Source: a virus. Taken from it: DNA of 37,831 bases. Both the position numbers and the translations under genes were made by a program. Below the pieces are notes generated by a model that saw only the letters and a program-made list of their open reading frames with translations, did no database searches and had not been told where the DNA came from. The stretch covers positions 1 to 37,831 of IMG/VR virus record IMGVR_UViG_3300045988_095268, one strand, 5' to 3'. Of the stretch, positions 1-37,831 are shown one piece after another; positions within the stretch are counted from its first letter, which is position 1, and each line of letters starts with the position of its first letter.

Positions 1-77
1 CGACAGCATACTTTGCAGTTGCCATGTCGGATGCTGCGATTGCGTCCTTCGCTACCTGCGACTTCTCGATAGCCGCC
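1..77. repeat. Terminal direct repeat, copy 1 (identical to 37755..37831). Indicates a circularly closed or terminally redundant replicon of about 37,754 bp.
   Basis: Bases 1-77 (cgacagcatactttgc...ctcgatagccgcc) recur exactly at 37755-37831. The minus-strand ORF at the window end continues in frame to an ATG at bases 79-77. Confidence 0.9.
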
Positions 78-165
78 ATAGCGGTCTAATGCGCACAAAA
101 ACGCCCTTATTTTCGGGTTTCGTGTATAATGGAAGATACACCAAATCCGAAAGGGGAAACACGTT

Positions 166-1146
166 ATGAACGCAAAAACAGAACTCGCAAAGCGGCTTTC
201 CGAAACTTTTTCCGGAGGTATGCCTGTGACCGCCGAAGCGCTCGCCGCGATCTTAAAGGACTATTCTATCACGAAAGAATCGGACGAACAGCGCAGCGAT
301 CTGCACCGCAGGATCAAGTATTATCTGGGCGCAAAGCGAATTGACGGCCTGTCCGACAAGACCCTGGGGAACTACCGCTGCAACCTCGAAATGTTCGCCG
401 CCAGGGTGAACAAGAGTGCTGCCAAGGTAACGACCGACGACATTCGCGGCTACATTTCGTACCTCGATGAAACGCGTCACCTGAAAGACACGTCGCTGCA
501 AACGCACATCAACACACTGCGTGCGTTCTTTGGATGGCTTCACACTGAGGAACGCATTAAGAAGAACCCGATGAGCAAGATCAAGTCGCTCAAGCTGGAC
601 AAGAAGGGTGCTCGTCAGGCCCTCACGGTTGAGGAACTGGAACGTCTGCGCGATGCCTGCAAGACGTACCGGGAGAAAGCGCTGATCGAGTTCCTTGTAT
701 CTACCGGCTGCCGTTTGAGCGAAGTCGCGCAGCTGCGTGCGGCAGATCTCAATCTCGCAGACCGGTCGGTGCAGGTCACCGGCAAGGGCGACAAGGACCG
801 TGTGGTGTATTTCAGTGTTCGCGCCCGCCTGATGATTGAGGAGTATATGATGCAGCGCAAGGGCGGCGACGGCCTGTTTGTGTCCAGCAAATCGCCCTAC
901 GAGCCGCTCAAACCTCGGGCAATCCAGCGTATTGTCCGCAGCCTGAGTGAGCGCGCCGGACTGGAGGGCAGGGTGCACCCGCATCTGCTCCGGCACACGT
1001 TTGCGACCCATGCGTTAAACGGCGGTATGGACGTAACCGTTATTCAGCGCCTGCTCGGTCACGAGGACATCGCAACAACGCAGATCTACGCCGAGCTGAA
1101 TGAGGAGGGCGTAAGGCATCAATACAATAAATATGTGGCGAACTGA
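166..1146 (+). CDS. Tyrosine site-specific recombinase, XerC/XerD / phage-integrase family (326 aa)
   Basis: N-terminal SAM-like core-binding region (TLGNYRCNLEMFA...LRAFFGWL). Catalytic signature TGCRLSEV (Arg), HPHLLRHTFATH (H-x-x-R), LLGHEDIATTQIYAEL (His, Tyr nucleophile). RBS aaagggga lies upstream of the ATG. Confidence 0.9.
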   Translation: MNAKTELAKRLSETFSGGMPVTAEALAAILKDYSITKESDEQRSDLHRRIKYYLGAKRIDGLSDKTLGNYRCNLEMFAARVNKSAAKVTTDDIRGYISYLDETRHLKDTSLQTHINTLRAFFGWLHTEERIKKNPMSKIKSLKLDKKGARQALTVEELERLRDACKTYREKALIEFLVSTGCRLSEVAQLRAADLNLADRSVQVTGKGDKDRVVYFSVRARLMIEEYMMQRKGGDGLFVSSKSPYEPLKPRAIQRIVRSLSERAGLEGRVHPHLLRHTFATHALNGGMDVTVIQRLLGHEDIATTQIYAELNEEGVRHQYNKYVAN

Positions 1147-1165
1147 CCACAGAAAGGAAGGACAA

Positions 1166-1561
1166 ATGAAAATCAACGAAATCAAGGCTCTGGACTACCA
1201 GACCGACGGCGACCTGCTGACGATCCCGTTTACGGAAACGTCGGTCGGGGCCGTGCTTGCACTGGATTCCGCTGTGCTCACAGTCAAGACCGATGCCGGT
1301 GATACGGTGGAGGTGCTGGCAGGGTACGCGCTCAAGACGGCCACGGTCGCAGCCGCCGATCCGACGAGTGTCACCGCCGTGTACACCCGCGCGGTGGACG
1401 GCACAGCGGCCGCGCTGGACACGATCTCCGCCCAGCTGGTACAGGCCGAACAGGAGAACAAGCTGCTCAAGGCGCAGGTCAGCGCCGCGACCGAACGCAG
1501 CGACTTTATCGAGGACTGCATCGCAGAGATGGCCGTTCAGGTCTACAGCGATGAAGTTTAA
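1166..1561 (+). CDS. Hypothetical protein (131 aa) with a C-terminal coiled-coil segment, upstream of the lysis cassette
   Basis: ATG at 1166 is preceded by gaaaggaagg. The ORF-track start at 1133 has no RBS. AQLVQAEQENKLLKAQV looks like a heptad region. No recognisable catalytic motif. Confidence 0.6.
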   Translation: MKINEIKALDYQTDGDLLTIPFTETSVGAVLALDSAVLTVKTDAGDTVEVLAGYALKTATVAAADPTSVTAVYTRAVDGTAAALDTISAQLVQAEQENKLLKAQVSAATERSDFIEDCIAEMAVQVYSDEV

Positions 1562-1592
1562 TATTCTACATTCATTAGAAAGGTTGGTAATT

Positions 1593-1748
1593 ATGATGGC
1601 GATGTTTTTCGCACAGCGGGTTATCCTCGGCAAGACGGAGTTCGATGCGGTGCCCAAGGCACTCAAGGCCAAGGTGGCGGAGATCCTGCTCGACAGCGGT
1701 CTGCCGGAGCTGGTACCGTCCGAGTTCGGCGGTACGATGGAGGCTTGA
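1593..1748 (+). CDS. Small hypothetical protein (51 aa), lysis-cassette associated
   Basis: ATG at 1593 with gaaagg RBS 9 nt upstream. It lies inside the longer spurious 1257..1748 frame and is tightly packed against the next gene. Confidence 0.5.
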   Translation: MMAMFFAQRVILGKTEFDAVPKALKAKVAEILLDSGLPELVPSEFGGTMEA

Positions 1749-1749
1749 T

Positions 1750-1998
1750 GTGCCGGCGGAAGTAATTACAGCGGCGCTGTCGCTGATGGGAACGCTCGTG
1801 GGAACGCTCGGCGGCATTGCGCTGTCGAGCAATCTCACGAATTACCGCATCGAGCAGCTGGAGAAGAAGGTGGAGAAGCACAACAATCTCATCACGCGCA
1901 CGTATAAGCTCGAACAGGAGTTTGCCGTGATGGATGAGAAAGTGAAAGTGGCAAACCACCGTATTGACGATTTGGAGGATTTAGAACATGAAAGTTAA
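1750..1998 (+). CDS. N-terminally membrane-anchored coiled-coil lysis-cassette protein (BhlA/XhlA-like holin accessory, 82 aa)
   Basis: GTG start at 1750 sits 6 nt after GGAGG (1739-1743). One TM segment (ITAALSLMGTLVGTLGGIALS) is followed by the charged coil NYRIEQLEKKVEKHNNLITRTYKLEQE. It lies immediately upstream of the holin and overlaps it. Confidence 0.55.
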   Translation: MPAEVITAALSLMGTLVGTLGGIALSSNLTNYRIEQLEKKVEKHNNLITRTYKLEQEFAVMDEKVKVANHRIDDLEDLEHES

Positions 1999-2254
1999 TA
2001 TTCCGGTACGCTTTCGCAATCCGTGGTTCTGGGTTGGCGTTGTTTCCGTTGCCATTACCGCCATCGGCGTGGATCCGATGACGTTTACCTCGTGGGCGGC
2101 GGTGCTGGACGGCATCAAGGCGGTACTGAGTAATCCGGTGCAGCTGTGCACGATGGCGCTTGCTATCCTGTCGGTATTTATTGACCCGACTACGGCAGGC
2201 GTGGGAGACAGCAAGACGGCACTCGGCTACGACAGGCCGAACAAGGAGAAGTAA
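1988..2254 (+). CDS. Holin (phiLC3 / Phage_holin_1-type, 88 aa)
   Basis: The N-terminus (VNIPVRFRNPWFWVGVVS), two hydrophobic segments and the C-terminal DPTTAGVGDSKTALGYDRP motif are typical of this holin family. GGAGGA RBS. Directly precedes the endolysin. Confidence 0.8.
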   Translation: MKVNIPVRFRNPWFWVGVVSVAITAIGVDPMTFTSWAAVLDGIKAVLSNPVQLCTMALAILSVFIDPTTAGVGDSKTALGYDRPNKEK

Positions 2255-2256
2255 GT

Positions 2257-2994
2257 ATGAATATTCCGTTCTTACAGGCGAATTCGAGCAACTTTTACTC
2301 AGGCCGAGGCGGAAACAGCATTAAATACATTGTGATGCATTACACGGCGAACAACGGTGACACTGCAATGAATAATGCACAGTATTTCCATAATAACAGC
2401 GTACAGGCGTCGGCGCACTATTTTGTGGACGAGAACAGTGTTGTGCAGAGCGTCCGCGATTCGGACGGTGCGTGGCACTGCGGCGGATCGTTGGAAAGCT
2501 CGCACCATCCGCTGCATGGTATCTGTATGAACAGAAATTCTCTGGGCGTGGAAATGTGTAGCGACAAGGTGAACGGTAAGTTTATTTTCACTGCACAGAC
2601 TGTGGATCGTACGGTCGAGCTTGTAAAAATGCTTATGGCAAAGTACAACATTGACGTAGACCACGTTGTACGCCACTACGACGTAACCGGTAAAGACTGC
2701 CCGGAACCGTGGGTGCGTGATGAGAGCCAGTGGAAGTCGTTCAAGGCACGACTGACGGCCAAAGAAACTCCAAAGGAGGAAACCAAGATGACAGACAAGG
2801 AATTTGCGGCACATGAAGAACGCTATCAGGCGGAAAAGGCCAACCAGAAGCCGCATCCGTATGCTGCCGAGGCTTGGCAGGCGGCGACAGACGCCGGTAT
2901 TATGGACGGTACCAAGCCGCAGAGTCCGCTGACGCGCGAACAGCTTGCGGTGATTTTACAGCGTTTAGGTCTGCTCGGAAAGGGCGTGAAGTAA
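2257..2994 (+). CDS. Endolysin, N-acetylmuramoyl-L-alanine amidase (Amidase_2/PGRP fold), with a short C-terminal wall-binding-like tail
   Basis: Motifs YIVMHYTAN, ASAHYFVD, NSLGVEMC and VVRHYDVTGKDCPEPW. The C-terminal GIMDGTKPQSPLTREQLAVILQRLG resembles half of an SLH-type motif (weak). Confidence 0.9.
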   Translation: MNIPFLQANSSNFYSGRGGNSIKYIVMHYTANNGDTAMNNAQYFHNNSVQASAHYFVDENSVVQSVRDSDGAWHCGGSLESSHHPLHGICMNRNSLGVEMCSDKVNGKFIFTAQTVDRTVELVKMLMAKYNIDVDHVVRHYDVTGKDCPEPWVRDESQWKSFKARLTAKETPKEETKMTDKEFAAHEERYQAEKANQKPHPYAAEAWQAATDAGIMDGTKPQSPLTREQLAVILQRLGLLGKGVK

Positions 2995-4350
2995 ATGGGA
3001 CTGGGTTCTATGCTGGCGGGCGCTGTTAAGGCGGCAGCTGCAGCGGCAAAGGCAAGCAAGAGCAGCACCGGCGGCTCGTCCTCGGGCAGTTCCTCGGGTT
3101 CTTCCGGTTCGAGCGGATCCTCGTCCTCCGGCTCGTCCGGTGCTTCGATGGCGGCAACCGGCAAGGGCGGCAGCTACTCTATCGGCTCGGACAAGGGCAA
3201 GAATTTTGTAAGTTCTGCGGCTGCCGGTTCGACCATGACCGGGTCGGACGGTTCGACGTGGACCAAGAACAGTGACGGCACGACCACCATCAGCAAGGGC
3301 GGCCAGACGTTCACCTACGGCGGCGCGGGAGGTACCGGCGGCTCCGGCGGGAGCAGTTCGGGCGGCGGCTCGTCCGGCAGTGGTACGTATACGCCGCTCG
3401 GCTCCCATAATGACCAGACCATTAAGGACACGAGCGTGGAGGATTCCGCGCAGATGGCGGCAATCAAAAAGCGCTATGCGGATGCACAGGCGCGCGGTGA
3501 CACTGCGGCGATGAAATCTTCCCATGCGGACGCCGAGGCGCTGCGTGCGCAGTACGGCTATTCCGGCGGCTCGGACGGCTCGGACTACATCGGCAAGGGC
3601 TATGTGAGCGGCAATGTACTGGGCAAGCAGATGAGCAATCAGCTCAATAGCGGCTTTGACGCCTACAAGAAGTACATGGAGGACGCTGCGGCACAGCAGC
3701 AGGCGGCACTCAAGGCCAAGGTGGACAGCGCGGTTGCCAGTCTGAACGGTCAGAAATACGACGTAATGAAGCAGACCGAGGCCAACAACGCCGCTGCGGA
3801 AAAGGCGTATATGCAGAGCATTAAGCCCGGCGGCTCGAACGCGGAAAACCTTGCGGCAAATGGTTTGCTGACAAGCGGACTTACCGAATCCAGCCAGATC
3901 AGCGCGGGCAACGCCTACCAGAACGCACTGAACAGCAACGCCACCACGCAGACCGAGACGCTCGCCAAGATCGAGCAGGCTATTACACAGGCGCAGCTTA
4001 CCGGCGATATTGAGGCGGCAAACGCGCTTGCCAATCTCTATAAGGAGATTGCCGCCAAGCGCTACGAGAATACGCAGAACATCGTTTCGGCAAACCAGTG
4101 GGGTCAGCAGTTTGGTCTTTCTCAGGCTGAGCAGACCGGCACGTACAATGGTCAGGCGACGCTCGCGGCACAGCAGCTTGAAATGCAGAAGCGTCAGCTG
4201 CAGGAGGACATTGAGAACGGCAAGGTTGACCGTCAGACGGCGCTTAAGCAGATTGAGTATATCAATGCGCAGATTGCGTACATGCAGGCTCAGACTACCG
4301 GTCAGAACCTTTCCAACAAGTATTCTCAGTGGCAGCTTAACCAGCTTTAA
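2995..4350 (+). CDS. Hypothetical low-complexity protein (451 aa): hydrophobic N-terminus, Gly/Ser tracts, then a long Gln/Ala/Asn-rich helical region. Possibly virion-associated.
   Basis: The ATG abuts the endolysin stop. (GSS)n tracts span about 3060-3140. The C-terminal half is rich in AAQQQAALKAK / LEMQKRQLQEDIENGK coiled-coil-like sequence. It is co-oriented with, and just upstream of, the giant protein gene. Confidence 0.6.
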   Translation: MGLGSMLAGAVKAAAAAAKASKSSTGGSSSGSSSGSSGSSGSSSSGSSGASMAATGKGGSYSIGSDKGKNFVSSAAAGSTMTGSDGSTWTKNSDGTTTISKGGQTFTYGGAGGTGGSGGSSSGGGSSGSGTYTPLGSHNDQTIKDTSVEDSAQMAAIKKRYADAQARGDTAAMKSSHADAEALRAQYGYSGGSDGSDYIGKGYVSGNVLGKQMSNQLNSGFDAYKKYMEDAAAQQQAALKAKVDSAVASLNGQKYDVMKQTEANNAAAEKAYMQSIKPGGSNAENLAANGLLTSGLTESSQISAGNAYQNALNSNATTQTETLAKIEQAITQAQLTGDIEAANALANLYKEIAAKRYENTQNIVSANQWGQQFGLSQAEQTGTYNGQATLAAQQLEMQKRQLQEDIENGKVDRQTALKQIEYINAQIAYMQAQTTGQNLSNKYSQWQLNQL

Positions 4351-4357
4351 CTACGCC

Positions 4358-4384
4358 AGAAGGCGGCGATTTTCGCCGCCTTCT
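4358..4384 (+). terminator. Hairpin (attenuator/terminator) between the 451-aa gene and the giant gene
   Basis: agaaggcggcg-atttt-cgccgccttct forms an 11-bp perfect stem, followed by ctcttt. Confidence 0.6.
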
Positions 4385-4401
4385 CTCTTTAGGAGGTTCA
4401 T

Positions 4402-7400
4402 ATGAGTTTTTACAGCGATTACGAGAAGAAGAAAAACAAGAACAAAACGTCCGCGCTGTTGAAGGTGCCGCATGTTGTGCCGCAAAAGCCGGCAAAGCAG
4501 GACAACAGCCGCCGTGCAACGGCGGCGCGCAACCGGGAGCAGCAGCGCGTGCAGGCGCACCAGAATGCGCAGAGGCCTGCAAGCACTTATCTGACCGGCG
4601 GCAGCACGACCAGAAGTCAGCCGTATGCGGCAAATCAGCAGCGGAACACTGTTTTTCAGCAGCGCGGGAACACACGGCAGGGCTTTCCCGGCACAGGCAG
4701 CCGGAGCACGCAGCAGAACAATTTACGGCAGCCTGCAAGCACCTATCTGACCGGCGGCAGCGTGACCAGAAGTCAGCCGTATGCGGCAAGTCAGCAGAAT
4801 CAGCTTTTTTCGGCAAGAAAGGCGGCAGAGCAGCGGCGCAATCCGCGGCAGAACGTTTCTACAGCCAGTAATAGCAGCGGAGACGGCAACCCGACGCTGA
4901 CGCAGTTTCTCAAGAACTCTATGGACTGGCACACGACCAGCGATCCGAACAGGAAGGCACAGCTGCACGCGCAGAACGACGCCTTGCGGCGCAAGCTCGG
5001 TTATGAGTACAACCCGCAGACCGGCGCCTCCTTCGATAAGTTCGGACACGAAATGACTGCCGACGTGCGCATGGCCTACGGCAGCAAGCCGACCGAACGG
5101 CTGAATCAGGCAACACAGTTGCTGCATACCTCGGGCGTGATGGGCAAGACAGACAAGGCAACTGTCTACCCGACCGCCATGCAGGCGGCGCAGGGACTGG
5201 ATGAGGACTATTTCAGCGGCCAGACCGGCTACAATGCACACAAGACGATGCATGACCTGTTTAACCGCTCGGATGAGACATGGAGCAGCGAGGACACGCA
5301 GAGCCGCGACAGGGCCCGTCAGGAGCTTTCGGACGAGATGAGCCGCATTATGAAGCGGTACGGCCTTGACTATCAGCCGCGCGACAACGAGGATGATATC
5401 ATGAACCGGCTGAAAGCCGCCGGTGCGGATGAGCAGACGCTTGCGTATGTGCAGGAAAACATTGATCTGCGGCACGCGGCGGACCGCCTCGGCAACGGCA
5501 TGGAGGCTGTCGGCAAGCGGTGGATCGCTTCGCTGCCGTCCCTCGTGGATACCTCGCGTCAGGTGAGTGCGAACGTGGAGGAGAGCCGCCAGAACGAGGA
5601 ATACCGCCAGCTTGAGGAGCAGGAGCAGACGCTTGAACTCACCCTGCAGGGCATGAACAGCACGGCGGCAGACGGCTCGGTTCCGGCAGATTATCAGGCG
5701 ATTTACGATCAACTGCAGGAGGTCCGCAAGCGCAAGAACGAGCTGACCGTAAACAAGGGCGTAGACCCAAACAAATGGTCTCAGCGCATGCTGCGCGAGG
5801 CAAACGAGGCACAGGCAAACGCCGAGGCCGGTTTAGCGCCTGCGCCGCGCTGGCTGACCGAACAGGGCATTTCCCTTGCGGGCAATGCGCCGGTGATGGC
5901 GGCAAGTGCGATTCCGGGCGTTGGTCCGGCGGTCGGCTCGCTCGTGATGGGCGCGCAGGCGGCCGGTCAGCGCTCATTTGAGCTGAATGAGCGCGGGATC
6001 GGCGCGCGGGAGTCGCTGACGCGAGGGTTGACCTCGGGTGCGATCGAGGCGGCAACCGAAAGACTGCCGCTCGGTCAGATGAGCAAGATTTTGCACTCCG
6101 GCGGCGTGAATGCCGTAAAAAATATCCTCATCCAGATGGGTGAGGAGGCGACAGAGGAAAGCGCAAGCTATTTCCTCAACTATGTTGCGGATCTGGCGGC
6201 AAATGACCCGGACGCAAAGTTTTCCCTTGCGGAGCTGACCCAGAGCGCCGCGGGCGGCGCGTTCGGCGGTCTGGTGTTTGGTACGGCGGGTGCGGTCGGT
6301 TCGAGGGCCGCTATGGATACGGAGCGCATGAATGCCGCTGATGCATACGATTACAATCAGGTGCAGCAGCTTGTACAGCTCGACAGCGAGCTGCAGGCGG
6401 CGCGTAAGCTGCCGGAAGGACCAATTCGGGAACGTGCGGTGCAGACCGCGCAGAACAAGATGGTAAACGCGCTGACCGATATGCAGCGGCAGAATGCGGC
6501 ACGGAGTGCTGAGCTGACTGCGAATTATGACGCGGATCTGCAGAATCATCTTGATCTGCAGGAAAAGGCCGAGACAGCACAGTACCTGCAGGAGCAGGAA
6601 AACAGAGCGCTCAATCAGCGTGCGGCGGTACAGGCGATGCAGCAGATGGATACTCAGACGCAGAATAATGTTATCGACCTGCAGGACCGGCTGAACAATG
6701 CTTGGACGGAACTGCAGGAGCTCGATCAGGGAGACGGGCGGCTCTCGGTGGCCGAAATGCAGCGTCGTAATCAACTTATGGACGAAATCCGTCAGTTGAA
6801 CGCACAGCTGAATGAGCAGGGAGTGAAGACCGGCGCTGTTATGCCGGAAATCCAGCAGAATGACATGATCCGCACGGCAGACCGCGGAAACGTGGGCGAG
6901 GTGCTGAACCAGAATCCGGACGGCAGTTACAATGCGTTTTTCCGAAACAACGAGACCGGCGAGGAAGGTATTCACCGCGTCGAAGCCGAGAACGCACAGC
7001 GGATCGCAGAACCGGGCACCTATGAGGTGGCAAGCGAGCAGCAGCGCGCCGCCGCTGCTGAGGAAGCGCTGAGTCCGTCACTGGACGACTCGGAATATCA
7101 GTTTGTGCAGAACCCAAAGGAGCAGGCGAAGCCGCTCGGCAACTATGAGATGTACGGCAAGACGCCGAAACAGGCGGCACAGGAGCTGCAGGTACAGCTG
7201 AACAGTCAGCACTCGTTTGTCTATGAGTCAGACGAACAGGCGGCACGCCGTGAACAGAACAGCGAGCTGCGCGGCCAGTTTGAGCTTGCACAGCCGGTAC
7301 GCCGCCAGATGGAGAAATTTAAGAATAACCATCCGCTCAGCGACAAGGACAACAGCTTACTGCAGGGTGCGCTGCTCAACGGTGCAACGGACAAGTTCTC

Positions 7401-10400
7401 GCAGGCGGACGATCCTGCGGCCGTTATGCACATGTTCCAGCTGACGCAGGAGGAGCAGCGCCTTATGCAGCCGCTGCGGGAGTATGCACAGGCCCGTCGA
7501 GACGCTCTCAGTTTAAGCGCGGAAGAAATGGCTGACGCGATTGCAGAGAAAGCAAAGGACAAGCGCATTCCCGGCGCTTACAGCCGTGAGACGATGGAGC
7601 GCAACAGTTATGATATTTTCGGCAAGGAAAACCGCCAGTACGCCGAAACGCTCAACGAGCAGTATTTTACGCCGGTGCACAAGGCGGTTGCAGACCGGAC
7701 ACAATACATCAACACGGTAAAGGACCGGATCGCAAAGCTGAATTTAAGCAAGCACGAAAGCGCACTTGTGCAGATGATGCTGGAAGGCGAGAATGGTGCG
7801 GCTGCGGACTATATCGCGGTGAAGAAAATCAAGGTAACGAGCAAGCTGCAGGAACGTGTCGCAAACGGCGTTGCGGAATTCCGCGCCATTTACGATGATA
7901 TGTACAACAAGCTCTGCGATACCCTGATCGCAAACGGCATGTGGGACAGTGTGCCGGGATACCTCAAGGACTATGCGCCGCATTTTACTGTAGACAAGCC
8001 GGACACCAAACTTGCGCGCGTGCTGTACAAATTCGGCATTAAGCCGGACAGCACGCTCAATCTTCCGACTCCGATTGCCGGCATTACAGACGACCGCAAC
8101 CCGGGTAAGAAGTGGTTCGGCAACCTGCTGCACCGAAACGGTGAACTGACGGAGTTTGACGCGGTGGCCGGGTTTGACCGATATGTAGAGACGGCCGGTG
8201 ACGTTATCTATCTTACGGACAGCATTCAGAACCTGCGCACACTGGAGGATGCAATTCGGTATCGGCTTTCCGATGACGGAACCAGGCAGAAAATCAACGA
8301 GATTCGCAAAGACCGCACGTTGGATCCACTCGAACGCCACCAGCAGACGCAGGACGTTTATGACAAGAATGTTGATGACACGAAAAAGCTGCTCGACCAG
8401 AAACACGCGGGCATGGGCGGCTATGTTGCCAATCTGCACGAGTATATCAATAATTTGGCAGGCAAGAAAGCCCGCGCGGACCGTGGCTGGGAGGAAATGC
8501 TCGGACGCCAGATGTACAACGTGGCAAAGAATGTTGAGGGTAGAGTGGCGGCGAATATGATCGCGCTGAACCCCGGCTCGTGGATCACAAACTTTATTCC
8601 GCTCACACAGGCTGCCGGTGAGGTGAGCACGCCGAACCTGCTGCGTGCGGCTTACGACACGGTAAAGAGTGCGATTCGGGACGATGGTTTTACGGATGGT
8701 TCGGTATTTTTGACCAACCGTGAGGGCACGCAGATGCTCGACCGGACGCTGACGCGCAAGGTCTCCGATCTGGCTGGAATGCCGATGGAGGCTATCGACC
8801 ATTTCACGGCCAACATTGTGACGCGCGGCAAGTACCTCCAGAACATTGCAGACGGTATGACGGTAAACCAGGCGTTTGAAAATGCCGATGCGTTTGCTTC
8901 TAACCTGATGGCGGACCGCTCCAAAGGTGCACAGCCGACAGCATTTAATGCCGTCAACCCGATTCGCAAGATGTTTACCATGTTCCAGCTGGAGGTCAAT
9001 AACCAGCTGAGCTACTTAGCAAAGGACCTGCCGAGGGCCAAGCAGAACAAGGCTGCGCTTGCATGGTCGTACACTAAGATTTTTGCCGGTGCTTATCTGT
9101 TTAATCAGGTATACCACCAGCTGACCGGCCGTGATTCGGCGCTTGACCCGATCGGCATGATCGTTGATGCGTTCGGATTGGACGACGATGACGACAAGGA
9201 CAAGAAGAAAAAGTCCGGCGTGGACATTGCGCTTGACCTTGGCGAAAATATTGCGGAACAGATTCCGTTTGTCGGCGGTCTGCTCGGCGGCGGCCGTGTG
9301 CCGATCTCCTCGGCCTTCCCGGATTTCGGCAAGCTGAAAGAGGAATATGAGAACGGCTACGACAACAAGCGCATTGCGCTTGACGCGGCAAAGAGCGCGG
9401 CCAACTCGGCGGCGTACCTGCTGCTGCCGTTCGGCGGCGGTGCTGTAAAGAAGGCGCTTGAGGGCGCGGCAACCGTATATGCGGGCGGCAGCTACAGTCT
9501 GGACAAGAACGGCGAGAAGATCCTGCAGTTCCCGCAGTACGGCCAGAGTCCGAGAGATTGGGCGCAGGCTATGCTGTTCGGCAAGTCGTCGCTGCAGGGC
9601 GCGCAGGAGTGGGCTGACGATGATTACAACAGCCTGAACGCAGACGAGACGAAGGTATTCGAGGAGCTGCGGCAGCGCATGAGCTGGAACAAGGACGAGA
9701 ATGGCAACACTATCGACAATTCCGAGGCGGTATTTGCGGCTATTAAGGCCATGAAGGCAACCACTGCGGATGCCAAGGAGAAATACGGCAACAAGAATTA
9801 CAAGGAGATTGCGGCGGCTTCTATCCGTCAGATGCTGCTTGCAAACAACGACCTTACGCCGATGCAGAAGAAAACGCTCGACCGCGAACTGATCACAGCC
9901 GGTGATTCCGCAGACTACACATCTCAGGATGCGTTTGATATTAGCCAGTATGTGCGCGAGAGCAGACAGGACGACGCGGCCGAGGCAATTAAGCACGGTA
10001 TTTCGGTTGATGATTTCGTCAAGTGGGACAGCGTGATTGAGCAAACGCTTGCGGACAACTATGTTGACGCCAAGGACTACGAGGACGGCGAGAACAACCA
10101 GCTTTACGCGAAAAACGCTGTGCTGCAGAACATCCTCGACGAGTATGACAAGGACGGCGAACACACGGATGCGGAAAAGAACGCGTTTGCGGACTATGTG
10201 CTCGTTTCCGCCATGGGCGAGAGCGACAAGGAGCGTTGGGATGCGGTAAAGGGTACGGTAAATGCAACTGACTTTGTACAGTTTGCGGGCGACATGGCAA
10301 CGTACAACAAGGAGTACAAGGGTTCCGGCATGAGCAAGAGCGATGCGATGCAGGCCATTCTCAATGGCTATGGCAATCTGTCCGACACGCAGAAGGACGC

Positions 10401-11409
10401 GCTTTTTGGCGCGTACAGCGACAGCGCGTCCGGCAATGCGTTCCATATCTCCAAGTACGAGGAAGCGATTAAGGACCGCAAGTTCTACGGCTACCTCAAA
10501 GACGCAGGCAAAAAGGAGCTGCGCTCCATGCTCAACAGCTACGAGCAACACGTTGCGGACAACGACAAGCTGTCCGGCTGGGAGGCCAAGGCGGCAGTTG
10601 CCAAGGAGGCCGGTATTTCTCCGGGTGTGTATGCGCTGTACCAGATGGCGCTCAAGGCGGCAGACACGGACGGCAAGGGCGTAAGCCAGGCAAAGGCCAA
10701 GGCGGCCGTGGAATCCATTGACGGACTGACCCAGGCACAGAAGGCGTACCTCTGGCAAAGCTCGAACCGTAAATGGAAGAAGAACCCGTTCGGTTCAGCA
10801 ACAGTTTCAAAGTACCAGTACGCGGGCGGCGAGTTCGCAAACCCGGTTGAGGGCGGCACGATCTCAAGTAAGTTCGGTCCCCGAGACACGTTCGCGACAA
10901 GCAACGGTGCCTCGTCCTCGCGTTGGCACAAGTCCATTGACATTGCCGCTCCTGCCGGTACGGCGATCAAGTCGGTTAAGGGTGGCAAGGTAACCGCAAA
11001 CGGCTGGGTCTCCGGTTACGGATGGACGATTGAGGTTACGCATGATAACGGGTACGTAAGCATGTACCATCATATGATGAACCAAAGCAGCGTTGCGGTC
11101 GGCACGGAAGTAAAGCAGGGGCAGACGATCGGCAATGTCGGCAGCACCGGCAATTCGACCGGTCCGCACCTTGATCTGACGATCACCAAGGACGGCACGC
11201 CGGTGGATCCTGCGTCGCTGATTGGCGATTACAAGAACGCAAAGACGGGGTATGTTTACGAAGGCTCGCCGGTTTACACGCAGCTGTCCTCGGCGGCAAG
11301 CAAGAGCAAAAAGAGTTCCGGCGGGTCGAGTAGGTCGAGTGGCGGAAGCAGTTCCGGCGGTTTGAAGCAGCTTAAGGGACTTAGTGGTTTGAAAGGATTG
11401 GGATTCTGA
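4402..11409 (+). CDS. Giant (2335 aa) multidomain virion/ejection-type ('polyvalent'-like) protein with a C-terminal M23 (LytM-type) peptidase domain
   Basis: Strong RBS taggaggttcatATG. The N-terminus is a disordered Q/R-rich repeat region. Hydrophobic Gly/Ala segments (APVMAASAIPGVGPAVGSLVMGAQAAGQ; FVGGLLGGGRVPISS) are present. The C-terminal M23 motifs are HKSIDIAAPAGTAI, SMYHHM and GSTGNSTGPHLDL. The tail is Ser/Gly-rich. Confidence 0.85.
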   Translation: MSFYSDYEKKKNKNKTSALLKVPHVVPQKPAKQDNSRRATAARNREQQRVQAHQNAQRPASTYLTGGSTTRSQPYAANQQRNTVFQQRGNTRQGFPGTGSRSTQQNNLRQPASTYLTGGSVTRSQPYAASQQNQLFSARKAAEQRRNPRQNVSTASNSSGDGNPTLTQFLKNSMDWHTTSDPNRKAQLHAQNDALRRKLGYEYNPQTGASFDKFGHEMTADVRMAYGSKPTERLNQATQLLHTSGVMGKTDKATVYPTAMQAAQGLDEDYFSGQTGYNAHKTMHDLFNRSDETWSSEDTQSRDRARQELSDEMSRIMKRYGLDYQPRDNEDDIMNRLKAAGADEQTLAYVQENIDLRHAADRLGNGMEAVGKRWIASLPSLVDTSRQVSANVEESRQNEEYRQLEEQEQTLELTLQGMNSTAADGSVPADYQAIYDQLQEVRKRKNELTVNKGVDPNKWSQRMLREANEAQANAEAGLAPAPRWLTEQGISLAGNAPVMAASAIPGVGPAVGSLVMGAQAAGQRSFELNERGIGARESLTRGLTSGAIEAATERLPLGQMSKILHSGGVNAVKNILIQMGEEATEESASYFLNYVADLAANDPDAKFSLAELTQSAAGGAFGGLVFGTAGAVGSRAAMDTERMNAADAYDYNQVQQLVQLDSELQAARKLPEGPIRERAVQTAQNKMVNALTDMQRQNAARSAELTANYDADLQNHLDLQEKAETAQYLQEQENRALNQRAAVQAMQQMDTQTQNNVIDLQDRLNNAWTELQELDQGDGRLSVAEMQRRNQLMDEIRQLNAQLNEQGVKTGAVMPEIQQNDMIRTADRGNVGEVLNQNPDGSYNAFFRNNETGEEGIHRVEAENAQRIAEPGTYEVASEQQRAAAAEEALSPSLDDSEYQFVQNPKEQAKPLGNYEMYGKTPKQAAQELQVQLNSQHSFVYESDEQAARREQNSELRGQFELAQPVRRQMEKFKNNHPLSDKDNSLLQGALLNGATDKFSQADDPAAVMHMFQLTQEEQRLMQPLREYAQARRDALSLSAEEMADAIAEKAKDKRIPGAYSRETMERNSYDIFGKENRQYAETLNEQYFTPVHKAVADRTQYINTVKDRIAKLNLSKHESALVQMMLEGENGAAADYIAVKKIKVTSKLQERVANGVAEFRAIYDDMYNKLCDTLIANGMWDSVPGYLKDYAPHFTVDKPDTKLARVLYKFGIKPDSTLNLPTPIAGITDDRNPGKKWFGNLLHRNGELTEFDAVAGFDRYVETAGDVIYLTDSIQNLRTLEDAIRYRLSDDGTRQKINEIRKDRTLDPLERHQQTQDVYDKNVDDTKKLLDQKHAGMGGYVANLHEYINNLAGKKARADRGWEEMLGRQMYNVAKNVEGRVAANMIALNPGSWITNFIPLTQAAGEVSTPNLLRAAYDTVKSAIRDDGFTDGSVFLTNREGTQMLDRTLTRKVSDLAGMPMEAIDHFTANIVTRGKYLQNIADGMTVNQAFENADAFASNLMADRSKGAQPTAFNAVNPIRKMFTMFQLEVNNQLSYLAKDLPRAKQNKAALAWSYTKIFAGAYLFNQVYHQLTGRDSALDPIGMIVDAFGLDDDDDKDKKKKSGVDIALDLGENIAEQIPFVGGLLGGGRVPISSAFPDFGKLKEEYENGYDNKRIALDAAKSAANSAAYLLLPFGGGAVKKALEGAATVYAGGSYSLDKNGEKILQFPQYGQSPRDWAQAMLFGKSSLQGAQEWADDDYNSLNADETKVFEELRQRMSWNKDENGNTIDNSEAVFAAIKAMKATTADAKEKYGNKNYKEIAAASIRQMLLANNDLTPMQKKTLDRELITAGDSADYTSQDAFDISQYVRESRQDDAAEAIKHGISVDDFVKWDSVIEQTLADNYVDAKDYEDGENNQLYAKNAVLQNILDEYDKDGEHTDAEKNAFADYVLVSAMGESDKERWDAVKGTVNATDFVQFAGDMATYNKEYKGSGMSKSDAMQAILNGYGNLSDTQKDALFGAYSDSASGNAFHISKYEEAIKDRKFYGYLKDAGKKELRSMLNSYEQHVADNDKLSGWEAKAAVAKEAGISPGVYALYQMALKAADTDGKGVSQAKAKAAVESIDGLTQAQKAYLWQSSNRKWKKNPFGSATVSKYQYAGGEFANPVEGGTISSKFGPRDTFATSNGASSSRWHKSIDIAAPAGTAIKSVKGGKVTANGWVSGYGWTIEVTHDNGYVSMYHHMMNQSSVAVGTEVKQGQTIGNVGSTGNSTGPHLDLTITKDGTPVDPASLIGDYKNAKTGYVYEGSPVYTQLSSAASKSKKSSGGSSRSSGGSSSGGLKQLKGLSGLKGLGF
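4576..4797 (+). repeat. Two 66-bp near-identical in-frame direct repeats (4576-4641 and 4732-4797) inside the giant gene's N-terminus
   Basis: cctgcaagcacYtatctgaccggcggcagcRYgaccagaagtcagccgtatgcggcaaRtcagcag encodes PASTYLTGGS(T/V)TRSQPYAA(N/S)QQ twice, offset by 156 bp. Confidence 0.9.
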
Positions 11410-11421
11410 TAAGGAAATGCG

Positions 11422-11451
11422 AAAGCGCCGTCGATTGACGGCGCTTTTTTT
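11422..11451 (+). terminator. Rho-independent terminator ending the long rightward transcription unit
   Basis: gcgccgtc-gatt-gacggcgc stem-loop followed by a T7 run, 13 nt after the giant gene stop. Confidence 0.85.
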
Positions 11452-11496
11452 GTCGTTTCGTACACCTATAACATTTTATGTTTTGACAGCAATAAC

Positions 11497-13041
11497 TTAA
11501 ATGTTAGAGGTTTGAGGTATAGCAATTTTGGGGTGGATTGTCAGATGGAGGTCGCTTTTGGCTTTGCCGTAGACACGGACGGTTTTATGGTAGTCTATAC
11601 GGCGGATTACCTGCTTTAAGAGAAGATTTTGTTCTTTTGGATCTTCCAGTGTGGGGTATACGTCCAGCACATGACGGATGAGTGGCGCGGAGTTCTTCTG
11701 CGCTTCAATGTCTGTCTGTTTATTATGGAGTTTGCGCTCGATCTCGTGCTTTGTGTTTAGCAGTGCGGTCTGATCCTGGCTGATTGCGGATTGACGCTGC
11801 AGGAACGTTTCCTTACTGTAAAAACCATCTTCGAGCAGTTCATAGGTACGCTGCAGACGGCGGTTTATATCGGTAAGCTGCTTCTCGATGTTCTGCAGTG
11901 CGTTTTCTTCGCTTTTCGTGTCCAGAAGGGCAGGAGAGCTGAGTTCGATCTTGTGAAGAAATTCGCGGAGAGACTGCAGGACAAGGCTTTCCACATCTTC
12001 AAACAGACTGGAGACGGTAGAGCAGGACGGATTTTCACAGCCAAACCGGACTTTATCTTCACGGCGGTATGGATGGCGAGACATCAGTTTACCGCATTGG
12101 TCGCAGTAGACCAGTCCGGCCAGCGGATTCATCTGCTGGTATTTGCGCGGTACACGCGGCGTAACGGTGTCTTTCATGCGCTGTTGGACGCTGTACCAGA
12201 CGTCCCGCGGGATGATCGCTTCGTGTATTCCTTCGTACAGCTCACAGTTTTTATTGACCGGTCGCTTGGTTATCAATTTGCCTTTTTGCACGATTTTTGT
12301 GTTGACCTTCATGGCACTGGGGATAAAACCGGCATAGTGCGGGTTCTGCAGGATGGCACGGGTAGTCGCGGGCACCCATTTTTTATCGAGCGGTGTGCGG
12401 ATCTTCATAGCGTTCAGTTCGTTGGCGATTTCGGAAAAGCCTTTGCCGGAAAGATACATATCGTAGATGGTGCGGATTACACCGGCCTGCGGCTCAACCG
12501 GTCGAAGAGACCAGCCGCGGCCGTCCAGTTTGTAGCGTTCATAGCCGTAAGGCGGACGTCCGGGAACGTAGTGGCCTTCTTTCTTTGAGGCTCTCGTTCC
12601 GGCCAGCTGACGGCGGCGTATCATGCGGTACTCCTGCCGCGACATGAACAGGCCGAACTCCATCCATTCCTCATCCGCCTCCTGCGTGGGGTCGTAGGTT
12701 TTGGACGGCGTGACAATCAGTGTGCCCGAAAACTTAAACGCTTGGGCGACGATGCCCTGATCTATGGTATCGCCGCGCGCAAGACGCGAGGTTTCGGTGA
12801 CGAGGACGCCCTTCCAGCGGCCATCCTCCACCTCGGAGAGCAGCTGCTGCATGACGGGACGGTTTGCGATACGCTCACCGGAGACGATTTCGCGGTATAT
12901 CGCGCCGATCGGCAGGGCACGGGACTTGGCAAGCTCCATGAGGATATGCTCGTGCCGGGCGAGGGTATCGCCTTCGCCGTGCGCCTCTGCTTCGAGGTCG
13001 GCACGGGATTTGCGTAAATACATGGCGTATTCCATTTGCAT
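11497..13041 (-). CDS. Large serine recombinase (514 aa), probable prophage integrase
   Basis: The N-terminal resolvase-type catalytic domain reads AMYLRKSRADLE...TLARH...YREIVSGERIANRPVMQQLL...VLVTETSRLARGD. A recombinase domain, a Cys-rich zinc ribbon (CDQCGKLM...FGCENPSC) and a C-terminal coiled coil follow. It occupies the classic position at the end of the lysogeny module. Confidence 0.9.
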   Translation of the reverse strand: MQMEYAMYLRKSRADLEAEAHGEGDTLARHEHILMELAKSRALPIGAIYREIVSGERIANRPVMQQLLSEVEDGRWKGVLVTETSRLARGDTIDQGIVAQAFKFSGTLIVTPSKTYDPTQEADEEWMEFGLFMSRQEYRMIRRRQLAGTRASKKEGHYVPGRPPYGYERYKLDGRGWSLRPVEPQAGVIRTIYDMYLSGKGFSEIANELNAMKIRTPLDKKWVPATTRAILQNPHYAGFIPSAMKVNTKIVQKGKLITKRPVNKNCELYEGIHEAIIPRDVWYSVQQRMKDTVTPRVPRKYQQMNPLAGLVYCDQCGKLMSRHPYRREDKVRFGCENPSCSTVSSLFEDVESLVLQSLREFLHKIELSSPALLDTKSEENALQNIEKQLTDINRRLQRTYELLEDGFYSKETFLQRQSAISQDQTALLNTKHEIERKLHNKQTDIEAQKNSAPLIRHVLDVYPTLEDPKEQNLLLKQVIRRIDYHKTVRVYGKAKSDLHLTIHPKIAIPQTSNI

Positions 13042-13053
13042 TGTATCACTTCC

Positions 13054-13596
13054 TTAGTTACCAGAGCCGATATGATTGAGCAGGAAGCAGAGGACAGCAG
13101 CCACAAACGGAACAACAGCATAGCTGAGAATGGTTCCGAGGCGGCCGGACAGCAGCTTGTTTGAGGATCGTGCAACGAGCGCTTCCCAGATTCCGCTGAT
13201 AATGAGCGAACAGAACAGGCCAAGAAAACCGCCTGCAAGCATGACTGCATAAGCGAACAGTGCGTCCCAGGCGTTCTGAATCGGACGGCTGGACAGGCAG
13301 TTGATTGCGGTAATGACGGTTGCGCCTGCAAAGGCGGCAAAGTTTACTTTGCGGTGCTTGATACGCAGTTCTTCGGCGAGTGCATCCGCTTTATGCTTAC
13401 GGCGCACAATCTCATCACGGGCAATCTCCAACGTGAGACCTTCCGGACGCTTGCGGCGGATATAGGAGCGCGCCCAGTCCTCTTTGCTGAGGCTGTTGGC
13501 GTACTGGAGGCGTTCGATATTATCAAACTCTACTTCATCCAGAAACAGACCGGCATTTTCAAATTCTTTTTGAATATCATATTTTTCCTGTTGCAT
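13054..13596 (-). CDS. Membrane protein (180 aa) between integrase and repressor. Candidate prophage-expressed exclusion or other lysogeny-associated function.
   Basis: Soluble charged N-terminal half, then 3-4 hydrophobic segments (FAAFAGATVITAI, AYAVMLAGGFLGLFCSLIISGIW, ILSYAVVPFVAAVLCFLL). The ATG at 13596 is preferred over the TTG at 13614. Confidence 0.6.
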   Translation of the reverse strand: MQQEKYDIQKEFENAGLFLDEVEFDNIERLQYANSLSKEDWARSYIRRKRPEGLTLEIARDEIVRRKHKADALAEELRIKHRKVNFAAFAGATVITAINCLSSRPIQNAWDALFAYAVMLAGGFLGLFCSLIISGIWEALVARSSNKLLSGRLGTILSYAVVPFVAAVLCFLLNHIGSGN

Positions 13597-13706
13597 ATTG
13601 ATAAAATCCCCCAAACTATGTTAAAATAGTGCTTGGGGATTTCATCCGTTCGGGGGTGGGGTTCCTTTCGAGCCGTTGTCAGGTGCGTTCTGACAGCGGC
13701 TTTTCT

Positions 13707-14078
13707 TTATGCCTGTTGATCCACTGCAGGCTCATCACGTTTTTTATATCGGGGGTTTCCTTTCAGGTCTGCGACGTACTCGCGGACCTTTTCTTTTCCC
13801 TCATCGTTGAATGAGCGGTAGTCGGTAACAAGCTGCTGCTCGTCTGTCGTGAGCGTTTCCGCTGGCTCTGGGTGTTCCTCAAACACATCTGTTATGTTTA
13901 TGCTCAAAAGTTTACATAATGGTTCTAACAGCTCTATATTCGGGGAATTATCGCCTTTCATCCATTTCGTTACGCTCATCTTTGATACGCCGAGCGCTCT
14001 TGCTATCTCCGCTTGTGTATATGGTGAGCGTTCGAGATAGTATTTCAAGTTCTTGCGTATCGTTTCTCTTATATCCAT
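13707..14078 (-). CDS. XRE-family HTH repressor (cI-like, 123 aa)
   Basis: HTH motif YTQAEIARALGVSKMSVTKWMKG. GGAGG lies 8 nt upstream of the ATG at 14078. It is divergent from a Cro-like gene. Confidence 0.85.
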   Translation of the reverse strand: MDIRETIRKNLKYYLERSPYTQAEIARALGVSKMSVTKWMKGDNSPNIELLEPLCKLLSINITDVFEEHPEPAETLTTDEQQLVTDYRSFNDEGKEKVREYVADLKGNPRYKKRDEPAVDQQA

Positions 14079-14104
14079 GGGGTTCACCTCCTTTCTGTGA
14101 GTAA

Positions 14105-14133
14105 ATTATATCATGACTGGTGGCGTATGTAAA
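14105..14133 (-). promoter_or_regulatory. Leftward promoter of the genetic switch (drives the repressor)
   Basis: On the minus strand, TTTACA is followed by 17 nt and then TATAAT (plus-strand tgtaaa 14128-14133, attata 14105-14110). Confidence 0.7.
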
Positions 14134-14175
14134 CATGTTAGTAAAGAAAAAGTTTACCTATTTTCTGAAAAGCTC

Positions 14176-14204
14176 TTGACAGTAAACGTGAAGTTGACTA
14201 TAAT
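14176..14204 (+). promoter_or_regulatory. Rightward early promoter (drives cro-like and early genes)
   Basis: Perfect consensus: TTGACA (14176-14181), 17 nt, TATAAT (14199-14204). It is flanked by GTAAAC/GTTTAC operator-like repeats. Confidence 0.8.
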
Positions 14205-14246
14205 AAAGGCACAGTAAAGATAAAGTTTACAGAGGAGGTGCAAGTT

Positions 14247-14477
14247 ATGAAAATCGCTGACAATATCCTTGCATATATCCGTGCAAACGGCATTCGGCAG
14301 AAGATTATTGTTGATAAGTGCGGTTGGTCTAAGCAAAAAGTTTACAGCATGCTCCATGGAATCAATCGAATTTCGGTTGAGGAATACGGCATGATATGCA
14401 AGGCCCTCGGGGTACCGGTTGAGTTCTTCTACCTGTATAACAGTGAGGATAAGACAAACCCCGCCAGCAGCAGCTGA
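14247..14477 (+). CDS. Cro-like XRE-family HTH regulator (76 aa)
   Basis: HTH motif IRQKIIVDKCGWSKQKVYSMLHG. GAGGAGG RBS 8 nt upstream of the ATG at 14247. Confidence 0.8.
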   Translation: MKIADNILAYIRANGIRQKIIVDKCGWSKQKVYSMLHGINRISVEEYGMICKALGVPVEFFYLYNSEDKTNPASSS

Positions 14478-14493
14478 CGGGGTTTGCGGGAAA

Positions 14494-14700
14494 TTAGTTT
14501 GCTGCTGCAATGAGTGCATCTGAAATAGACTTTGCGAGGTCATTCAGCGCACTGGTGTTAGCAGCACAGATTTCCTCGACAAGCTGCTTGCTCTGCTCGT
14601 CTGCGATTGACTTTTCAAGAATTGCGGAACAGTTTCGAGAAAACTCATCACTGATACAGCCGAGCTCAGCCTGCAGCCTGTCATAGATTTTGTAATCCAT
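14494..14700 (-). CDS. Small hypothetical protein (68 aa), convergent with cro
   Basis: The ATG at 14700 is preceded by AAGGAG at 7-nt spacing. A longer version starting at 14730 (MAKFYERR...) is possible. The sequence is helical and acidic, with no recognised motif. Confidence 0.45.
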   Translation of the reverse strand: MDYKIYDRLQAELGCISDEFSRNCSAILEKSIADEQSKQLVEEICAANTSALNDLAKSISDALIAAAN

Positions 14701-14832
14701 GCGCGATCTCCTTTCATAGAATTTCGCCATATTCTTTAGGGCTCCACCTCTTGAGACGTGCAAGGATACAATTTTATTGTTACATATTCCTTAACCGTAG
14801 TCAATAAAAACATTACTGAAAGGGATGAGAAG

Positions 14833-14997
14833 ATGGACGAACTGTTAGAAAAGAACGCCGAAGAAATTATGCTGAAAACAACAACTCTCCTTGCCGACTG
14901 TGTGGAGAAGCTGAGCAAGGAGAGCAATTCGGCGCAATCGACCTATACCACGGCTAAGATTGCAACCTGTTTGGAAATTCTGAAATTATTCCATTGA
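14833..14997 (+). CDS. Small hypothetical early protein (54 aa)
   Basis: Internal ATG of ORF 14758..14997, with gaaaggga upstream. Helical sequence. Confidence 0.4.
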   Translation: MDELLEKNAEEIMLKTTTLLADCVEKLSKESNSAQSTYTTAKIATCLEILKLFH

Positions 14998-15016
14998 ATA
15001 GTCCAAGGAGCATACC

Positions 15017-15163
15017 ATGAAGTACGAAGTTTGGGTTTTGACTGAAAAAGGTCATATTGCGTACCAGTGGACGCAGTTTTTTTGCGACAGCCGAGAGGTT
15101 GCGCTGCAGAAGGTCGAGGAGTGGCTCGGCAAGGCGGATAAGATCGAGGTGAAACCTGCATGA
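15017..15163 (+). CDS. Small hypothetical early protein (48 aa; not in the ORF track because it is under 60 aa)
   Basis: AAGGAG RBS (15005-15010) lies 6 nt before the ATG. Reads MKYEVWVLTEKGHIAYQWTQFFCDSREVALQKVEEWLGKADKIEVKPA. Its stop overlaps the next start (ATGA). Confidence 0.55.
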   Translation: MKYEVWVLTEKGHIAYQWTQFFCDSREVALQKVEEWLGKADKIEVKPA

Positions 15164-15324
15164 AACCATTCAACGAATACCTCGGCATGAGCGCCGAGCA
15201 GCTGCTGGCAGACCCGGAAGCACCGGAGAGCCTGCGGATCGCTGCCCGCATTGAGCTTGAGAAAGCACAAAAGTTCAATTTAGCGGCAGAAGTGGCGCGG
15301 ACGGCAACAGACAAGCCGGTGTAA
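15160..15324 (+). CDS. Small hypothetical early protein (54 aa; under 60 aa)
   Basis: ATGA start/stop coupling with the previous ORF. Reads MKPFNEYLGMSAEQLLADPEAPESLRIAARIELEKAQKFNLAAEVARTATDKPV. Confidence 0.5.
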   Translation: MKPFNEYLGMSAEQLLADPEAPESLRIAARIELEKAQKFNLAAEVARTATDKPV

Positions 15325-15352
15325 GCATAGGCTTTAGAAAGGGGTGGTTACG

Positions 15353-15523
15353 GTGGCAATCGTGGCTGAATATCATTATCCAAACGGTACGGTACGCATA
15401 GACGACGACTGTTACCGTGACGTTTCGCCGGAGGAAATGCAGCGGCGCATTGAGCGCCTGCAGAAAACGGCGTGGGAATTACTGATGAATCAGGAACGGA
15501 GGAAGAAAGATGAAGGCAAGTAA
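15353..15523 (+). CDS. Small hypothetical early protein (56 aa; GTG start)
   Basis: GTG at 15353 follows aaagggg. Reads VAIVAEYHYPNGTVRIDDDCYRDVSPEEMQRRIERLQKTAWELLMNQERRKKDEGK. The antisense 287-aa ORF over this region looks spurious. Confidence 0.45.
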   Translation: MAIVAEYHYPNGTVRIDDDCYRDVSPEEMQRRIERLQKTAWELLMNQERRKKDEGK

Positions 15524-15779
15524 GTTTATGATGAGCCTGTCGGCGGCGGTGTTCGGCGGCGTGATGTACATGCAAATTGCCGGTGCCTGCAGCCGCACGC
15601 AGGCAGCGGTGCTCGGAACGGCGATGCTGGTTTGCATGGCAATCTGCTATGCCGATCTGCAGCGTGAAAAGCGCCGGAAGGCCATGCAGGAGGATAAGGC
15701 CCGCAGGGCGGCTCGCGTCTCCATGGACAAAGCGGCGCACATTGCATACCGCGCCGACCTGATGAGGCAGATTCGCTGA
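15510..15779 (+). CDS. Small membrane protein (89 aa)
   Basis: GGAGG RBS. Two hydrophobic segments (SLSAAVFGGVMYMQIAGA; VLGTAMLVCMAICYA) followed by a basic tail. Confidence 0.6.
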   Translation: MKASKFMMSLSAAVFGGVMYMQIAGACSRTQAAVLGTAMLVCMAICYADLQREKRRKAMQEDKARRAARVSMDKAAHIAYRADLMRQIR

Positions 15780-15973
15780 TGGACTGGAAGAAAAACCGGC
15801 AGAAGTTCCAGATGCCGCATGACCGGGTGGAACGCTGCATGCGGTACGTGACGGCTGTCGAAAAGAACGAGAAACGCGCCGAGAAAGCCAGAAAGGCACG
15901 CTTTGACGCGCTGCTGCTCGAACGGTGGCAGGCAAGACGGGCGAACAGGGAGAAGGGCAATGCAGAGATTTAG
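15779..15973 (+). CDS. Small basic hypothetical protein (64 aa)
   Basis: TGATG coupling with the previous gene. Lys/Arg-rich helical sequence. Confidence 0.5.
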   Translation: MDWKKNRQKFQMPHDRVERCMRYVTAVEKNEKRAEKARKARFDALLLERWQARRANREKGNAEI

Positions 15974-16268
15974 CGGGCTGGAAATTAAGCCGTATTCTCA
16001 GCTGACCGAGCTGCCGCGGGTGCGGATAGACAGGGTGCGCGTTGAGGTACAGCGCACTCTGTTCGGCGAAACTGAGTATCACCTTGTTGGCACGATGGGT
16101 GACGAGGGCAAGGCTTACCCGATCTGCGCTCCCTTTACCGAGCTGCCGGATGTATGGGAAAAAAAGAAAGAAATTGAAAGCGCCATTTTCAAGGCGCGCC
16201 AGGAGGAACAATATGCGAAAAAAAGAAAAGACGCGGGTTATCTGGAGACACCCGCGCGGCCGGTTTGA
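15960..16268 (+). CDS. Hypothetical protein (102 aa)
   Basis: The internal ATG at 15960 of ORF 15903..16268 overlaps the previous stop region. No motif recognised. Confidence 0.5.
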   Translation: MQRFSGLEIKPYSQLTELPRVRIDRVRVEVQRTLFGETEYHLVGTMGDEGKAYPICAPFTELPDVWEKKKEIESAIFKARQEEQYAKKRKDAGYLETPARPV

Positions 16269-16716
16269 GATACAGGAGACCGAGCATTACAGTCTGTTCG
16301 ATCACTGCGCATATTACACGCGCGAATGCGTATTTACGCCGCAGGACGATGCGCGCGGGCTGTGCAGCGAGGTGCCGACAGGCATTTATGTGCCGGAGGA
16401 AATCAAGCAGGAGGGTCGGTGGCAGCCGCGCGTGACGGACGAGGAAAAACAGCAGCTTGTGAAAATGTATCAAGCAGGCATGCCTATTCGCGCTATTTCA
16501 AGGGAGACCGGACGGGCTTGCGATACGATCTCAAACGTACTGGAGGAGCTGGGCTGCCGGAAGAAGAAGCTGCATAAGTCGGTTCACTGGACGTATGAGG
16601 AATTTCAGAAGGCGGTAGCTATGCGCAAGCGCGGCTATCTGTACAAGGAGATCGGCGCGGCGCTCGGCAAGAGCGATCATGCCGTGCAAAATAAGTTTGC
16701 GAGGGAGGGGTACTAA
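16213..16716 (+). CDS. DNA-binding protein with two HTH-like segments (167 aa)
   Basis: Strong RBS aggaggaacaatATG. A resolvase-type HTH (MYQAGMPIRAISRETGRACDTISNVL) and a Myb/SANT-like segment (WTYEEFQKAVAMRKRGYLYKEIGAALGKSDHAVQNKF) are present. It overlaps the upstream ORF by 56 nt. Confidence 0.65.
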   Translation: MRKKEKTRVIWRHPRGRFEIQETEHYSLFDHCAYYTRECVFTPQDDARGLCSEVPTGIYVPEEIKQEGRWQPRVTDEEKQQLVKMYQAGMPIRAISRETGRACDTISNVLEELGCRKKKLHKSVHWTYEEFQKAVAMRKRGYLYKEIGAALGKSDHAVQNKFAREGY

Positions 16717-17124
16717 ATGAGCCTGCAGAAAATCCGTGAGGCGGTGCAGGCCGCCGAGGGCAACGCCCGCCAGATGGGCGAAGTGGTGCTGATGATCGCA
16801 GAGCACGACGCGCACGCCGCCGAGGTGATCGCCGCCGACCTTGATAACCCGGAGATGAGCTTCGACAAGTGCTTCGCGGCGCTTCGGGCGTATGCGTCAA
16901 AGCATCAGAAGGGCGGTTTCTGGGGCTGCATGTGCAACAGCTACGACCCCGAGAACCCGGTGATCAAGGTCGCGGCTGACTTCTATAAGGTGAATTTGAG
17001 CGAAGCTCAAAGAGAGGATGCCCTGGGGCACAAGGTGGATTTGGGTGCGGCGGCAAGCGAGACGCCGGAAACCCAACCGCTTGGGCGCGGCAGTGACGAT
17101 CTGGATTTGATGAGCCTGCTGTAA
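16717..17124 (+). CDS. PcfK-like protein (135 aa), tentative
   Basis: The pattern SFDKCFAALRAYASKHQKGG...M...D..VIKVAADFY resembles the PcfK-like family seen on conjugative plasmids and phages. It is immediately followed by a PcfJ-like gene, as on pCF10-type elements. Confidence 0.4.
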   Translation: MSLQKIREAVQAAEGNARQMGEVVLMIAEHDAHAAEVIAADLDNPEMSFDKCFAALRAYASKHQKGGFWGCMCNSYDPENPVIKVAADFYKVNLSEAQREDALGHKVDLGAAASETPETQPLGRGSDDLDLMSLL

Positions 17125-17136
17125 GGAGGTGGGAAT

Positions 17137-18660
17137 GTGTTTGAGGTCAATGATATTCCGCCGATTTACGGCCGGGAGCTGCAGGAGCTGATCGGTGAGA
17201 ACGTTCGGCACGAGGAATTTTTGTTTTTCCGTCTGTACGCCGGAGATGAGCAGGATTTTTTTATTCCGGACAGCTACACCCGGCGGTATGAATGTTTTTG
17301 CACCGCCTGCCGGGAACGGTTTACTGAGCCGCATACGGCAGGCCCGGCGAGCAAATGGAGAATGTGCCCGCGCTGCGGCAGGAACGTTACGCCCAAACGG
17401 TGGGCGGCAAACGATCATGCGGCGGCGCTGCGCAAAGTATCATTCGCGTTTCACTTTTTTCAGGTCGGCGCGCACGGCGAGCTGTGGCTGACCTCTAGTC
17501 AGGTGCGGATGAATCCATATTTTCTGGATAGCAAGTATATAGCGAATGAATACTGTCGGTATGTATTTTCTGCCGCCGGCGCGAAAAAGTGGAGCTGGCA
17601 GTATGACGGCTGGGCGCTGCGGAAAAACTGCATGTTCCGGCACTGGTACGACATGGGCGGCGGCCGCCGGGATGATTTCTGGGTGCTGCCGAGTGAGCAG
17701 GAGCTTGCGGCAAGCGCTTTGCGGTACAGCCAGCTTACCGAGGCATTCGCTGTGCTGCACGATCTGACCGGGTATCTGGCACTTTACTGCAAATATCCGG
17801 CGGTGGAATACCTGTGGAAGATGGGGTTCGGCCGCTGGCTGCGGAAGCGCGAGCAGGGCGGCGGCGATTATTTCCGCCGACTGGTAAACCTGCGGGCGAA
17901 GGAGCCGAAAAAGCTGTTCCGCGGACTCGGCAAGGCAGACATTCGTCTGATCCGCAATGAAACTCTTTCAACTGCGGCGAAATACAGCTGCTTGAAACGG
18001 GCGGGCGCAGCGCGCGCAGATACCGCAAGCCTTGCGTTTGCCCGGGCGGCGGATACGGCGATGTTTGATGTCGCTGCGTTTTCGCAGCGCTGCGGCGTGA
18101 CGGCGGCAGAACTGCGAAAGTACATTGAAAAACAGCGGAAGCGCTCTGATCTGGAACTGTCGGCGGTGATGCGTGAGTTTGCCGATTATCAGGCTCAGCT
18201 GGAACGGCTTGCGCCGAACGCGGACAAGCTGCCGCATGATCTGCATGAGGCGCACGCCCGATTGAGCGCGCGCGAGCGGCAGTTGCTGAATCGCGGAAAA
18301 AACGAGAAATTCCGCACACAGCGGCATTTGCTGCAGTGGATGCGGTGGAAGTACAAGGGTATGTTTATCCGCCCGGTGGACAGCGCAGAGGAAATTGTGC
18401 GCGAGGGCGAGGAACAGAACAACTGCGTTGCAGGCTATGCAGACCGGCACGCGGACGGCAAGACCATCATCATGGTGCTGCGCCGGTGCAGCGAACCGCG
18501 CAAGCCGTGGCACACGGTAGAGATCGACCCGGCAACGCTGAAGTGCCGCCAGTGCTACGCCGCGCGCAATCACAACCGCACGCCGGAGGCTGCGGAGTTT
18601 ATGGACAAGTACCTCGACCATTTGCGCGAGGTCACGAAAATGATAAGGAGGTCAGCTTAA
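17137..18660 (+). CDS. PcfJ-like domain protein (507 aa)
   Basis: GTG start after ggaggtggg. N-terminal Cys clusters (CFCTACRERF...MCPRCG). The C-terminal signature EIVREGEEQNNCVAGYADRHADGKTIIMVLRRCSEPRKPWHTVEID is typical of PcfJ-like domains. Confidence 0.6.
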   Translation: MFEVNDIPPIYGRELQELIGENVRHEEFLFFRLYAGDEQDFFIPDSYTRRYECFCTACRERFTEPHTAGPASKWRMCPRCGRNVTPKRWAANDHAAALRKVSFAFHFFQVGAHGELWLTSSQVRMNPYFLDSKYIANEYCRYVFSAAGAKKWSWQYDGWALRKNCMFRHWYDMGGGRRDDFWVLPSEQELAASALRYSQLTEAFAVLHDLTGYLALYCKYPAVEYLWKMGFGRWLRKREQGGGDYFRRLVNLRAKEPKKLFRGLGKADIRLIRNETLSTAAKYSCLKRAGAARADTASLAFARAADTAMFDVAAFSQRCGVTAAELRKYIEKQRKRSDLELSAVMREFADYQAQLERLAPNADKLPHDLHEAHARLSARERQLLNRGKNEKFRTQRHLLQWMRWKYKGMFIRPVDSAEEIVREGEEQNNCVAGYADRHADGKTIIMVLRRCSEPRKPWHTVEIDPATLKCRQCYAARNHNRTPEAAEFMDKYLDHLREVTKMIRRSA

Positions 18661-19557
18661 ATGAGTGAGAATGTTGTGGCGGTACGTTCGATTGAGATCG
18701 TAACCGCGGAAATCACGATGATCCGGGACAATGCCCGCAAGGTTTTTCTGGAGAGCGTGATTCAGATCGGCACGCGGCTTGAGGAGGCCAAGCAGATGGT
18801 GCCGCAGGGCGAGTGGACGGCTTATCTTACGGACAAGCTCGGCTACAAGCCGAGTACCGCGCAGAACTACATGCGCATTGCACGCGAGTTCGGCGGCGGG
18901 CAGGTGAGCCTTACCGGCAAGACGGCGGCGGATGCCTTTGGACAGTTATCCTATTCGCAGATTCTGCCGCTGCTCGGCATGGCTGAGGAGGAGCGCGAGG
19001 AGCTGGCCGAGGAGCACGATCTGCCGAGCATGTCAAGCCGCGAGATTGCGGCGCTTGTGAAGGAGCGGGACGAGGCCAAGGCGGAAGCGGAAAAGGCGGT
19101 GCGTGAGAACGATGCCGCGCAGGCGGCACTGTCCGTTGCCGAGGAGAACCGTGGCAAGGCCATGCGCGAACGGGATGAAGCTGTGCGAAATGCCGAGAAT
19201 GCCAAGGAACGGGCGGACGAACTGCAGGAGCAGCTTGATGCGATCGAGGACAAGCCTGCGGAAGTGCGGGAACTGACTGAGGAGGAATTGGAGGAAATCC
19301 GCTCCAAGGTACGCGAGGAGAACGCCGAGGCCGCCCGCGCCGCTGAGGAACGCGCCCGCGCTGCCGAGGAAAAGCTGGACAAGGTGAAGAACCCTGCGGC
19401 GCACAAGGTCAATTTTCTGTTTGGCGAGGTGCGCGGACTGGTCGAGCGGCTCGAGCAGGCGCTTGAGGAACTGCAGGCGAGCGATGAGGCCGCTTGCGAG
19501 AAGTTTGCAAAGGTGATTGCGGACTGGCTGCGCAAGGAAGGGGATCGTCTGGCGTGA
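18661..19557 (+). CDS. DUF3102-like protein with a long acidic coiled-coil C-terminus (298 aa)
   Basis: The N-terminal block IEIVTAEITMIRDNARKVFLESVIQIGTRLEEAKQMVPQGEWTAYLTDKLGYKPSTAQNYMRIAREFG matches the DUF3102 pattern common on plasmids and phages. Confidence 0.55.
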   Translation: MSENVVAVRSIEIVTAEITMIRDNARKVFLESVIQIGTRLEEAKQMVPQGEWTAYLTDKLGYKPSTAQNYMRIAREFGGGQVSLTGKTAADAFGQLSYSQILPLLGMAEEEREELAEEHDLPSMSSREIAALVKERDEAKAEAEKAVRENDAAQAALSVAEENRGKAMRERDEAVRNAENAKERADELQEQLDAIEDKPAEVRELTEEELEEIRSKVREENAEAARAAEERARAAEEKLDKVKNPAAHKVNFLFGEVRGLVERLEQALEELQASDEAACEKFAKVIADWLRKEGDRLA

Positions 19558-19898
19558 AGAAGAAAGGCAAAGGCAAGCCGCGGGGCATGAATTACGCCGA
19601 TCTGCTCAAGGCGCGGCGGGATCGCTTGCAACTGGCGATGGATGAGGCGGCGCTTTTGAACGTCGAGCAGAGCATGCAGCGGTATCTCTGGCTGATGGCG
19701 GTCAGCCTGCACGATGCTTACGGCTTCGGTCCGGAGCGCCTGCAGAAGTTTTTCGAGGCGTTTCAGGAGAACTCGGACGAGCTTGCGAAAATGCGGGCAG
19801 AGGTAGACGACGATTACGCCTTTGAAAAGCTGCGGCTGCGGGCGGAGGACGTCAGCCGGATGGATATTCGTTATTACGGGAAACTCAAGATTGATTAG
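19554..19898 (+). CDS. Hypothetical protein (114 aa)
   Basis: The GTG at 19554 overlaps the previous stop (GTGA). An alternative ATG lies at 19587. No motif recognised. Confidence 0.5.
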   Translation: MKKKGKGKPRGMNYADLLKARRDRLQLAMDEAALLNVEQSMQRYLWLMAVSLHDAYGFGPERLQKFFEAFQENSDELAKMRAEVDDDYAFEKLRLRAEDVSRMDIRYYGKLKID

Positions 19899-19908
19899 GA
19901 GGAAAAAT

Positions 19909-20268
19909 ATGAATGCAAAGAGAGCGGCAAAGCTGATGCAGATCGCCCATTATTACGGCGAGGAAAAGCAGGTTTGCAAGCTGATGGAAGAACTGGGCGA
20001 GGCTACAAGCGCGGCAAGCGAGGTGCTGATGTTGCTGAGCTATCACGAGATGAGCGGCAAGAAACGAGATTTGACCGCCAGACTGGAACACCTTGCCGGA
20101 GAACTGGCCGATGTGGTGAACGTGACCGAGCAGATCATCCAGCTGTTTGGACTGGAAACTGATTTTAAGGTGGCACGCCATGCGGGCGTGCAGAAAACCT
20201 TGAAGAGAATTAGAGAGGAGGAACAGGCGAATGAGACACGAGATGAGCCTGCGCGGCGGAATCTTTAA
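19909..20268 (+). CDS. MazG-like all-alpha nucleoside-triphosphate pyrophosphohydrolase (119 aa), tentative
   Basis: RBS taggaggaaaaatATG. Paired acidic helices KLMEELGEATSAASEV and LAGELADVVNVTEQI match the EExGE / ExxD pattern of small phage MazG proteins. Confidence 0.5.
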   Translation: MNAKRAAKLMQIAHYYGEEKQVCKLMEELGEATSAASEVLMLLSYHEMSGKKRDLTARLEHLAGELADVVNVTEQIIQLFGLETDFKVARHAGVQKTLKRIREEEQANETRDEPARRNL

Positions 20269-20623
20269 TGATGCGGTCGATTTATTCGATACGAAGCTGC
20301 GTGATGTTCTGAATACCCTGCTGCGGCAGGGCTTGAGCGAGGGCAGTGTAACACTCAAAGTTAATGTGGAGCTTTGGAATGTGGGAGAGCAGGACGAGAA
20401 CGGTATCTATCACGAAACCAACAAGACCCATTTTGATTACAATGTTACCTCAGCCATTACGCAGAAAAACAAGTCTAACGGCGAGGTCAAGGAGATGCTC
20501 AAGCTGCGCTGCGTGGACGGTCAGCTCGAACTGCGCGATCTCGACGAGAACACGCTGTTTGATATTGTGGAGGGTGGTGTTCAGGATGGAGCGCAGCCCG
20601 GCAGAGACGGCACACCTGGCTGA
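20231..20623 (+). CDS. Hypothetical protein (130 aa)
   Basis: RBS agaggaggaacaggcgaATG. No recognised motif. Confidence 0.55.
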   Translation: MRHEMSLRGGIFNDAVDLFDTKLRDVLNTLLRQGLSEGSVTLKVNVELWNVGEQDENGIYHETNKTHFDYNVTSAITQKNKSNGEVKEMLKLRCVDGQLELRDLDENTLFDIVEGGVQDGAQPGRDGTPG

Positions 20624-20852
20624 TTCGCATTACAGCCGGTCGTTTGGACGGCCGCCGGATAATGAAATGCGTGAGTTTATCCGGAACGCTGCCGAGCACG
20701 GTTTGACAGCAGACGAGCTGATCAACTGCATGACAGCGGCTGTGGTTACTTATGGGTTTGGCGCGTATGAGCGCGATTACCGCAAGGTTTTCGTGGCTGA
20801 GGCGCGGAAGGTTTGGAAGATGAAAAACGGAAAAGAGAAAGCCAGCCCGTGA
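20586..20852 (+). CDS. Hypothetical protein (88 aa), last gene of the rightward early block
   Basis: Internal ATG at 20586 of ORF 20364..20852. Its stop lies in the loop of the bidirectional terminator. Confidence 0.5.
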   Translation: MERSPAETAHLADSHYSRSFGRPPDNEMREFIRNAAEHGLTADELINCMTAAVVTYGFGAYERDYRKVFVAEARKVWKMKNGKEKASP

Positions 20853-20864
20853 AGGGCTGGCTTT
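20838..20864. terminator. Bidirectional hairpin terminator between convergent transcription units
   Basis: aaagccagccc-gtgaa-gggctggcttt forms an 11-bp perfect stem flanked by A and T runs. Confidence 0.8.
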
Positions 20865-20869
20865 GAGGG

Positions 20870-21292
20870 TTAAGGTTTCGTTGTGAGGCGGTGACCGAGA
20901 CGGATTTCTTCTTCGGTCCAGCCGAGCTTGCGGCGCGCGAAATTTCGCATATATGTGGTGCGGGCAGCTTTGCGGCATTTTGGACAATATTTCACATTTG
21001 TTCCGCCCTGAAATTCTGCACCACATATACTGCATTTATGAGGAATGCTGCGCTGCGACTCTGATATTTTTTTGCGTATCGCTTCGTTTCGCTGAGCATG
21101 GTGCGCACAGCCGCAGCTTTGGTTGCGCGAATTATAGAAGAATGTGCGGGAACGTATAAAAACATTTCCGCAACGCTTACAGCGAGCACGGATGCGCGTC
21201 TTGCCATCCGGCAGGCGGATACGCTCGATAAATTCAAATGGTCCGTCTGGGCGACATTGCGGAAGCGTGACGTGCGTGTATGGCTTTGACAT
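20870..21292 (-). CDS. Cys-rich (multi zinc-ribbon) basic protein (140 aa), 4th gene of the antisense operon
   Basis: The ATG at 21292 sits 1 nt after the upstream stop. CxxC pairs: CKRCGN...CGCAHH, CSICGA...CPKCRK. Confidence 0.6.
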   Translation of the reverse strand: MSKPYTHVTLPQCRPDGPFEFIERIRLPDGKTRIRARCKRCGNVFIRSRTFFYNSRNQSCGCAHHAQRNEAIRKKISESQRSIPHKCSICGAEFQGGTNVKYCPKCRKAARTTYMRNFARRKLGWTEEEIRLGHRLTTKP

Positions 21293-21293
21293 A

Positions 21294-21626
21294 TCAGACG
21301 TATTTCTGCCAGACGTTATCTTCGTGCAGCGCTTGGATCTTCTCGATCGCTTCATCAGAATACCAGCGATTACGGAAGTAAATCTCAGTACCGGCACGGC
21401 GTCCATACCATGCGTCTACGCAAAGTTCGACGATCTTTGCTTCGTTGCCATAGTCCTCCGGCGGCAGGAGTTTTGACGGTATGCGGAACGGCTCCTGCGG
21501 GCCGTGTGTCCATACGTTGTAACGTTCGATCTGCAGGCGGCCGTCGCCGATGTTATAGATGATATAGCCTTCTTCGTTGCCGACGTCCAGCTTTCCTTCA
21601 AAGCTGCGGTAAAGCTCTTTTTTCAT
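21294..21626 (-). CDS. Hypothetical protein (110 aa), 3rd gene of the antisense operon
   Basis: Tightly coupled (3-nt gap) to the upstream gene. No motif recognised. Confidence 0.6.
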   Translation of the reverse strand: MKKELYRSFEGKLDVGNEEGYIIYNIGDGRLQIERYNVWTHGPQEPFRIPSKLLPPEDYGNEAKIVELCVDAWYGRRAGTEIYFRNRWYSDEAIEKIQALHEDNVWQKYV

Positions 21627-21629
21627 TTT

Positions 21630-22037
21630 TCAGTCCTCCTTGAGTGCATTTGTGAGCAGCGTCTCGACATAGGCGCTGAGGCTGATATTCTGTGCAGCCG
21701 CGATACGGCGGGACTGCTCGATGAGCGAGCAGGGAAGCGAAAGATTGATAGCTGCGCGGCTGTCATCCTCGGATACGGTGCCGAAAAGCTCCTCGTATTT
21801 GTTGGCGGAAACGTTGCTTTCAGCCCACTGCCGTGCGTCCTCGTAGGACAGCGGAACAATGCCATCGTCCAGCGGACCGCGGAATACGTCGCGGAACAGG
21901 AAGAATTCGCCGTTACGCTTTTGGTACAGGGTCAAGGCATAGAAATCGTATTCTTCGATGCTGCCGATATCGACAGGATCGGAGCAGCGTTTGGCGGTGG
22001 ATGTGTCGTAAACGCGGTTGTTGATGATCTTTTTCAT
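21630..22037 (-). CDS. Hypothetical protein (135 aa) with a C-terminal ribbon-helix-helix-like tail, 2nd gene of the antisense operon
   Basis: The C-terminus AINLSLPCSLIEQSRRIAAAQNISLSAYVETLL resembles a CopG/Arc-type RHH. There is a 4-nt gap to the upstream gene. Confidence 0.6.
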   Translation of the reverse strand: MKKIINNRVYDTSTAKRCSDPVDIGSIEEYDFYALTLYQKRNGEFFLFRDVFRGPLDDGIVPLSYEDARQWAESNVSANKYEELFGTVSEDDSRAAINLSLPCSLIEQSRRIAAAQNISLSAYVETLLTNALKED

Positions 22038-22041
22038 GGTG

Positions 22042-22809
22042 TTACTCCTTTCGGCTGGCGTGGCTGATATTATTAGCGATAAGATTGCAAATACGCTCGA
22101 ACTCGTGTTTTGGGTCAGCTGTTATTGCTGCGGTAAGCTGATCCGGCCGGCAGTCCGGGTTGAGGCCGAGCGCCTCGTAAGGCAAGGCGGCAGTGAAATA
22201 TGAGGTTTCCAATGACGGAACATTGGTCAATCGGCCTGCGCGGTCGATATGCACGATAAATTCAAGGTGATCGTCATGAGTTTGCGGATAGCGGTTTAAC
22301 AGGTATTCATGGATTTCTGCTGCAGTGTGCTGCGGCTCGGGTTCTTTGGCCGGCGCCTCTGCGGGCTGCGGCTTGGGCTCAACAGCTGCTTTGATCTCCT
22401 CAAGCAGTTCCGGCTCATCCTTAACGGTAGAGGTGCAAAGAAGATTTGCGCTCATGCCGCGGTGCTCGATCCACCACTTTGCCTCGGTTTTGTGTGCTGC
22501 GATAACATCAAATGCGGCTTTCCATGTCTTGTCGAGATCGGTTGAATGCTCGATCTGGTGAACAAAATCAGCGCGGATGCTGATTGCCCAGCTGATCTGC
22601 TTTGGGGAACCGGTCAGCTCCGGCATGTAAGCGGTAGCTGCTGCGGCTGCTGCAGTTTCGCGCTCGTGGCGGCACTCGTCACACTCGGTGATATTGGCGA
22701 CGGCCCACTGCTCGAAATTGCGGGCGATCTCGGTATTGCGCTTATTGGCACGGATAACAAATTCCTTGCCACAGGTTGCACATTTGCAGGTTGCGTTAGC
22801 GATTGCCAT
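22042..22809 (-). CDS. Hypothetical protein (255 aa) with an N-terminal zinc ribbon, 1st gene of the antisense operon
   Basis: CKCATCGK...CDECRH zinc ribbon. A conserved-looking LTGSPKQISWAISIR block. A Pro/Glu/Ala linker (EPKPQPAEAPAKEPEPQ). RBS aaagggg upstream of the ATG. Confidence 0.65.
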   Translation of the reverse strand: MAIANATCKCATCGKEFVIRANKRNTEIARNFEQWAVANITECDECRHERETAAAAAATAYMPELTGSPKQISWAISIRADFVHQIEHSTDLDKTWKAAFDVIAAHKTEAKWWIEHRGMSANLLCTSTVKDEPELLEEIKAAVEPKPQPAEAPAKEPEPQHTAAEIHEYLLNRYPQTHDDHLEFIVHIDRAGRLTNVPSLETSYFTAALPYEALGLNPDCRPDQLTAAITADPKHEFERICNLIANNISHASRKE

Positions 22810-22864
22810 ATTGATAACCCCTTTCAGGTGTTTTGTTGATCTCTTTAACTGTCTTTATTATAGC

Positions 22865-22913
22865 ATAGAGTTTGCGCAAAGTCAATAGATATATAGAGTT
22901 TGCGCAAAGTCAA
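22865..22913. repeat. Two 21-bp direct repeats, each containing the perfect palindrome TTTGCGCAAA. Candidate operator/iteron between divergent units.
   Basis: atagagtttgcgcaaagtcaa occurs at 22865-22885 and again at 22893-22913 (28-bp period). A TATAAT lies at 22927-22932, just downstream. Confidence 0.85.
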
Positions 22914-22988
22914 GTGACGAAAAACATATAATATTTTTGTACAATATGTTGCGGCGCAGATGCAGGAGTCGGCCGCAAGAGGTGATTT

Positions 22989-23783
22989 ATGATTTATCAA
23001 AAACAGGAGTGCAATGGTGCGCTCTATCAGATGTGCCTTTATTCCATGGGCACGATGCCGGGCATGTCGCCCAGGCAGAGGGCGGGCAGACGGCGGACAA
23101 CCGAGAAGGCCAAGCAGGAGATCAACCGGCGACAGCGCAAATGGCGGCTGATGCAGCTAATCAACGCCAATTTTGTGAGCGGTCGGGATCTGTTTGTTTG
23201 CTTGACGTATGCGCCGGAGGCGTCCAGAGCGCGGGCTTTGGAGAAATTCCATGCGAAGATGAAAAAGGCGTATGCAAAGATTGGCCTTAAATACAAGTAC
23301 ATAGCAGTAACAGAGGAGCACGACATGGACGGCGAGCCGGTGCGGCTGCACCATCACCTGATTCTCAGCGGCGCGCACGGCGTGCAGCTGGCCGATGTGG
23401 TGCGTGATTGCTGGGCTTCCGGTCTGGCCGATGTGCGGACTCTGCGCGAGGGCGCGGACTTTTTTGAGGACACCGCCATCTATCTGCTCAAGGAGGACAG
23501 CCACAAGGGCAAGGGCGCCCGCCGGTACTCCACCAGCCGCAATTTGACCCCGCCTGCAGAGCCGGTTCGGCTCAGACTGGGCGAGGAGGAGGAGGCCGAA
23601 GTGCCGCCCGGCGTGAAGATCATCGAACATGTGCAGAACGCGAATGAGTTCGGCAGGTATGAGGTTATGGTCGGCCGCATTTACAATCAGGCGGCGTTTG
23701 ACGCATGGTGGCAGATACAGCGGCGCAGGGCTGCTCCCGATCCGTGGGAACGGCTGCGCAGGAGACGGCAAAGAAAAGTTTAA
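22989..23783 (+). CDS. HUH-superfamily rolling-circle replication initiator (Rep, 264 aa)
   Basis: Motif I FVCLTYA, motif II (HUH) VRLHHHLILSG, motif III (YxxK) TAIYLLKE. RBS agaggtgatttATG. Confidence 0.7.
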   Translation: MIYQKQECNGALYQMCLYSMGTMPGMSPRQRAGRRRTTEKAKQEINRRQRKWRLMQLINANFVSGRDLFVCLTYAPEASRARALEKFHAKMKKAYAKIGLKYKYIAVTEEHDMDGEPVRLHHHLILSGAHGVQLADVVRDCWASGLADVRTLREGADFFEDTAIYLLKEDSHKGKGARRYSTSRNLTPPAEPVRLRLGEEEEAEVPPGVKIIEHVQNANEFGRYEVMVGRIYNQAAFDAWWQIQRRRAAPDPWERLRRRRQRKV

Positions 23784-23987
23784 GATATCGGCGGCCGGGT
23801 CCGCCTGACAGCCTTGTAGGGGGTCTAACAATTCCCCTGCAGTTTGTCGGAGAGGTTCGGACGAATGAATACAGAATGTAATCACATTACTATTCGTACT
23901 CTTTCAAAGGACGGAGCGCGCGGAAGCGCGTAACGGTGACGGCAGTAAGGCGGGAAATCTGCGCGGCAGGAGGTGCAGCACGGCACA

Positions 23988-24353
23988 ATGACAAAAGACA
24001 GGTTGAAACAGGTGGAAAGCCTGGTCTGTGAACTGGAAGAAGAAAGAGAACGGTTTGCGCGGGAGGCGCGGCACCACAAGCGGATCGAGGAGACTTACGG
24101 CGTCGGCTGTCTGTTTGGCCGGGATGCGCTGGACGCGGCACGGGATCGGCTGCAGGCCATTGAGGCAGAGTGCCAGGATGAGCGCGACACGGTGCGGCAG
24201 TGGATCGACAGCGTTTCCGACTCCATGACGCGGCGTGCGCTGCGGCTGCGGTATCTGGACGGCAAGAGCTGGAGCGAGTGCGCCCGGCGGATGGGGTATG
24301 CGGATGAGAGCGGGCCACGCAAGCTGGTGGAGCGACACCTGCGGATGGGGTGA
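23988..24353 (+). CDS. Sigma-70 region-4-like HTH protein, candidate late-gene transcriptional activator (121 aa)
   Basis: The C-terminus MTRRALRLRYLDGKSWSECARRMGYADESGPRKLVERHL is a region-4-type HTH. The N-terminus is coiled coil. It lies upstream of the packaging/structural module. The start (ATG 23988 versus GTG 23973) is uncertain. Confidence 0.6.
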   Translation: MTKDRLKQVESLVCELEEERERFAREARHHKRIEETYGVGCLFGRDALDAARDRLQAIEAECQDERDTVRQWIDSVSDSMTRRALRLRYLDGKSWSECARRMGYADESGPRKLVERHLRMG

Positions 24354-24438
24354 CGCGCATGCACCCCGTCCGCTTTGCTGTGCCCTGCGGTGTAAAAATA
24401 GGGCATGCCTCAACGTGCAGGAGCGGAAAAACGGCGGA

Positions 24439-24509
24439 AACGTAAAAATAAAGTCGGTTTTACGTTATATTTACAAGTGTAAAGGCAAATCAAGAATGTA
24501 AACTTTACA
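24439..24509. promoter_or_regulatory. Cluster of three short palindromes immediately upstream of the small serine recombinase gene (res-like / autoregulatory candidate)
   Basis: aacgtaaaa-N10-ttttacgtt (24439-24466), TTTACAagTGTAAA (24470-24483) and TGTAAAcTTTACA (24497-24509). Confidence 0.5.
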
Positions 24510-24534
24510 AACTATCAACAGGAGTGTGGACAAA

Positions 24535-25113
24535 ATGAAAATTGGCTATGTGCGTGTGTCAACGGTCGAGCAGAACGAGGCGCGGCAGGTGGAGGCGCTG
24601 CAAAAACACGATATCGAGCGTTGGTACATTGAGAAGATCAGCGGCAAAAATCTGGATCGCCCCAAGCTGCAGGAGATGCTCGACTTTGCGCGTGAGGGCG
24701 ATACCGTGTATGTGCTCGACTGGTCGCGTATCAGCCGCAGTACGAAGGACCTGCTGGAACTGGTTGATCGGCTCGGCGCGAAGGGCGTGCACCTGTACAG
24801 CCTGAAAGAAAACTTTGACACCTCGACACCGCACGGACGTATGGTGCTGACCATCCTCGGCGCGATCAACGAATTTGAACGAGCAAACATGCTCGAACGT
24901 CAGAGGGAAGGCGTTGCGATTGCCAAGCGCGAGGGCAAGTACAAGGGGAGGAAAAAGACGGAGATTGACGATGTTGCCGGTGCATATCACGCCTGGGTAA
25001 CACGGCACAAGAGCAAGGCAACGATCGCACGGGAAAACGGGATCAGCAGACCAACCTTAGACCGGCTGCTCAAGGAGTACGAGCGGGAGCATATTGCAAA
25101 ATCAAATCTGTAA
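24535..25113 (+). CDS. Small serine recombinase (resolvase/invertase family, 192 aa)
   Basis: MKIGYVRVSTVEQNEARQ (catalytic Ser), DTVYVLDWSRISRS, MVLTILGAINEFERANMLERQREG, and a C-terminal HTH SKATIARENGISRPTLDRLL. The ATG at 24535 sits 10 nt after CAGGAG. Confidence 0.9.
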   Translation: MKIGYVRVSTVEQNEARQVEALQKHDIERWYIEKISGKNLDRPKLQEMLDFAREGDTVYVLDWSRISRSTKDLLELVDRLGAKGVHLYSLKENFDTSTPHGRMVLTILGAINEFERANMLERQREGVAIAKREGKYKGRKKTEIDDVAGAYHAWVTRHKSKATIARENGISRPTLDRLLKEYEREHIAKSNL

Positions 25114-25119
25114 ATCACA

Positions 25120-25161
25120 AGCGCTTGGGCGGGCTGTATGGCTCGCCTGAGCGCTTTTTTT
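25120..25161 (+). terminator. Rho-independent terminator after the small recombinase gene
   Basis: agcgcttgggcg...cgcctgagcgct imperfect hairpin followed by a T7 run. Confidence 0.7.
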
Positions 25162-25248
25162 ACTGCGCGAACAAAGTTGTCCGTTTTGTCCGATTTTCCC
25201 GATTATACTTGTATTCAGCAAAACAAGACACGCGCGGGAGGTGATTGG

Positions 25249-25773
25249 ATGCAGCAGCGAGGTAGTAAGTATGACCAGAAAATCAAAGACGAGGCGCTGG
25301 CACTGATTGCGTCCGGCGTGAAAATCTCCAATGCGTCGGTGCGGCTCGGAATCCCCAAGAGCACGTTATCGGATTGGGTACATACCCAGAACGAGAGCGA
25401 CGAGGACGGTGTGGCTGCACGGCGGGAGATACGCCGCAAGCAGATTGCACGGTGCGAGAAGATCGGGGACAAGGTGCTCCGGGCGCTCGACCGCAAGGCT
25501 GAGGCCGCCGCGAAGGACACCCGGACCATCAATGACGGACTGGCGGTGCTTGAGAAAGCGGCCAAGGACGGCGTGATCGCGCTGAGTGAGGCCGAGGTGG
25601 CAAGTCTCAGAAACGTTGTAAGCGATTACACCGGCGTCGGCCTGCGCGAGCTGGCCGGAACCATGAAGGATGTTGCGGCAAGACAGGAAACGCTGGAGCA
25701 GCACCTCGGCGAGAAGGACGGCACCGGTGTGCAGATCACGTTTGTGGATGGTGCGGAGGAACTGGCAGAATGA
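25249..25773 (+). CDS. terS: Terminase small subunit (174 aa), HTH-containing
   Basis: RBS gggaggtgattggATG. N-terminal HTH ASVRLGIPKSTLSDWV. Its stop overlaps the TerL start (ATGA). Confidence 0.6.
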   Translation: MQQRGSKYDQKIKDEALALIASGVKISNASVRLGIPKSTLSDWVHTQNESDEDGVAARREIRRKQIARCEKIGDKVLRALDRKAEAAAKDTRTINDGLAVLEKAAKDGVIALSEAEVASLRNVVSDYTGVGLRELAGTMKDVAARQETLEQHLGEKDGTGVQITFVDGAEELAE

Positions 25774-27116
25774 ACAGCTTTGTGATTCCGAAACCCTATC
25801 CGAAACAGGTTGAGTTTATGAAAAGCCGGTCGCATTACACGGCTTATGGCGGCTCACGAGGCGGCGGCAAGAGCTTTGTCGCACGACTCAAGGCCAATAT
25901 GCTGTGTTTGAGGTATGACGGCATTCAGATTCTGTTTATGCGCCGGACGTACCCGGAGTTGCGGGAAAACCACATTATTCCGGCTATGCGGGAGCTAAAA
26001 GGTATTGCGGAGTACAAGAGCGCGGACAAGGCGTTTGAGTTTCCAAACGGCTCACGGCTCAAGTTTGGTTACTGCCGGAACGACAGCGATTTACTCCAGT
26101 ACCAAGGACAGGCTTATGACGTTATTTTTCTGGAGGAGTGCACGCTTTTCCCTGAGAACGTTTTTACAACAATGACCGAGAGCAACCGCTCATCCGGTCA
26201 GATGCGGGAGTTCTTCCCGCCGAGAATGTACCTGACTTGCAACCCCGGCGGCGTTGGGCATGCCTGGTTTAAGCGGTTGTTTATCGATCGCGATTATGTC
26301 AAGCAGGAACGATCTGAGGACTACACGTTCATTCAGGCCACGGTCTATGACAATCCGTGGCTTGTCAAAAACTCACCTAACTATGTGCAGTCGCTCGAAA
26401 ATCTGCCCGAGGACCGCAAGCGGGCGATGCTGTACGGCGATTGGGACGTATTCGAGGGACAGTATTTCCCCGAGTTCCGGCGCGAGACGCACGTCTGTGA
26501 GGCTTTTCCGATTCCGGAGCACTGGACGCGGTACAAGGCGCTCGACTACGGCTTTGATATGCTGGCCGTCGGCTGGTTTGCCGTGGATGAGAACGGCACT
26601 GCGTATCTTTACAAGGAATTCTGCGAGGGCAAGGATTTAGGAGAAGGACACGATGGACTTATATTATCTGACGCGGCTAACGCCATCCTGGAGCGCTCGG
26701 ACGAGTTGGAACGCGATGCGATTACCTTTGCACCGCCGGACCTCTGGAACCGGCGGCAGGACACCGGACGCAGCGCGGCAGACCGCTTTGCGGAATGCGG
26801 TGTGTTTATGGAGAAAGCAAAGAACGACCGCGTGCTCGGCTGGCTCGACCTGAAGGAATACCTGAAGGTACGCAAGGACACCGGCAAGCCGAGTTTGATG
26901 ATCTTCTCCAACTGCACGCAGACCATCAAGAGCCTGCCGATGCTGCTGCACGATGAGAAGCACCCGGATGATGTGGCAAACGATCCGCACGAGTACACCC
27001 ACCCGGCGGACATGCTGCGGTACTTTGTGGCCGGCCGCCCGATCGCGGCGAGTGAGCCGAAGGAGTTTAACGAACTGACTACCGAGGAGGAAATGGGAAA
27101 TGTATTTAGCTATTAG
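25770..27116 (+). CDS. terL: Terminase large subunit (448 aa)
   Basis: Walker A YGGSRGGGKSF, Walker B-like YDVIFLEECT, and a C-terminal nuclease region with acidic motifs (ALDYGFD; DDVANDPHEY). Confidence 0.9.
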   Translation: MNSFVIPKPYPKQVEFMKSRSHYTAYGGSRGGGKSFVARLKANMLCLRYDGIQILFMRRTYPELRENHIIPAMRELKGIAEYKSADKAFEFPNGSRLKFGYCRNDSDLLQYQGQAYDVIFLEECTLFPENVFTTMTESNRSSGQMREFFPPRMYLTCNPGGVGHAWFKRLFIDRDYVKQERSEDYTFIQATVYDNPWLVKNSPNYVQSLENLPEDRKRAMLYGDWDVFEGQYFPEFRRETHVCEAFPIPEHWTRYKALDYGFDMLAVGWFAVDENGTAYLYKEFCEGKDLGEGHDGLILSDAANAILERSDELERDAITFAPPDLWNRRQDTGRSAADRFAECGVFMEKAKNDRVLGWLDLKEYLKVRKDTGKPSLMIFSNCTQTIKSLPMLLHDEKHPDDVANDPHEYTHPADMLRYFVAGRPIAASEPKEFNELTTEEEMGNVFSY

Positions 27117-27660
27117 CGCCGTTGCGGCGATGTGTGCTTTTCTGGCGGCTGTGCAGACCCGAAACGCCAAGCGCTTGGGCGAGGATTTGCGGCAAAAGAC
27201 CGTGGAAGCGGAATCCTTTCAGCTGACTGCGCGGACGATGGAGGAACGCTTGCACACCGAGGAGGCGGCGCGCGCTCAGCTTGCGGACCGCATTACCAAG
27301 GTGGAGACCGCCCTGCGGGAGAGTGAGGACACGGCCTGCCGGTTGCGGCAGGAGCTGCAGACCGGACGCAAAGCTGCGAAGGAGCTGCAGGAAGAACTCG
27401 ACTCCACCAAGGATGCACACGACGCGGCAATCAGCGCGATGTGGAGCGCTCGCAACGAGGTTGATAATCTCAAGCAGGAGCGCCGCAAGCTGAATGAGGC
27501 GCTCATCACCGAGCGGGAGACCGCAGAGCGCTGGAAAGAGGAATTTCTCAAGGAACAGGCGTACCGCCTGAGCACCGAGGGCCGCATTATGCGTGAAGTC
27601 AACAATCTACTCCGTTATGACGGCACCGCCCACGGGCAGGAGGAATTAAGCGATGAATGA
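27100..27660 (+). CDS. N-terminally membrane-anchored long coiled-coil protein (186 aa) between TerL and portal
   Basis: TM segment MYLAISAVAAMCAFLAAV followed by continuous charged heptad-like sequence. Overlaps TerL by 17 nt and the portal gene by 8 nt. Confidence 0.6.
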   Translation: MYLAISAVAAMCAFLAAVQTRNAKRLGEDLRQKTVEAESFQLTARTMEERLHTEEAARAQLADRITKVETALRESEDTACRLRQELQTGRKAAKELQEELDSTKDAHDAAISAMWSARNEVDNLKQERRKLNEALITERETAERWKEEFLKEQAYRLSTEGRIMREVNNLLRYDGTAHGQEELSDE

Positions 27661-29248
27661 GCAGAAAATCACGCTCACGGCTGACAGGGTGCAAGCCGAG
27701 TACGAAAAAGGTGTGCAGTACAACACCGGTATCGGGCTGTACGAGAACGTAAAACAGTGCGAGAACTTTGTGGAAGGGAAGCAGTGGGAAGGACTCAAGA
27801 GCAAGAACCTGCGTCCGATCACGATGAACGTGCTCGACCCGATCGTGCATTACAAGGTTGCGCAGATCGTTTCCAATGACGTTGATCAGGAGGTTGAGCC
27901 TTTCCTTCCGGATGAGCAGGCCGAGTATGCGGCGAAAATCCTTGAGCAGAGCATTGACCGCGTGGTGGAGCGCACCAAGCTGAAAAGTAAGCACCACATG
28001 GTGCTGCGCGACGCCTGCGTGGATGGTGACGCGGCGCTGTATTTCTACTTTGATGCAAGCAAGCAGTCCGGTTTTGGCGGGGTGCAGGGCGAAATCTGCG
28101 CCGAGCAGGTGATGAACACGAACATTCTGTTCGGCAATCCGAGCAATTCCAACGTGCAGGAGCAGCCGTACCTTATCATTGTGCGTCGCCGGCCGGTATC
28201 TGAAATCCGCAAGGACGCGAAGCGGCTCGGCTGCAAGGAATGGGAGACCATTGAGGGCGAGTCCGACGGCCTGTACAAGGGTGATGATGAGCAGAACAAT
28301 AGCGACAGTCTCGGCAATGAGCTTGTGCGGTTTTGGAAATCCGAAGACGGCCGCGTGCACTACTGCCGCTCCTGCGGGCGTGTGATGATCGAGCAGGATG
28401 TGGCGACGGAAATGACACTCTATCCCGTCGCGTACATGAGCTGGAAGCCGCGGAAGAACTGCTATCACGGCGTGATGGAGATCAAACCGCTCATCAACAC
28501 GCAGATTGAGATCAACAAGCAGTGGACGGCGCTTGCGCTCATGCTGCGGAATAATGCTATACCGAAATTGGTATACAACCTCAATAAGTTCCCCAAGGGC
28601 TGGGATCCGGATGCGACTTCTATCGGCGTGACCGGCGACGTGAAGGACGCGCTGACCGGCGTTGCGGGCTCGATGCCCATTCCCACTGAGGCAACCGGTA
28701 TTACGTCCACCATGACGGACGCGCTCAAGAGTGTTTCCGGTGCCAATGACGCGGCGCTCGGCAACGTCAAGAATCCGGAGAACAGCAGTGCAATCGTAGC
28801 GGTGCAGACCGCGAACGCTGCGCCGCTTGCGCTGACCAAGATCGCATATTACCAGTTTGTCGAGGACTACGAGCGGGTGCTCATCGACATGATGCATGCC
28901 TATTACGGTATGCGTCAGGTCAAGATCACGGACGAGGCGACAGACCCGGAAACCGGTGACACGCAGGAGCAGACCCGCGTGGAGATGTTCGACTTCGGCA
29001 CTCTCTCGGTCGAGGCCCTCGACCTAAACATCCATATCGGCGAGGCGAGCTACTGGAGCCGCATTTTGCAGATCTCGACGCTCAACAACCTGCAGACGGC
29101 GGGTGTTATGCCCAATATGGTTGAGTTCCTCAGCCGCATGCCGGAAGGCTCGGTTAAGGATCAGGAAGGTTTGGTCGAGGCTGCAAAGAGAGTGCAGCAG
29201 CAGGCCAGCATGCAGCAGGCATTACAGGGAGGTTTAACGAATGGATAA
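27653..29248 (+). CDS. Portal protein (531 aa)
   Basis: Supported by size, position after the terminase, and the N-terminal NFVEGKQWEG motif seen in podovirus-type head-tail connectors. The 432-aa antisense ORF is judged spurious. Confidence 0.75.
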   Translation: MNEQKITLTADRVQAEYEKGVQYNTGIGLYENVKQCENFVEGKQWEGLKSKNLRPITMNVLDPIVHYKVAQIVSNDVDQEVEPFLPDEQAEYAAKILEQSIDRVVERTKLKSKHHMVLRDACVDGDAALYFYFDASKQSGFGGVQGEICAEQVMNTNILFGNPSNSNVQEQPYLIIVRRRPVSEIRKDAKRLGCKEWETIEGESDGLYKGDDEQNNSDSLGNELVRFWKSEDGRVHYCRSCGRVMIEQDVATEMTLYPVAYMSWKPRKNCYHGVMEIKPLINTQIEINKQWTALALMLRNNAIPKLVYNLNKFPKGWDPDATSIGVTGDVKDALTGVAGSMPIPTEATGITSTMTDALKSVSGANDAALGNVKNPENSSAIVAVQTANAAPLALTKIAYYQFVEDYERVLIDMMHAYYGMRQVKITDEATDPETGDTQEQTRVEMFDFGTLSVEALDLNIHIGEASYWSRILQISTLNNLQTAGVMPNMVEFLSRMPEGSVKDQEGLVEAAKRVQQQASMQQALQGGLTNG

Positions 29249-29477
29249 CACGAATGAGAGCAAGGCGGAACGCTTTGTAAGACTGGCAGAGCCGCGCGTT
29301 TCCCGCGCGTGCAAGGCAATTAGTCTGATCGGCAATTTTGCTACGGGTGACTATGAGTTCACTGAGCAGCAGGTCGCTGCGATGTTTGCGGCGATGCAGG
29401 AGGAACTGGACGCGCAGAGAGCGAAGTTTAAGAAGGGCTCGGAGCGAAAGTTCCGGTTTGATGGAGGGACACGATGA
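29241..29477 (+). CDS. Small hypothetical head-module protein (78 aa)
   Basis: Overlaps the portal stop and is coupled to the next ORF (ATGA). No motif recognised. Confidence 0.5.
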   Translation: MDNTNESKAERFVRLAEPRVSRACKAISLIGNFATGDYEFTEQQVAAMFAAMQEELDAQRAKFKKGSERKFRFDGGTR

Positions 29478-29815
29478 AAGTTTTTGAAGATTTACGGCTT
29501 TCCGATGTGACGGAGCTGGCGACGAGTGCAGATTATAGAGATCGCTTTCTCGGAGAATACCTGGAAACGAAGATCCGCTATGAAAAACTGCATAAAATGC
29601 TGATCAAAGCAGAAGCCGGCAAGCTGGACTTCACGCCGACGTGCCCGATCGGCCTCTTGGAGTCGCAGGCGCGCTGCATGGGAAATTATCTTCATGCGCT
29701 CGAAGTTCGTGCTCAGTACGAGAACCTTGATCTGACTTTCCTTATCAAGTCTGCACTGACAGATTTAGAGAGAGCCGAAAGCGACTGCCCGACAGTATGC
29801 TGTTCGACTGACTGA
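29474..29815 (+). CDS. Hypothetical helical protein (113 aa), possibly of the crAss001_48/SaV-like small phage protein type
   Basis: The pattern DRFLGEYLETKIRYEKLHKML...LLESQARCMGNYLHALEVRA resembles that family. The assignment is weak. Confidence 0.4.
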   Translation: MKVFEDLRLSDVTELATSADYRDRFLGEYLETKIRYEKLHKMLIKAEAGKLDFTPTCPIGLLESQARCMGNYLHALEVRAQYENLDLTFLIKSALTDLERAESDCPTVCCSTD

Positions 29816-29823
29816 CAGCATTT

Positions 29824-30221
29824 CCGGCGTTCAGCCTAACGGAACGCTGCATTCCTGAACGTGGTGCTTCATCACGCAAGGGTTCACCCGCCGATTTGGC
29901 GGGTGACAGCGGATCCGCAGCTATTCATGCGGCGTTAGGCTGAACGCCGGAGCAAACAAAAGAATATTTCCGGCGTTCGGACGGGCGGGAGCTGACCTCA
30001 CCCGCCCCATTGATTCCCCTTATTTCTTTCTGATGGCGGGCACCCTCGTTCGGGTCGAGGGCGTCCGTCCGAGCGCCGGAATACGATATTTTCCTGCACT
30101 GCGGCGGGCGTGGGATTCTCGCCATATTATCCCGCGTCCGGGTTACGCATTCCCCGTGCGTGCAAGGATACAAGCGGGTGCAGTACCAGCGGAACGGTGC
30201 TGCGTCCGCCGGAGTGCAGGA
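29824..30221 (+). ncRNA. Candidate large structured noncoding RNA (or structured DNA element). Three tandem ~115-130-nt modules, each closed by a 16-18-bp stem.
   Basis: Closing stems: 29824-29841 pairs with 29933-29950 (18/18). 29968-29984 pairs with 30065-30081 (17 bp, one G-U). 30092-30107 pairs with 30206-30221 (15/16). Internal hairpins: 29885-29907 (tcacccgcc/ggcgggtga), 29985-30005, 30043-30061, 30145-30161, 30180-30203. There is no credible ORF in the 466-nt gap. The strand is assumed from the surrounding late operon. Confidence 0.45.
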
Positions 30222-30281
30222 ACACACGATAAACACACGGCAATGAGACTCAAGTCTTTTGCATATAGGAGGATTGTCTAA

Positions 30282-31274
30282 ATGGATTGGAAAACCAGCA
30301 ATCATATGGACGGAAGCGAGATCCGTGACAGTATCGGTTTACAGTATTTTGCCGAGGACGGCAATACATCCGACACCGGCGCGGACATGGACGGTTTTAA
30401 CGGCGACGATTTCCTTGCGGCGCTTGAAGGCAATGACGATCTGGAAAACCAGCAGACCGCCGCCGAGGGTGCAGAGGAGACCGTGCAGGACGGTGCGGAA
30501 AACCAGCGCGCCGAAGAGCAGCAGGAAGAACCGGAGAATCAGCCGCCAGAGGGCGGCGAAGTACCGCCGGAAACGGCAGAACAGCCGGTACAGACCGTGC
30601 CCCTCGTCTACAACGGACAGCAGATCCTGCTGCCGGCAGACGCAGTGCAGGCCCTGACCGGTGCACTCGGCGCGAACCCGGTCGAACTGCTCCAGAAGGG
30701 CATGAATTATGACCGCAAGGCCGAGCGAGAAATGCGCGTACTGGATCAGTACGCCGAGGCCGCTGGCATGAACCGGCAGCAGTACCTTGAACAGCTGGAG
30801 GGCGCACGCAATGAGCAGCTGCTTTCGGCAGAAATTGAGAAGTGTCGCGCAGAGTTTCCGGAAACCCCGGATGCGGCGCTTAAAGCAATCGCCGAGGGCC
30901 GCATGGCTTCCCAGCGTGCAGCCGCGGCACAGGCCGCCGAACAGCAGCGCGCACAGCTTACCGCCATGCAGCAGCGCATTGATCAGACTGTTGAACAGGC
31001 ACGAGAAGAAGCCGATGCACGCGCGTGGGAAGAATATGTTTCACTCTCTGGCGTGAAAAGTTTCGAGGAAGTGCCAAAACGCGTGCTTGAATTGGTGCAG
31101 CAGGAAGCTATGACGCCCGTTGCCGCGCACTGGCGCTATCAGGCTGAACAGAATGCACAGGCTGTGCAGATCGAAAAGAAGAACAACCAGAACAAAATGA
31201 CAAGCCCGGGAAGTGTGCAGGGCAATAAGGGCGACACGAGCGACCCGTTCCTGCGCGGCTTGCTGGGACTGTAA
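30282..31274 (+). CDS. Scaffolding protein (330 aa)
   Basis: Very acidic N-terminus, Ala/Gln/Glu-rich helical body, position immediately upstream of the major capsid gene. RBS ataggaggattgtctaaATG. Confidence 0.65.
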   Translation: MDWKTSNHMDGSEIRDSIGLQYFAEDGNTSDTGADMDGFNGDDFLAALEGNDDLENQQTAAEGAEETVQDGAENQRAEEQQEEPENQPPEGGEVPPETAEQPVQTVPLVYNGQQILLPADAVQALTGALGANPVELLQKGMNYDRKAEREMRVLDQYAEAAGMNRQQYLEQLEGARNEQLLSAEIEKCRAEFPETPDAALKAIAEGRMASQRAAAAQAAEQQRAQLTAMQQRIDQTVEQAREEADARAWEEYVSLSGVKSFEEVPKRVLELVQQEAMTPVAAHWRYQAEQNAQAVQIEKKNNQNKMTSPGSVQGNKGDTSDPFLRGLLGL

Positions 31275-31292
31275 AAGGAGTGACAATATAAT

Positions 31293-32348
31293 ATGCCTAT
31301 TTACCTTACTGAGCAGTATTCAAAAGCTGTAGAAAAGCTGTATACCCATACCTCGTTCCTGCGTCCGCACTGCAAGGCGCACGTTGACATGATCGGCAAG
31401 AAAACCTGCAAGGTTTACCAGATCCTCACCAGCGAGCTGAACGACTACAAGCGAGAGGGCAAGGACCGCTACGGCGTGCCGAATGATGTACAGGACATCG
31501 TACACGAGTACACCATCACGCAGGACAAGTCGTTTACCGCCACCGTAGACAAGGGCGACGGCTCTCAGCAGGCTATCAGCAACAAGGCCGGCCAGTATCT
31601 GCGCCAGCAGATCTCCGAGAAGTGCGTGCCGTACGGCGACAAATACGGTTTCAGCCGCATTGCACGATTCGGCCATATTCAGGGTGTTGCTGCTGCACCG
31701 ACCAAGAGCGACATTATCTCGACCGTCTATGATGCTGCCGCCTATATGGACAATCACTATGTACCGGATGATGGCCGTATCCTTTTTGTCCGCGTGAGTG
31801 ACTACAAGAAGATCATCCTCTCGGACGAGTGGGTCAAGCTGGACAATCTGGCGGGCAAGCAGCTGCCTACCGGCGTTGTCGGTCAGGTTGCGGGCTTTAC
31901 TGTTGTAAAGGTTCCCGACCGACTGTTCCCGACCGACGTTTATCTGATGGCAATTCACGAGCAGGCGCTTGCGTTCCCGTATACCATTGACGATACCAAA
32001 ATCCACATCGATCCCCCCGGCACTTCCGGTTCTCTGGTTGAGGGCCGTCAGATTTTCGATCTGTTCGTGCTTTCCAGCCGTGCGGATTCGGTTGTCGTTG
32101 TGGCTAAGGCGGCAAGCCAGCAGGCGTGCACCGTAGCGATCGCTTCGCACAGTGCGACCGTTACGGCGGCAGATGCGGACGAAATCTGGTACACGCTGGA
32201 CGGCTCGGACCCGCGCTTCTCCGCAAATCGCATGCTGGTCGCAAGCGGCGGCACGGTTGCAACGACCGCAGGCCAGACCATCCGCGTGGTTGCGTTCGGC
32301 AAGGCCGGCAAGCTGACTTCGAATGTGGCTGAGGCTACGGATAAGTAA
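31293..32348 (+). CDS. Major capsid protein (351 aa), HK97-fold N4-gp56-like type, with a C-terminal Ig-like extension
   Basis: Follows the scaffold gene, has a strong RBS (aaaaggag) and is followed by a strong terminator. The overall pattern resembles the N4-gp56 capsid family. The tail CTVAIASHSATVTAADADEIWYTLDGSDPRFS...IRVVAFGKAGKLTS resembles chitobiase-C/Fn3-associated Ig-like domains. Confidence 0.7.
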   Translation: MPIYLTEQYSKAVEKLYTHTSFLRPHCKAHVDMIGKKTCKVYQILTSELNDYKREGKDRYGVPNDVQDIVHEYTITQDKSFTATVDKGDGSQQAISNKAGQYLRQQISEKCVPYGDKYGFSRIARFGHIQGVAAAPTKSDIISTVYDAAAYMDNHYVPDDGRILFVRVSDYKKIILSDEWVKLDNLAGKQLPTGVVGQVAGFTVVKVPDRLFPTDVYLMAIHEQALAFPYTIDDTKIHIDPPGTSGSLVEGRQIFDLFVLSSRADSVVVVAKAASQQACTVAIASHSATVTAADADEIWYTLDGSDPRFSANRMLVASGGTVATTAGQTIRVVAFGKAGKLTSNVAEATDK

Positions 32349-32356
32349 AGACCCAG

Positions 32357-32388
32357 GAGGGCGGGCGGCTGCCCGCCCTCTGTTTGTT
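32357..32388 (+). terminator. Strong hairpin terminator/attenuator after the capsid gene
   Basis: gagggcgggc-ggct-gcccgccctc forms a 10-bp GC stem followed by tgtttgtt. Confidence 0.8.
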
Positions 32389-32401
32389 AGGAGGTGAGAG
32401 C

Positions 32402-32779
32402 GTGGCGACGACTATTAAACGCATTTACACGCTGGCACTGGCGAAAATCATTGAAGCGCCCGGAACAGACGTTGACTTTGACAGCTACTCGCCGACACTG
32501 CTTGACAGCCTGCTTGTGGAGGCGTTGCCGTACGAGAACGCCATCCGCGCACAGCGCGGTGACGCGGAACTGACAAGCACGCCGGAGGTCACGACGATTG
32601 ACAGCACGGTGCTCGACTGGGACGACCGGATCACGCGCGTTGCGCTGCCGTGGGGTCTGGCGTCCGCCTTGCTGTTCGACGATGAGAACCGCAAGGCCGA
32701 AAGCGTGATGTTTCGCAATGAGTTTGTATCGGCATTGGAGGACGCTGCGCCTGCTGTGCCGGATTACGGGGAGGAGTAA
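32402..32779 (+). CDS. Hypothetical head-tail adaptor/completion-type protein (125 aa)
   Basis: GTG at 32402 sits 7 nt after AGGAGG. The call rests only on position between the capsid and tail genes. Confidence 0.4.
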   Translation: MATTIKRIYTLALAKIIEAPGTDVDFDSYSPTLLDSLLVEALPYENAIRAQRGDAELTSTPEVTTIDSTVLDWDDRITRVALPWGLASALLFDDENRKAESVMFRNEFVSALEDAAPAVPDYGEE

Positions 32780-32782
32780 GCT

Positions 32783-34702
32783 ATGCCGCGTAAGGTTACG
32801 GTGCCGGATTTTACCGAATCCGATGAAGGCACCAAGCACTATAAGCGCTTCAAGGGTTTGGATTACTCAACCGACGAGACCCAGATCGATGACTCACGCT
32901 CGCCGCGTGCGGTAAACGTTATCGCAGACGAGGGCGGCTTTCCCGAGCGGCGCTATGGATGGCGCACGCTGCTGCGGTTTACAGATGCGGACGGCAAGTC
33001 TGTTCCTGTCGCCGGTATTTTTCCCTATGAGAACGACAATGACGAGGAAAACCTGACGCTCATCGTCCATGCGGGCAGCAAGCTGTATGCCGTAAAGCTC
33101 GATGCAGACTACAAGGAAGTAAAGGACAGCCGCAAGGAGCTGCTGGACAAGCTGAACAGTGGCGGCCGCAGCCAGGGCTTTTACATGCACGGCAAGCTGT
33201 TCATCCTGACCGGCGAGCACTACGTTGTTTATGACGGCAAAACCGCCGTACATGCGACAGACGATAACGCCTACTGTCCGCTGACCAGCTATCAGCGCAA
33301 GGCGGCAGGCGGCGGCGAGACCTACGAAAACGTTAATATGCTGTGCAAGTGGCGCAAGAACCGCTTTATCGGAGACGGCACAAGCACGACCTATCAGCTG
33401 GACGTGACCGGCATTGACAAGGACTGCACGCCGACGGCGGCCTATCTAAACGGCAGTGCAATTACTGTGAAAAGCTACGATGCGGAGAAGGGCACGGTGA
33501 CGTTTGAGACAGCACCGAGCGCGCCGGAGAACGCCGGTATCTCCAATTTTGAAGTAAAGTTCGCCAAGACCACCGAGGACCGGAAGAAGATCCTCGGCTG
33601 CACCATCTTTGCGATTTACGGCATGGACGGCAGCAGCAACCGTGTTTTTGTTTCCGGCAACAAGGAGCACGCGGCTATGGAATGGTTTTCCGGCCTGTCT
33701 GACCCGACATATTTCCCCGACATTAACTATTCTGTCGTGGGTTCGAGTGATTTTCCGATTATGTGCTACCTGAAAGCACAAGGTGAATTACTGCTCATCA
33801 AGAAGGACAACCGACAGGAGGGCACGATCTGGCACCACTCGGGAGCAATGCTGAACGATGTGGCAACCTTTCCGCTGAAAGAGGGCGTGCCCGGCTACGG
33901 TGCGATTGCAAAGTATTCCTCGGCAAACCTCAACGATGATCCGCTGTATCTCAGTCCGCGCGGCGTATATGCGCCGACTACGACGTTTTACAACAACATG
34001 CAGGTGCGGCAGTTATTCTGCCGGTCGAGACGTGTCAACCCCAAGCTGTGCAAGGAGCGCAGACTTGCGGACGCTGTAGCCGCCTGCTGGCGCGGCTGGT
34101 ATGTGCTTGTGATCGACGGCTGCGCGTATGTGGCAGACGGCAATCAGGACAAGGCAGACAACGGGTATGAATGGTACTACTGGACGAACGTGCCCGCAAA
34201 GGTGCTCTGTTCACACGAACAGGCGCTGTATTTCGGCACTGAGGACGGCAGAGTTTGCCGGTTTAATGACGATCTTGTAGACGAGAACAATGATATTATG
34301 ATGAACGCGTTCTCGGACGACGGCGCGGCCATTCACACCGAGTGGGCTACCAAGCTCGACACGATGAACACGCCGATGATACTGAAAACTATGCCCAAGC
34401 GCGGCAGCGGCGTACACCTCAAGGCGTACACGCGCAGTGCGGTTGAGATTTGGGTGCGGCTTGAGACTGACCACGGCACGCTGATGAAGCGCGTGACGGC
34501 AGACCGGCTGAATTTTCACTACATCGGATTTGAACGCTTTCCGTTCGGAACGGTAGTAAACTCCATTATTCCGTTCCTGTTCAAGCGCAAGGGCTGGAAG
34601 GCGATTCAGGTCATTCTGCAGTCCGACACGGTGGACGAGGGCTTCGGCGTGCACGAGGTTGTCATTCGGTACTTTATCGCAAAGTACGCAAAGAGACAGT
34701 GA
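32783..34702 (+). CDS. Large tail structural protein (639 aa; tubular-tail/nozzle-type candidate)
   Basis: Supported by size, beta-rich composition, and position between the adaptor-like gene and the fibre genes in a genome without tube/sheath/tape-measure genes. Confidence 0.45.
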   Translation: MPRKVTVPDFTESDEGTKHYKRFKGLDYSTDETQIDDSRSPRAVNVIADEGGFPERRYGWRTLLRFTDADGKSVPVAGIFPYENDNDEENLTLIVHAGSKLYAVKLDADYKEVKDSRKELLDKLNSGGRSQGFYMHGKLFILTGEHYVVYDGKTAVHATDDNAYCPLTSYQRKAAGGGETYENVNMLCKWRKNRFIGDGTSTTYQLDVTGIDKDCTPTAAYLNGSAITVKSYDAEKGTVTFETAPSAPENAGISNFEVKFAKTTEDRKKILGCTIFAIYGMDGSSNRVFVSGNKEHAAMEWFSGLSDPTYFPDINYSVVGSSDFPIMCYLKAQGELLLIKKDNRQEGTIWHHSGAMLNDVATFPLKEGVPGYGAIAKYSSANLNDDPLYLSPRGVYAPTTTFYNNMQVRQLFCRSRRVNPKLCKERRLADAVAACWRGWYVLVIDGCAYVADGNQDKADNGYEWYYWTNVPAKVLCSHEQALYFGTEDGRVCRFNDDLVDENNDIMMNAFSDDGAAIHTEWATKLDTMNTPMILKTMPKRGSGVHLKAYTRSAVEIWVRLETDHGTLMKRVTADRLNFHYIGFERFPFGTVVNSIIPFLFKRKGWKAIQVILQSDTVDEGFGVHEVVIRYFIAKYAKRQ

Positions 34703-34711
34703 GGTGAGGAC

Positions 34712-35746
34712 ATGACGTTTGATGAAAGCAAAATTTCAGCCGAAAAGGCGGCAGAGACCGGCGTGCAGAGCCAGCCGGACGCGCTGACCGGCTCGGCCGA
34801 GGAAAACAAGAAGGTTTTTGATCTGCTGCCGCTGCTTATTATCGAGAGGCTTAACAAGCTGATCGAGGCATTGCAGGCCGCAAACAGCGCCGGACAGATC
34901 GGCGCCGCGGCGTTCCCCAACGTGGCCGGCTGCTCGGTTCAGGAGCAGCTGCAGATCATTCAGAAGAACCTCGAGGACTACCGGGACGCGGTAAAGGTGA
35001 ACGGCGCGGAAAACGTCGGCATGACACCGTTTGACGGCGTGAACGCAAACACCGTGCAGGCGGCGCTCGAGCAGCTGCAGGCAAACCTTGTGCAGTATAT
35101 CAATACTGTTAAATCCGCAGAGGGCGCGGGCAGGGTCGGCATTACGCCGTTCAAGGGCGTGACGAGCGGGACCGTGCAGGCTGCACTTGAGGAAATCCGC
35201 AGACAGATCGACGATGTAACGGCGGGCGTTATCCCGGACTACGGCGTCACCACTATCAAGCTGGCGCTGCAGGCCGTGACGGCGGACAGGCTGGCGCAGG
35301 ATGTGCTTGATATGATCGAGGCCGCAGAGCCGGCACGCAGCACCAACGAGCTGGACGATTACACAATGGAGACCGGCCGCTTTGTCAACGCCGGTGCGGG
35401 ATGGAACACCTTCCGGTTCCGGCATGCGTTTGAGGGCGTGCCGGTCCTGACGGTGACGCCGAAGGAATTCAGCGGTTTTTGCGAGATTAAGAACGTGACT
35501 GCGGAAGGATTCCTCTATTGCCTGCGTCAGCCGAGTTTGCAGGGCGGCAGTGCGACGAAGGGCACGGTGACAACGGCTACCGGCTATATCGGCTCGGACA
35601 CCGGCTCGTCACCCAGTCACAGTCAGATCACCTATGTTTCCGGTGTGACGCTGCCGCAGGTCGTTCTGCCGACGCTCGGCACGATTACAACGGCAGAGAA
35701 GATCGAAATGGATTATATCGCTATTGAGTTTGGAGGTGACGAGTAA
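34712..35746 (+). CDS. Tail fibre / receptor-binding protein (344 aa) with N-terminal fibre repeats and a C-terminal H-type-lectin-like domain
   Basis: Three repeats of the G..(I/V)G..PF.GV...TVQAALE.L type (QIGAAAFPNVAGCSVQEQLQ, NVGMTPFDGVNANTVQAALEQLQ, RVGITPFKGVTSGTVQAALEEIR). The C-terminus GWNTFRFRHAFEGVPVLTVTP...IKNVTAEGFLY is lectin-like. Confidence 0.6.
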   Translation: MTFDESKISAEKAAETGVQSQPDALTGSAEENKKVFDLLPLLIIERLNKLIEALQAANSAGQIGAAAFPNVAGCSVQEQLQIIQKNLEDYRDAVKVNGAENVGMTPFDGVNANTVQAALEQLQANLVQYINTVKSAEGAGRVGITPFKGVTSGTVQAALEEIRRQIDDVTAGVIPDYGVTTIKLALQAVTADRLAQDVLDMIEAAEPARSTNELDDYTMETGRFVNAGAGWNTFRFRHAFEGVPVLTVTPKEFSGFCEIKNVTAEGFLYCLRQPSLQGGSATKGTVTTATGYIGSDTGSSPSHSQITYVSGVTLPQVVLPTLGTITTAEKIEMDYIAIEFGGDE

Positions 35747-37128
35747 TGCTCAAGAAGATTCAGCAGGATTTCAGCTATTACTCGCATGAGTTTAAGGATA
35801 ACTACCGAAAAGGCGTACACCGTCTGCGCACCATCCTTGCCAGCAGGGCACAGGCACAGGCGTTTGTAAGCAATGCGGGCGGCACTGCGGTGGTGCTCGG
35901 CTATGAGCCGAGCGCGCCGGATAAAAACGCACAGGAACTGTATGCGCTGCTTGCGGCTTCGCCGTATATCGACGATGCGGTGCAGACGTTTTTGGGGAGC
36001 ATTTACGAGGCGGGCGCGGAAAGCCAGGATGCGATGTATTCGGATAGTGCCCGCTGTCTGGAAATCCTGCACGATCCAGTAATGGCCCGTGCCGCAGGCG
36101 CAGGCGCGGTAAGCGCCGGAAAATGGATCGCAACTCTGGCGGGACAGAGTTGCAATTTGTACAGGGATATGAACGCGGTTGCCGCCAGCGATATCGCTAT
36201 GACGGCAGTGGCCGCAAGCGAGACTGCGATGGCGGCTGTCATCGGCAACGCAACGGCGCTTAACGCTGTTGTAACTTCTCATGTTGCACTCAATGCTGTT
36301 GCCGCAAGCGAGACTGCGATGGCGGCTGTCATCGGCAACGCAACGGCGCTCAATGTTGTTGCAACCTCTCAGGCTGCGATGAACGCGGTAGCTGCAAGCG
36401 AAACTGCTATGACGGCGCTCATTGCAAACACCGCAGCGTTCAATACGGTGGTGACTTCTCATGTAGCGATGAACGCGGTAGCTTCGTCCTATGTGGCTGT
36501 GGCCGCAGTCTACGAGAGCGCGGTTGCGGTTGAAGCTGTCAAGGCAAATGAAACAGCCTGGGCTACCCTTACGGGAGCGTCCAGCGCAGTTATGGGCAAG
36601 GCCGCGGCGAAGCTGGCCGGTTTGAATCCTGCGGACTATGCCGACATGGATGCGATTGCTGCATCCTCGACCGCTATGGCGGCGATTGCGTCGTCCTCGA
36701 CCGCTATGGCGGCAATCATCGGGAACAGCACTGCGCTTAACGCAGTTGTTTCGTCCTCGACCGCTATGGCGGCGATTGCGTCGTCCTCGACCGCTATGGC
36801 GGCCGTTGCATCGTCCAACACGGCCCGCACAGCTATCACGAACTCTGCAACGGCAAAGAACGCCCTTGCCTCCAGCCCTTTGAAAACAACCGTGACAAAG
36901 GGCAACGGAAACGGTTGGGAGAACCGTACCATCCGCAATGGCATGGGATATCTAATCAGTTGCTACAACGCAAACAGCGGTGGAGAGGCTGGATCTACTT
37001 GGTACAAGTTGGATGGGGCGCAAACCAGCCAGCCCGCAGGCACTACAAATGTGGGGAAATTTTTCACATCTTCCTTGGCAATTTACTGGTGGTCTTCTAC
37101 CTCCAGCGTGACCTATATCCCCTGTTAA
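35746..37128 (+). CDS. Tail fibre protein (460 aa) with a 10-residue-periodic Ala/Ser/Thr repeat shaft and a small C-terminal head domain (expressed cassette A)
   Basis: Its ATG overlaps the previous stop (TAATG), with ggaggtgacgag upstream. About 60% of the protein consists of xxS.TAMxAV-type decamers. The C-terminus is NGNGWENRT...STSSVTYIPC. Confidence 0.7.
   Translation: MLKKIQQDFSYYSHEFKDNYRKGVHRLRTILASRAQAQAFVSNAGGTAVVLGYEPSAPDKNAQELYALLAASPYIDDAVQTFLGSIYEAGAESQDAMYSDSARCLEILHDPVMARAAGAGAVSAGKWIATLAGQSCNLYRDMNAVAASDIAMTAVAASETAMAAVIGNATALNAVVTSHVALNAVAASETAMAAVIGNATALNVVATSQAAMNAVAASETAMTALIANTAAFNTVVTSHVAMNAVASSYVAVAAVYESAVAVEAVKANETAWATLTGASSAVMGKAAAKLAGLNPADYADMDAIAASSTAMAAIASSSTAMAAIIGNSTALNAVVSSSTAMAAIASSSTAMAAVASSNTARTAITNSATAKNALASSPLKTTVTKGNGNGWENRTIRNGMGYLISCYNANSGGEAGSTWYKLDGAQTSQPAGTTNVGKFFTSSLAIYWWSSTSSVTYIPC
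36211..36350 (+). repeat. 90-bp-period tandem coding repeats in the fibre shaft. Two 50-bp perfect copies at 36211-36260 and 36301-36350.
   Basis: gccgcaagcgagactgcgatggcggctgtcatcggcaacgcaacggcgct is repeated exactly. A third, diverged copy starts at 36391. Confidence 0.9.
36664..36803. repeat. Inverted-repeat partner block in fibre gene A. Two copies (36664-36713, 36751-36803) of a 50-53-bp sequence whose exact reverse complement lies in cassette B.
   Basis: tcctcgaccgctatggcggcgattgcgtcgtcctcgaccgctatggcggc. The reverse complement of 37622-37674 equals 36751-36803 (53/53). Confidence 0.95.
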
Positions 37129-37145
37129 AATCGCCGCTCTCAGCT

Positions 37146-37302
37146 ACGCATTAACATTCTAAGACGTACCACGCAACTTTATATAGGCGCTTATGAGGCA
37201 GTTTAAGCTGAATGTTACGTCTGAATACTGCAAAACAACCGAGAAAGCCGGTGAATACGGCGTTATCGCCGCGGTTGCGTGCGCATTAGAATGTTAATGC
37301 GT
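37146..37302. repeat. 17-bp perfect inverted repeats (37146-37162 and 37286-37302) bracketing the spacer between the two convergent fibre cassettes
   Basis: acgcattaacattctaa versus ttagaatgttaatgcgt. The right copy is internally palindromic (cgcatta-gaatgt-taatgcg). A third GAATGTTA copy lies at 37211-37218. Confidence 0.9.
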
Positions 37303-37308
37303 CCTTGC

Positions 37309-37831
37309 TCAGCACTGAAAATAGTCGATCCAATCATCTCTATCAGTATCATTCTTCATGTAGGTAGCAATCTTTTTGTACTGCTTAAAGTAAGCATATT
37401 TACCCTTATAGCTATCCCACTTCGGCTTGCTGCCATCGGACAGGGTGGCATATCCGTATTGAGACGTATCGAAAGCATTATCGTTGCTAATCTGAAGAAT
37501 AATAAACTTGCCGGACAGGCTTGCGCTGGCACCACGCATGCGCTTTTTCTTCGCATAAAGTGCATCTAAAGCCGTTGTGCTGGCAGCAATAGCGCTCAAA
37601 GCTGTACTCGACGCTGCAATCGCCGCCATAGCGGTCGAGGACGACGCAATCGCCGCCATAGCGGTCGAGGACGACGCAATCGCCGCCATAGCGGTCTGGG
37701 ACGACGCGACTGCCGCCATGTTGGCATAGTCTGCCGGGTTCAGACCGGCGGCGCCGACAGCATACTTTGCAGTTGCCATGTCGGATGCTGCGATTGCGTC
37801 CTTCGCTACCTGCGACTTCTCGATAGCCGCC
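37309..37831 (-). CDS. Alternative tail-fibre C-terminal cassette B. The ORF continues across the circular junction to an ATG at bases 79-77, has no RBS, and is probably silent in this orientation.
   Basis: It encodes (M)AAIEKSQVAKDAIAASDMATAKYAVGAAGLNPADYANMAAVASSQTAMAAIASSSTAMAAIASSSTAMAAIAASSTAL... and then a unique 85-aa C-terminus ending IDYFQC. The block is homologous to residues ~285-330 of fibre A. There is no Shine-Dalgarno before either ATG. Confidence 0.65.
   Translation of the reverse strand, partial: AAIEKSQVAKDAIAASDMATAKYAVGAAGLNPADYANMAAVASSQTAMAAIASSSTAMAAIASSSTAMAAIAASSTALSAIAASTTALDALYAKKKRMRGASASLSGKFIILQISNDNAFDTSQYGYATLSDGSKPKWDSYKGKYAYFKQYKKIATYMKNDTDRDDWIDYFQC
37616..37705. 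repeat. Three tandem 30-bp units in cassette B (two perfect, one with 2 mismatches). These are the inverted partners of the fibre A repeats.
   Basis: gcaatcgccgccatagcggtcgaggacgac occurs twice (37616-37645, 37646-37675). gcaatcgccgccatagcggtctgggacgac follows at 37676-37705. Confidence 0.95.
37755..37831. repeat. Terminal direct repeat, copy 2 (identical to 1..77)
   Basis: Exact 77/77 identity with the window start. Confidence 0.9.

Follow-up and report, generated by a model that had tools for sequence, protein, structure and literature searches.

A structured gap among the head genes

Between an accessory gene and the probable scaffold gene of this phage of a gut bacterium lies a gap of 466 nt, and the question it raises is what such a stretch does in the midst of the head genes. 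It occupies 29816-30281 of the window (the whole 37.8-kb stretch of DNA that was analysed), between the stop codon that ends ORF 29474-29815 and the ATG of the scaffold gene at 30282. The features used below are the following.

166-1146: tyrosine recombinase gene, matching the general phage integrase family
22989-23783, + strand: HUH Rep gene (PF23343, PHROG 3584; G2P/ORF2 family)
25770-27116: large terminase gene, canonical
29241-29477, + strand: 78-aa ORF overlapping the portal stop codon; first gene of the accessory island
29474-29815, + strand: accessory gene, 113 aa, Pfam PF21825 (crAss001_48-related, now Sequestin), E = 8e-17
29820-29832 and 29966-29978, + strand: 13-nt direct repeat ATTTCCGGCGTTC, bounding the M1 indel
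29822-29952, + strand: module M1 (type D), from stems and folds
29925-30305, - strand: gap ORF, 126 aa
29968-30081, + strand: module M2 (type A), from stems, folds and covariation in relatives
30033-30281, + strand: gap ORF, 82 aa, Arg-rich
30091-30222, + strand: module M3 (type C), from stems, folds and covariation in relatives
30223-30281, + strand: leader from module C to the scaffold ATG, read from sequence and fold
30282-31274, + strand: probable scaffolding protein gene, assigned by position only (portal, then scaffold, then capsid)
31293-32348, + strand: major capsid gene (PHROG 422 major head protein, E = 3e-36)

Only two ORFs of at least 60 aa occur in the gap, one per strand. The initial annotation had called the gap non-coding, and this is borne out: both ORFs are Arg/Pro-rich and neither is preceded by a credible ribosome-binding site. 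That one of them (82 aa on the + strand or 126 aa on the - strand) encodes a small protein is scarcely credible. The ORFs do exist, but their counterparts in relatives differ in length (45-161 aa) and in frame, the substitutions are paired changes in helices and not changes at codon third positions, and indels of whole modules are tolerated.

Folding of the gap resolved three stem-closed modules, M1, M2 and M3, which fold independently of one another and do not form one 400-nt RNA. The minimum free energy of the gap is -233.4 kcal/mol, compared with -170.0 +/- 6.5 for shuffled sequences (z = -9.7). The three long closing stems described in the initial annotation were recovered, each slightly longer than given there, and the three internal hairpins it had named are all present in the minimum-free-energy folds (29884-29906, 30043-30061 and 30180-30203).

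M1 begins 6 nt past the stop codon of ORF 29474-29815. Its closing helix pairs 29823-29841 with 29933-29951 perfectly (19 of 19 positions) around a multi-branch core that contributes three hairpins, 29860-29876, 29884-29906 and 29915-29932. The closing helix of M2, P1, joins 29968-29987 to 30062-30081 over 20 positions, 18 of them Watson-Crick and 2 G-U. Within it, an inner helix (30001-30006 with 30035-40) surrounds the pyrimidine-rich loop UUGAUUCCCCUUAUUUCUUUCUGAU at 30010-30034, which is similar to an anti-Shine-Dalgarno sequence, and hairpin P4 follows at 30043-30061. P1 of M3 (30091-30110 with 30203-30222) also spans 20 positions, with one G-U and one G-G mismatch that is seen again in most type-C variants. 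M3 further comprises a hairpin with a near-invariant GCCAUAU in its loop, a central domain closed by GUCCG/CGGGU that includes CAAGGAUAC, and hairpin P4 at 30180-30203 with the loop AGCGGAAC. The leader that separates it from the scaffold gene holds a small hairpin (30246-30258) and a ribosome-binding site, AGGAGGA, at 30267-30273; in relatives this leader measures 55-70 nt, or about 190 nt in the L007 group.

In general, a module is closed by a G+C-rich helix of 18-25 bp (19-25 pairs when counted across variants), the inner end of which is conserved as RCGGGCG paired with CGUCCGY and includes a near-invariant G-U. The core is a three- or four-way junction, a hairpin whose loop is often YGCGGAAC is stacked on the 3' strand of the closing helix, and at least one pyrimidine-rich loop (AUUCCCC, CCUCCU or CUCCUUUCU) is exposed.

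Folded one by one against shuffles, M1, M2 and M3 gave z values of -9.0, -5.1 and -6.3 on the + strand and of -9.6, -3.8 and -3.5 on the - strand. M2 and M3 thus favour the + strand, and M1, a near-perfect palindrome, has no strand preference in this measure. The earlier argument from G-U pairs for a plus-strand RNA holds for M2 and M3. Strand preference alone cannot separate RNA from + strand ssDNA, because G-T is the mismatch that ssDNA tolerates best.

No promoter-like (-35/-10) site was found on either strand anywhere in 27000-32400, hence none in the modules, and no terminator-like site lies inside the gap; a terminator-like hairpin occurs at 32356-32381, 3' of the capsid gene. Co-transcription of the array with the head genes is plausible.

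Arrays, island and covariation in related phages

When the gap was searched by blastn against GenBank phages (50,697 records), nothing matched. In GTDB genomes a scan with the major capsid protein returned no relative; alignment of the portal protein later did find some. The locus recurs in about 50 relatives, which are phages and prophages of Agathobaculum/Butyricicoccus. Judged by the portal protein, the nearest isolated phages belong to the Page/Pony group of Bacillus phages, with only 25% identity.

Portal and scaffold are separated by an inserted accessory island, a small one whose downstream edge is the array and which also comprises the conserved 78-aa gene and exchangeable cassettes, here the Sequestin-family gene. 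The precomputed label of the 113-aa protein is likewise 'Sequestin', a family whose members are anti-Thoeris sponges binding 3'cADPR (bioRxiv 10.1101/2025.07.12.664507). Other cassettes take its slot in relatives; one of them encodes a protein of 101 aa that weakly matches DUF4406. The 78-aa ORF is present in every module-bearing relative examined and absent from L176, L177 and L230, in which no modules occur. In those three (portal 44-49% identical for L176 and L177) the portal leads straight to the scaffold with no small ORFs between; in L176 the spacing is 46 nt, and no module is found there or within 5 kb of the portal. We examined the 78-aa ORF as a possible RNA-binding partner of the modules. 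It has no Pfam or PHROG match, none of the 176 homologues found carries a precomputed Pfam domain (the few named ones are from Agathobaculum), and its AlphaFold2 model, a two-helix hairpin with pLDDT 70, had no Foldseek match in the PDB.

The order in relatives is always type A, an optional type B, an optional tRNA-like element and type C, followed by the scaffold gene. Among 44 distinct arrays, 11 read A-C, 21 A-B-C and 8 A-B-tRNA-like-C; the rest comprise one A alone, the D-A-C array of the window itself and two that are ended by contig ends. Type A occurs in all complete related arrays and type C ends all of them except L003, with C deleted, and L228, with its single A/C hybrid; in L224 an ORF lies between A and C. 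Agathobaculum and Butyricicoccus prophages with the island also have A and C. The tRNA-like element scores 39-46 bits against the Rfam tRNA model and lies in the orientation of the array, and its anticodon loop is not conserved. All true module copies in IMG/VR, GTDB genomes and assemblies sit at this one locus in one orientation. A scan with a G+C-rich type-C pattern gave mostly chance matches in high-GC phages, its only new true copies being L129 and L141, and the type-A pattern matches in L027 and L057 are also due to chance.

Module number changes beside unchanged genes: contigs with an identical Sequestin protein have 2, 3 or 4 elements. The initial annotation had considered one large ornate RNA, an idea replaced here by modules of about 105-150 nt whose number varies next to an identical gene. 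The same holds for M1. The 466-nt gap that includes it is identical in independent assemblies from four samples (L250-L253). Two further contigs with the same upstream protein, L254 and L255, read through CAGCATTTCCGGCGTTC directly into GGACGGGCGG, the missing 146 nt being precisely those that separate the copies of the direct repeat. Apart from the identical copies, neither BLAST of the relatives' loci nor an exact-pattern scan of IMG/VR (0 matches) detected M1 in any relative. It had been observed before that M1 and M2 open with the same motif, and they do, since ATTTCCGGCGTTC stands at 29820-29832 and again at 29966-29978. The conclusion drawn from it, that the two are paralogous, stands in part: the outer stem is common to both, but the repeat is the boundary of the 146-nt indel and M1 is only marginally similar. 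Types A (M2), C (M3), the rarer D (M1) and, in relatives, B are read as one family. Their paralogy is shown by the type-C model, which detects A and M1 (see below), with a marginal homology of M1 to A and C.

Compensatory changes in relatives, which the initial annotation had named as a check, back the closing helices and an internal hairpin. The alignments cover a fairly narrow clade, so part of the signal reflects common descent and not independent events; within them, the A-type P1 keeps standard pairs in 99.2% of cells, with 4 pairs changed on both sides, one G-U invariant and a covariation score matched by none of 500 shuffles. For P1 and P4 of type C, aligned with MAFFT and subject to the same limit, 93.2% of cells are paired and 10 pairs are changed on both sides, values reached in 0 of 500 shuffles, and slid controls pair in 32-54%. 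RNAalifold on the model-fitted type-C alignment of this clade returned 31 pairs, 12 of them with compensatory changes. P4 of type A is replaced in relatives by wholly different hairpin sequences, and the closing helices of type B differ completely in sequence and keep their pairing. Where a stem has changed on one side only, the change is between G-U and G-C or A-U. Single-stranded loop motifs are kept down to 60% portal identity.

The type-C model scored M3 at 143.9 bits on the + strand against 41 bits on the - strand, and M2 at 49.3 against 25.6 bits, with type A detected at E = 2e-9; M1 was matched weakly (21.8 bits, E = 0.002). Beyond these three, the model found no further copy in the 37.8-kb window. 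The + strand advantage was seen in every relative tested as well, and together with the G-U-directed changes it agrees with the previous reading of the locus as plus-strand RNA.

Candidate families and roles

Searches against Rfam gave no family for the modules. With cmscan at the gathering score the whole window had 0 matches, in 29700-30350 at E<=10 there were only chance-level ones (the highest score was 21.7 bits for abiF, whose cut-off is 37), and the loci of six relatives matched tRNA alone. The suggestion of a ROOL/GOLLD-type RNA was not upheld, as there was no match to ROOL, GOLLD, OLE or raiA. That the modules form a previously uncatalogued structured-RNA family is well supported. The window modules are not tRNAs either: ARAGORN reported 0 genes in the window and RF00005 did not match, the tRNA-like element being present only in relatives.

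Several known elements were tried and rejected. The R''/R' core sites of attC (RYYYAAC ... GTTRRRY) are absent from modules A and C; M1 does have GCCTAAC ... GTTAGGC (29834, 29934), which form part of a perfect stem of 19 bp and have another 12 paired bases on their outer side, and there is no IntI-type context for an integron, the recombinase of the window belonging to the general phage integrase family. A phi29-type pRNA has no Rfam match, and the phage has a canonical large terminase. For a riboswitch there is no Rfam riboswitch match, P1 is a stable 19-25-bp helix, and it is accompanied by no alternative terminator and no sequestering helix beside a start codon. A Y RNA (YrlA-like) has no Rfam match, and no TROVE-domain protein was found among the part of the ORFs scanned. 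Pairing of the A-type pyrimidine loop with the scaffold RBS was rejected because, as read from the sequences, the complementarity is inconsistent between lineages and does not covary. The resemblance of C-P4 plus CAAGGAUAC to helix 45 of 16S rRNA was treated as a coincidence, because the lineages at 60% identity, with GACA or GCGA loops, do not show it.

We tentatively favour the reading of the locus as a co-transcribed + strand array of structured-RNA modules, from which stable small RNAs acting in trans are probably cut out; the excision and the action in trans are steps that we infer. RNase III cleaves double-stranded RNA of about 20 bp, and RNase P and RNase Z process tRNA-like folds. In the transcript, the closing helices would provide near-continuous dsRNA of about 20 bp or more. 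The array would be carried on the + strand within the late portal-to-capsid transcript, where host RNase III would cut the roughly 20-bp closing helices and, in relatives, RNase P and RNase Z would cut the tRNA-like element, a release scheme resembling the one that frees rRNAs and spacer tRNAs from the rRNA operon transcript. Cleavage would yield stable RNAs, each about 100-150 nt long, acting in trans on a host or defence component and dispensable for head-gene expression itself, and recombination between the common helix sequences would add or remove modules.

The near-universal presence of A and C at fixed positions, A just past the last accessory ORF and C close to the scaffold start, fits a role in cis equally well and counts against the reading in trans. 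Possible, though rather doubtful, is that the modules act in cis on the late mRNA, as processing sites, 3'/5' stabilisers, translation tuners or processive antitermination elements with no role in trans, reconnecting portal and scaffold expression after the insertion of the island or setting the amounts of accessory protein relative to scaffold and capsid. T7 intercistronic sites have helices of a length recognised by RNase III, as do the closing helices here. The array has no promoter or terminator of its own, A starts 6-10 nt past the last accessory stop, 55-70 nt usually separate the end of C from the scaffold ATG, the anti-Shine-Dalgarno-like pyrimidine loops could bind ribosome-binding sites, and an EAR- or put-type upstream antiterminator RNA could modulate the terminator-like hairpin after the capsid gene. 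However, relatives in which the portal abuts the scaffold express the same head genes with no module, and B, D and the tRNA-like element vary between phages with identical neighbouring genes. The stretch from A to C, or that from C to the scaffold gene, may hold ORFs or about 190 extra nt, and across lineages the scaffold RBS and the A-type pyrimidine loop do not covary (as read from the sequences). Multi-way junctions with conserved loops exceed known processing or stabiliser hairpins in complexity, and neither EAR nor any other cis-regulatory family of Rfam matched. The processing or stability element proposed in the initial annotation is still a live rival, favoured by the fixed positions and opposed by the module-less relatives. 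If it were correct, the locus would be an example of a phage mending operon expression after an accessory insertion between tightly coupled head genes.

Two readings place the function, or its lack, in the DNA. The phage carries a Rep of the G2P/ORF2 family (22989-23783), that is, the HUH Rep expected of a replicon with a single-strand origin (sso), and RCR plasmids may carry two adjacent ssos (ICEBs1 has one). The modules could then be sso- or primosome-type hairpins in the displaced + strand that prime the lagging strand during RCR; among the ORFs scanned, none was recognised as a phage primase, helicase or polymerase, the + strand that is favoured also codes for Rep, and the Rep is at least 82% identical in most module-bearing contigs. 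We nevertheless consider a single-strand origin, as had been proposed, quite unlikely. In L176, a Rep gene of this Pfam family (PF23343) lies upstream of the packaging genes just as it does here, yet no module is found up to 5 kb from the portal; there is no -35/-10-like site in 27000-32400, and the CS-6 motif TAGCG(T/A) is absent from both strands of the gap. Moreover, the closing helices have a high G+C content along their whole length, the arrays of relatives include a tRNA-like gene in the same orientation, module content differs between otherwise identical phages, the array lies about 7 kb downstream of rep and not just upstream of the double-strand origin, and a near-invariant G-U with conserved loops is typical of RNA recognition. 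The other reading, that the modules are selfish or neutral palindromic DNA (MITE-like or recombination linkers) with hairpins as a by-product of inverted repeats, appears very unlikely. Inverted repeats with common TTCC...GGAA ends bound each module, modules are won and lost through recombination at repeats, and mosaic breakpoints fall inside the array, but the 37.8-kb window has just the three adjacent modules and no further copy, and all true copies elsewhere are at the same locus in one orientation, which led us to discard a MITE or dispersed palindrome. Target-site duplications are absent, internal hairpins distant from the termini co-vary, G-U usage is strand-specific, and loop motifs are conserved down to 60% portal identity.

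A particular form of action in trans, which we consider unlikely, is that the array is an operon of anti-defence RNAs, in which excised modules and the non-decoding tRNA-like element would serve as decoys or sponges. As decoys they would imitate tRNAs or the 3' tail of 16S rRNA and so titrate away a host nuclease or sensor; as sponges they would be aptamers that sequester an immune signalling nucleotide and complement the neighbouring Sequestin protein. The set of RNA cassettes would accordingly differ from phage to phage. This reading is suggested by the island location, the way in which modules come and go like cassettes, the conservation of exposed loops and the stability of the closing helices. 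Because the array adjoins an anti-Thoeris sponge gene and near-identical phages fill the island differently, it is a concrete candidate for an RNA-level role in phage-host conflict. The cultured strain Agathobaculum desmolans ATCC 43058 has a prophage (L226, contig NZ_JNJN01000002.1) with modules A and C, located at 5456-5564 and 5581-5705 of L226, which makes the system testable.

Comparison with known systems

As a possible way of working (predicted cleavage) and not as membership of a class, the array resembles the rRNA operon and the T7 RNase III sites, in which long helices of flanking sequence surround units in a polycistronic transcript; like the rRNA operon it may have a tRNA(-like) element between units, and its helices of about 20 bp suit RNase III. 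T7 sites are simple hairpins with an internal loop, whereas the modules are multi-way junctions with conserved loops.

The bacterial Y RNAs YrlA and YrlB are encoded in tandem in the Salmonella rsr-yrlBA-rtcBA operon and cut from the operon transcript; their 5' and 3' ends pair in a long stem, they have pyrimidine-rich or other internal loops, and a tRNA-like fold is associated with them. The modules share with them the long end stem, the pyrimidine-rich loops, the tandem arrangement and the tRNA-like fold, but this fold is here a separate element and not part of a module, and there was no Y-RNA-type Rfam match.

With the sso of RCR plasmids and ICEs (ssoA, ssoU, ICEBs1) the modules have in common that they are non-coding, strongly folded, orientation-specific elements (about 130-300 nt in the sso) in a replicon with a HUH Rep, and that two can stand side by side. 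Unlike an sso, they appear to go with the accessory island and not with rep, and have neither CS-6 nor a promoter-like site.

Among the RNA anti-defence elements of phages are pseudo-ToxI repeat arrays and RNA anti-CRISPRs, with near-identical units of about 30-36 nt that mimic a known host RNA. The tandem RNA units, the recombination-driven copy number and the position among anti-defence genes are similar here; the modules differ in that they measure 105-150 nt, are dissimilar among themselves and are not recognisable as mimics of any host RNA.

GOLLD commonly occurs in prophages and near tRNA genes, and ROOL has similar properties (PMC5737381). The array is like them a complex multi-junction RNA of gut or rumen Firmicutes. 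It differs in that GOLLD and ROOL are single folds of 580-800 nt, whereas here autonomous modules of 105-150 nt occur in variable number, match no covariance model and are embedded in a head operon with no promoter of their own. The few elaborate phage RNAs are thus joined by a further structured-RNA family, with an unusual architecture in which autonomous stem-closed modules behave as cassettes, sometimes accompanied by a tRNA-like element.

The gap in the head-gene operon

The head genes run on the plus strand, with a non-coding gap between the portal-proximal ORFs and the probable scaffold gene.

Features of the head-gene run and of the gap (each type named for its module)
25770-27116, plus, large terminase gene
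27653-29248, plus, P22-type portal gene
29241-29477, plus, 78-aa ORF overlapping the portal stop codon
29474-29815, plus, 113-aa ORF (Pfam PF21825)
Between the 113-aa ORF and the scaffold gene, non-coding gap of 466 nt holding three modules
29823-29841 with 29933-29951, inverted-repeat pair 1 (M1, type D), 19/19
29968-29987 with 30062-30081, inverted-repeat pair 2 (M2, type A), 20 positions, two non-Watson-Crick
30091-30110 with 30203-30222, inverted-repeat pair 3 (M3, type C), 20 positions, two non-Watson-Crick
30282-31274, plus, probable scaffold gene (330 aa)
31293-32348, plus, major capsid gene

The initial annotation had described three stem-closed modules in an ORF-free gap. Congruently, we found the inverted repeats, and the RNA fold of the whole gap gave exactly three stem-closed multi-branch modules (-233.4 kcal/mol, z = -9.7); the internal hairpins that it had named were present in the computed folds, and the similar opening of M1 and M2 was verified as a common 13-nt ATTTCCGGCGTTC. 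The two ORFs of the gap, already judged not credible, are Arg/Pro-rich and lack ribosome-binding sites. Folded singly, M1, M2 and M3 gave z = -9.0, -5.1 and -6.3 on the plus strand and -9.6, -3.8 and -3.5 on the minus strand. No promoter-like or terminator-like sites were detected within the gap; a terminator-like hairpin lies 3' of the capsid gene. Another stem-closed structure (37146-37302, z = -4.4), with a 17-bp A+T-rich closing helix, an inner 9-bp helix and a sequence unrelated to the modules, lies in the intergenic region 3' of the tail-fibre gene (35746-37128).

A large phage ncRNA had been one of the candidate explanations, with ROOL and GOLLD as examples. Rfam 15 returned no matches at gathering score over the whole window, and only chance-level matches at E ≤ 10 in 29700-30350. 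ARAGORN detected no tRNA or tmRNA in the window, similar DNA was absent from GenBank phage records, and the closest isolated phages share a portal identity of only 25%. The array fell outside every curated family tried.

Covariation, strand preference and shared anatomy

Related loci were collected from IMG/VR by capsid, portal and DNA-pattern scans, and further ones by a portal-alignment scan of GTDB genomes and exact-protein look-ups. In a MAFFT alignment of 18 distinct type A sequences, the closing helix showed standard pairs in 99.2% of the cells, both-side changes at four pairs (14 cells) and one invariant G-U; its covariation score was reached by none of 500 shuffles, and sliding the 3' partner by 1-3 columns as a control left only 34-46% pairing. 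When the closing helix and the 3' hairpin P4 of type C were tested on 19 distinct sequences, 93.2% of the cells were paired and 10 of the 27 pairs had both-side changes (37 cells), values again reached by 0 of 500 shuffles, with slid controls pairing at 32-54%. The prediction made by RNAalifold itself from a model-fitted 26-sequence alignment contained 31 pairs, 12 with compensatory changes, and included the helix closing the central domain. Type B, present in relatives only, has closing helices in four widely differing sequence versions, each paired throughout.

One-sided changes nearly all turn G-U into G-C or A-U, where the other strand would show A-C mismatches. The type-C covariance model scored the plus strand above the minus strand in every relative tested, and found no module copies in the window beyond the three.

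Scores of the type-C covariance model in the window (bits)
M3 (type C), plus 143.9, minus 41
M2 (type A), plus 49.3, minus 25.6
M1, plus 21.8, minus 19.9

By these scores A is clearly related to C, and M1 marginally so. The alignments show a structure kept through compensatory change on the plus strand.

In all types the inner end of the closing helix reads RCGGGCG with CGUCCGY, including G-U, and a hairpin is stacked directly on its 3' strand. The loop of that hairpin is YGCGGAAC in the majority of C modules and, for several Agathobaculum lineages, in the A modules too. A and B carry a large pyrimidine-rich loop, e.g. CCUU(A)UUUCUUUCU, ACCUCCU or CUCCUUUCUA, similar to the 3' end of 16S rRNA with its anti-Shine-Dalgarno sequence; stretches this rich in pyrimidines are rare on the plus strand of the window, where six 20-nt tracts reach 17 pyrimidines or more in 37.8 kb. 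Type C has near-invariant GCCAUAU and CAAGGAUAC. No partner could be connected to the module motifs, and pairing of the A loop with the scaffold ribosome-binding site was discarded, the complementarity being inconsistent from lineage to lineage.

Module arrays and the portal-scaffold island in relatives

The array is distributed in one clade of gut phages only, with hosts recorded as Agathobaculum (including A. desmolans ATCC 43058) and Butyricicoccus, and one contig binned as Bulleidia. All phages whose portal is at least ~58% identical to that of the window have a conserved small ORF and modules in the portal-scaffold interval, beside 0-3 exchangeable small ORFs. Module order is fixed: A, optional B, an optional 134-nt tRNA-like element, then C.

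Census of 44 distinct arrays
A-C, 11/44
A-B-C, 21/44
A-B-tRNA-like-C, 8/44
A alone, 1/44
D-A-C, 1/44 (window)
Ended by contig ends, 2/44

M1 has no counterpart in the other relatives; it is real, since an identical 466-nt gap occurs in four independent assemblies. An identical upstream 113-aa protein is followed by three arrays (D-A-C, A-C and A-B-tRNA-like-C), and the A-C version lacks, relative to D-A-C, exactly 146 nt lying between two 13-nt direct repeats. One Agathobaculum lineage has an ORF between A and C. Mosaic breakpoints fall inside the array in L016, L019, L020 and other related phages, whose module A is 98-99% and module C 78-82% identical to those of the window, with 93-99% for the portal and 35-72% for the capsid protein. 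The elements form a plus-strand structured family, modular and paralogous, fixed in position and variable in number.

The tRNA-like element (L015 3632-3771, L017 3645-3784 and L019 3632-3771, between B and C; L225 2268-2405, between A and C; L249 ~3123-3256) is absent from the window and scores 39-46 bits against Rfam tRNA. It retains acceptor, D and T arms with compensatory changes, and has at the variable-arm position a 63-nt insert bearing conserved ACAUUGRCGAUAC. Its anticodon loop varies (UCU, CUU, GCU; a closed GAGC tetraloop in L225), so it is probably not a decoding tRNA.

In more distant relatives the portal leads straight to the scaffold gene, across 46 nt (L176), 33 nt (L177) or 170 nt (L230) without small ORFs or modules, and the type-C model matched none of 21 such module-less loci. 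The 113-aa ORF directly upstream of the modules belongs to Sequestin (PF21825), a family shown in a 2025 preprint to bind 3'cADPR and to block type I Thoeris (10.1101/2025.07.12.664507). Its slot holds other small cassettes in relatives, e.g. a 101-aa protein that matches DUF4406 weakly; the modules are therefore the downstream edge of an inserted accessory island, probably an anti-defence one, which separates two head genes that are normally neighbours. The 78-aa ORF, found in every phage that has modules and missing from relatives that have none, is a predicted two-helix hairpin (pLDDT 70) with no Pfam, PHROG or PDB fold match.

Several relatives carry a 20-23 bp inverted repeat, GAAGTTCACCAAGGTGACGG ... 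TCGTTTTCTTGGTGAATTTC, bracketing the junction of the 78-aa-type and Sequestin-type ORFs (L002 3261-3403, L013 2776-2918, L020 3156-3298), which may be a further RNA structure overlapping coding sequence. The L007 group has ~190 nt between module C and the scaffold gene; within this stretch, at L007 ~3825-3880, the ribosome-binding site is duplicated and there is a mini-ORF of 17 codons (MSLKPVGLYPYSAAVRR); L014 ~3856-3885 encodes MDWKPVGL*, resembling a duplicated scaffold start.

Elsewhere in the window, 4402-11409 is one 2335-aa ORF in which Pfam recognises only an M23 peptidase domain near the C-terminus (residues 2176-2270); a cell-wall hydrolase associated with the virion, or an ejection protein of a podovirus-like phage, is a possible product. 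Three recombinases are encoded: a tyrosine integrase (166-1146), a large serine recombinase (11497-13041, minus) and a small serine recombinase of the DNA-invertase type (24526-25113), whose gene has rep on one side and the small terminase gene on the other. Immediately 5' of the HUH rep gene (22989-23783), palindromes and repeats overlap one another (ATAGAGTTTGCGCAAAGTCAATA) at 22865-22911, forming a candidate double-strand origin or operator.

Possible roles and known counterparts

The modules are very probably functional structured RNA elements of the plus strand. Their orientation along transcription, their use of G-U pairs and, in relatives, the tRNA-like gene embedded among them suggest that they act as RNA. 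Cleavage by RNase III at the ~20-bp helices, and by RNase P/Z at the tRNA-like element, could release stable small RNAs; these may be accessory and act in trans, given that island-less relatives need no such element and that phages can do without B, D or the tRNA-like element. We propose this whole chain tentatively, at somewhat less than even odds. An element acting in cis, on processing, stability, translation or antitermination, seems rather unlikely; it explains why A and C keep their places but leaves the cassette-like polymorphism and the elaborate conserved junctions unexplained.

That the gap serves the HUH Rep as a single-strand origin is improbable, even though the ORFs scanned include no phage primase and the modules favour the strand that encodes Rep: L176 carries a Rep from the same Pfam family without any module within 5 kb of its portal, neither a promoter-like site nor a CS-6 motif is present, a tRNA-like element sits inside the array, and identical phages differ in module content. 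Occurrence at a single locus and covariation of internal hairpins contradict both MITE-like or neutral palindromes, which we regard as highly improbable, and a coding gap, to which we give practically no credence.

The array is real, conserved and uncatalogued, it adjoins an anti-defence gene, and a cultured lysogen is available for its study. We rate it as a new structured-RNA family of phages, unusual in its modular and polymorphic organisation. GOLLD and ROOL, both large ornate RNAs, are its nearest known counterparts, the former being frequently close to tRNAs and within prophages (PMC5737381). The array can also be likened to the stem-plus-tRNA processing arrangement of rRNA operons and to tandem bacterial Y RNAs.

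Follow-up and report, generated by a model that had tools for sequence, protein, structure and literature searches.

Two tail-fibre cassettes converge beside a tyrosine recombinase gene in a viral genome (IMG/VR record IMGVR_UViG_3300045988_095268), which raises the question whether the tip of the fibre is exchanged by DNA inversion. The whole stretch of 37,831 nucleotides, called the window below, was compared with related genomes and contigs, which carry labels such as L011. The first 77 bases of the window are identical to its last 77 bases, thus the contig is taken as circular with a true length of 37,754 bp. It belongs to a temperate gut phage with a podovirus-like virion module and a P22-type portal. 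A large serine integrase (11497..13041; phrog_95, 1.9e-101) adjoins a repressor gene, and there are hints to a host within the Bacillota, namely Oscillospirales such as Agathobaculum. Judged from sequence comparison, the locus is probably a tail-fibre shufflon driven by site-specific recombination, with the product of 166..1146 as the proposed enzyme.

Fibre gene A, whose coordinates and strand in the first-pass annotation were borne out, lies last in the structural module and matches phrog_7809 'tail fiber protein' (E 8e-26). It consists of a constant N-terminus, shaft modules and the A head, in this order. The silent arm is convergent; it starts at site b0 beside the recombinase gene and continues through shaft modules into head B. 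Its reading frame, ORF B, encodes 174 aa on the minus strand; it begins with an ATG at 79-77, crosses the junction and stops at 37309-37311. The earlier observations on ORF B were made again: a Shine-Dalgarno sequence is absent and an in-frame TAG is located two codons upstream of the ATG, formed by TA of the b0 flank and G of the repeat core. Both fibre proteins end in cysteine, as described before (VTYIPC and IDYFQC). The divergent C-terminal domains, first given as 75-85 aa, have an actual length of about 103-107 aa after the last core. In a profile comparison of the A and B heads the repeat region alone was common to both. About 15 head types occur in the population, two per genome. The heads presumably bind receptors; head structure models were too poor for any support of a receptor-binding fold.

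Table 1. Features of the fibre locus and of the recombinase genes, in coordinates of the window
Feature	Position	Strand	Remarks
Outermost site b0	72..93	-	CGCATTA-GACCGC-TATGGCG-GC; 7-6-7 with 2 mismatches
Recombinase upstream region	94..165	+	TATAAT 125-130; inverted repeat GTGTAT (122-127) / ATACAC (136-141); GGGG-type ribosome-binding site
Xer-like tyrosine recombinase, proposed invertase	166..1146	+	326 aa
Small serine recombinase, Hin/Gin-like size	24526..25113		phrog_125 'DNA invertase' 2e-64; Pfam Resolvase and helix-turn-helix
Tail-fibre gene A, expressed arm	35746..37128	+	ORF of 460 aa, GGAGG ribosome-binding site
Coding half-site c1	36669..36683	+	proposed overlap GACCGC, arm TATGGCG, then GC; encodes (S)TAMAA
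Coding half-site c2	36699..36713	+	
Coding half-site c3	36759..36773	+	
Coding half-site c4	36789..36803	+	last before the A head
A head cassette	36804..37128	+	107 aa plus stop; head cluster H2
Full-type site, left of inter-head spacer	37147..37166	+	CGCATTA-ACATTC-TAAGACG
Inter-head spacer centre, putative nested invertible element	37170..37278	.	109 bp
Full-type site, right of spacer	37282..37301	+	CGCATTA-GAATGT-TAATGCG, perfect 7-6-7
B head cassette, silent in this genome	37309..37621	-	103 aa plus stop, ends IDYFQC
Coding half-site b3	37622..37636	-	
Coding half-site b2	37652..37666	-	
Coding half-site b1	37682..37696	-	
Shaft module 'B stub' (IEKSQ...VASSQ), silent arm	37697..37825	-	43 aa

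The repeats of both arms share a 15-mer core, GACCGCTATGGCGGC, in eight perfect copies, four in gene A (c1 to c4) and four inverted in the silent arm (b0 to b3, Table 1). A 13-mer version with at most one mismatch gave 9 matches, against 0.14 expected from shuffles. The two long inverted repeats reported before were exact: positions 36751-36803 are the reverse complement of 37622-37674 (53 bp), and 36664-36713 that of 37622-37671 (50 bp). A further core copy noted at 72-86 in plus-strand coordinates is one of the eight perfect 15-mers. Imperfect inverted repeats of up to 125 bp are also present at the locus. Elsewhere in the genome, inverted repeats of at least 22 nt were weak matches at chance level, apart from two pairs linked to the inter-head spacer: a 24-nt pair between the heads and a 31-nt similarity of b0 to one spacer site. 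In every locus, the plus copies are confined to the fibre side and the minus copies to the recombinase side.

An inversion fusing the N-terminus of A to the B head had been predicted from the window, and the product was found in nature. In L011, the region equivalent to 36742-37659 is inverted at 98.5 % nucleotide identity with collinear flanks and a recombinase 99 % identical in protein; the A N-terminus is joined to the B head, and the A head occupies the silent position. Five further relatives (L007, L008, L012, L018 and L037) carry the inverted state, L001 that of the window; the A head is thus in the expressed position in some genomes and in the silent position in others. A census of 66 unique configurations revealed both states for six head pairs: H1/H2 9:8, which is the A/B pair, H1/H3 2:4, H1/H5 1:3, H6/H9 2:1, H8/H12 1:2 and H2/H4 1:1. 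Hence the comparison of related genomes recommended by the first-pass annotation detected both orientations, and not a single fixed orientation with decayed repeats. Several of the multiple crossover registers suspected earlier are in use, including the outermost copy at 72-86. Following the b0 15-mer, the module differs by genome, being the stub, an IIGN module, a repeat unit or head A; the B-stub module was found in plus orientation inside the expressed fibre of L003, L013, L016, L017 and L037. These arrangements indicate that the exchange affects shaft modules in addition to heads. In-silico inversion between all 16 of the 16 plus/minus pairs in the window gave open fibres of 416-524 aa; natural expressed fibres have 426-565 aa.

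The same rearrangements could be rare evolutionary events or exchanges during co-infection, with ORF B as a stored or decaying paralogue and no programmed switch. This explanation is unlikely. It would agree with orientation differences known from comparison between genomes, of which the closest are still about 1.8 % diverged, and tandem repeats alone could cause the contig breaks at this locus. However, each of the six head pairs exists in both states, and four different silent arms are found in four genomes that share at least 98.2 % identity over the recombinase region. The repeats in the window are perfect, the core is conserved at the DNA level (see below), and of 83 loci in which the silent arm was readable to its stop codon, 79 have it as an intact ORF and four have it cut to 18-52 aa. 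Switching is presumably frequent within one population.

The conservation of the core extends to its codons. All module boundaries have the form G ACC GCT ATG RCG GC, translated (S/Q)TAM(A/T)A. Among 352 unique contexts chosen by the peptide motif, synonymous sites inside the 15-mer were fixed (ACC 348/352, GCT 349/352, RCG 351/352), and those directly outside varied freely. Codons varied also in two controls, copies of the peptide in the constant region (58 contexts) and the recombinase-free fibres of L020 and L024. At the level of codon choice this reveals purifying selection on the 15-mer as DNA. Site b0 narrows the crossover further. Its non-coding flank ...GTGCGCATTA is fixed across genomes, its positions 72-77 duplicate 37826-37831, and its identity with the partner sites is exactly 15 bp. 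Because homology is limited to the 15-mer, the crossover should be site-specific, and the genome comparison places it within these 15 bp.

The anatomy of the sites can be read from the full-type copies. A whole-genome search for CGCATTA-N6-TAATGCG with at most two mismatches retrieved b0 and the two spacer sites only. Compared with TAATGCG, b0 and the coding copies agree in their right arm at only 5 of 7 positions. From the full sites we infer that the 15-mer divides into an overlap of 6 bp and an arm of 7 bp; of a full site, the coding copies are proposed to retain only GACCGC as overlap and TATGRCG as right arm. Between lineages the overlap changes and the arms are conserved, yet the overlaps of partner sites in one genome match. 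Overlaps of the coding set were GACCGC, GGTTGC and GACGGC, those of the spacer set ACATTC/GAATGT, TCTTCC/GGAAGA, TCTCCC/GGGAGA and ACATCC/GGATGT. In the window, the overlap of the right spacer site is the reverse complement of that of the left. The 109-bp spacer between them contains no conserved ORF. It was found in both orientations relative to the heads, and relative to the expressed arm in a ratio of 18:18; this stretch apparently also flips, independently of the heads.

The assignment of a tyrosine recombinase beside cassette B was supported by Pfam, NCBIfam and PDB matches: Phage_integrase (PF00589, 1.2e-41) plus SAM-like domains, XerA/XerC/XerD-like families, and XerA 5hxy (1e-34). In the alignment to 5hxy the conserved active-site motifs GCRLSE, GKGDKDR, HLLRH and LGH...TTQIY are visible, and the enzyme looks intact. 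Its gene is located just past cassette B as stated before, at a distance of 79 nt from the outermost core, not about 90 bp, and it adjoins b0 in all cassette-bearing loci. An alignment of 80 distinct upstream regions yielded the features listed for this region in Table 1; a consensus promoter scan upstream of the recombinase did not find a full -35/-10 pair. In L020 and L024, with a backbone identity of 90-94 % on the nucleotide level, the segment 36272..1384 is replaced by a simple fibre in which inverted repeats and recombinase are absent. In the genomes compared, recombinase and cassettes thus appear to be present or absent together. The enzyme is not needed as integrase, since the phage encodes the large serine integrase and, in the prophage L057, the gene of the tyrosine recombinase has an internal position. 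The 7-6-7 anatomy of the sites, the joint loss in L020 and L024 and the separate serine integrase favour the adjacent tyrosine recombinase as the best-supported catalyst, on circumstantial grounds. Terrisporobacter phage TPELB_ph1 and Clostridium phage phiCp-D encode recombinases that are 40-44 % identical to this enzyme, with the last tail gene on one side and the lysis genes on the other. No cassettes are present there, thus the ancestral role of the family was perhaps different.

These cassette-free phages, of which phiCp-D may be a plasmid prophage because of its ParM, also suit a general RecA-type recombination between the long inverted coding repeats, with the Xer-like enzyme serving another role such as dimer resolution. 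The perfect repeats of 50-53 bp and the imperfect ones of up to 125 bp would be adequate substrates. We consider this quite improbable: b0 has been joined to many modules with only 15 bp in common, the frozen synonymous positions cover exactly the 15-mer and not the longer repeats, and the spacer sites show a 7-6-7 structure with matched overlaps. Each arm keeps many direct copies, which would tend to be collapsed by unrestricted homologous recombination, and recombinase and cassettes were lost jointly in L020 and L024. Least probable of all is a catalysis in trans by the small serine recombinase, in the manner of Gin, Cin or Min, for although it resembles a DNA invertase (Table 1), lacks a detectable inverted-repeat substrate near its gene and is present in many shufflon-bearing relatives, the gene is 11.6 kb distant from the locus, the sites conserve only 15 bp between unrelated flanks without a 12-2-12 dyad, the asymmetric 6-bp centre of the full sites is typical of tyrosine recombinases, relatives of the enzyme are widely distributed among unrelated phages (encoded in 303 stretches) and, as a weak argument, the best 80 matches included no homologue at or above 55 % identity for the near-complete shufflon contigs L002 (36.9 kb), L027 (35.5 kb) and L015/L029 (34.1 kb).

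For the shufflon driven by the Xer-like recombinase, we propose that any plus copy can recombine with any minus copy, which would invert the intervening segment (here 836-1160 bp) and exchange the distal parts of both arms in frame. The fibre would gain the other head together with an altered set and number of shaft modules. The full site would comprise the CGCATTA arm, the 6-bp overlap and a TAATGCG-like arm, b0 having both arms; the half-site asymmetry of the coding copies, similar to that of sfx sites, should make inversion likelier than deletion. Another pair of full sites with the same arms and the overlap ACATTC/GAATGT flanks the 109-bp spacer between the stop codons and would flip it independently. 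It is conceivable, with a somewhat less than even chance, that one Xer-like recombinase runs two orthogonal inversion circuits within 1.2 kb, with shared 7-bp arms and different 6-bp overlaps. The first would use the half-sites in the translated decapeptide repeat of the shaft and shuffle length and tip of the fibre; the second, a nested pair with palindromic arms, would flip the non-coding spacer, whose role may be regulatory or synapsis-organising. If true, the locus would present a natural counterpart of the orthogonality engineered with lox variants and a compact, inversion-only toolkit of recombinase and sites.

Inversions that join a constant N-terminal fibre part to alternative C-termini are well known from Mu G/Gin, P1 C/Cin and p15B Min, the last being a multi-site system too. 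These switches depend on Hin-family serine recombinases, dyad-symmetric sites and an enhancer. Their crossover sites have about 26 bp with a dyad around a 2-bp centre (12-2-12, hix/gix), and the invertase gene adjoins the invertible segment. The locus does not fit a switch of the Hin/Gin/Cin/Min type: neither flank contains a dyad partner, conservation covers 15 bp and the invertase gene is 11.6 kb off. Unlike in serine-invertase switches, no fibre-assembly gene is situated inside the invertible segment.

The R64 shufflon (Rci, sfx, pilV) is closer. In both cases a tyrosine recombinase gene adjoins an invertible cluster with multiple crossover sites, the sites are asymmetric with a conserved overlap and one conserved arm next to a variable one, and inversions alone, between oppositely oriented sites, change the C-terminal specificity part of a surface-recognition protein, a pilus adhesin in R64 and a phage tail fibre here. 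In sfx, a 7-bp core is set between a variable left arm and a right arm of 12 bp each (PMC11852207), whereas the conserved part in our phage is 15 bp with a proposed 6-bp overlap. R64 has four segments and seven sites, the phage two convergent arms and two heads. Moreover, the phage sites are translated; they lie inside the decapeptide shaft repeat, thus many registers are in frame. The recombinase ends about 16 residues after the catalytic Tyr and hence appears to have no Rci-type extra C-terminal domain. Its best family matches are XerA/XerC/XerD, and the NCBIfam matches listed did not include an Rci family.

The Rin shufflon of Bifidobacterium and Eggerthella prophages (PMC6109161, PMC8778435) is likewise phage-encoded. 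An armless Xer-like tyrosine recombinase flanks variable C-termini of the receptor-binding protein, a separate integrase is encoded elsewhere, the crossover sites are short asymmetric repeats with one inside the expressed gene, and inversions were seen through comparison of related prophages. In Rin, 3-5 small Rv cassettes are arranged in tandem, each with a rix site of 8-11 bp upstream, in contrast to two heads, exchangeable shaft modules and sites within the coding repeat in our locus. The rix sites (TTCCCTAACCC, TTCCGTAT) show no relation to the core described here. Rin occurs in siphoviruses of Actinobacteria, the present system in a podovirus-like phage of Bacillota (with a hint to Oscillospirales), with a large serine recombinase as integrase and a putative nested second invertible element. 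BV01-like Phocaeicola phages have a tail-fibre shufflon with three non-homologous cassettes and the 10-bp motif TGGGAGAACT, and all configurations were detected in reads (PMC13596623). They share with our phage the temperate gut lifestyle, the recombinase-flanked region of 1-2 kb over the tail-fibre gene's distal end, directional short motifs and multiple configurations. Host phylum and phage group differ, and the configurations reported here originate from genome comparison.

The locus combines opposed repeats, both orientations among near-identical genomes and in-frame alternative C-termini, as expected of a shufflon, with the adjacent tyrosine recombinase and the asymmetric sites of the R64 type and, as in Rin, a phage-borne Xer-like recombinase beside variable C-termini and a separate integrase. 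A tyrosine-recombinase shufflon acting on a phage receptor-binding protein has been published for Rin and BV01-like phages; our locus extends this principle, and its distinctive feature is the unusual site anatomy. The site grammar is unusually readable: arms are conserved, overlaps are specific to the lineage, half-sites are written into codons, and two sets of sites for one short Xer-like enzyme are apparently orthogonal; thus the inversion-only behaviour of shufflon recombinases becomes directly testable. Enzyme and sites are possible additional parts for the small synthetic-biology toolbox of shufflon invertases (PMC11852207).

For this clade of temperate gut phages, the shufflon would mean a built-in change of fibre tip and fibre length without mutation, which bears on host-range estimates and on phage-host linkage in gut viromes. 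The locus also bears on the poor assembly of these genomes at that point. That orientations coexist is no more than suggested by contigs that break at the locus and by a chimeric one, L086. The clade is widespread in the human gut: one exact 22-mer alone led to relatives in 78 metagenome contigs.

Both orientations of the fibre locus are present among related phage genomes. Two sets of relatives were compared: 34 viral contigs fetched by the fibre protein, on which the N-terminus, middle part and head (the alternative C-terminal domain) of fibre A, the head of ORF B, the B stub (a 43-aa shaft module) and the recombinase were mapped, and 15 viral plus 78 metagenome stretches sharing an exact 22-mer across the outermost site. 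The arrangement of the window, with fibre A as expressed and the convergent ORF B as silent arm, was also present in contig L001. In L007, L008, L011, L012, L018 and L037, the N-terminal part of A was joined to the B head, and the A head lay silent and convergent. The first-pass annotation had predicted exactly this fusion by an inversion of about 0.9 kb between the repeats, and had named the comparison of related genomes as one of its checks. The inversion occurs: positions 36742-37659 match the minus strand of L011, the closest relative (recombinase protein 99 % identical), at 98.5 % nucleotide identity, with both flanks collinear. The loci taken together comprise 66 unique configurations; each genome has two heads, out of about 15 genuine types. 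Six head pairs were observed in both states (A-type/B-type 9:8, the others 2:4, 1:3, 2:1, 1:2 and 1:1), and four genomes with recombinase regions at least 98.2 % identical had four different silent arms. Pairs of contigs from one sample exist (ERZ1034980, ERZ1026780). These pairs and the contig L086 were not accepted as within-sample heterogeneity, as they may also stem from different lineages, from low coverage or from graph paths that repeats induce. L086 (OLNY01031990.1, the whole contig being 1596 bp) has the fixed flank of the outermost site at both ends in inverted orientation, which is impossible as one genome and fits either a sample with mixed orientations or an assembly path induced by repeats. 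The ends of many contigs lie within the repeats.

The inverted repeats of 53 and 50 bp described for the two arms are both exact. They are composed of a 30-bp unit, the invariant portion of which is the 15-mer GACCGCTATGGCGGC, present in eight perfect copies. A 13-mer version of this core had nine matches, against 0.14 expected by chance. Besides the core repeats, the whole genome contained only two inverted repeats of at least 22 nt above a weak chance level: one is a 24-nt pair located between the heads, the other a resemblance of the outermost minus-strand core (b0) to one site of this pair. In a profile comparison of the two heads, the repeat region was the only part aligned. AlphaFold2 models of the heads were poor (pLDDT 43.8 for A, 59.6 for B), and Foldseek found no match to them in PDB and BFVD at E ≤0.001. 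Since these predictions failed, the putative receptor-binding role of the heads rests on their position and a PHROG tail-fibre match. With either head as query, a large protein database returned only proteins or cluster representatives of up to 180 aa. Such short matches could be read as a B arm that is always silent; this reading was rejected, for the expressed A head gives the same result and long members are hidden in clusters with short representatives, e.g., P0151 with 369 aa. Hence the length of a cluster representative is a misleading guide here.

Features of the fibre locus and of the phage genome (window coordinates unless a contig is named)
Feature	Position	Strand	Properties
Fibre gene A	35746..37128	+	460 aa
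ORF B	ATG 79-77, across the junction, stop 37309-37311	-	174 aa
15-mer copies in gene A	36669, 36699, 36759, 36789	+	perfect
15-mer copies, opposite strand	37622, 37652, 37682, 72	-	perfect
Outermost core b0	72-86	-	with its flank: CGCATTA-GACCGC-TATGGCG
Inter-head spacer	37129-37308		between the head stop codons
Spacer centre	37170-37278		109 bp
Left spacer site	37147-37166		CGCATTA-ACATTC-TAAGACG
Right spacer site	37282-37301		CGCATTA-GAATGT-TAATGCG; perfect match
Region upstream of tyrosine recombinase gene	94-165		TATAAT at 125-130; GTGTAT 122-127 / ATACAC 136-141
Xer-like tyrosine recombinase	166..1146	+	Pfam PF00589 and SAM-like domains; NCBIfam XerA/C/D-like; PDB XerA, 1e-34
2335-aa protein	4402-11409		C-terminal M23 peptidase domain
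Large serine integrase	11497..13041	-	phrog_95, E 1.9e-101; beside helix-turn-helix repressor gene
Small serine recombinase ('DNA invertase')	24526..25113	+	just upstream of small terminase gene
TPELB_ph1 (Terrisporobacter phage) recombinase	L158, 4914-5909
phiCp-D (Clostridium phage) recombinase	L159, 4908-5885

The crossover is site-specific and restricted to the 15-mer. On the recombinase side of b0, the non-coding flank is fixed (...GTGCGCATTA). On the other side, the module following the 15-mer varies between genomes: the window and L018 have the 43-aa stub there, L011 has the IIGNSTALNAVVSSS module (in the window, the same module follows the plus-strand copy at 36699), L037 begins head A at this point, L001 continues with a plain repeat unit, and L007, L035 and L057 have other modules. 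What b0 has in common with its partner sites is the 15-mer and nothing more, and 15 bp are below the length of RecA substrates for ordinary homologous recombination. In every locus, all plus-strand copies were situated on the fibre side and all minus-strand copies on the recombinase side, a pattern that inversions preserve. The codon usage shows that the 15-mer is constrained as DNA, beyond the encoded peptide. Among 352 unique contexts picked by the peptide motif [ST][SQ]TAM[AT]A[AVI], the codons within the 15-mer were frozen (ACC in 348, GCT in 349, RCG in 351), and the G closing the codon before the 15-mer was as fixed as the inner codons. Synonymous positions just outside varied (TCC 246 versus TCT 100; GCG 156, GCT 87, GCC 57 and GCA 52). 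As controls, the motif ETAM[AT]A of the constant fibre part (58 contexts) used ACT or ACC and all four alanine codons, and the recombinase-free fibres of L020 and L024 encoded SSTAMAAV with AGC ACA GCA ATG GCG GCT. In a diverged lineage (L025, L026, L028, L042), a different variant was frozen, G GTT GCT ATG RCG GC. In IMG genome 2894613022 (L041 1100-1470 / L032 5990-6350, with L017), the usually constant 84-aa middle part of A was located in the silent arm. The adjoining b0 is degenerate (CGCATTA-GGCCGC-AATGAAC), and the arrangement suggests that repeats of the constant region were used, on a rare occasion, as a secondary exchange site.

The exchange takes in shaft modules besides the heads. 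The segments between cores measure 5, 15, 25, 43 or 64 aa, every one in frame, and one and the same module belongs to the expressed arm in one genome and to the silent arm in another. Examples are the 43-aa stub, a silent module in the window, L011 and L018 and an expressed one in L003, L013, L016, L017 and L037, and the 64-aa VAASYVAV module, for which L008 and L011 have the expressed and L136 the silent position. In-silico inversion between all 16 plus/minus core pairs of the window, with inverted segments of 836-1160 bp, left the fibre open in every case, with 416-524 aa and the B head at its end; expressed fibres in nature have 426-565 aa. The event between 36789 and 72 predicts a silent arm of 112 aa, the length seen in L029/L037/L076 and in L082. 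The recombinase-free relatives L024 (6001-8061) and L020 (6001-7551) have a single fibre of 686 and 516 aa, respectively, with 22 versus 3 copies of the tandem decapeptide AVAASETAMT, thus the shaft length varies by repeat expansion even without a shufflon, i.e., a multi-site inversion system. Their head resembles H9, a head cluster found as cassette in the shufflon phages.

Sites of Xer- and Cre-type tyrosine recombinases have a standard anatomy of conserved arms flanking a matched, asymmetric 6-bp overlap. A full site of the present system would likewise consist of a 7-bp arm, a 6-bp overlap and a second 7-bp arm. A search for CGCATTA-N6-TAATGCG with up to two mismatches gave three matches only in the genome, b0 and the two spacer sites. 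Across lineages the arms are conserved and the 6-bp centre changes, yet within one genome the centres of partner sites match each other; the overlaps are GACCGC, GGTTGC and GACGGC in the coding set and ACATTC/GAATGT, TCTTCC/GGAAGA, TCTCCC/GGGAGA and ACATCC/GGATGT in the spacer set. Coding copies retained the overlap and one arm, with an unrelated left flank. The weak point of the site model is the right arm, as TATGRCG and TAATGCG match at only 5 of 7 positions. The overlaps of the two full spacer sites are reverse-complementary, hence these sites are in inverted orientation. With respect to the heads on either side, the spacer centre was found in either orientation; with respect to the expressed arm, the split was 18:18. 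The spacer between the heads thereby presents itself as a second invertible element, nested in the first. No ORF is conserved there across loci, and the one of 34 aa at 37194..37298 was rejected as a gene for this reason. Scans for promoters and terminators around the silent arm and the spacer revealed nothing above chance. The spacer may be neutral or may help to assemble the recombinase complex.

The Xer-like tyrosine recombinase is proposed as candidate invertase on account of the site anatomy, its adjacency to b0, its loss together with the cassettes, and the presence of a separate integrase. Conserved active-site motifs are visible in the alignment to XerA. In every locus the gene is 79 nt away from b0. 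Its upstream region contains a conserved TATAAT overlapped by an inverted repeat that covaries in other lineages (GATGTAT/ATACATC, GGTAT/ATACC); this repeat could serve as operator, or form a 5' hairpin, in the control of invertase expression. In L020 and L024, with a backbone of 90-94 % nucleotide identity, the region 36272..1384 is replaced by a simple fibre of 516 or 686 aa, and neither the inverted repeats nor the recombinase are present. The large serine integrase was counted in favor of the tyrosine recombinase as invertase, and in L057, a prophage on a contig of 1.44 Mb, the tyrosine recombinase has an internal position. Two observations on the small serine recombinase count against the assignment: it lacks an inverted-repeat substrate near its own gene, and it is present in many relatives. 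None of the best 80 of 303 matches to it was in three near-complete shufflon contigs, which is weak evidence. Recombinases with 40-44 % identity to the tyrosine recombinase, from two cultured Clostridia phages (TPELB_ph1 and phiCp-D), also count against the assignment. They occupy the same slot as in the window, with the last tail gene on one side and the holin/lysis genes on the other; cassettes were looked for beside them and not found. A small element in L058-L061 (about 4600-12400 in L058) contains a B-type head ORF, a b0-like site with the overlap GACGGC, a Xer-like recombinase, a holin, a LysM lysin, a separate 474-aa tyrosine integrase and repressor genes. Neither a complete fibre nor a virion module belongs to it; the element may be what is left of a prophage, or a satellite.

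The classical inversions that switch fibres, by Gin of Mu, Cin of P1 and Min of p15B, all depend on serine recombinases. Shufflons that act on receptor-binding proteins through a tyrosine recombinase have already been described from phages, and the present locus is a variant of these: Rin operates in Bifidobacterium (PMC6109161) and Eggerthella (PMC8778435) prophages, a further system is present in BV01-like Phocaeicola phages (PMC13596623), and according to a systematic survey, programmed inversions frequently act on tail fibres, among other targets (PMC9881135). The sfx sites of R64 are asymmetric, which is thought to limit the recombinase Rci to inversions (PMC11852207); the coding copies here have the same asymmetry. 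The likeness to the R64 and Rin shufflons is one of the mode of working. New are the half-sites inside a translated shaft repeat, which give many in-frame registers, the exchange of shaft modules besides heads, the two convergent arms drawing on a large population pool of heads, the apparent nested inversion with the same arms and a different overlap, and a different phage and host group.

The contig is circular, with 77 bases identical at both ends and thus a true length of 37,754 bp, and has a GC content of 56 %. The phage is temperate and podovirus-like, with genes for a P22-type portal, a large terminase subunit, a major head protein, an amidase endolysin and a replication initiator. The 37.7-kb genome encodes three recombinases, the large serine integrase, the small serine recombinase and the Xer-like tyrosine recombinase; the first looks like a lysogeny module together with the repressor gene. 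The 2335-aa protein probably acts as a lysin that is injected or associated with the tail. Its relative in L057 has 2990 aa and weak matches to 'large polyvalent protein' domains. At the DNA level, megablast against 50,697 phage records found no cultured relatives of the locus, and an exact look-up of fibre A in the assembly collection gave no record. The nearest portal matches were Bacillus megaterium podophages with about 25 % identity. Several matches hint at a host within the Bacillota, and among these in the Oscillospirales. A homologue of the A head is annotated from Agathobaculum sp. Against genome contigs, the recombinase of the window had no match, and that of L057 retrieved relatives with 76-79 % identity in Faecousia, Bulleidia and Bacillota MAGs.
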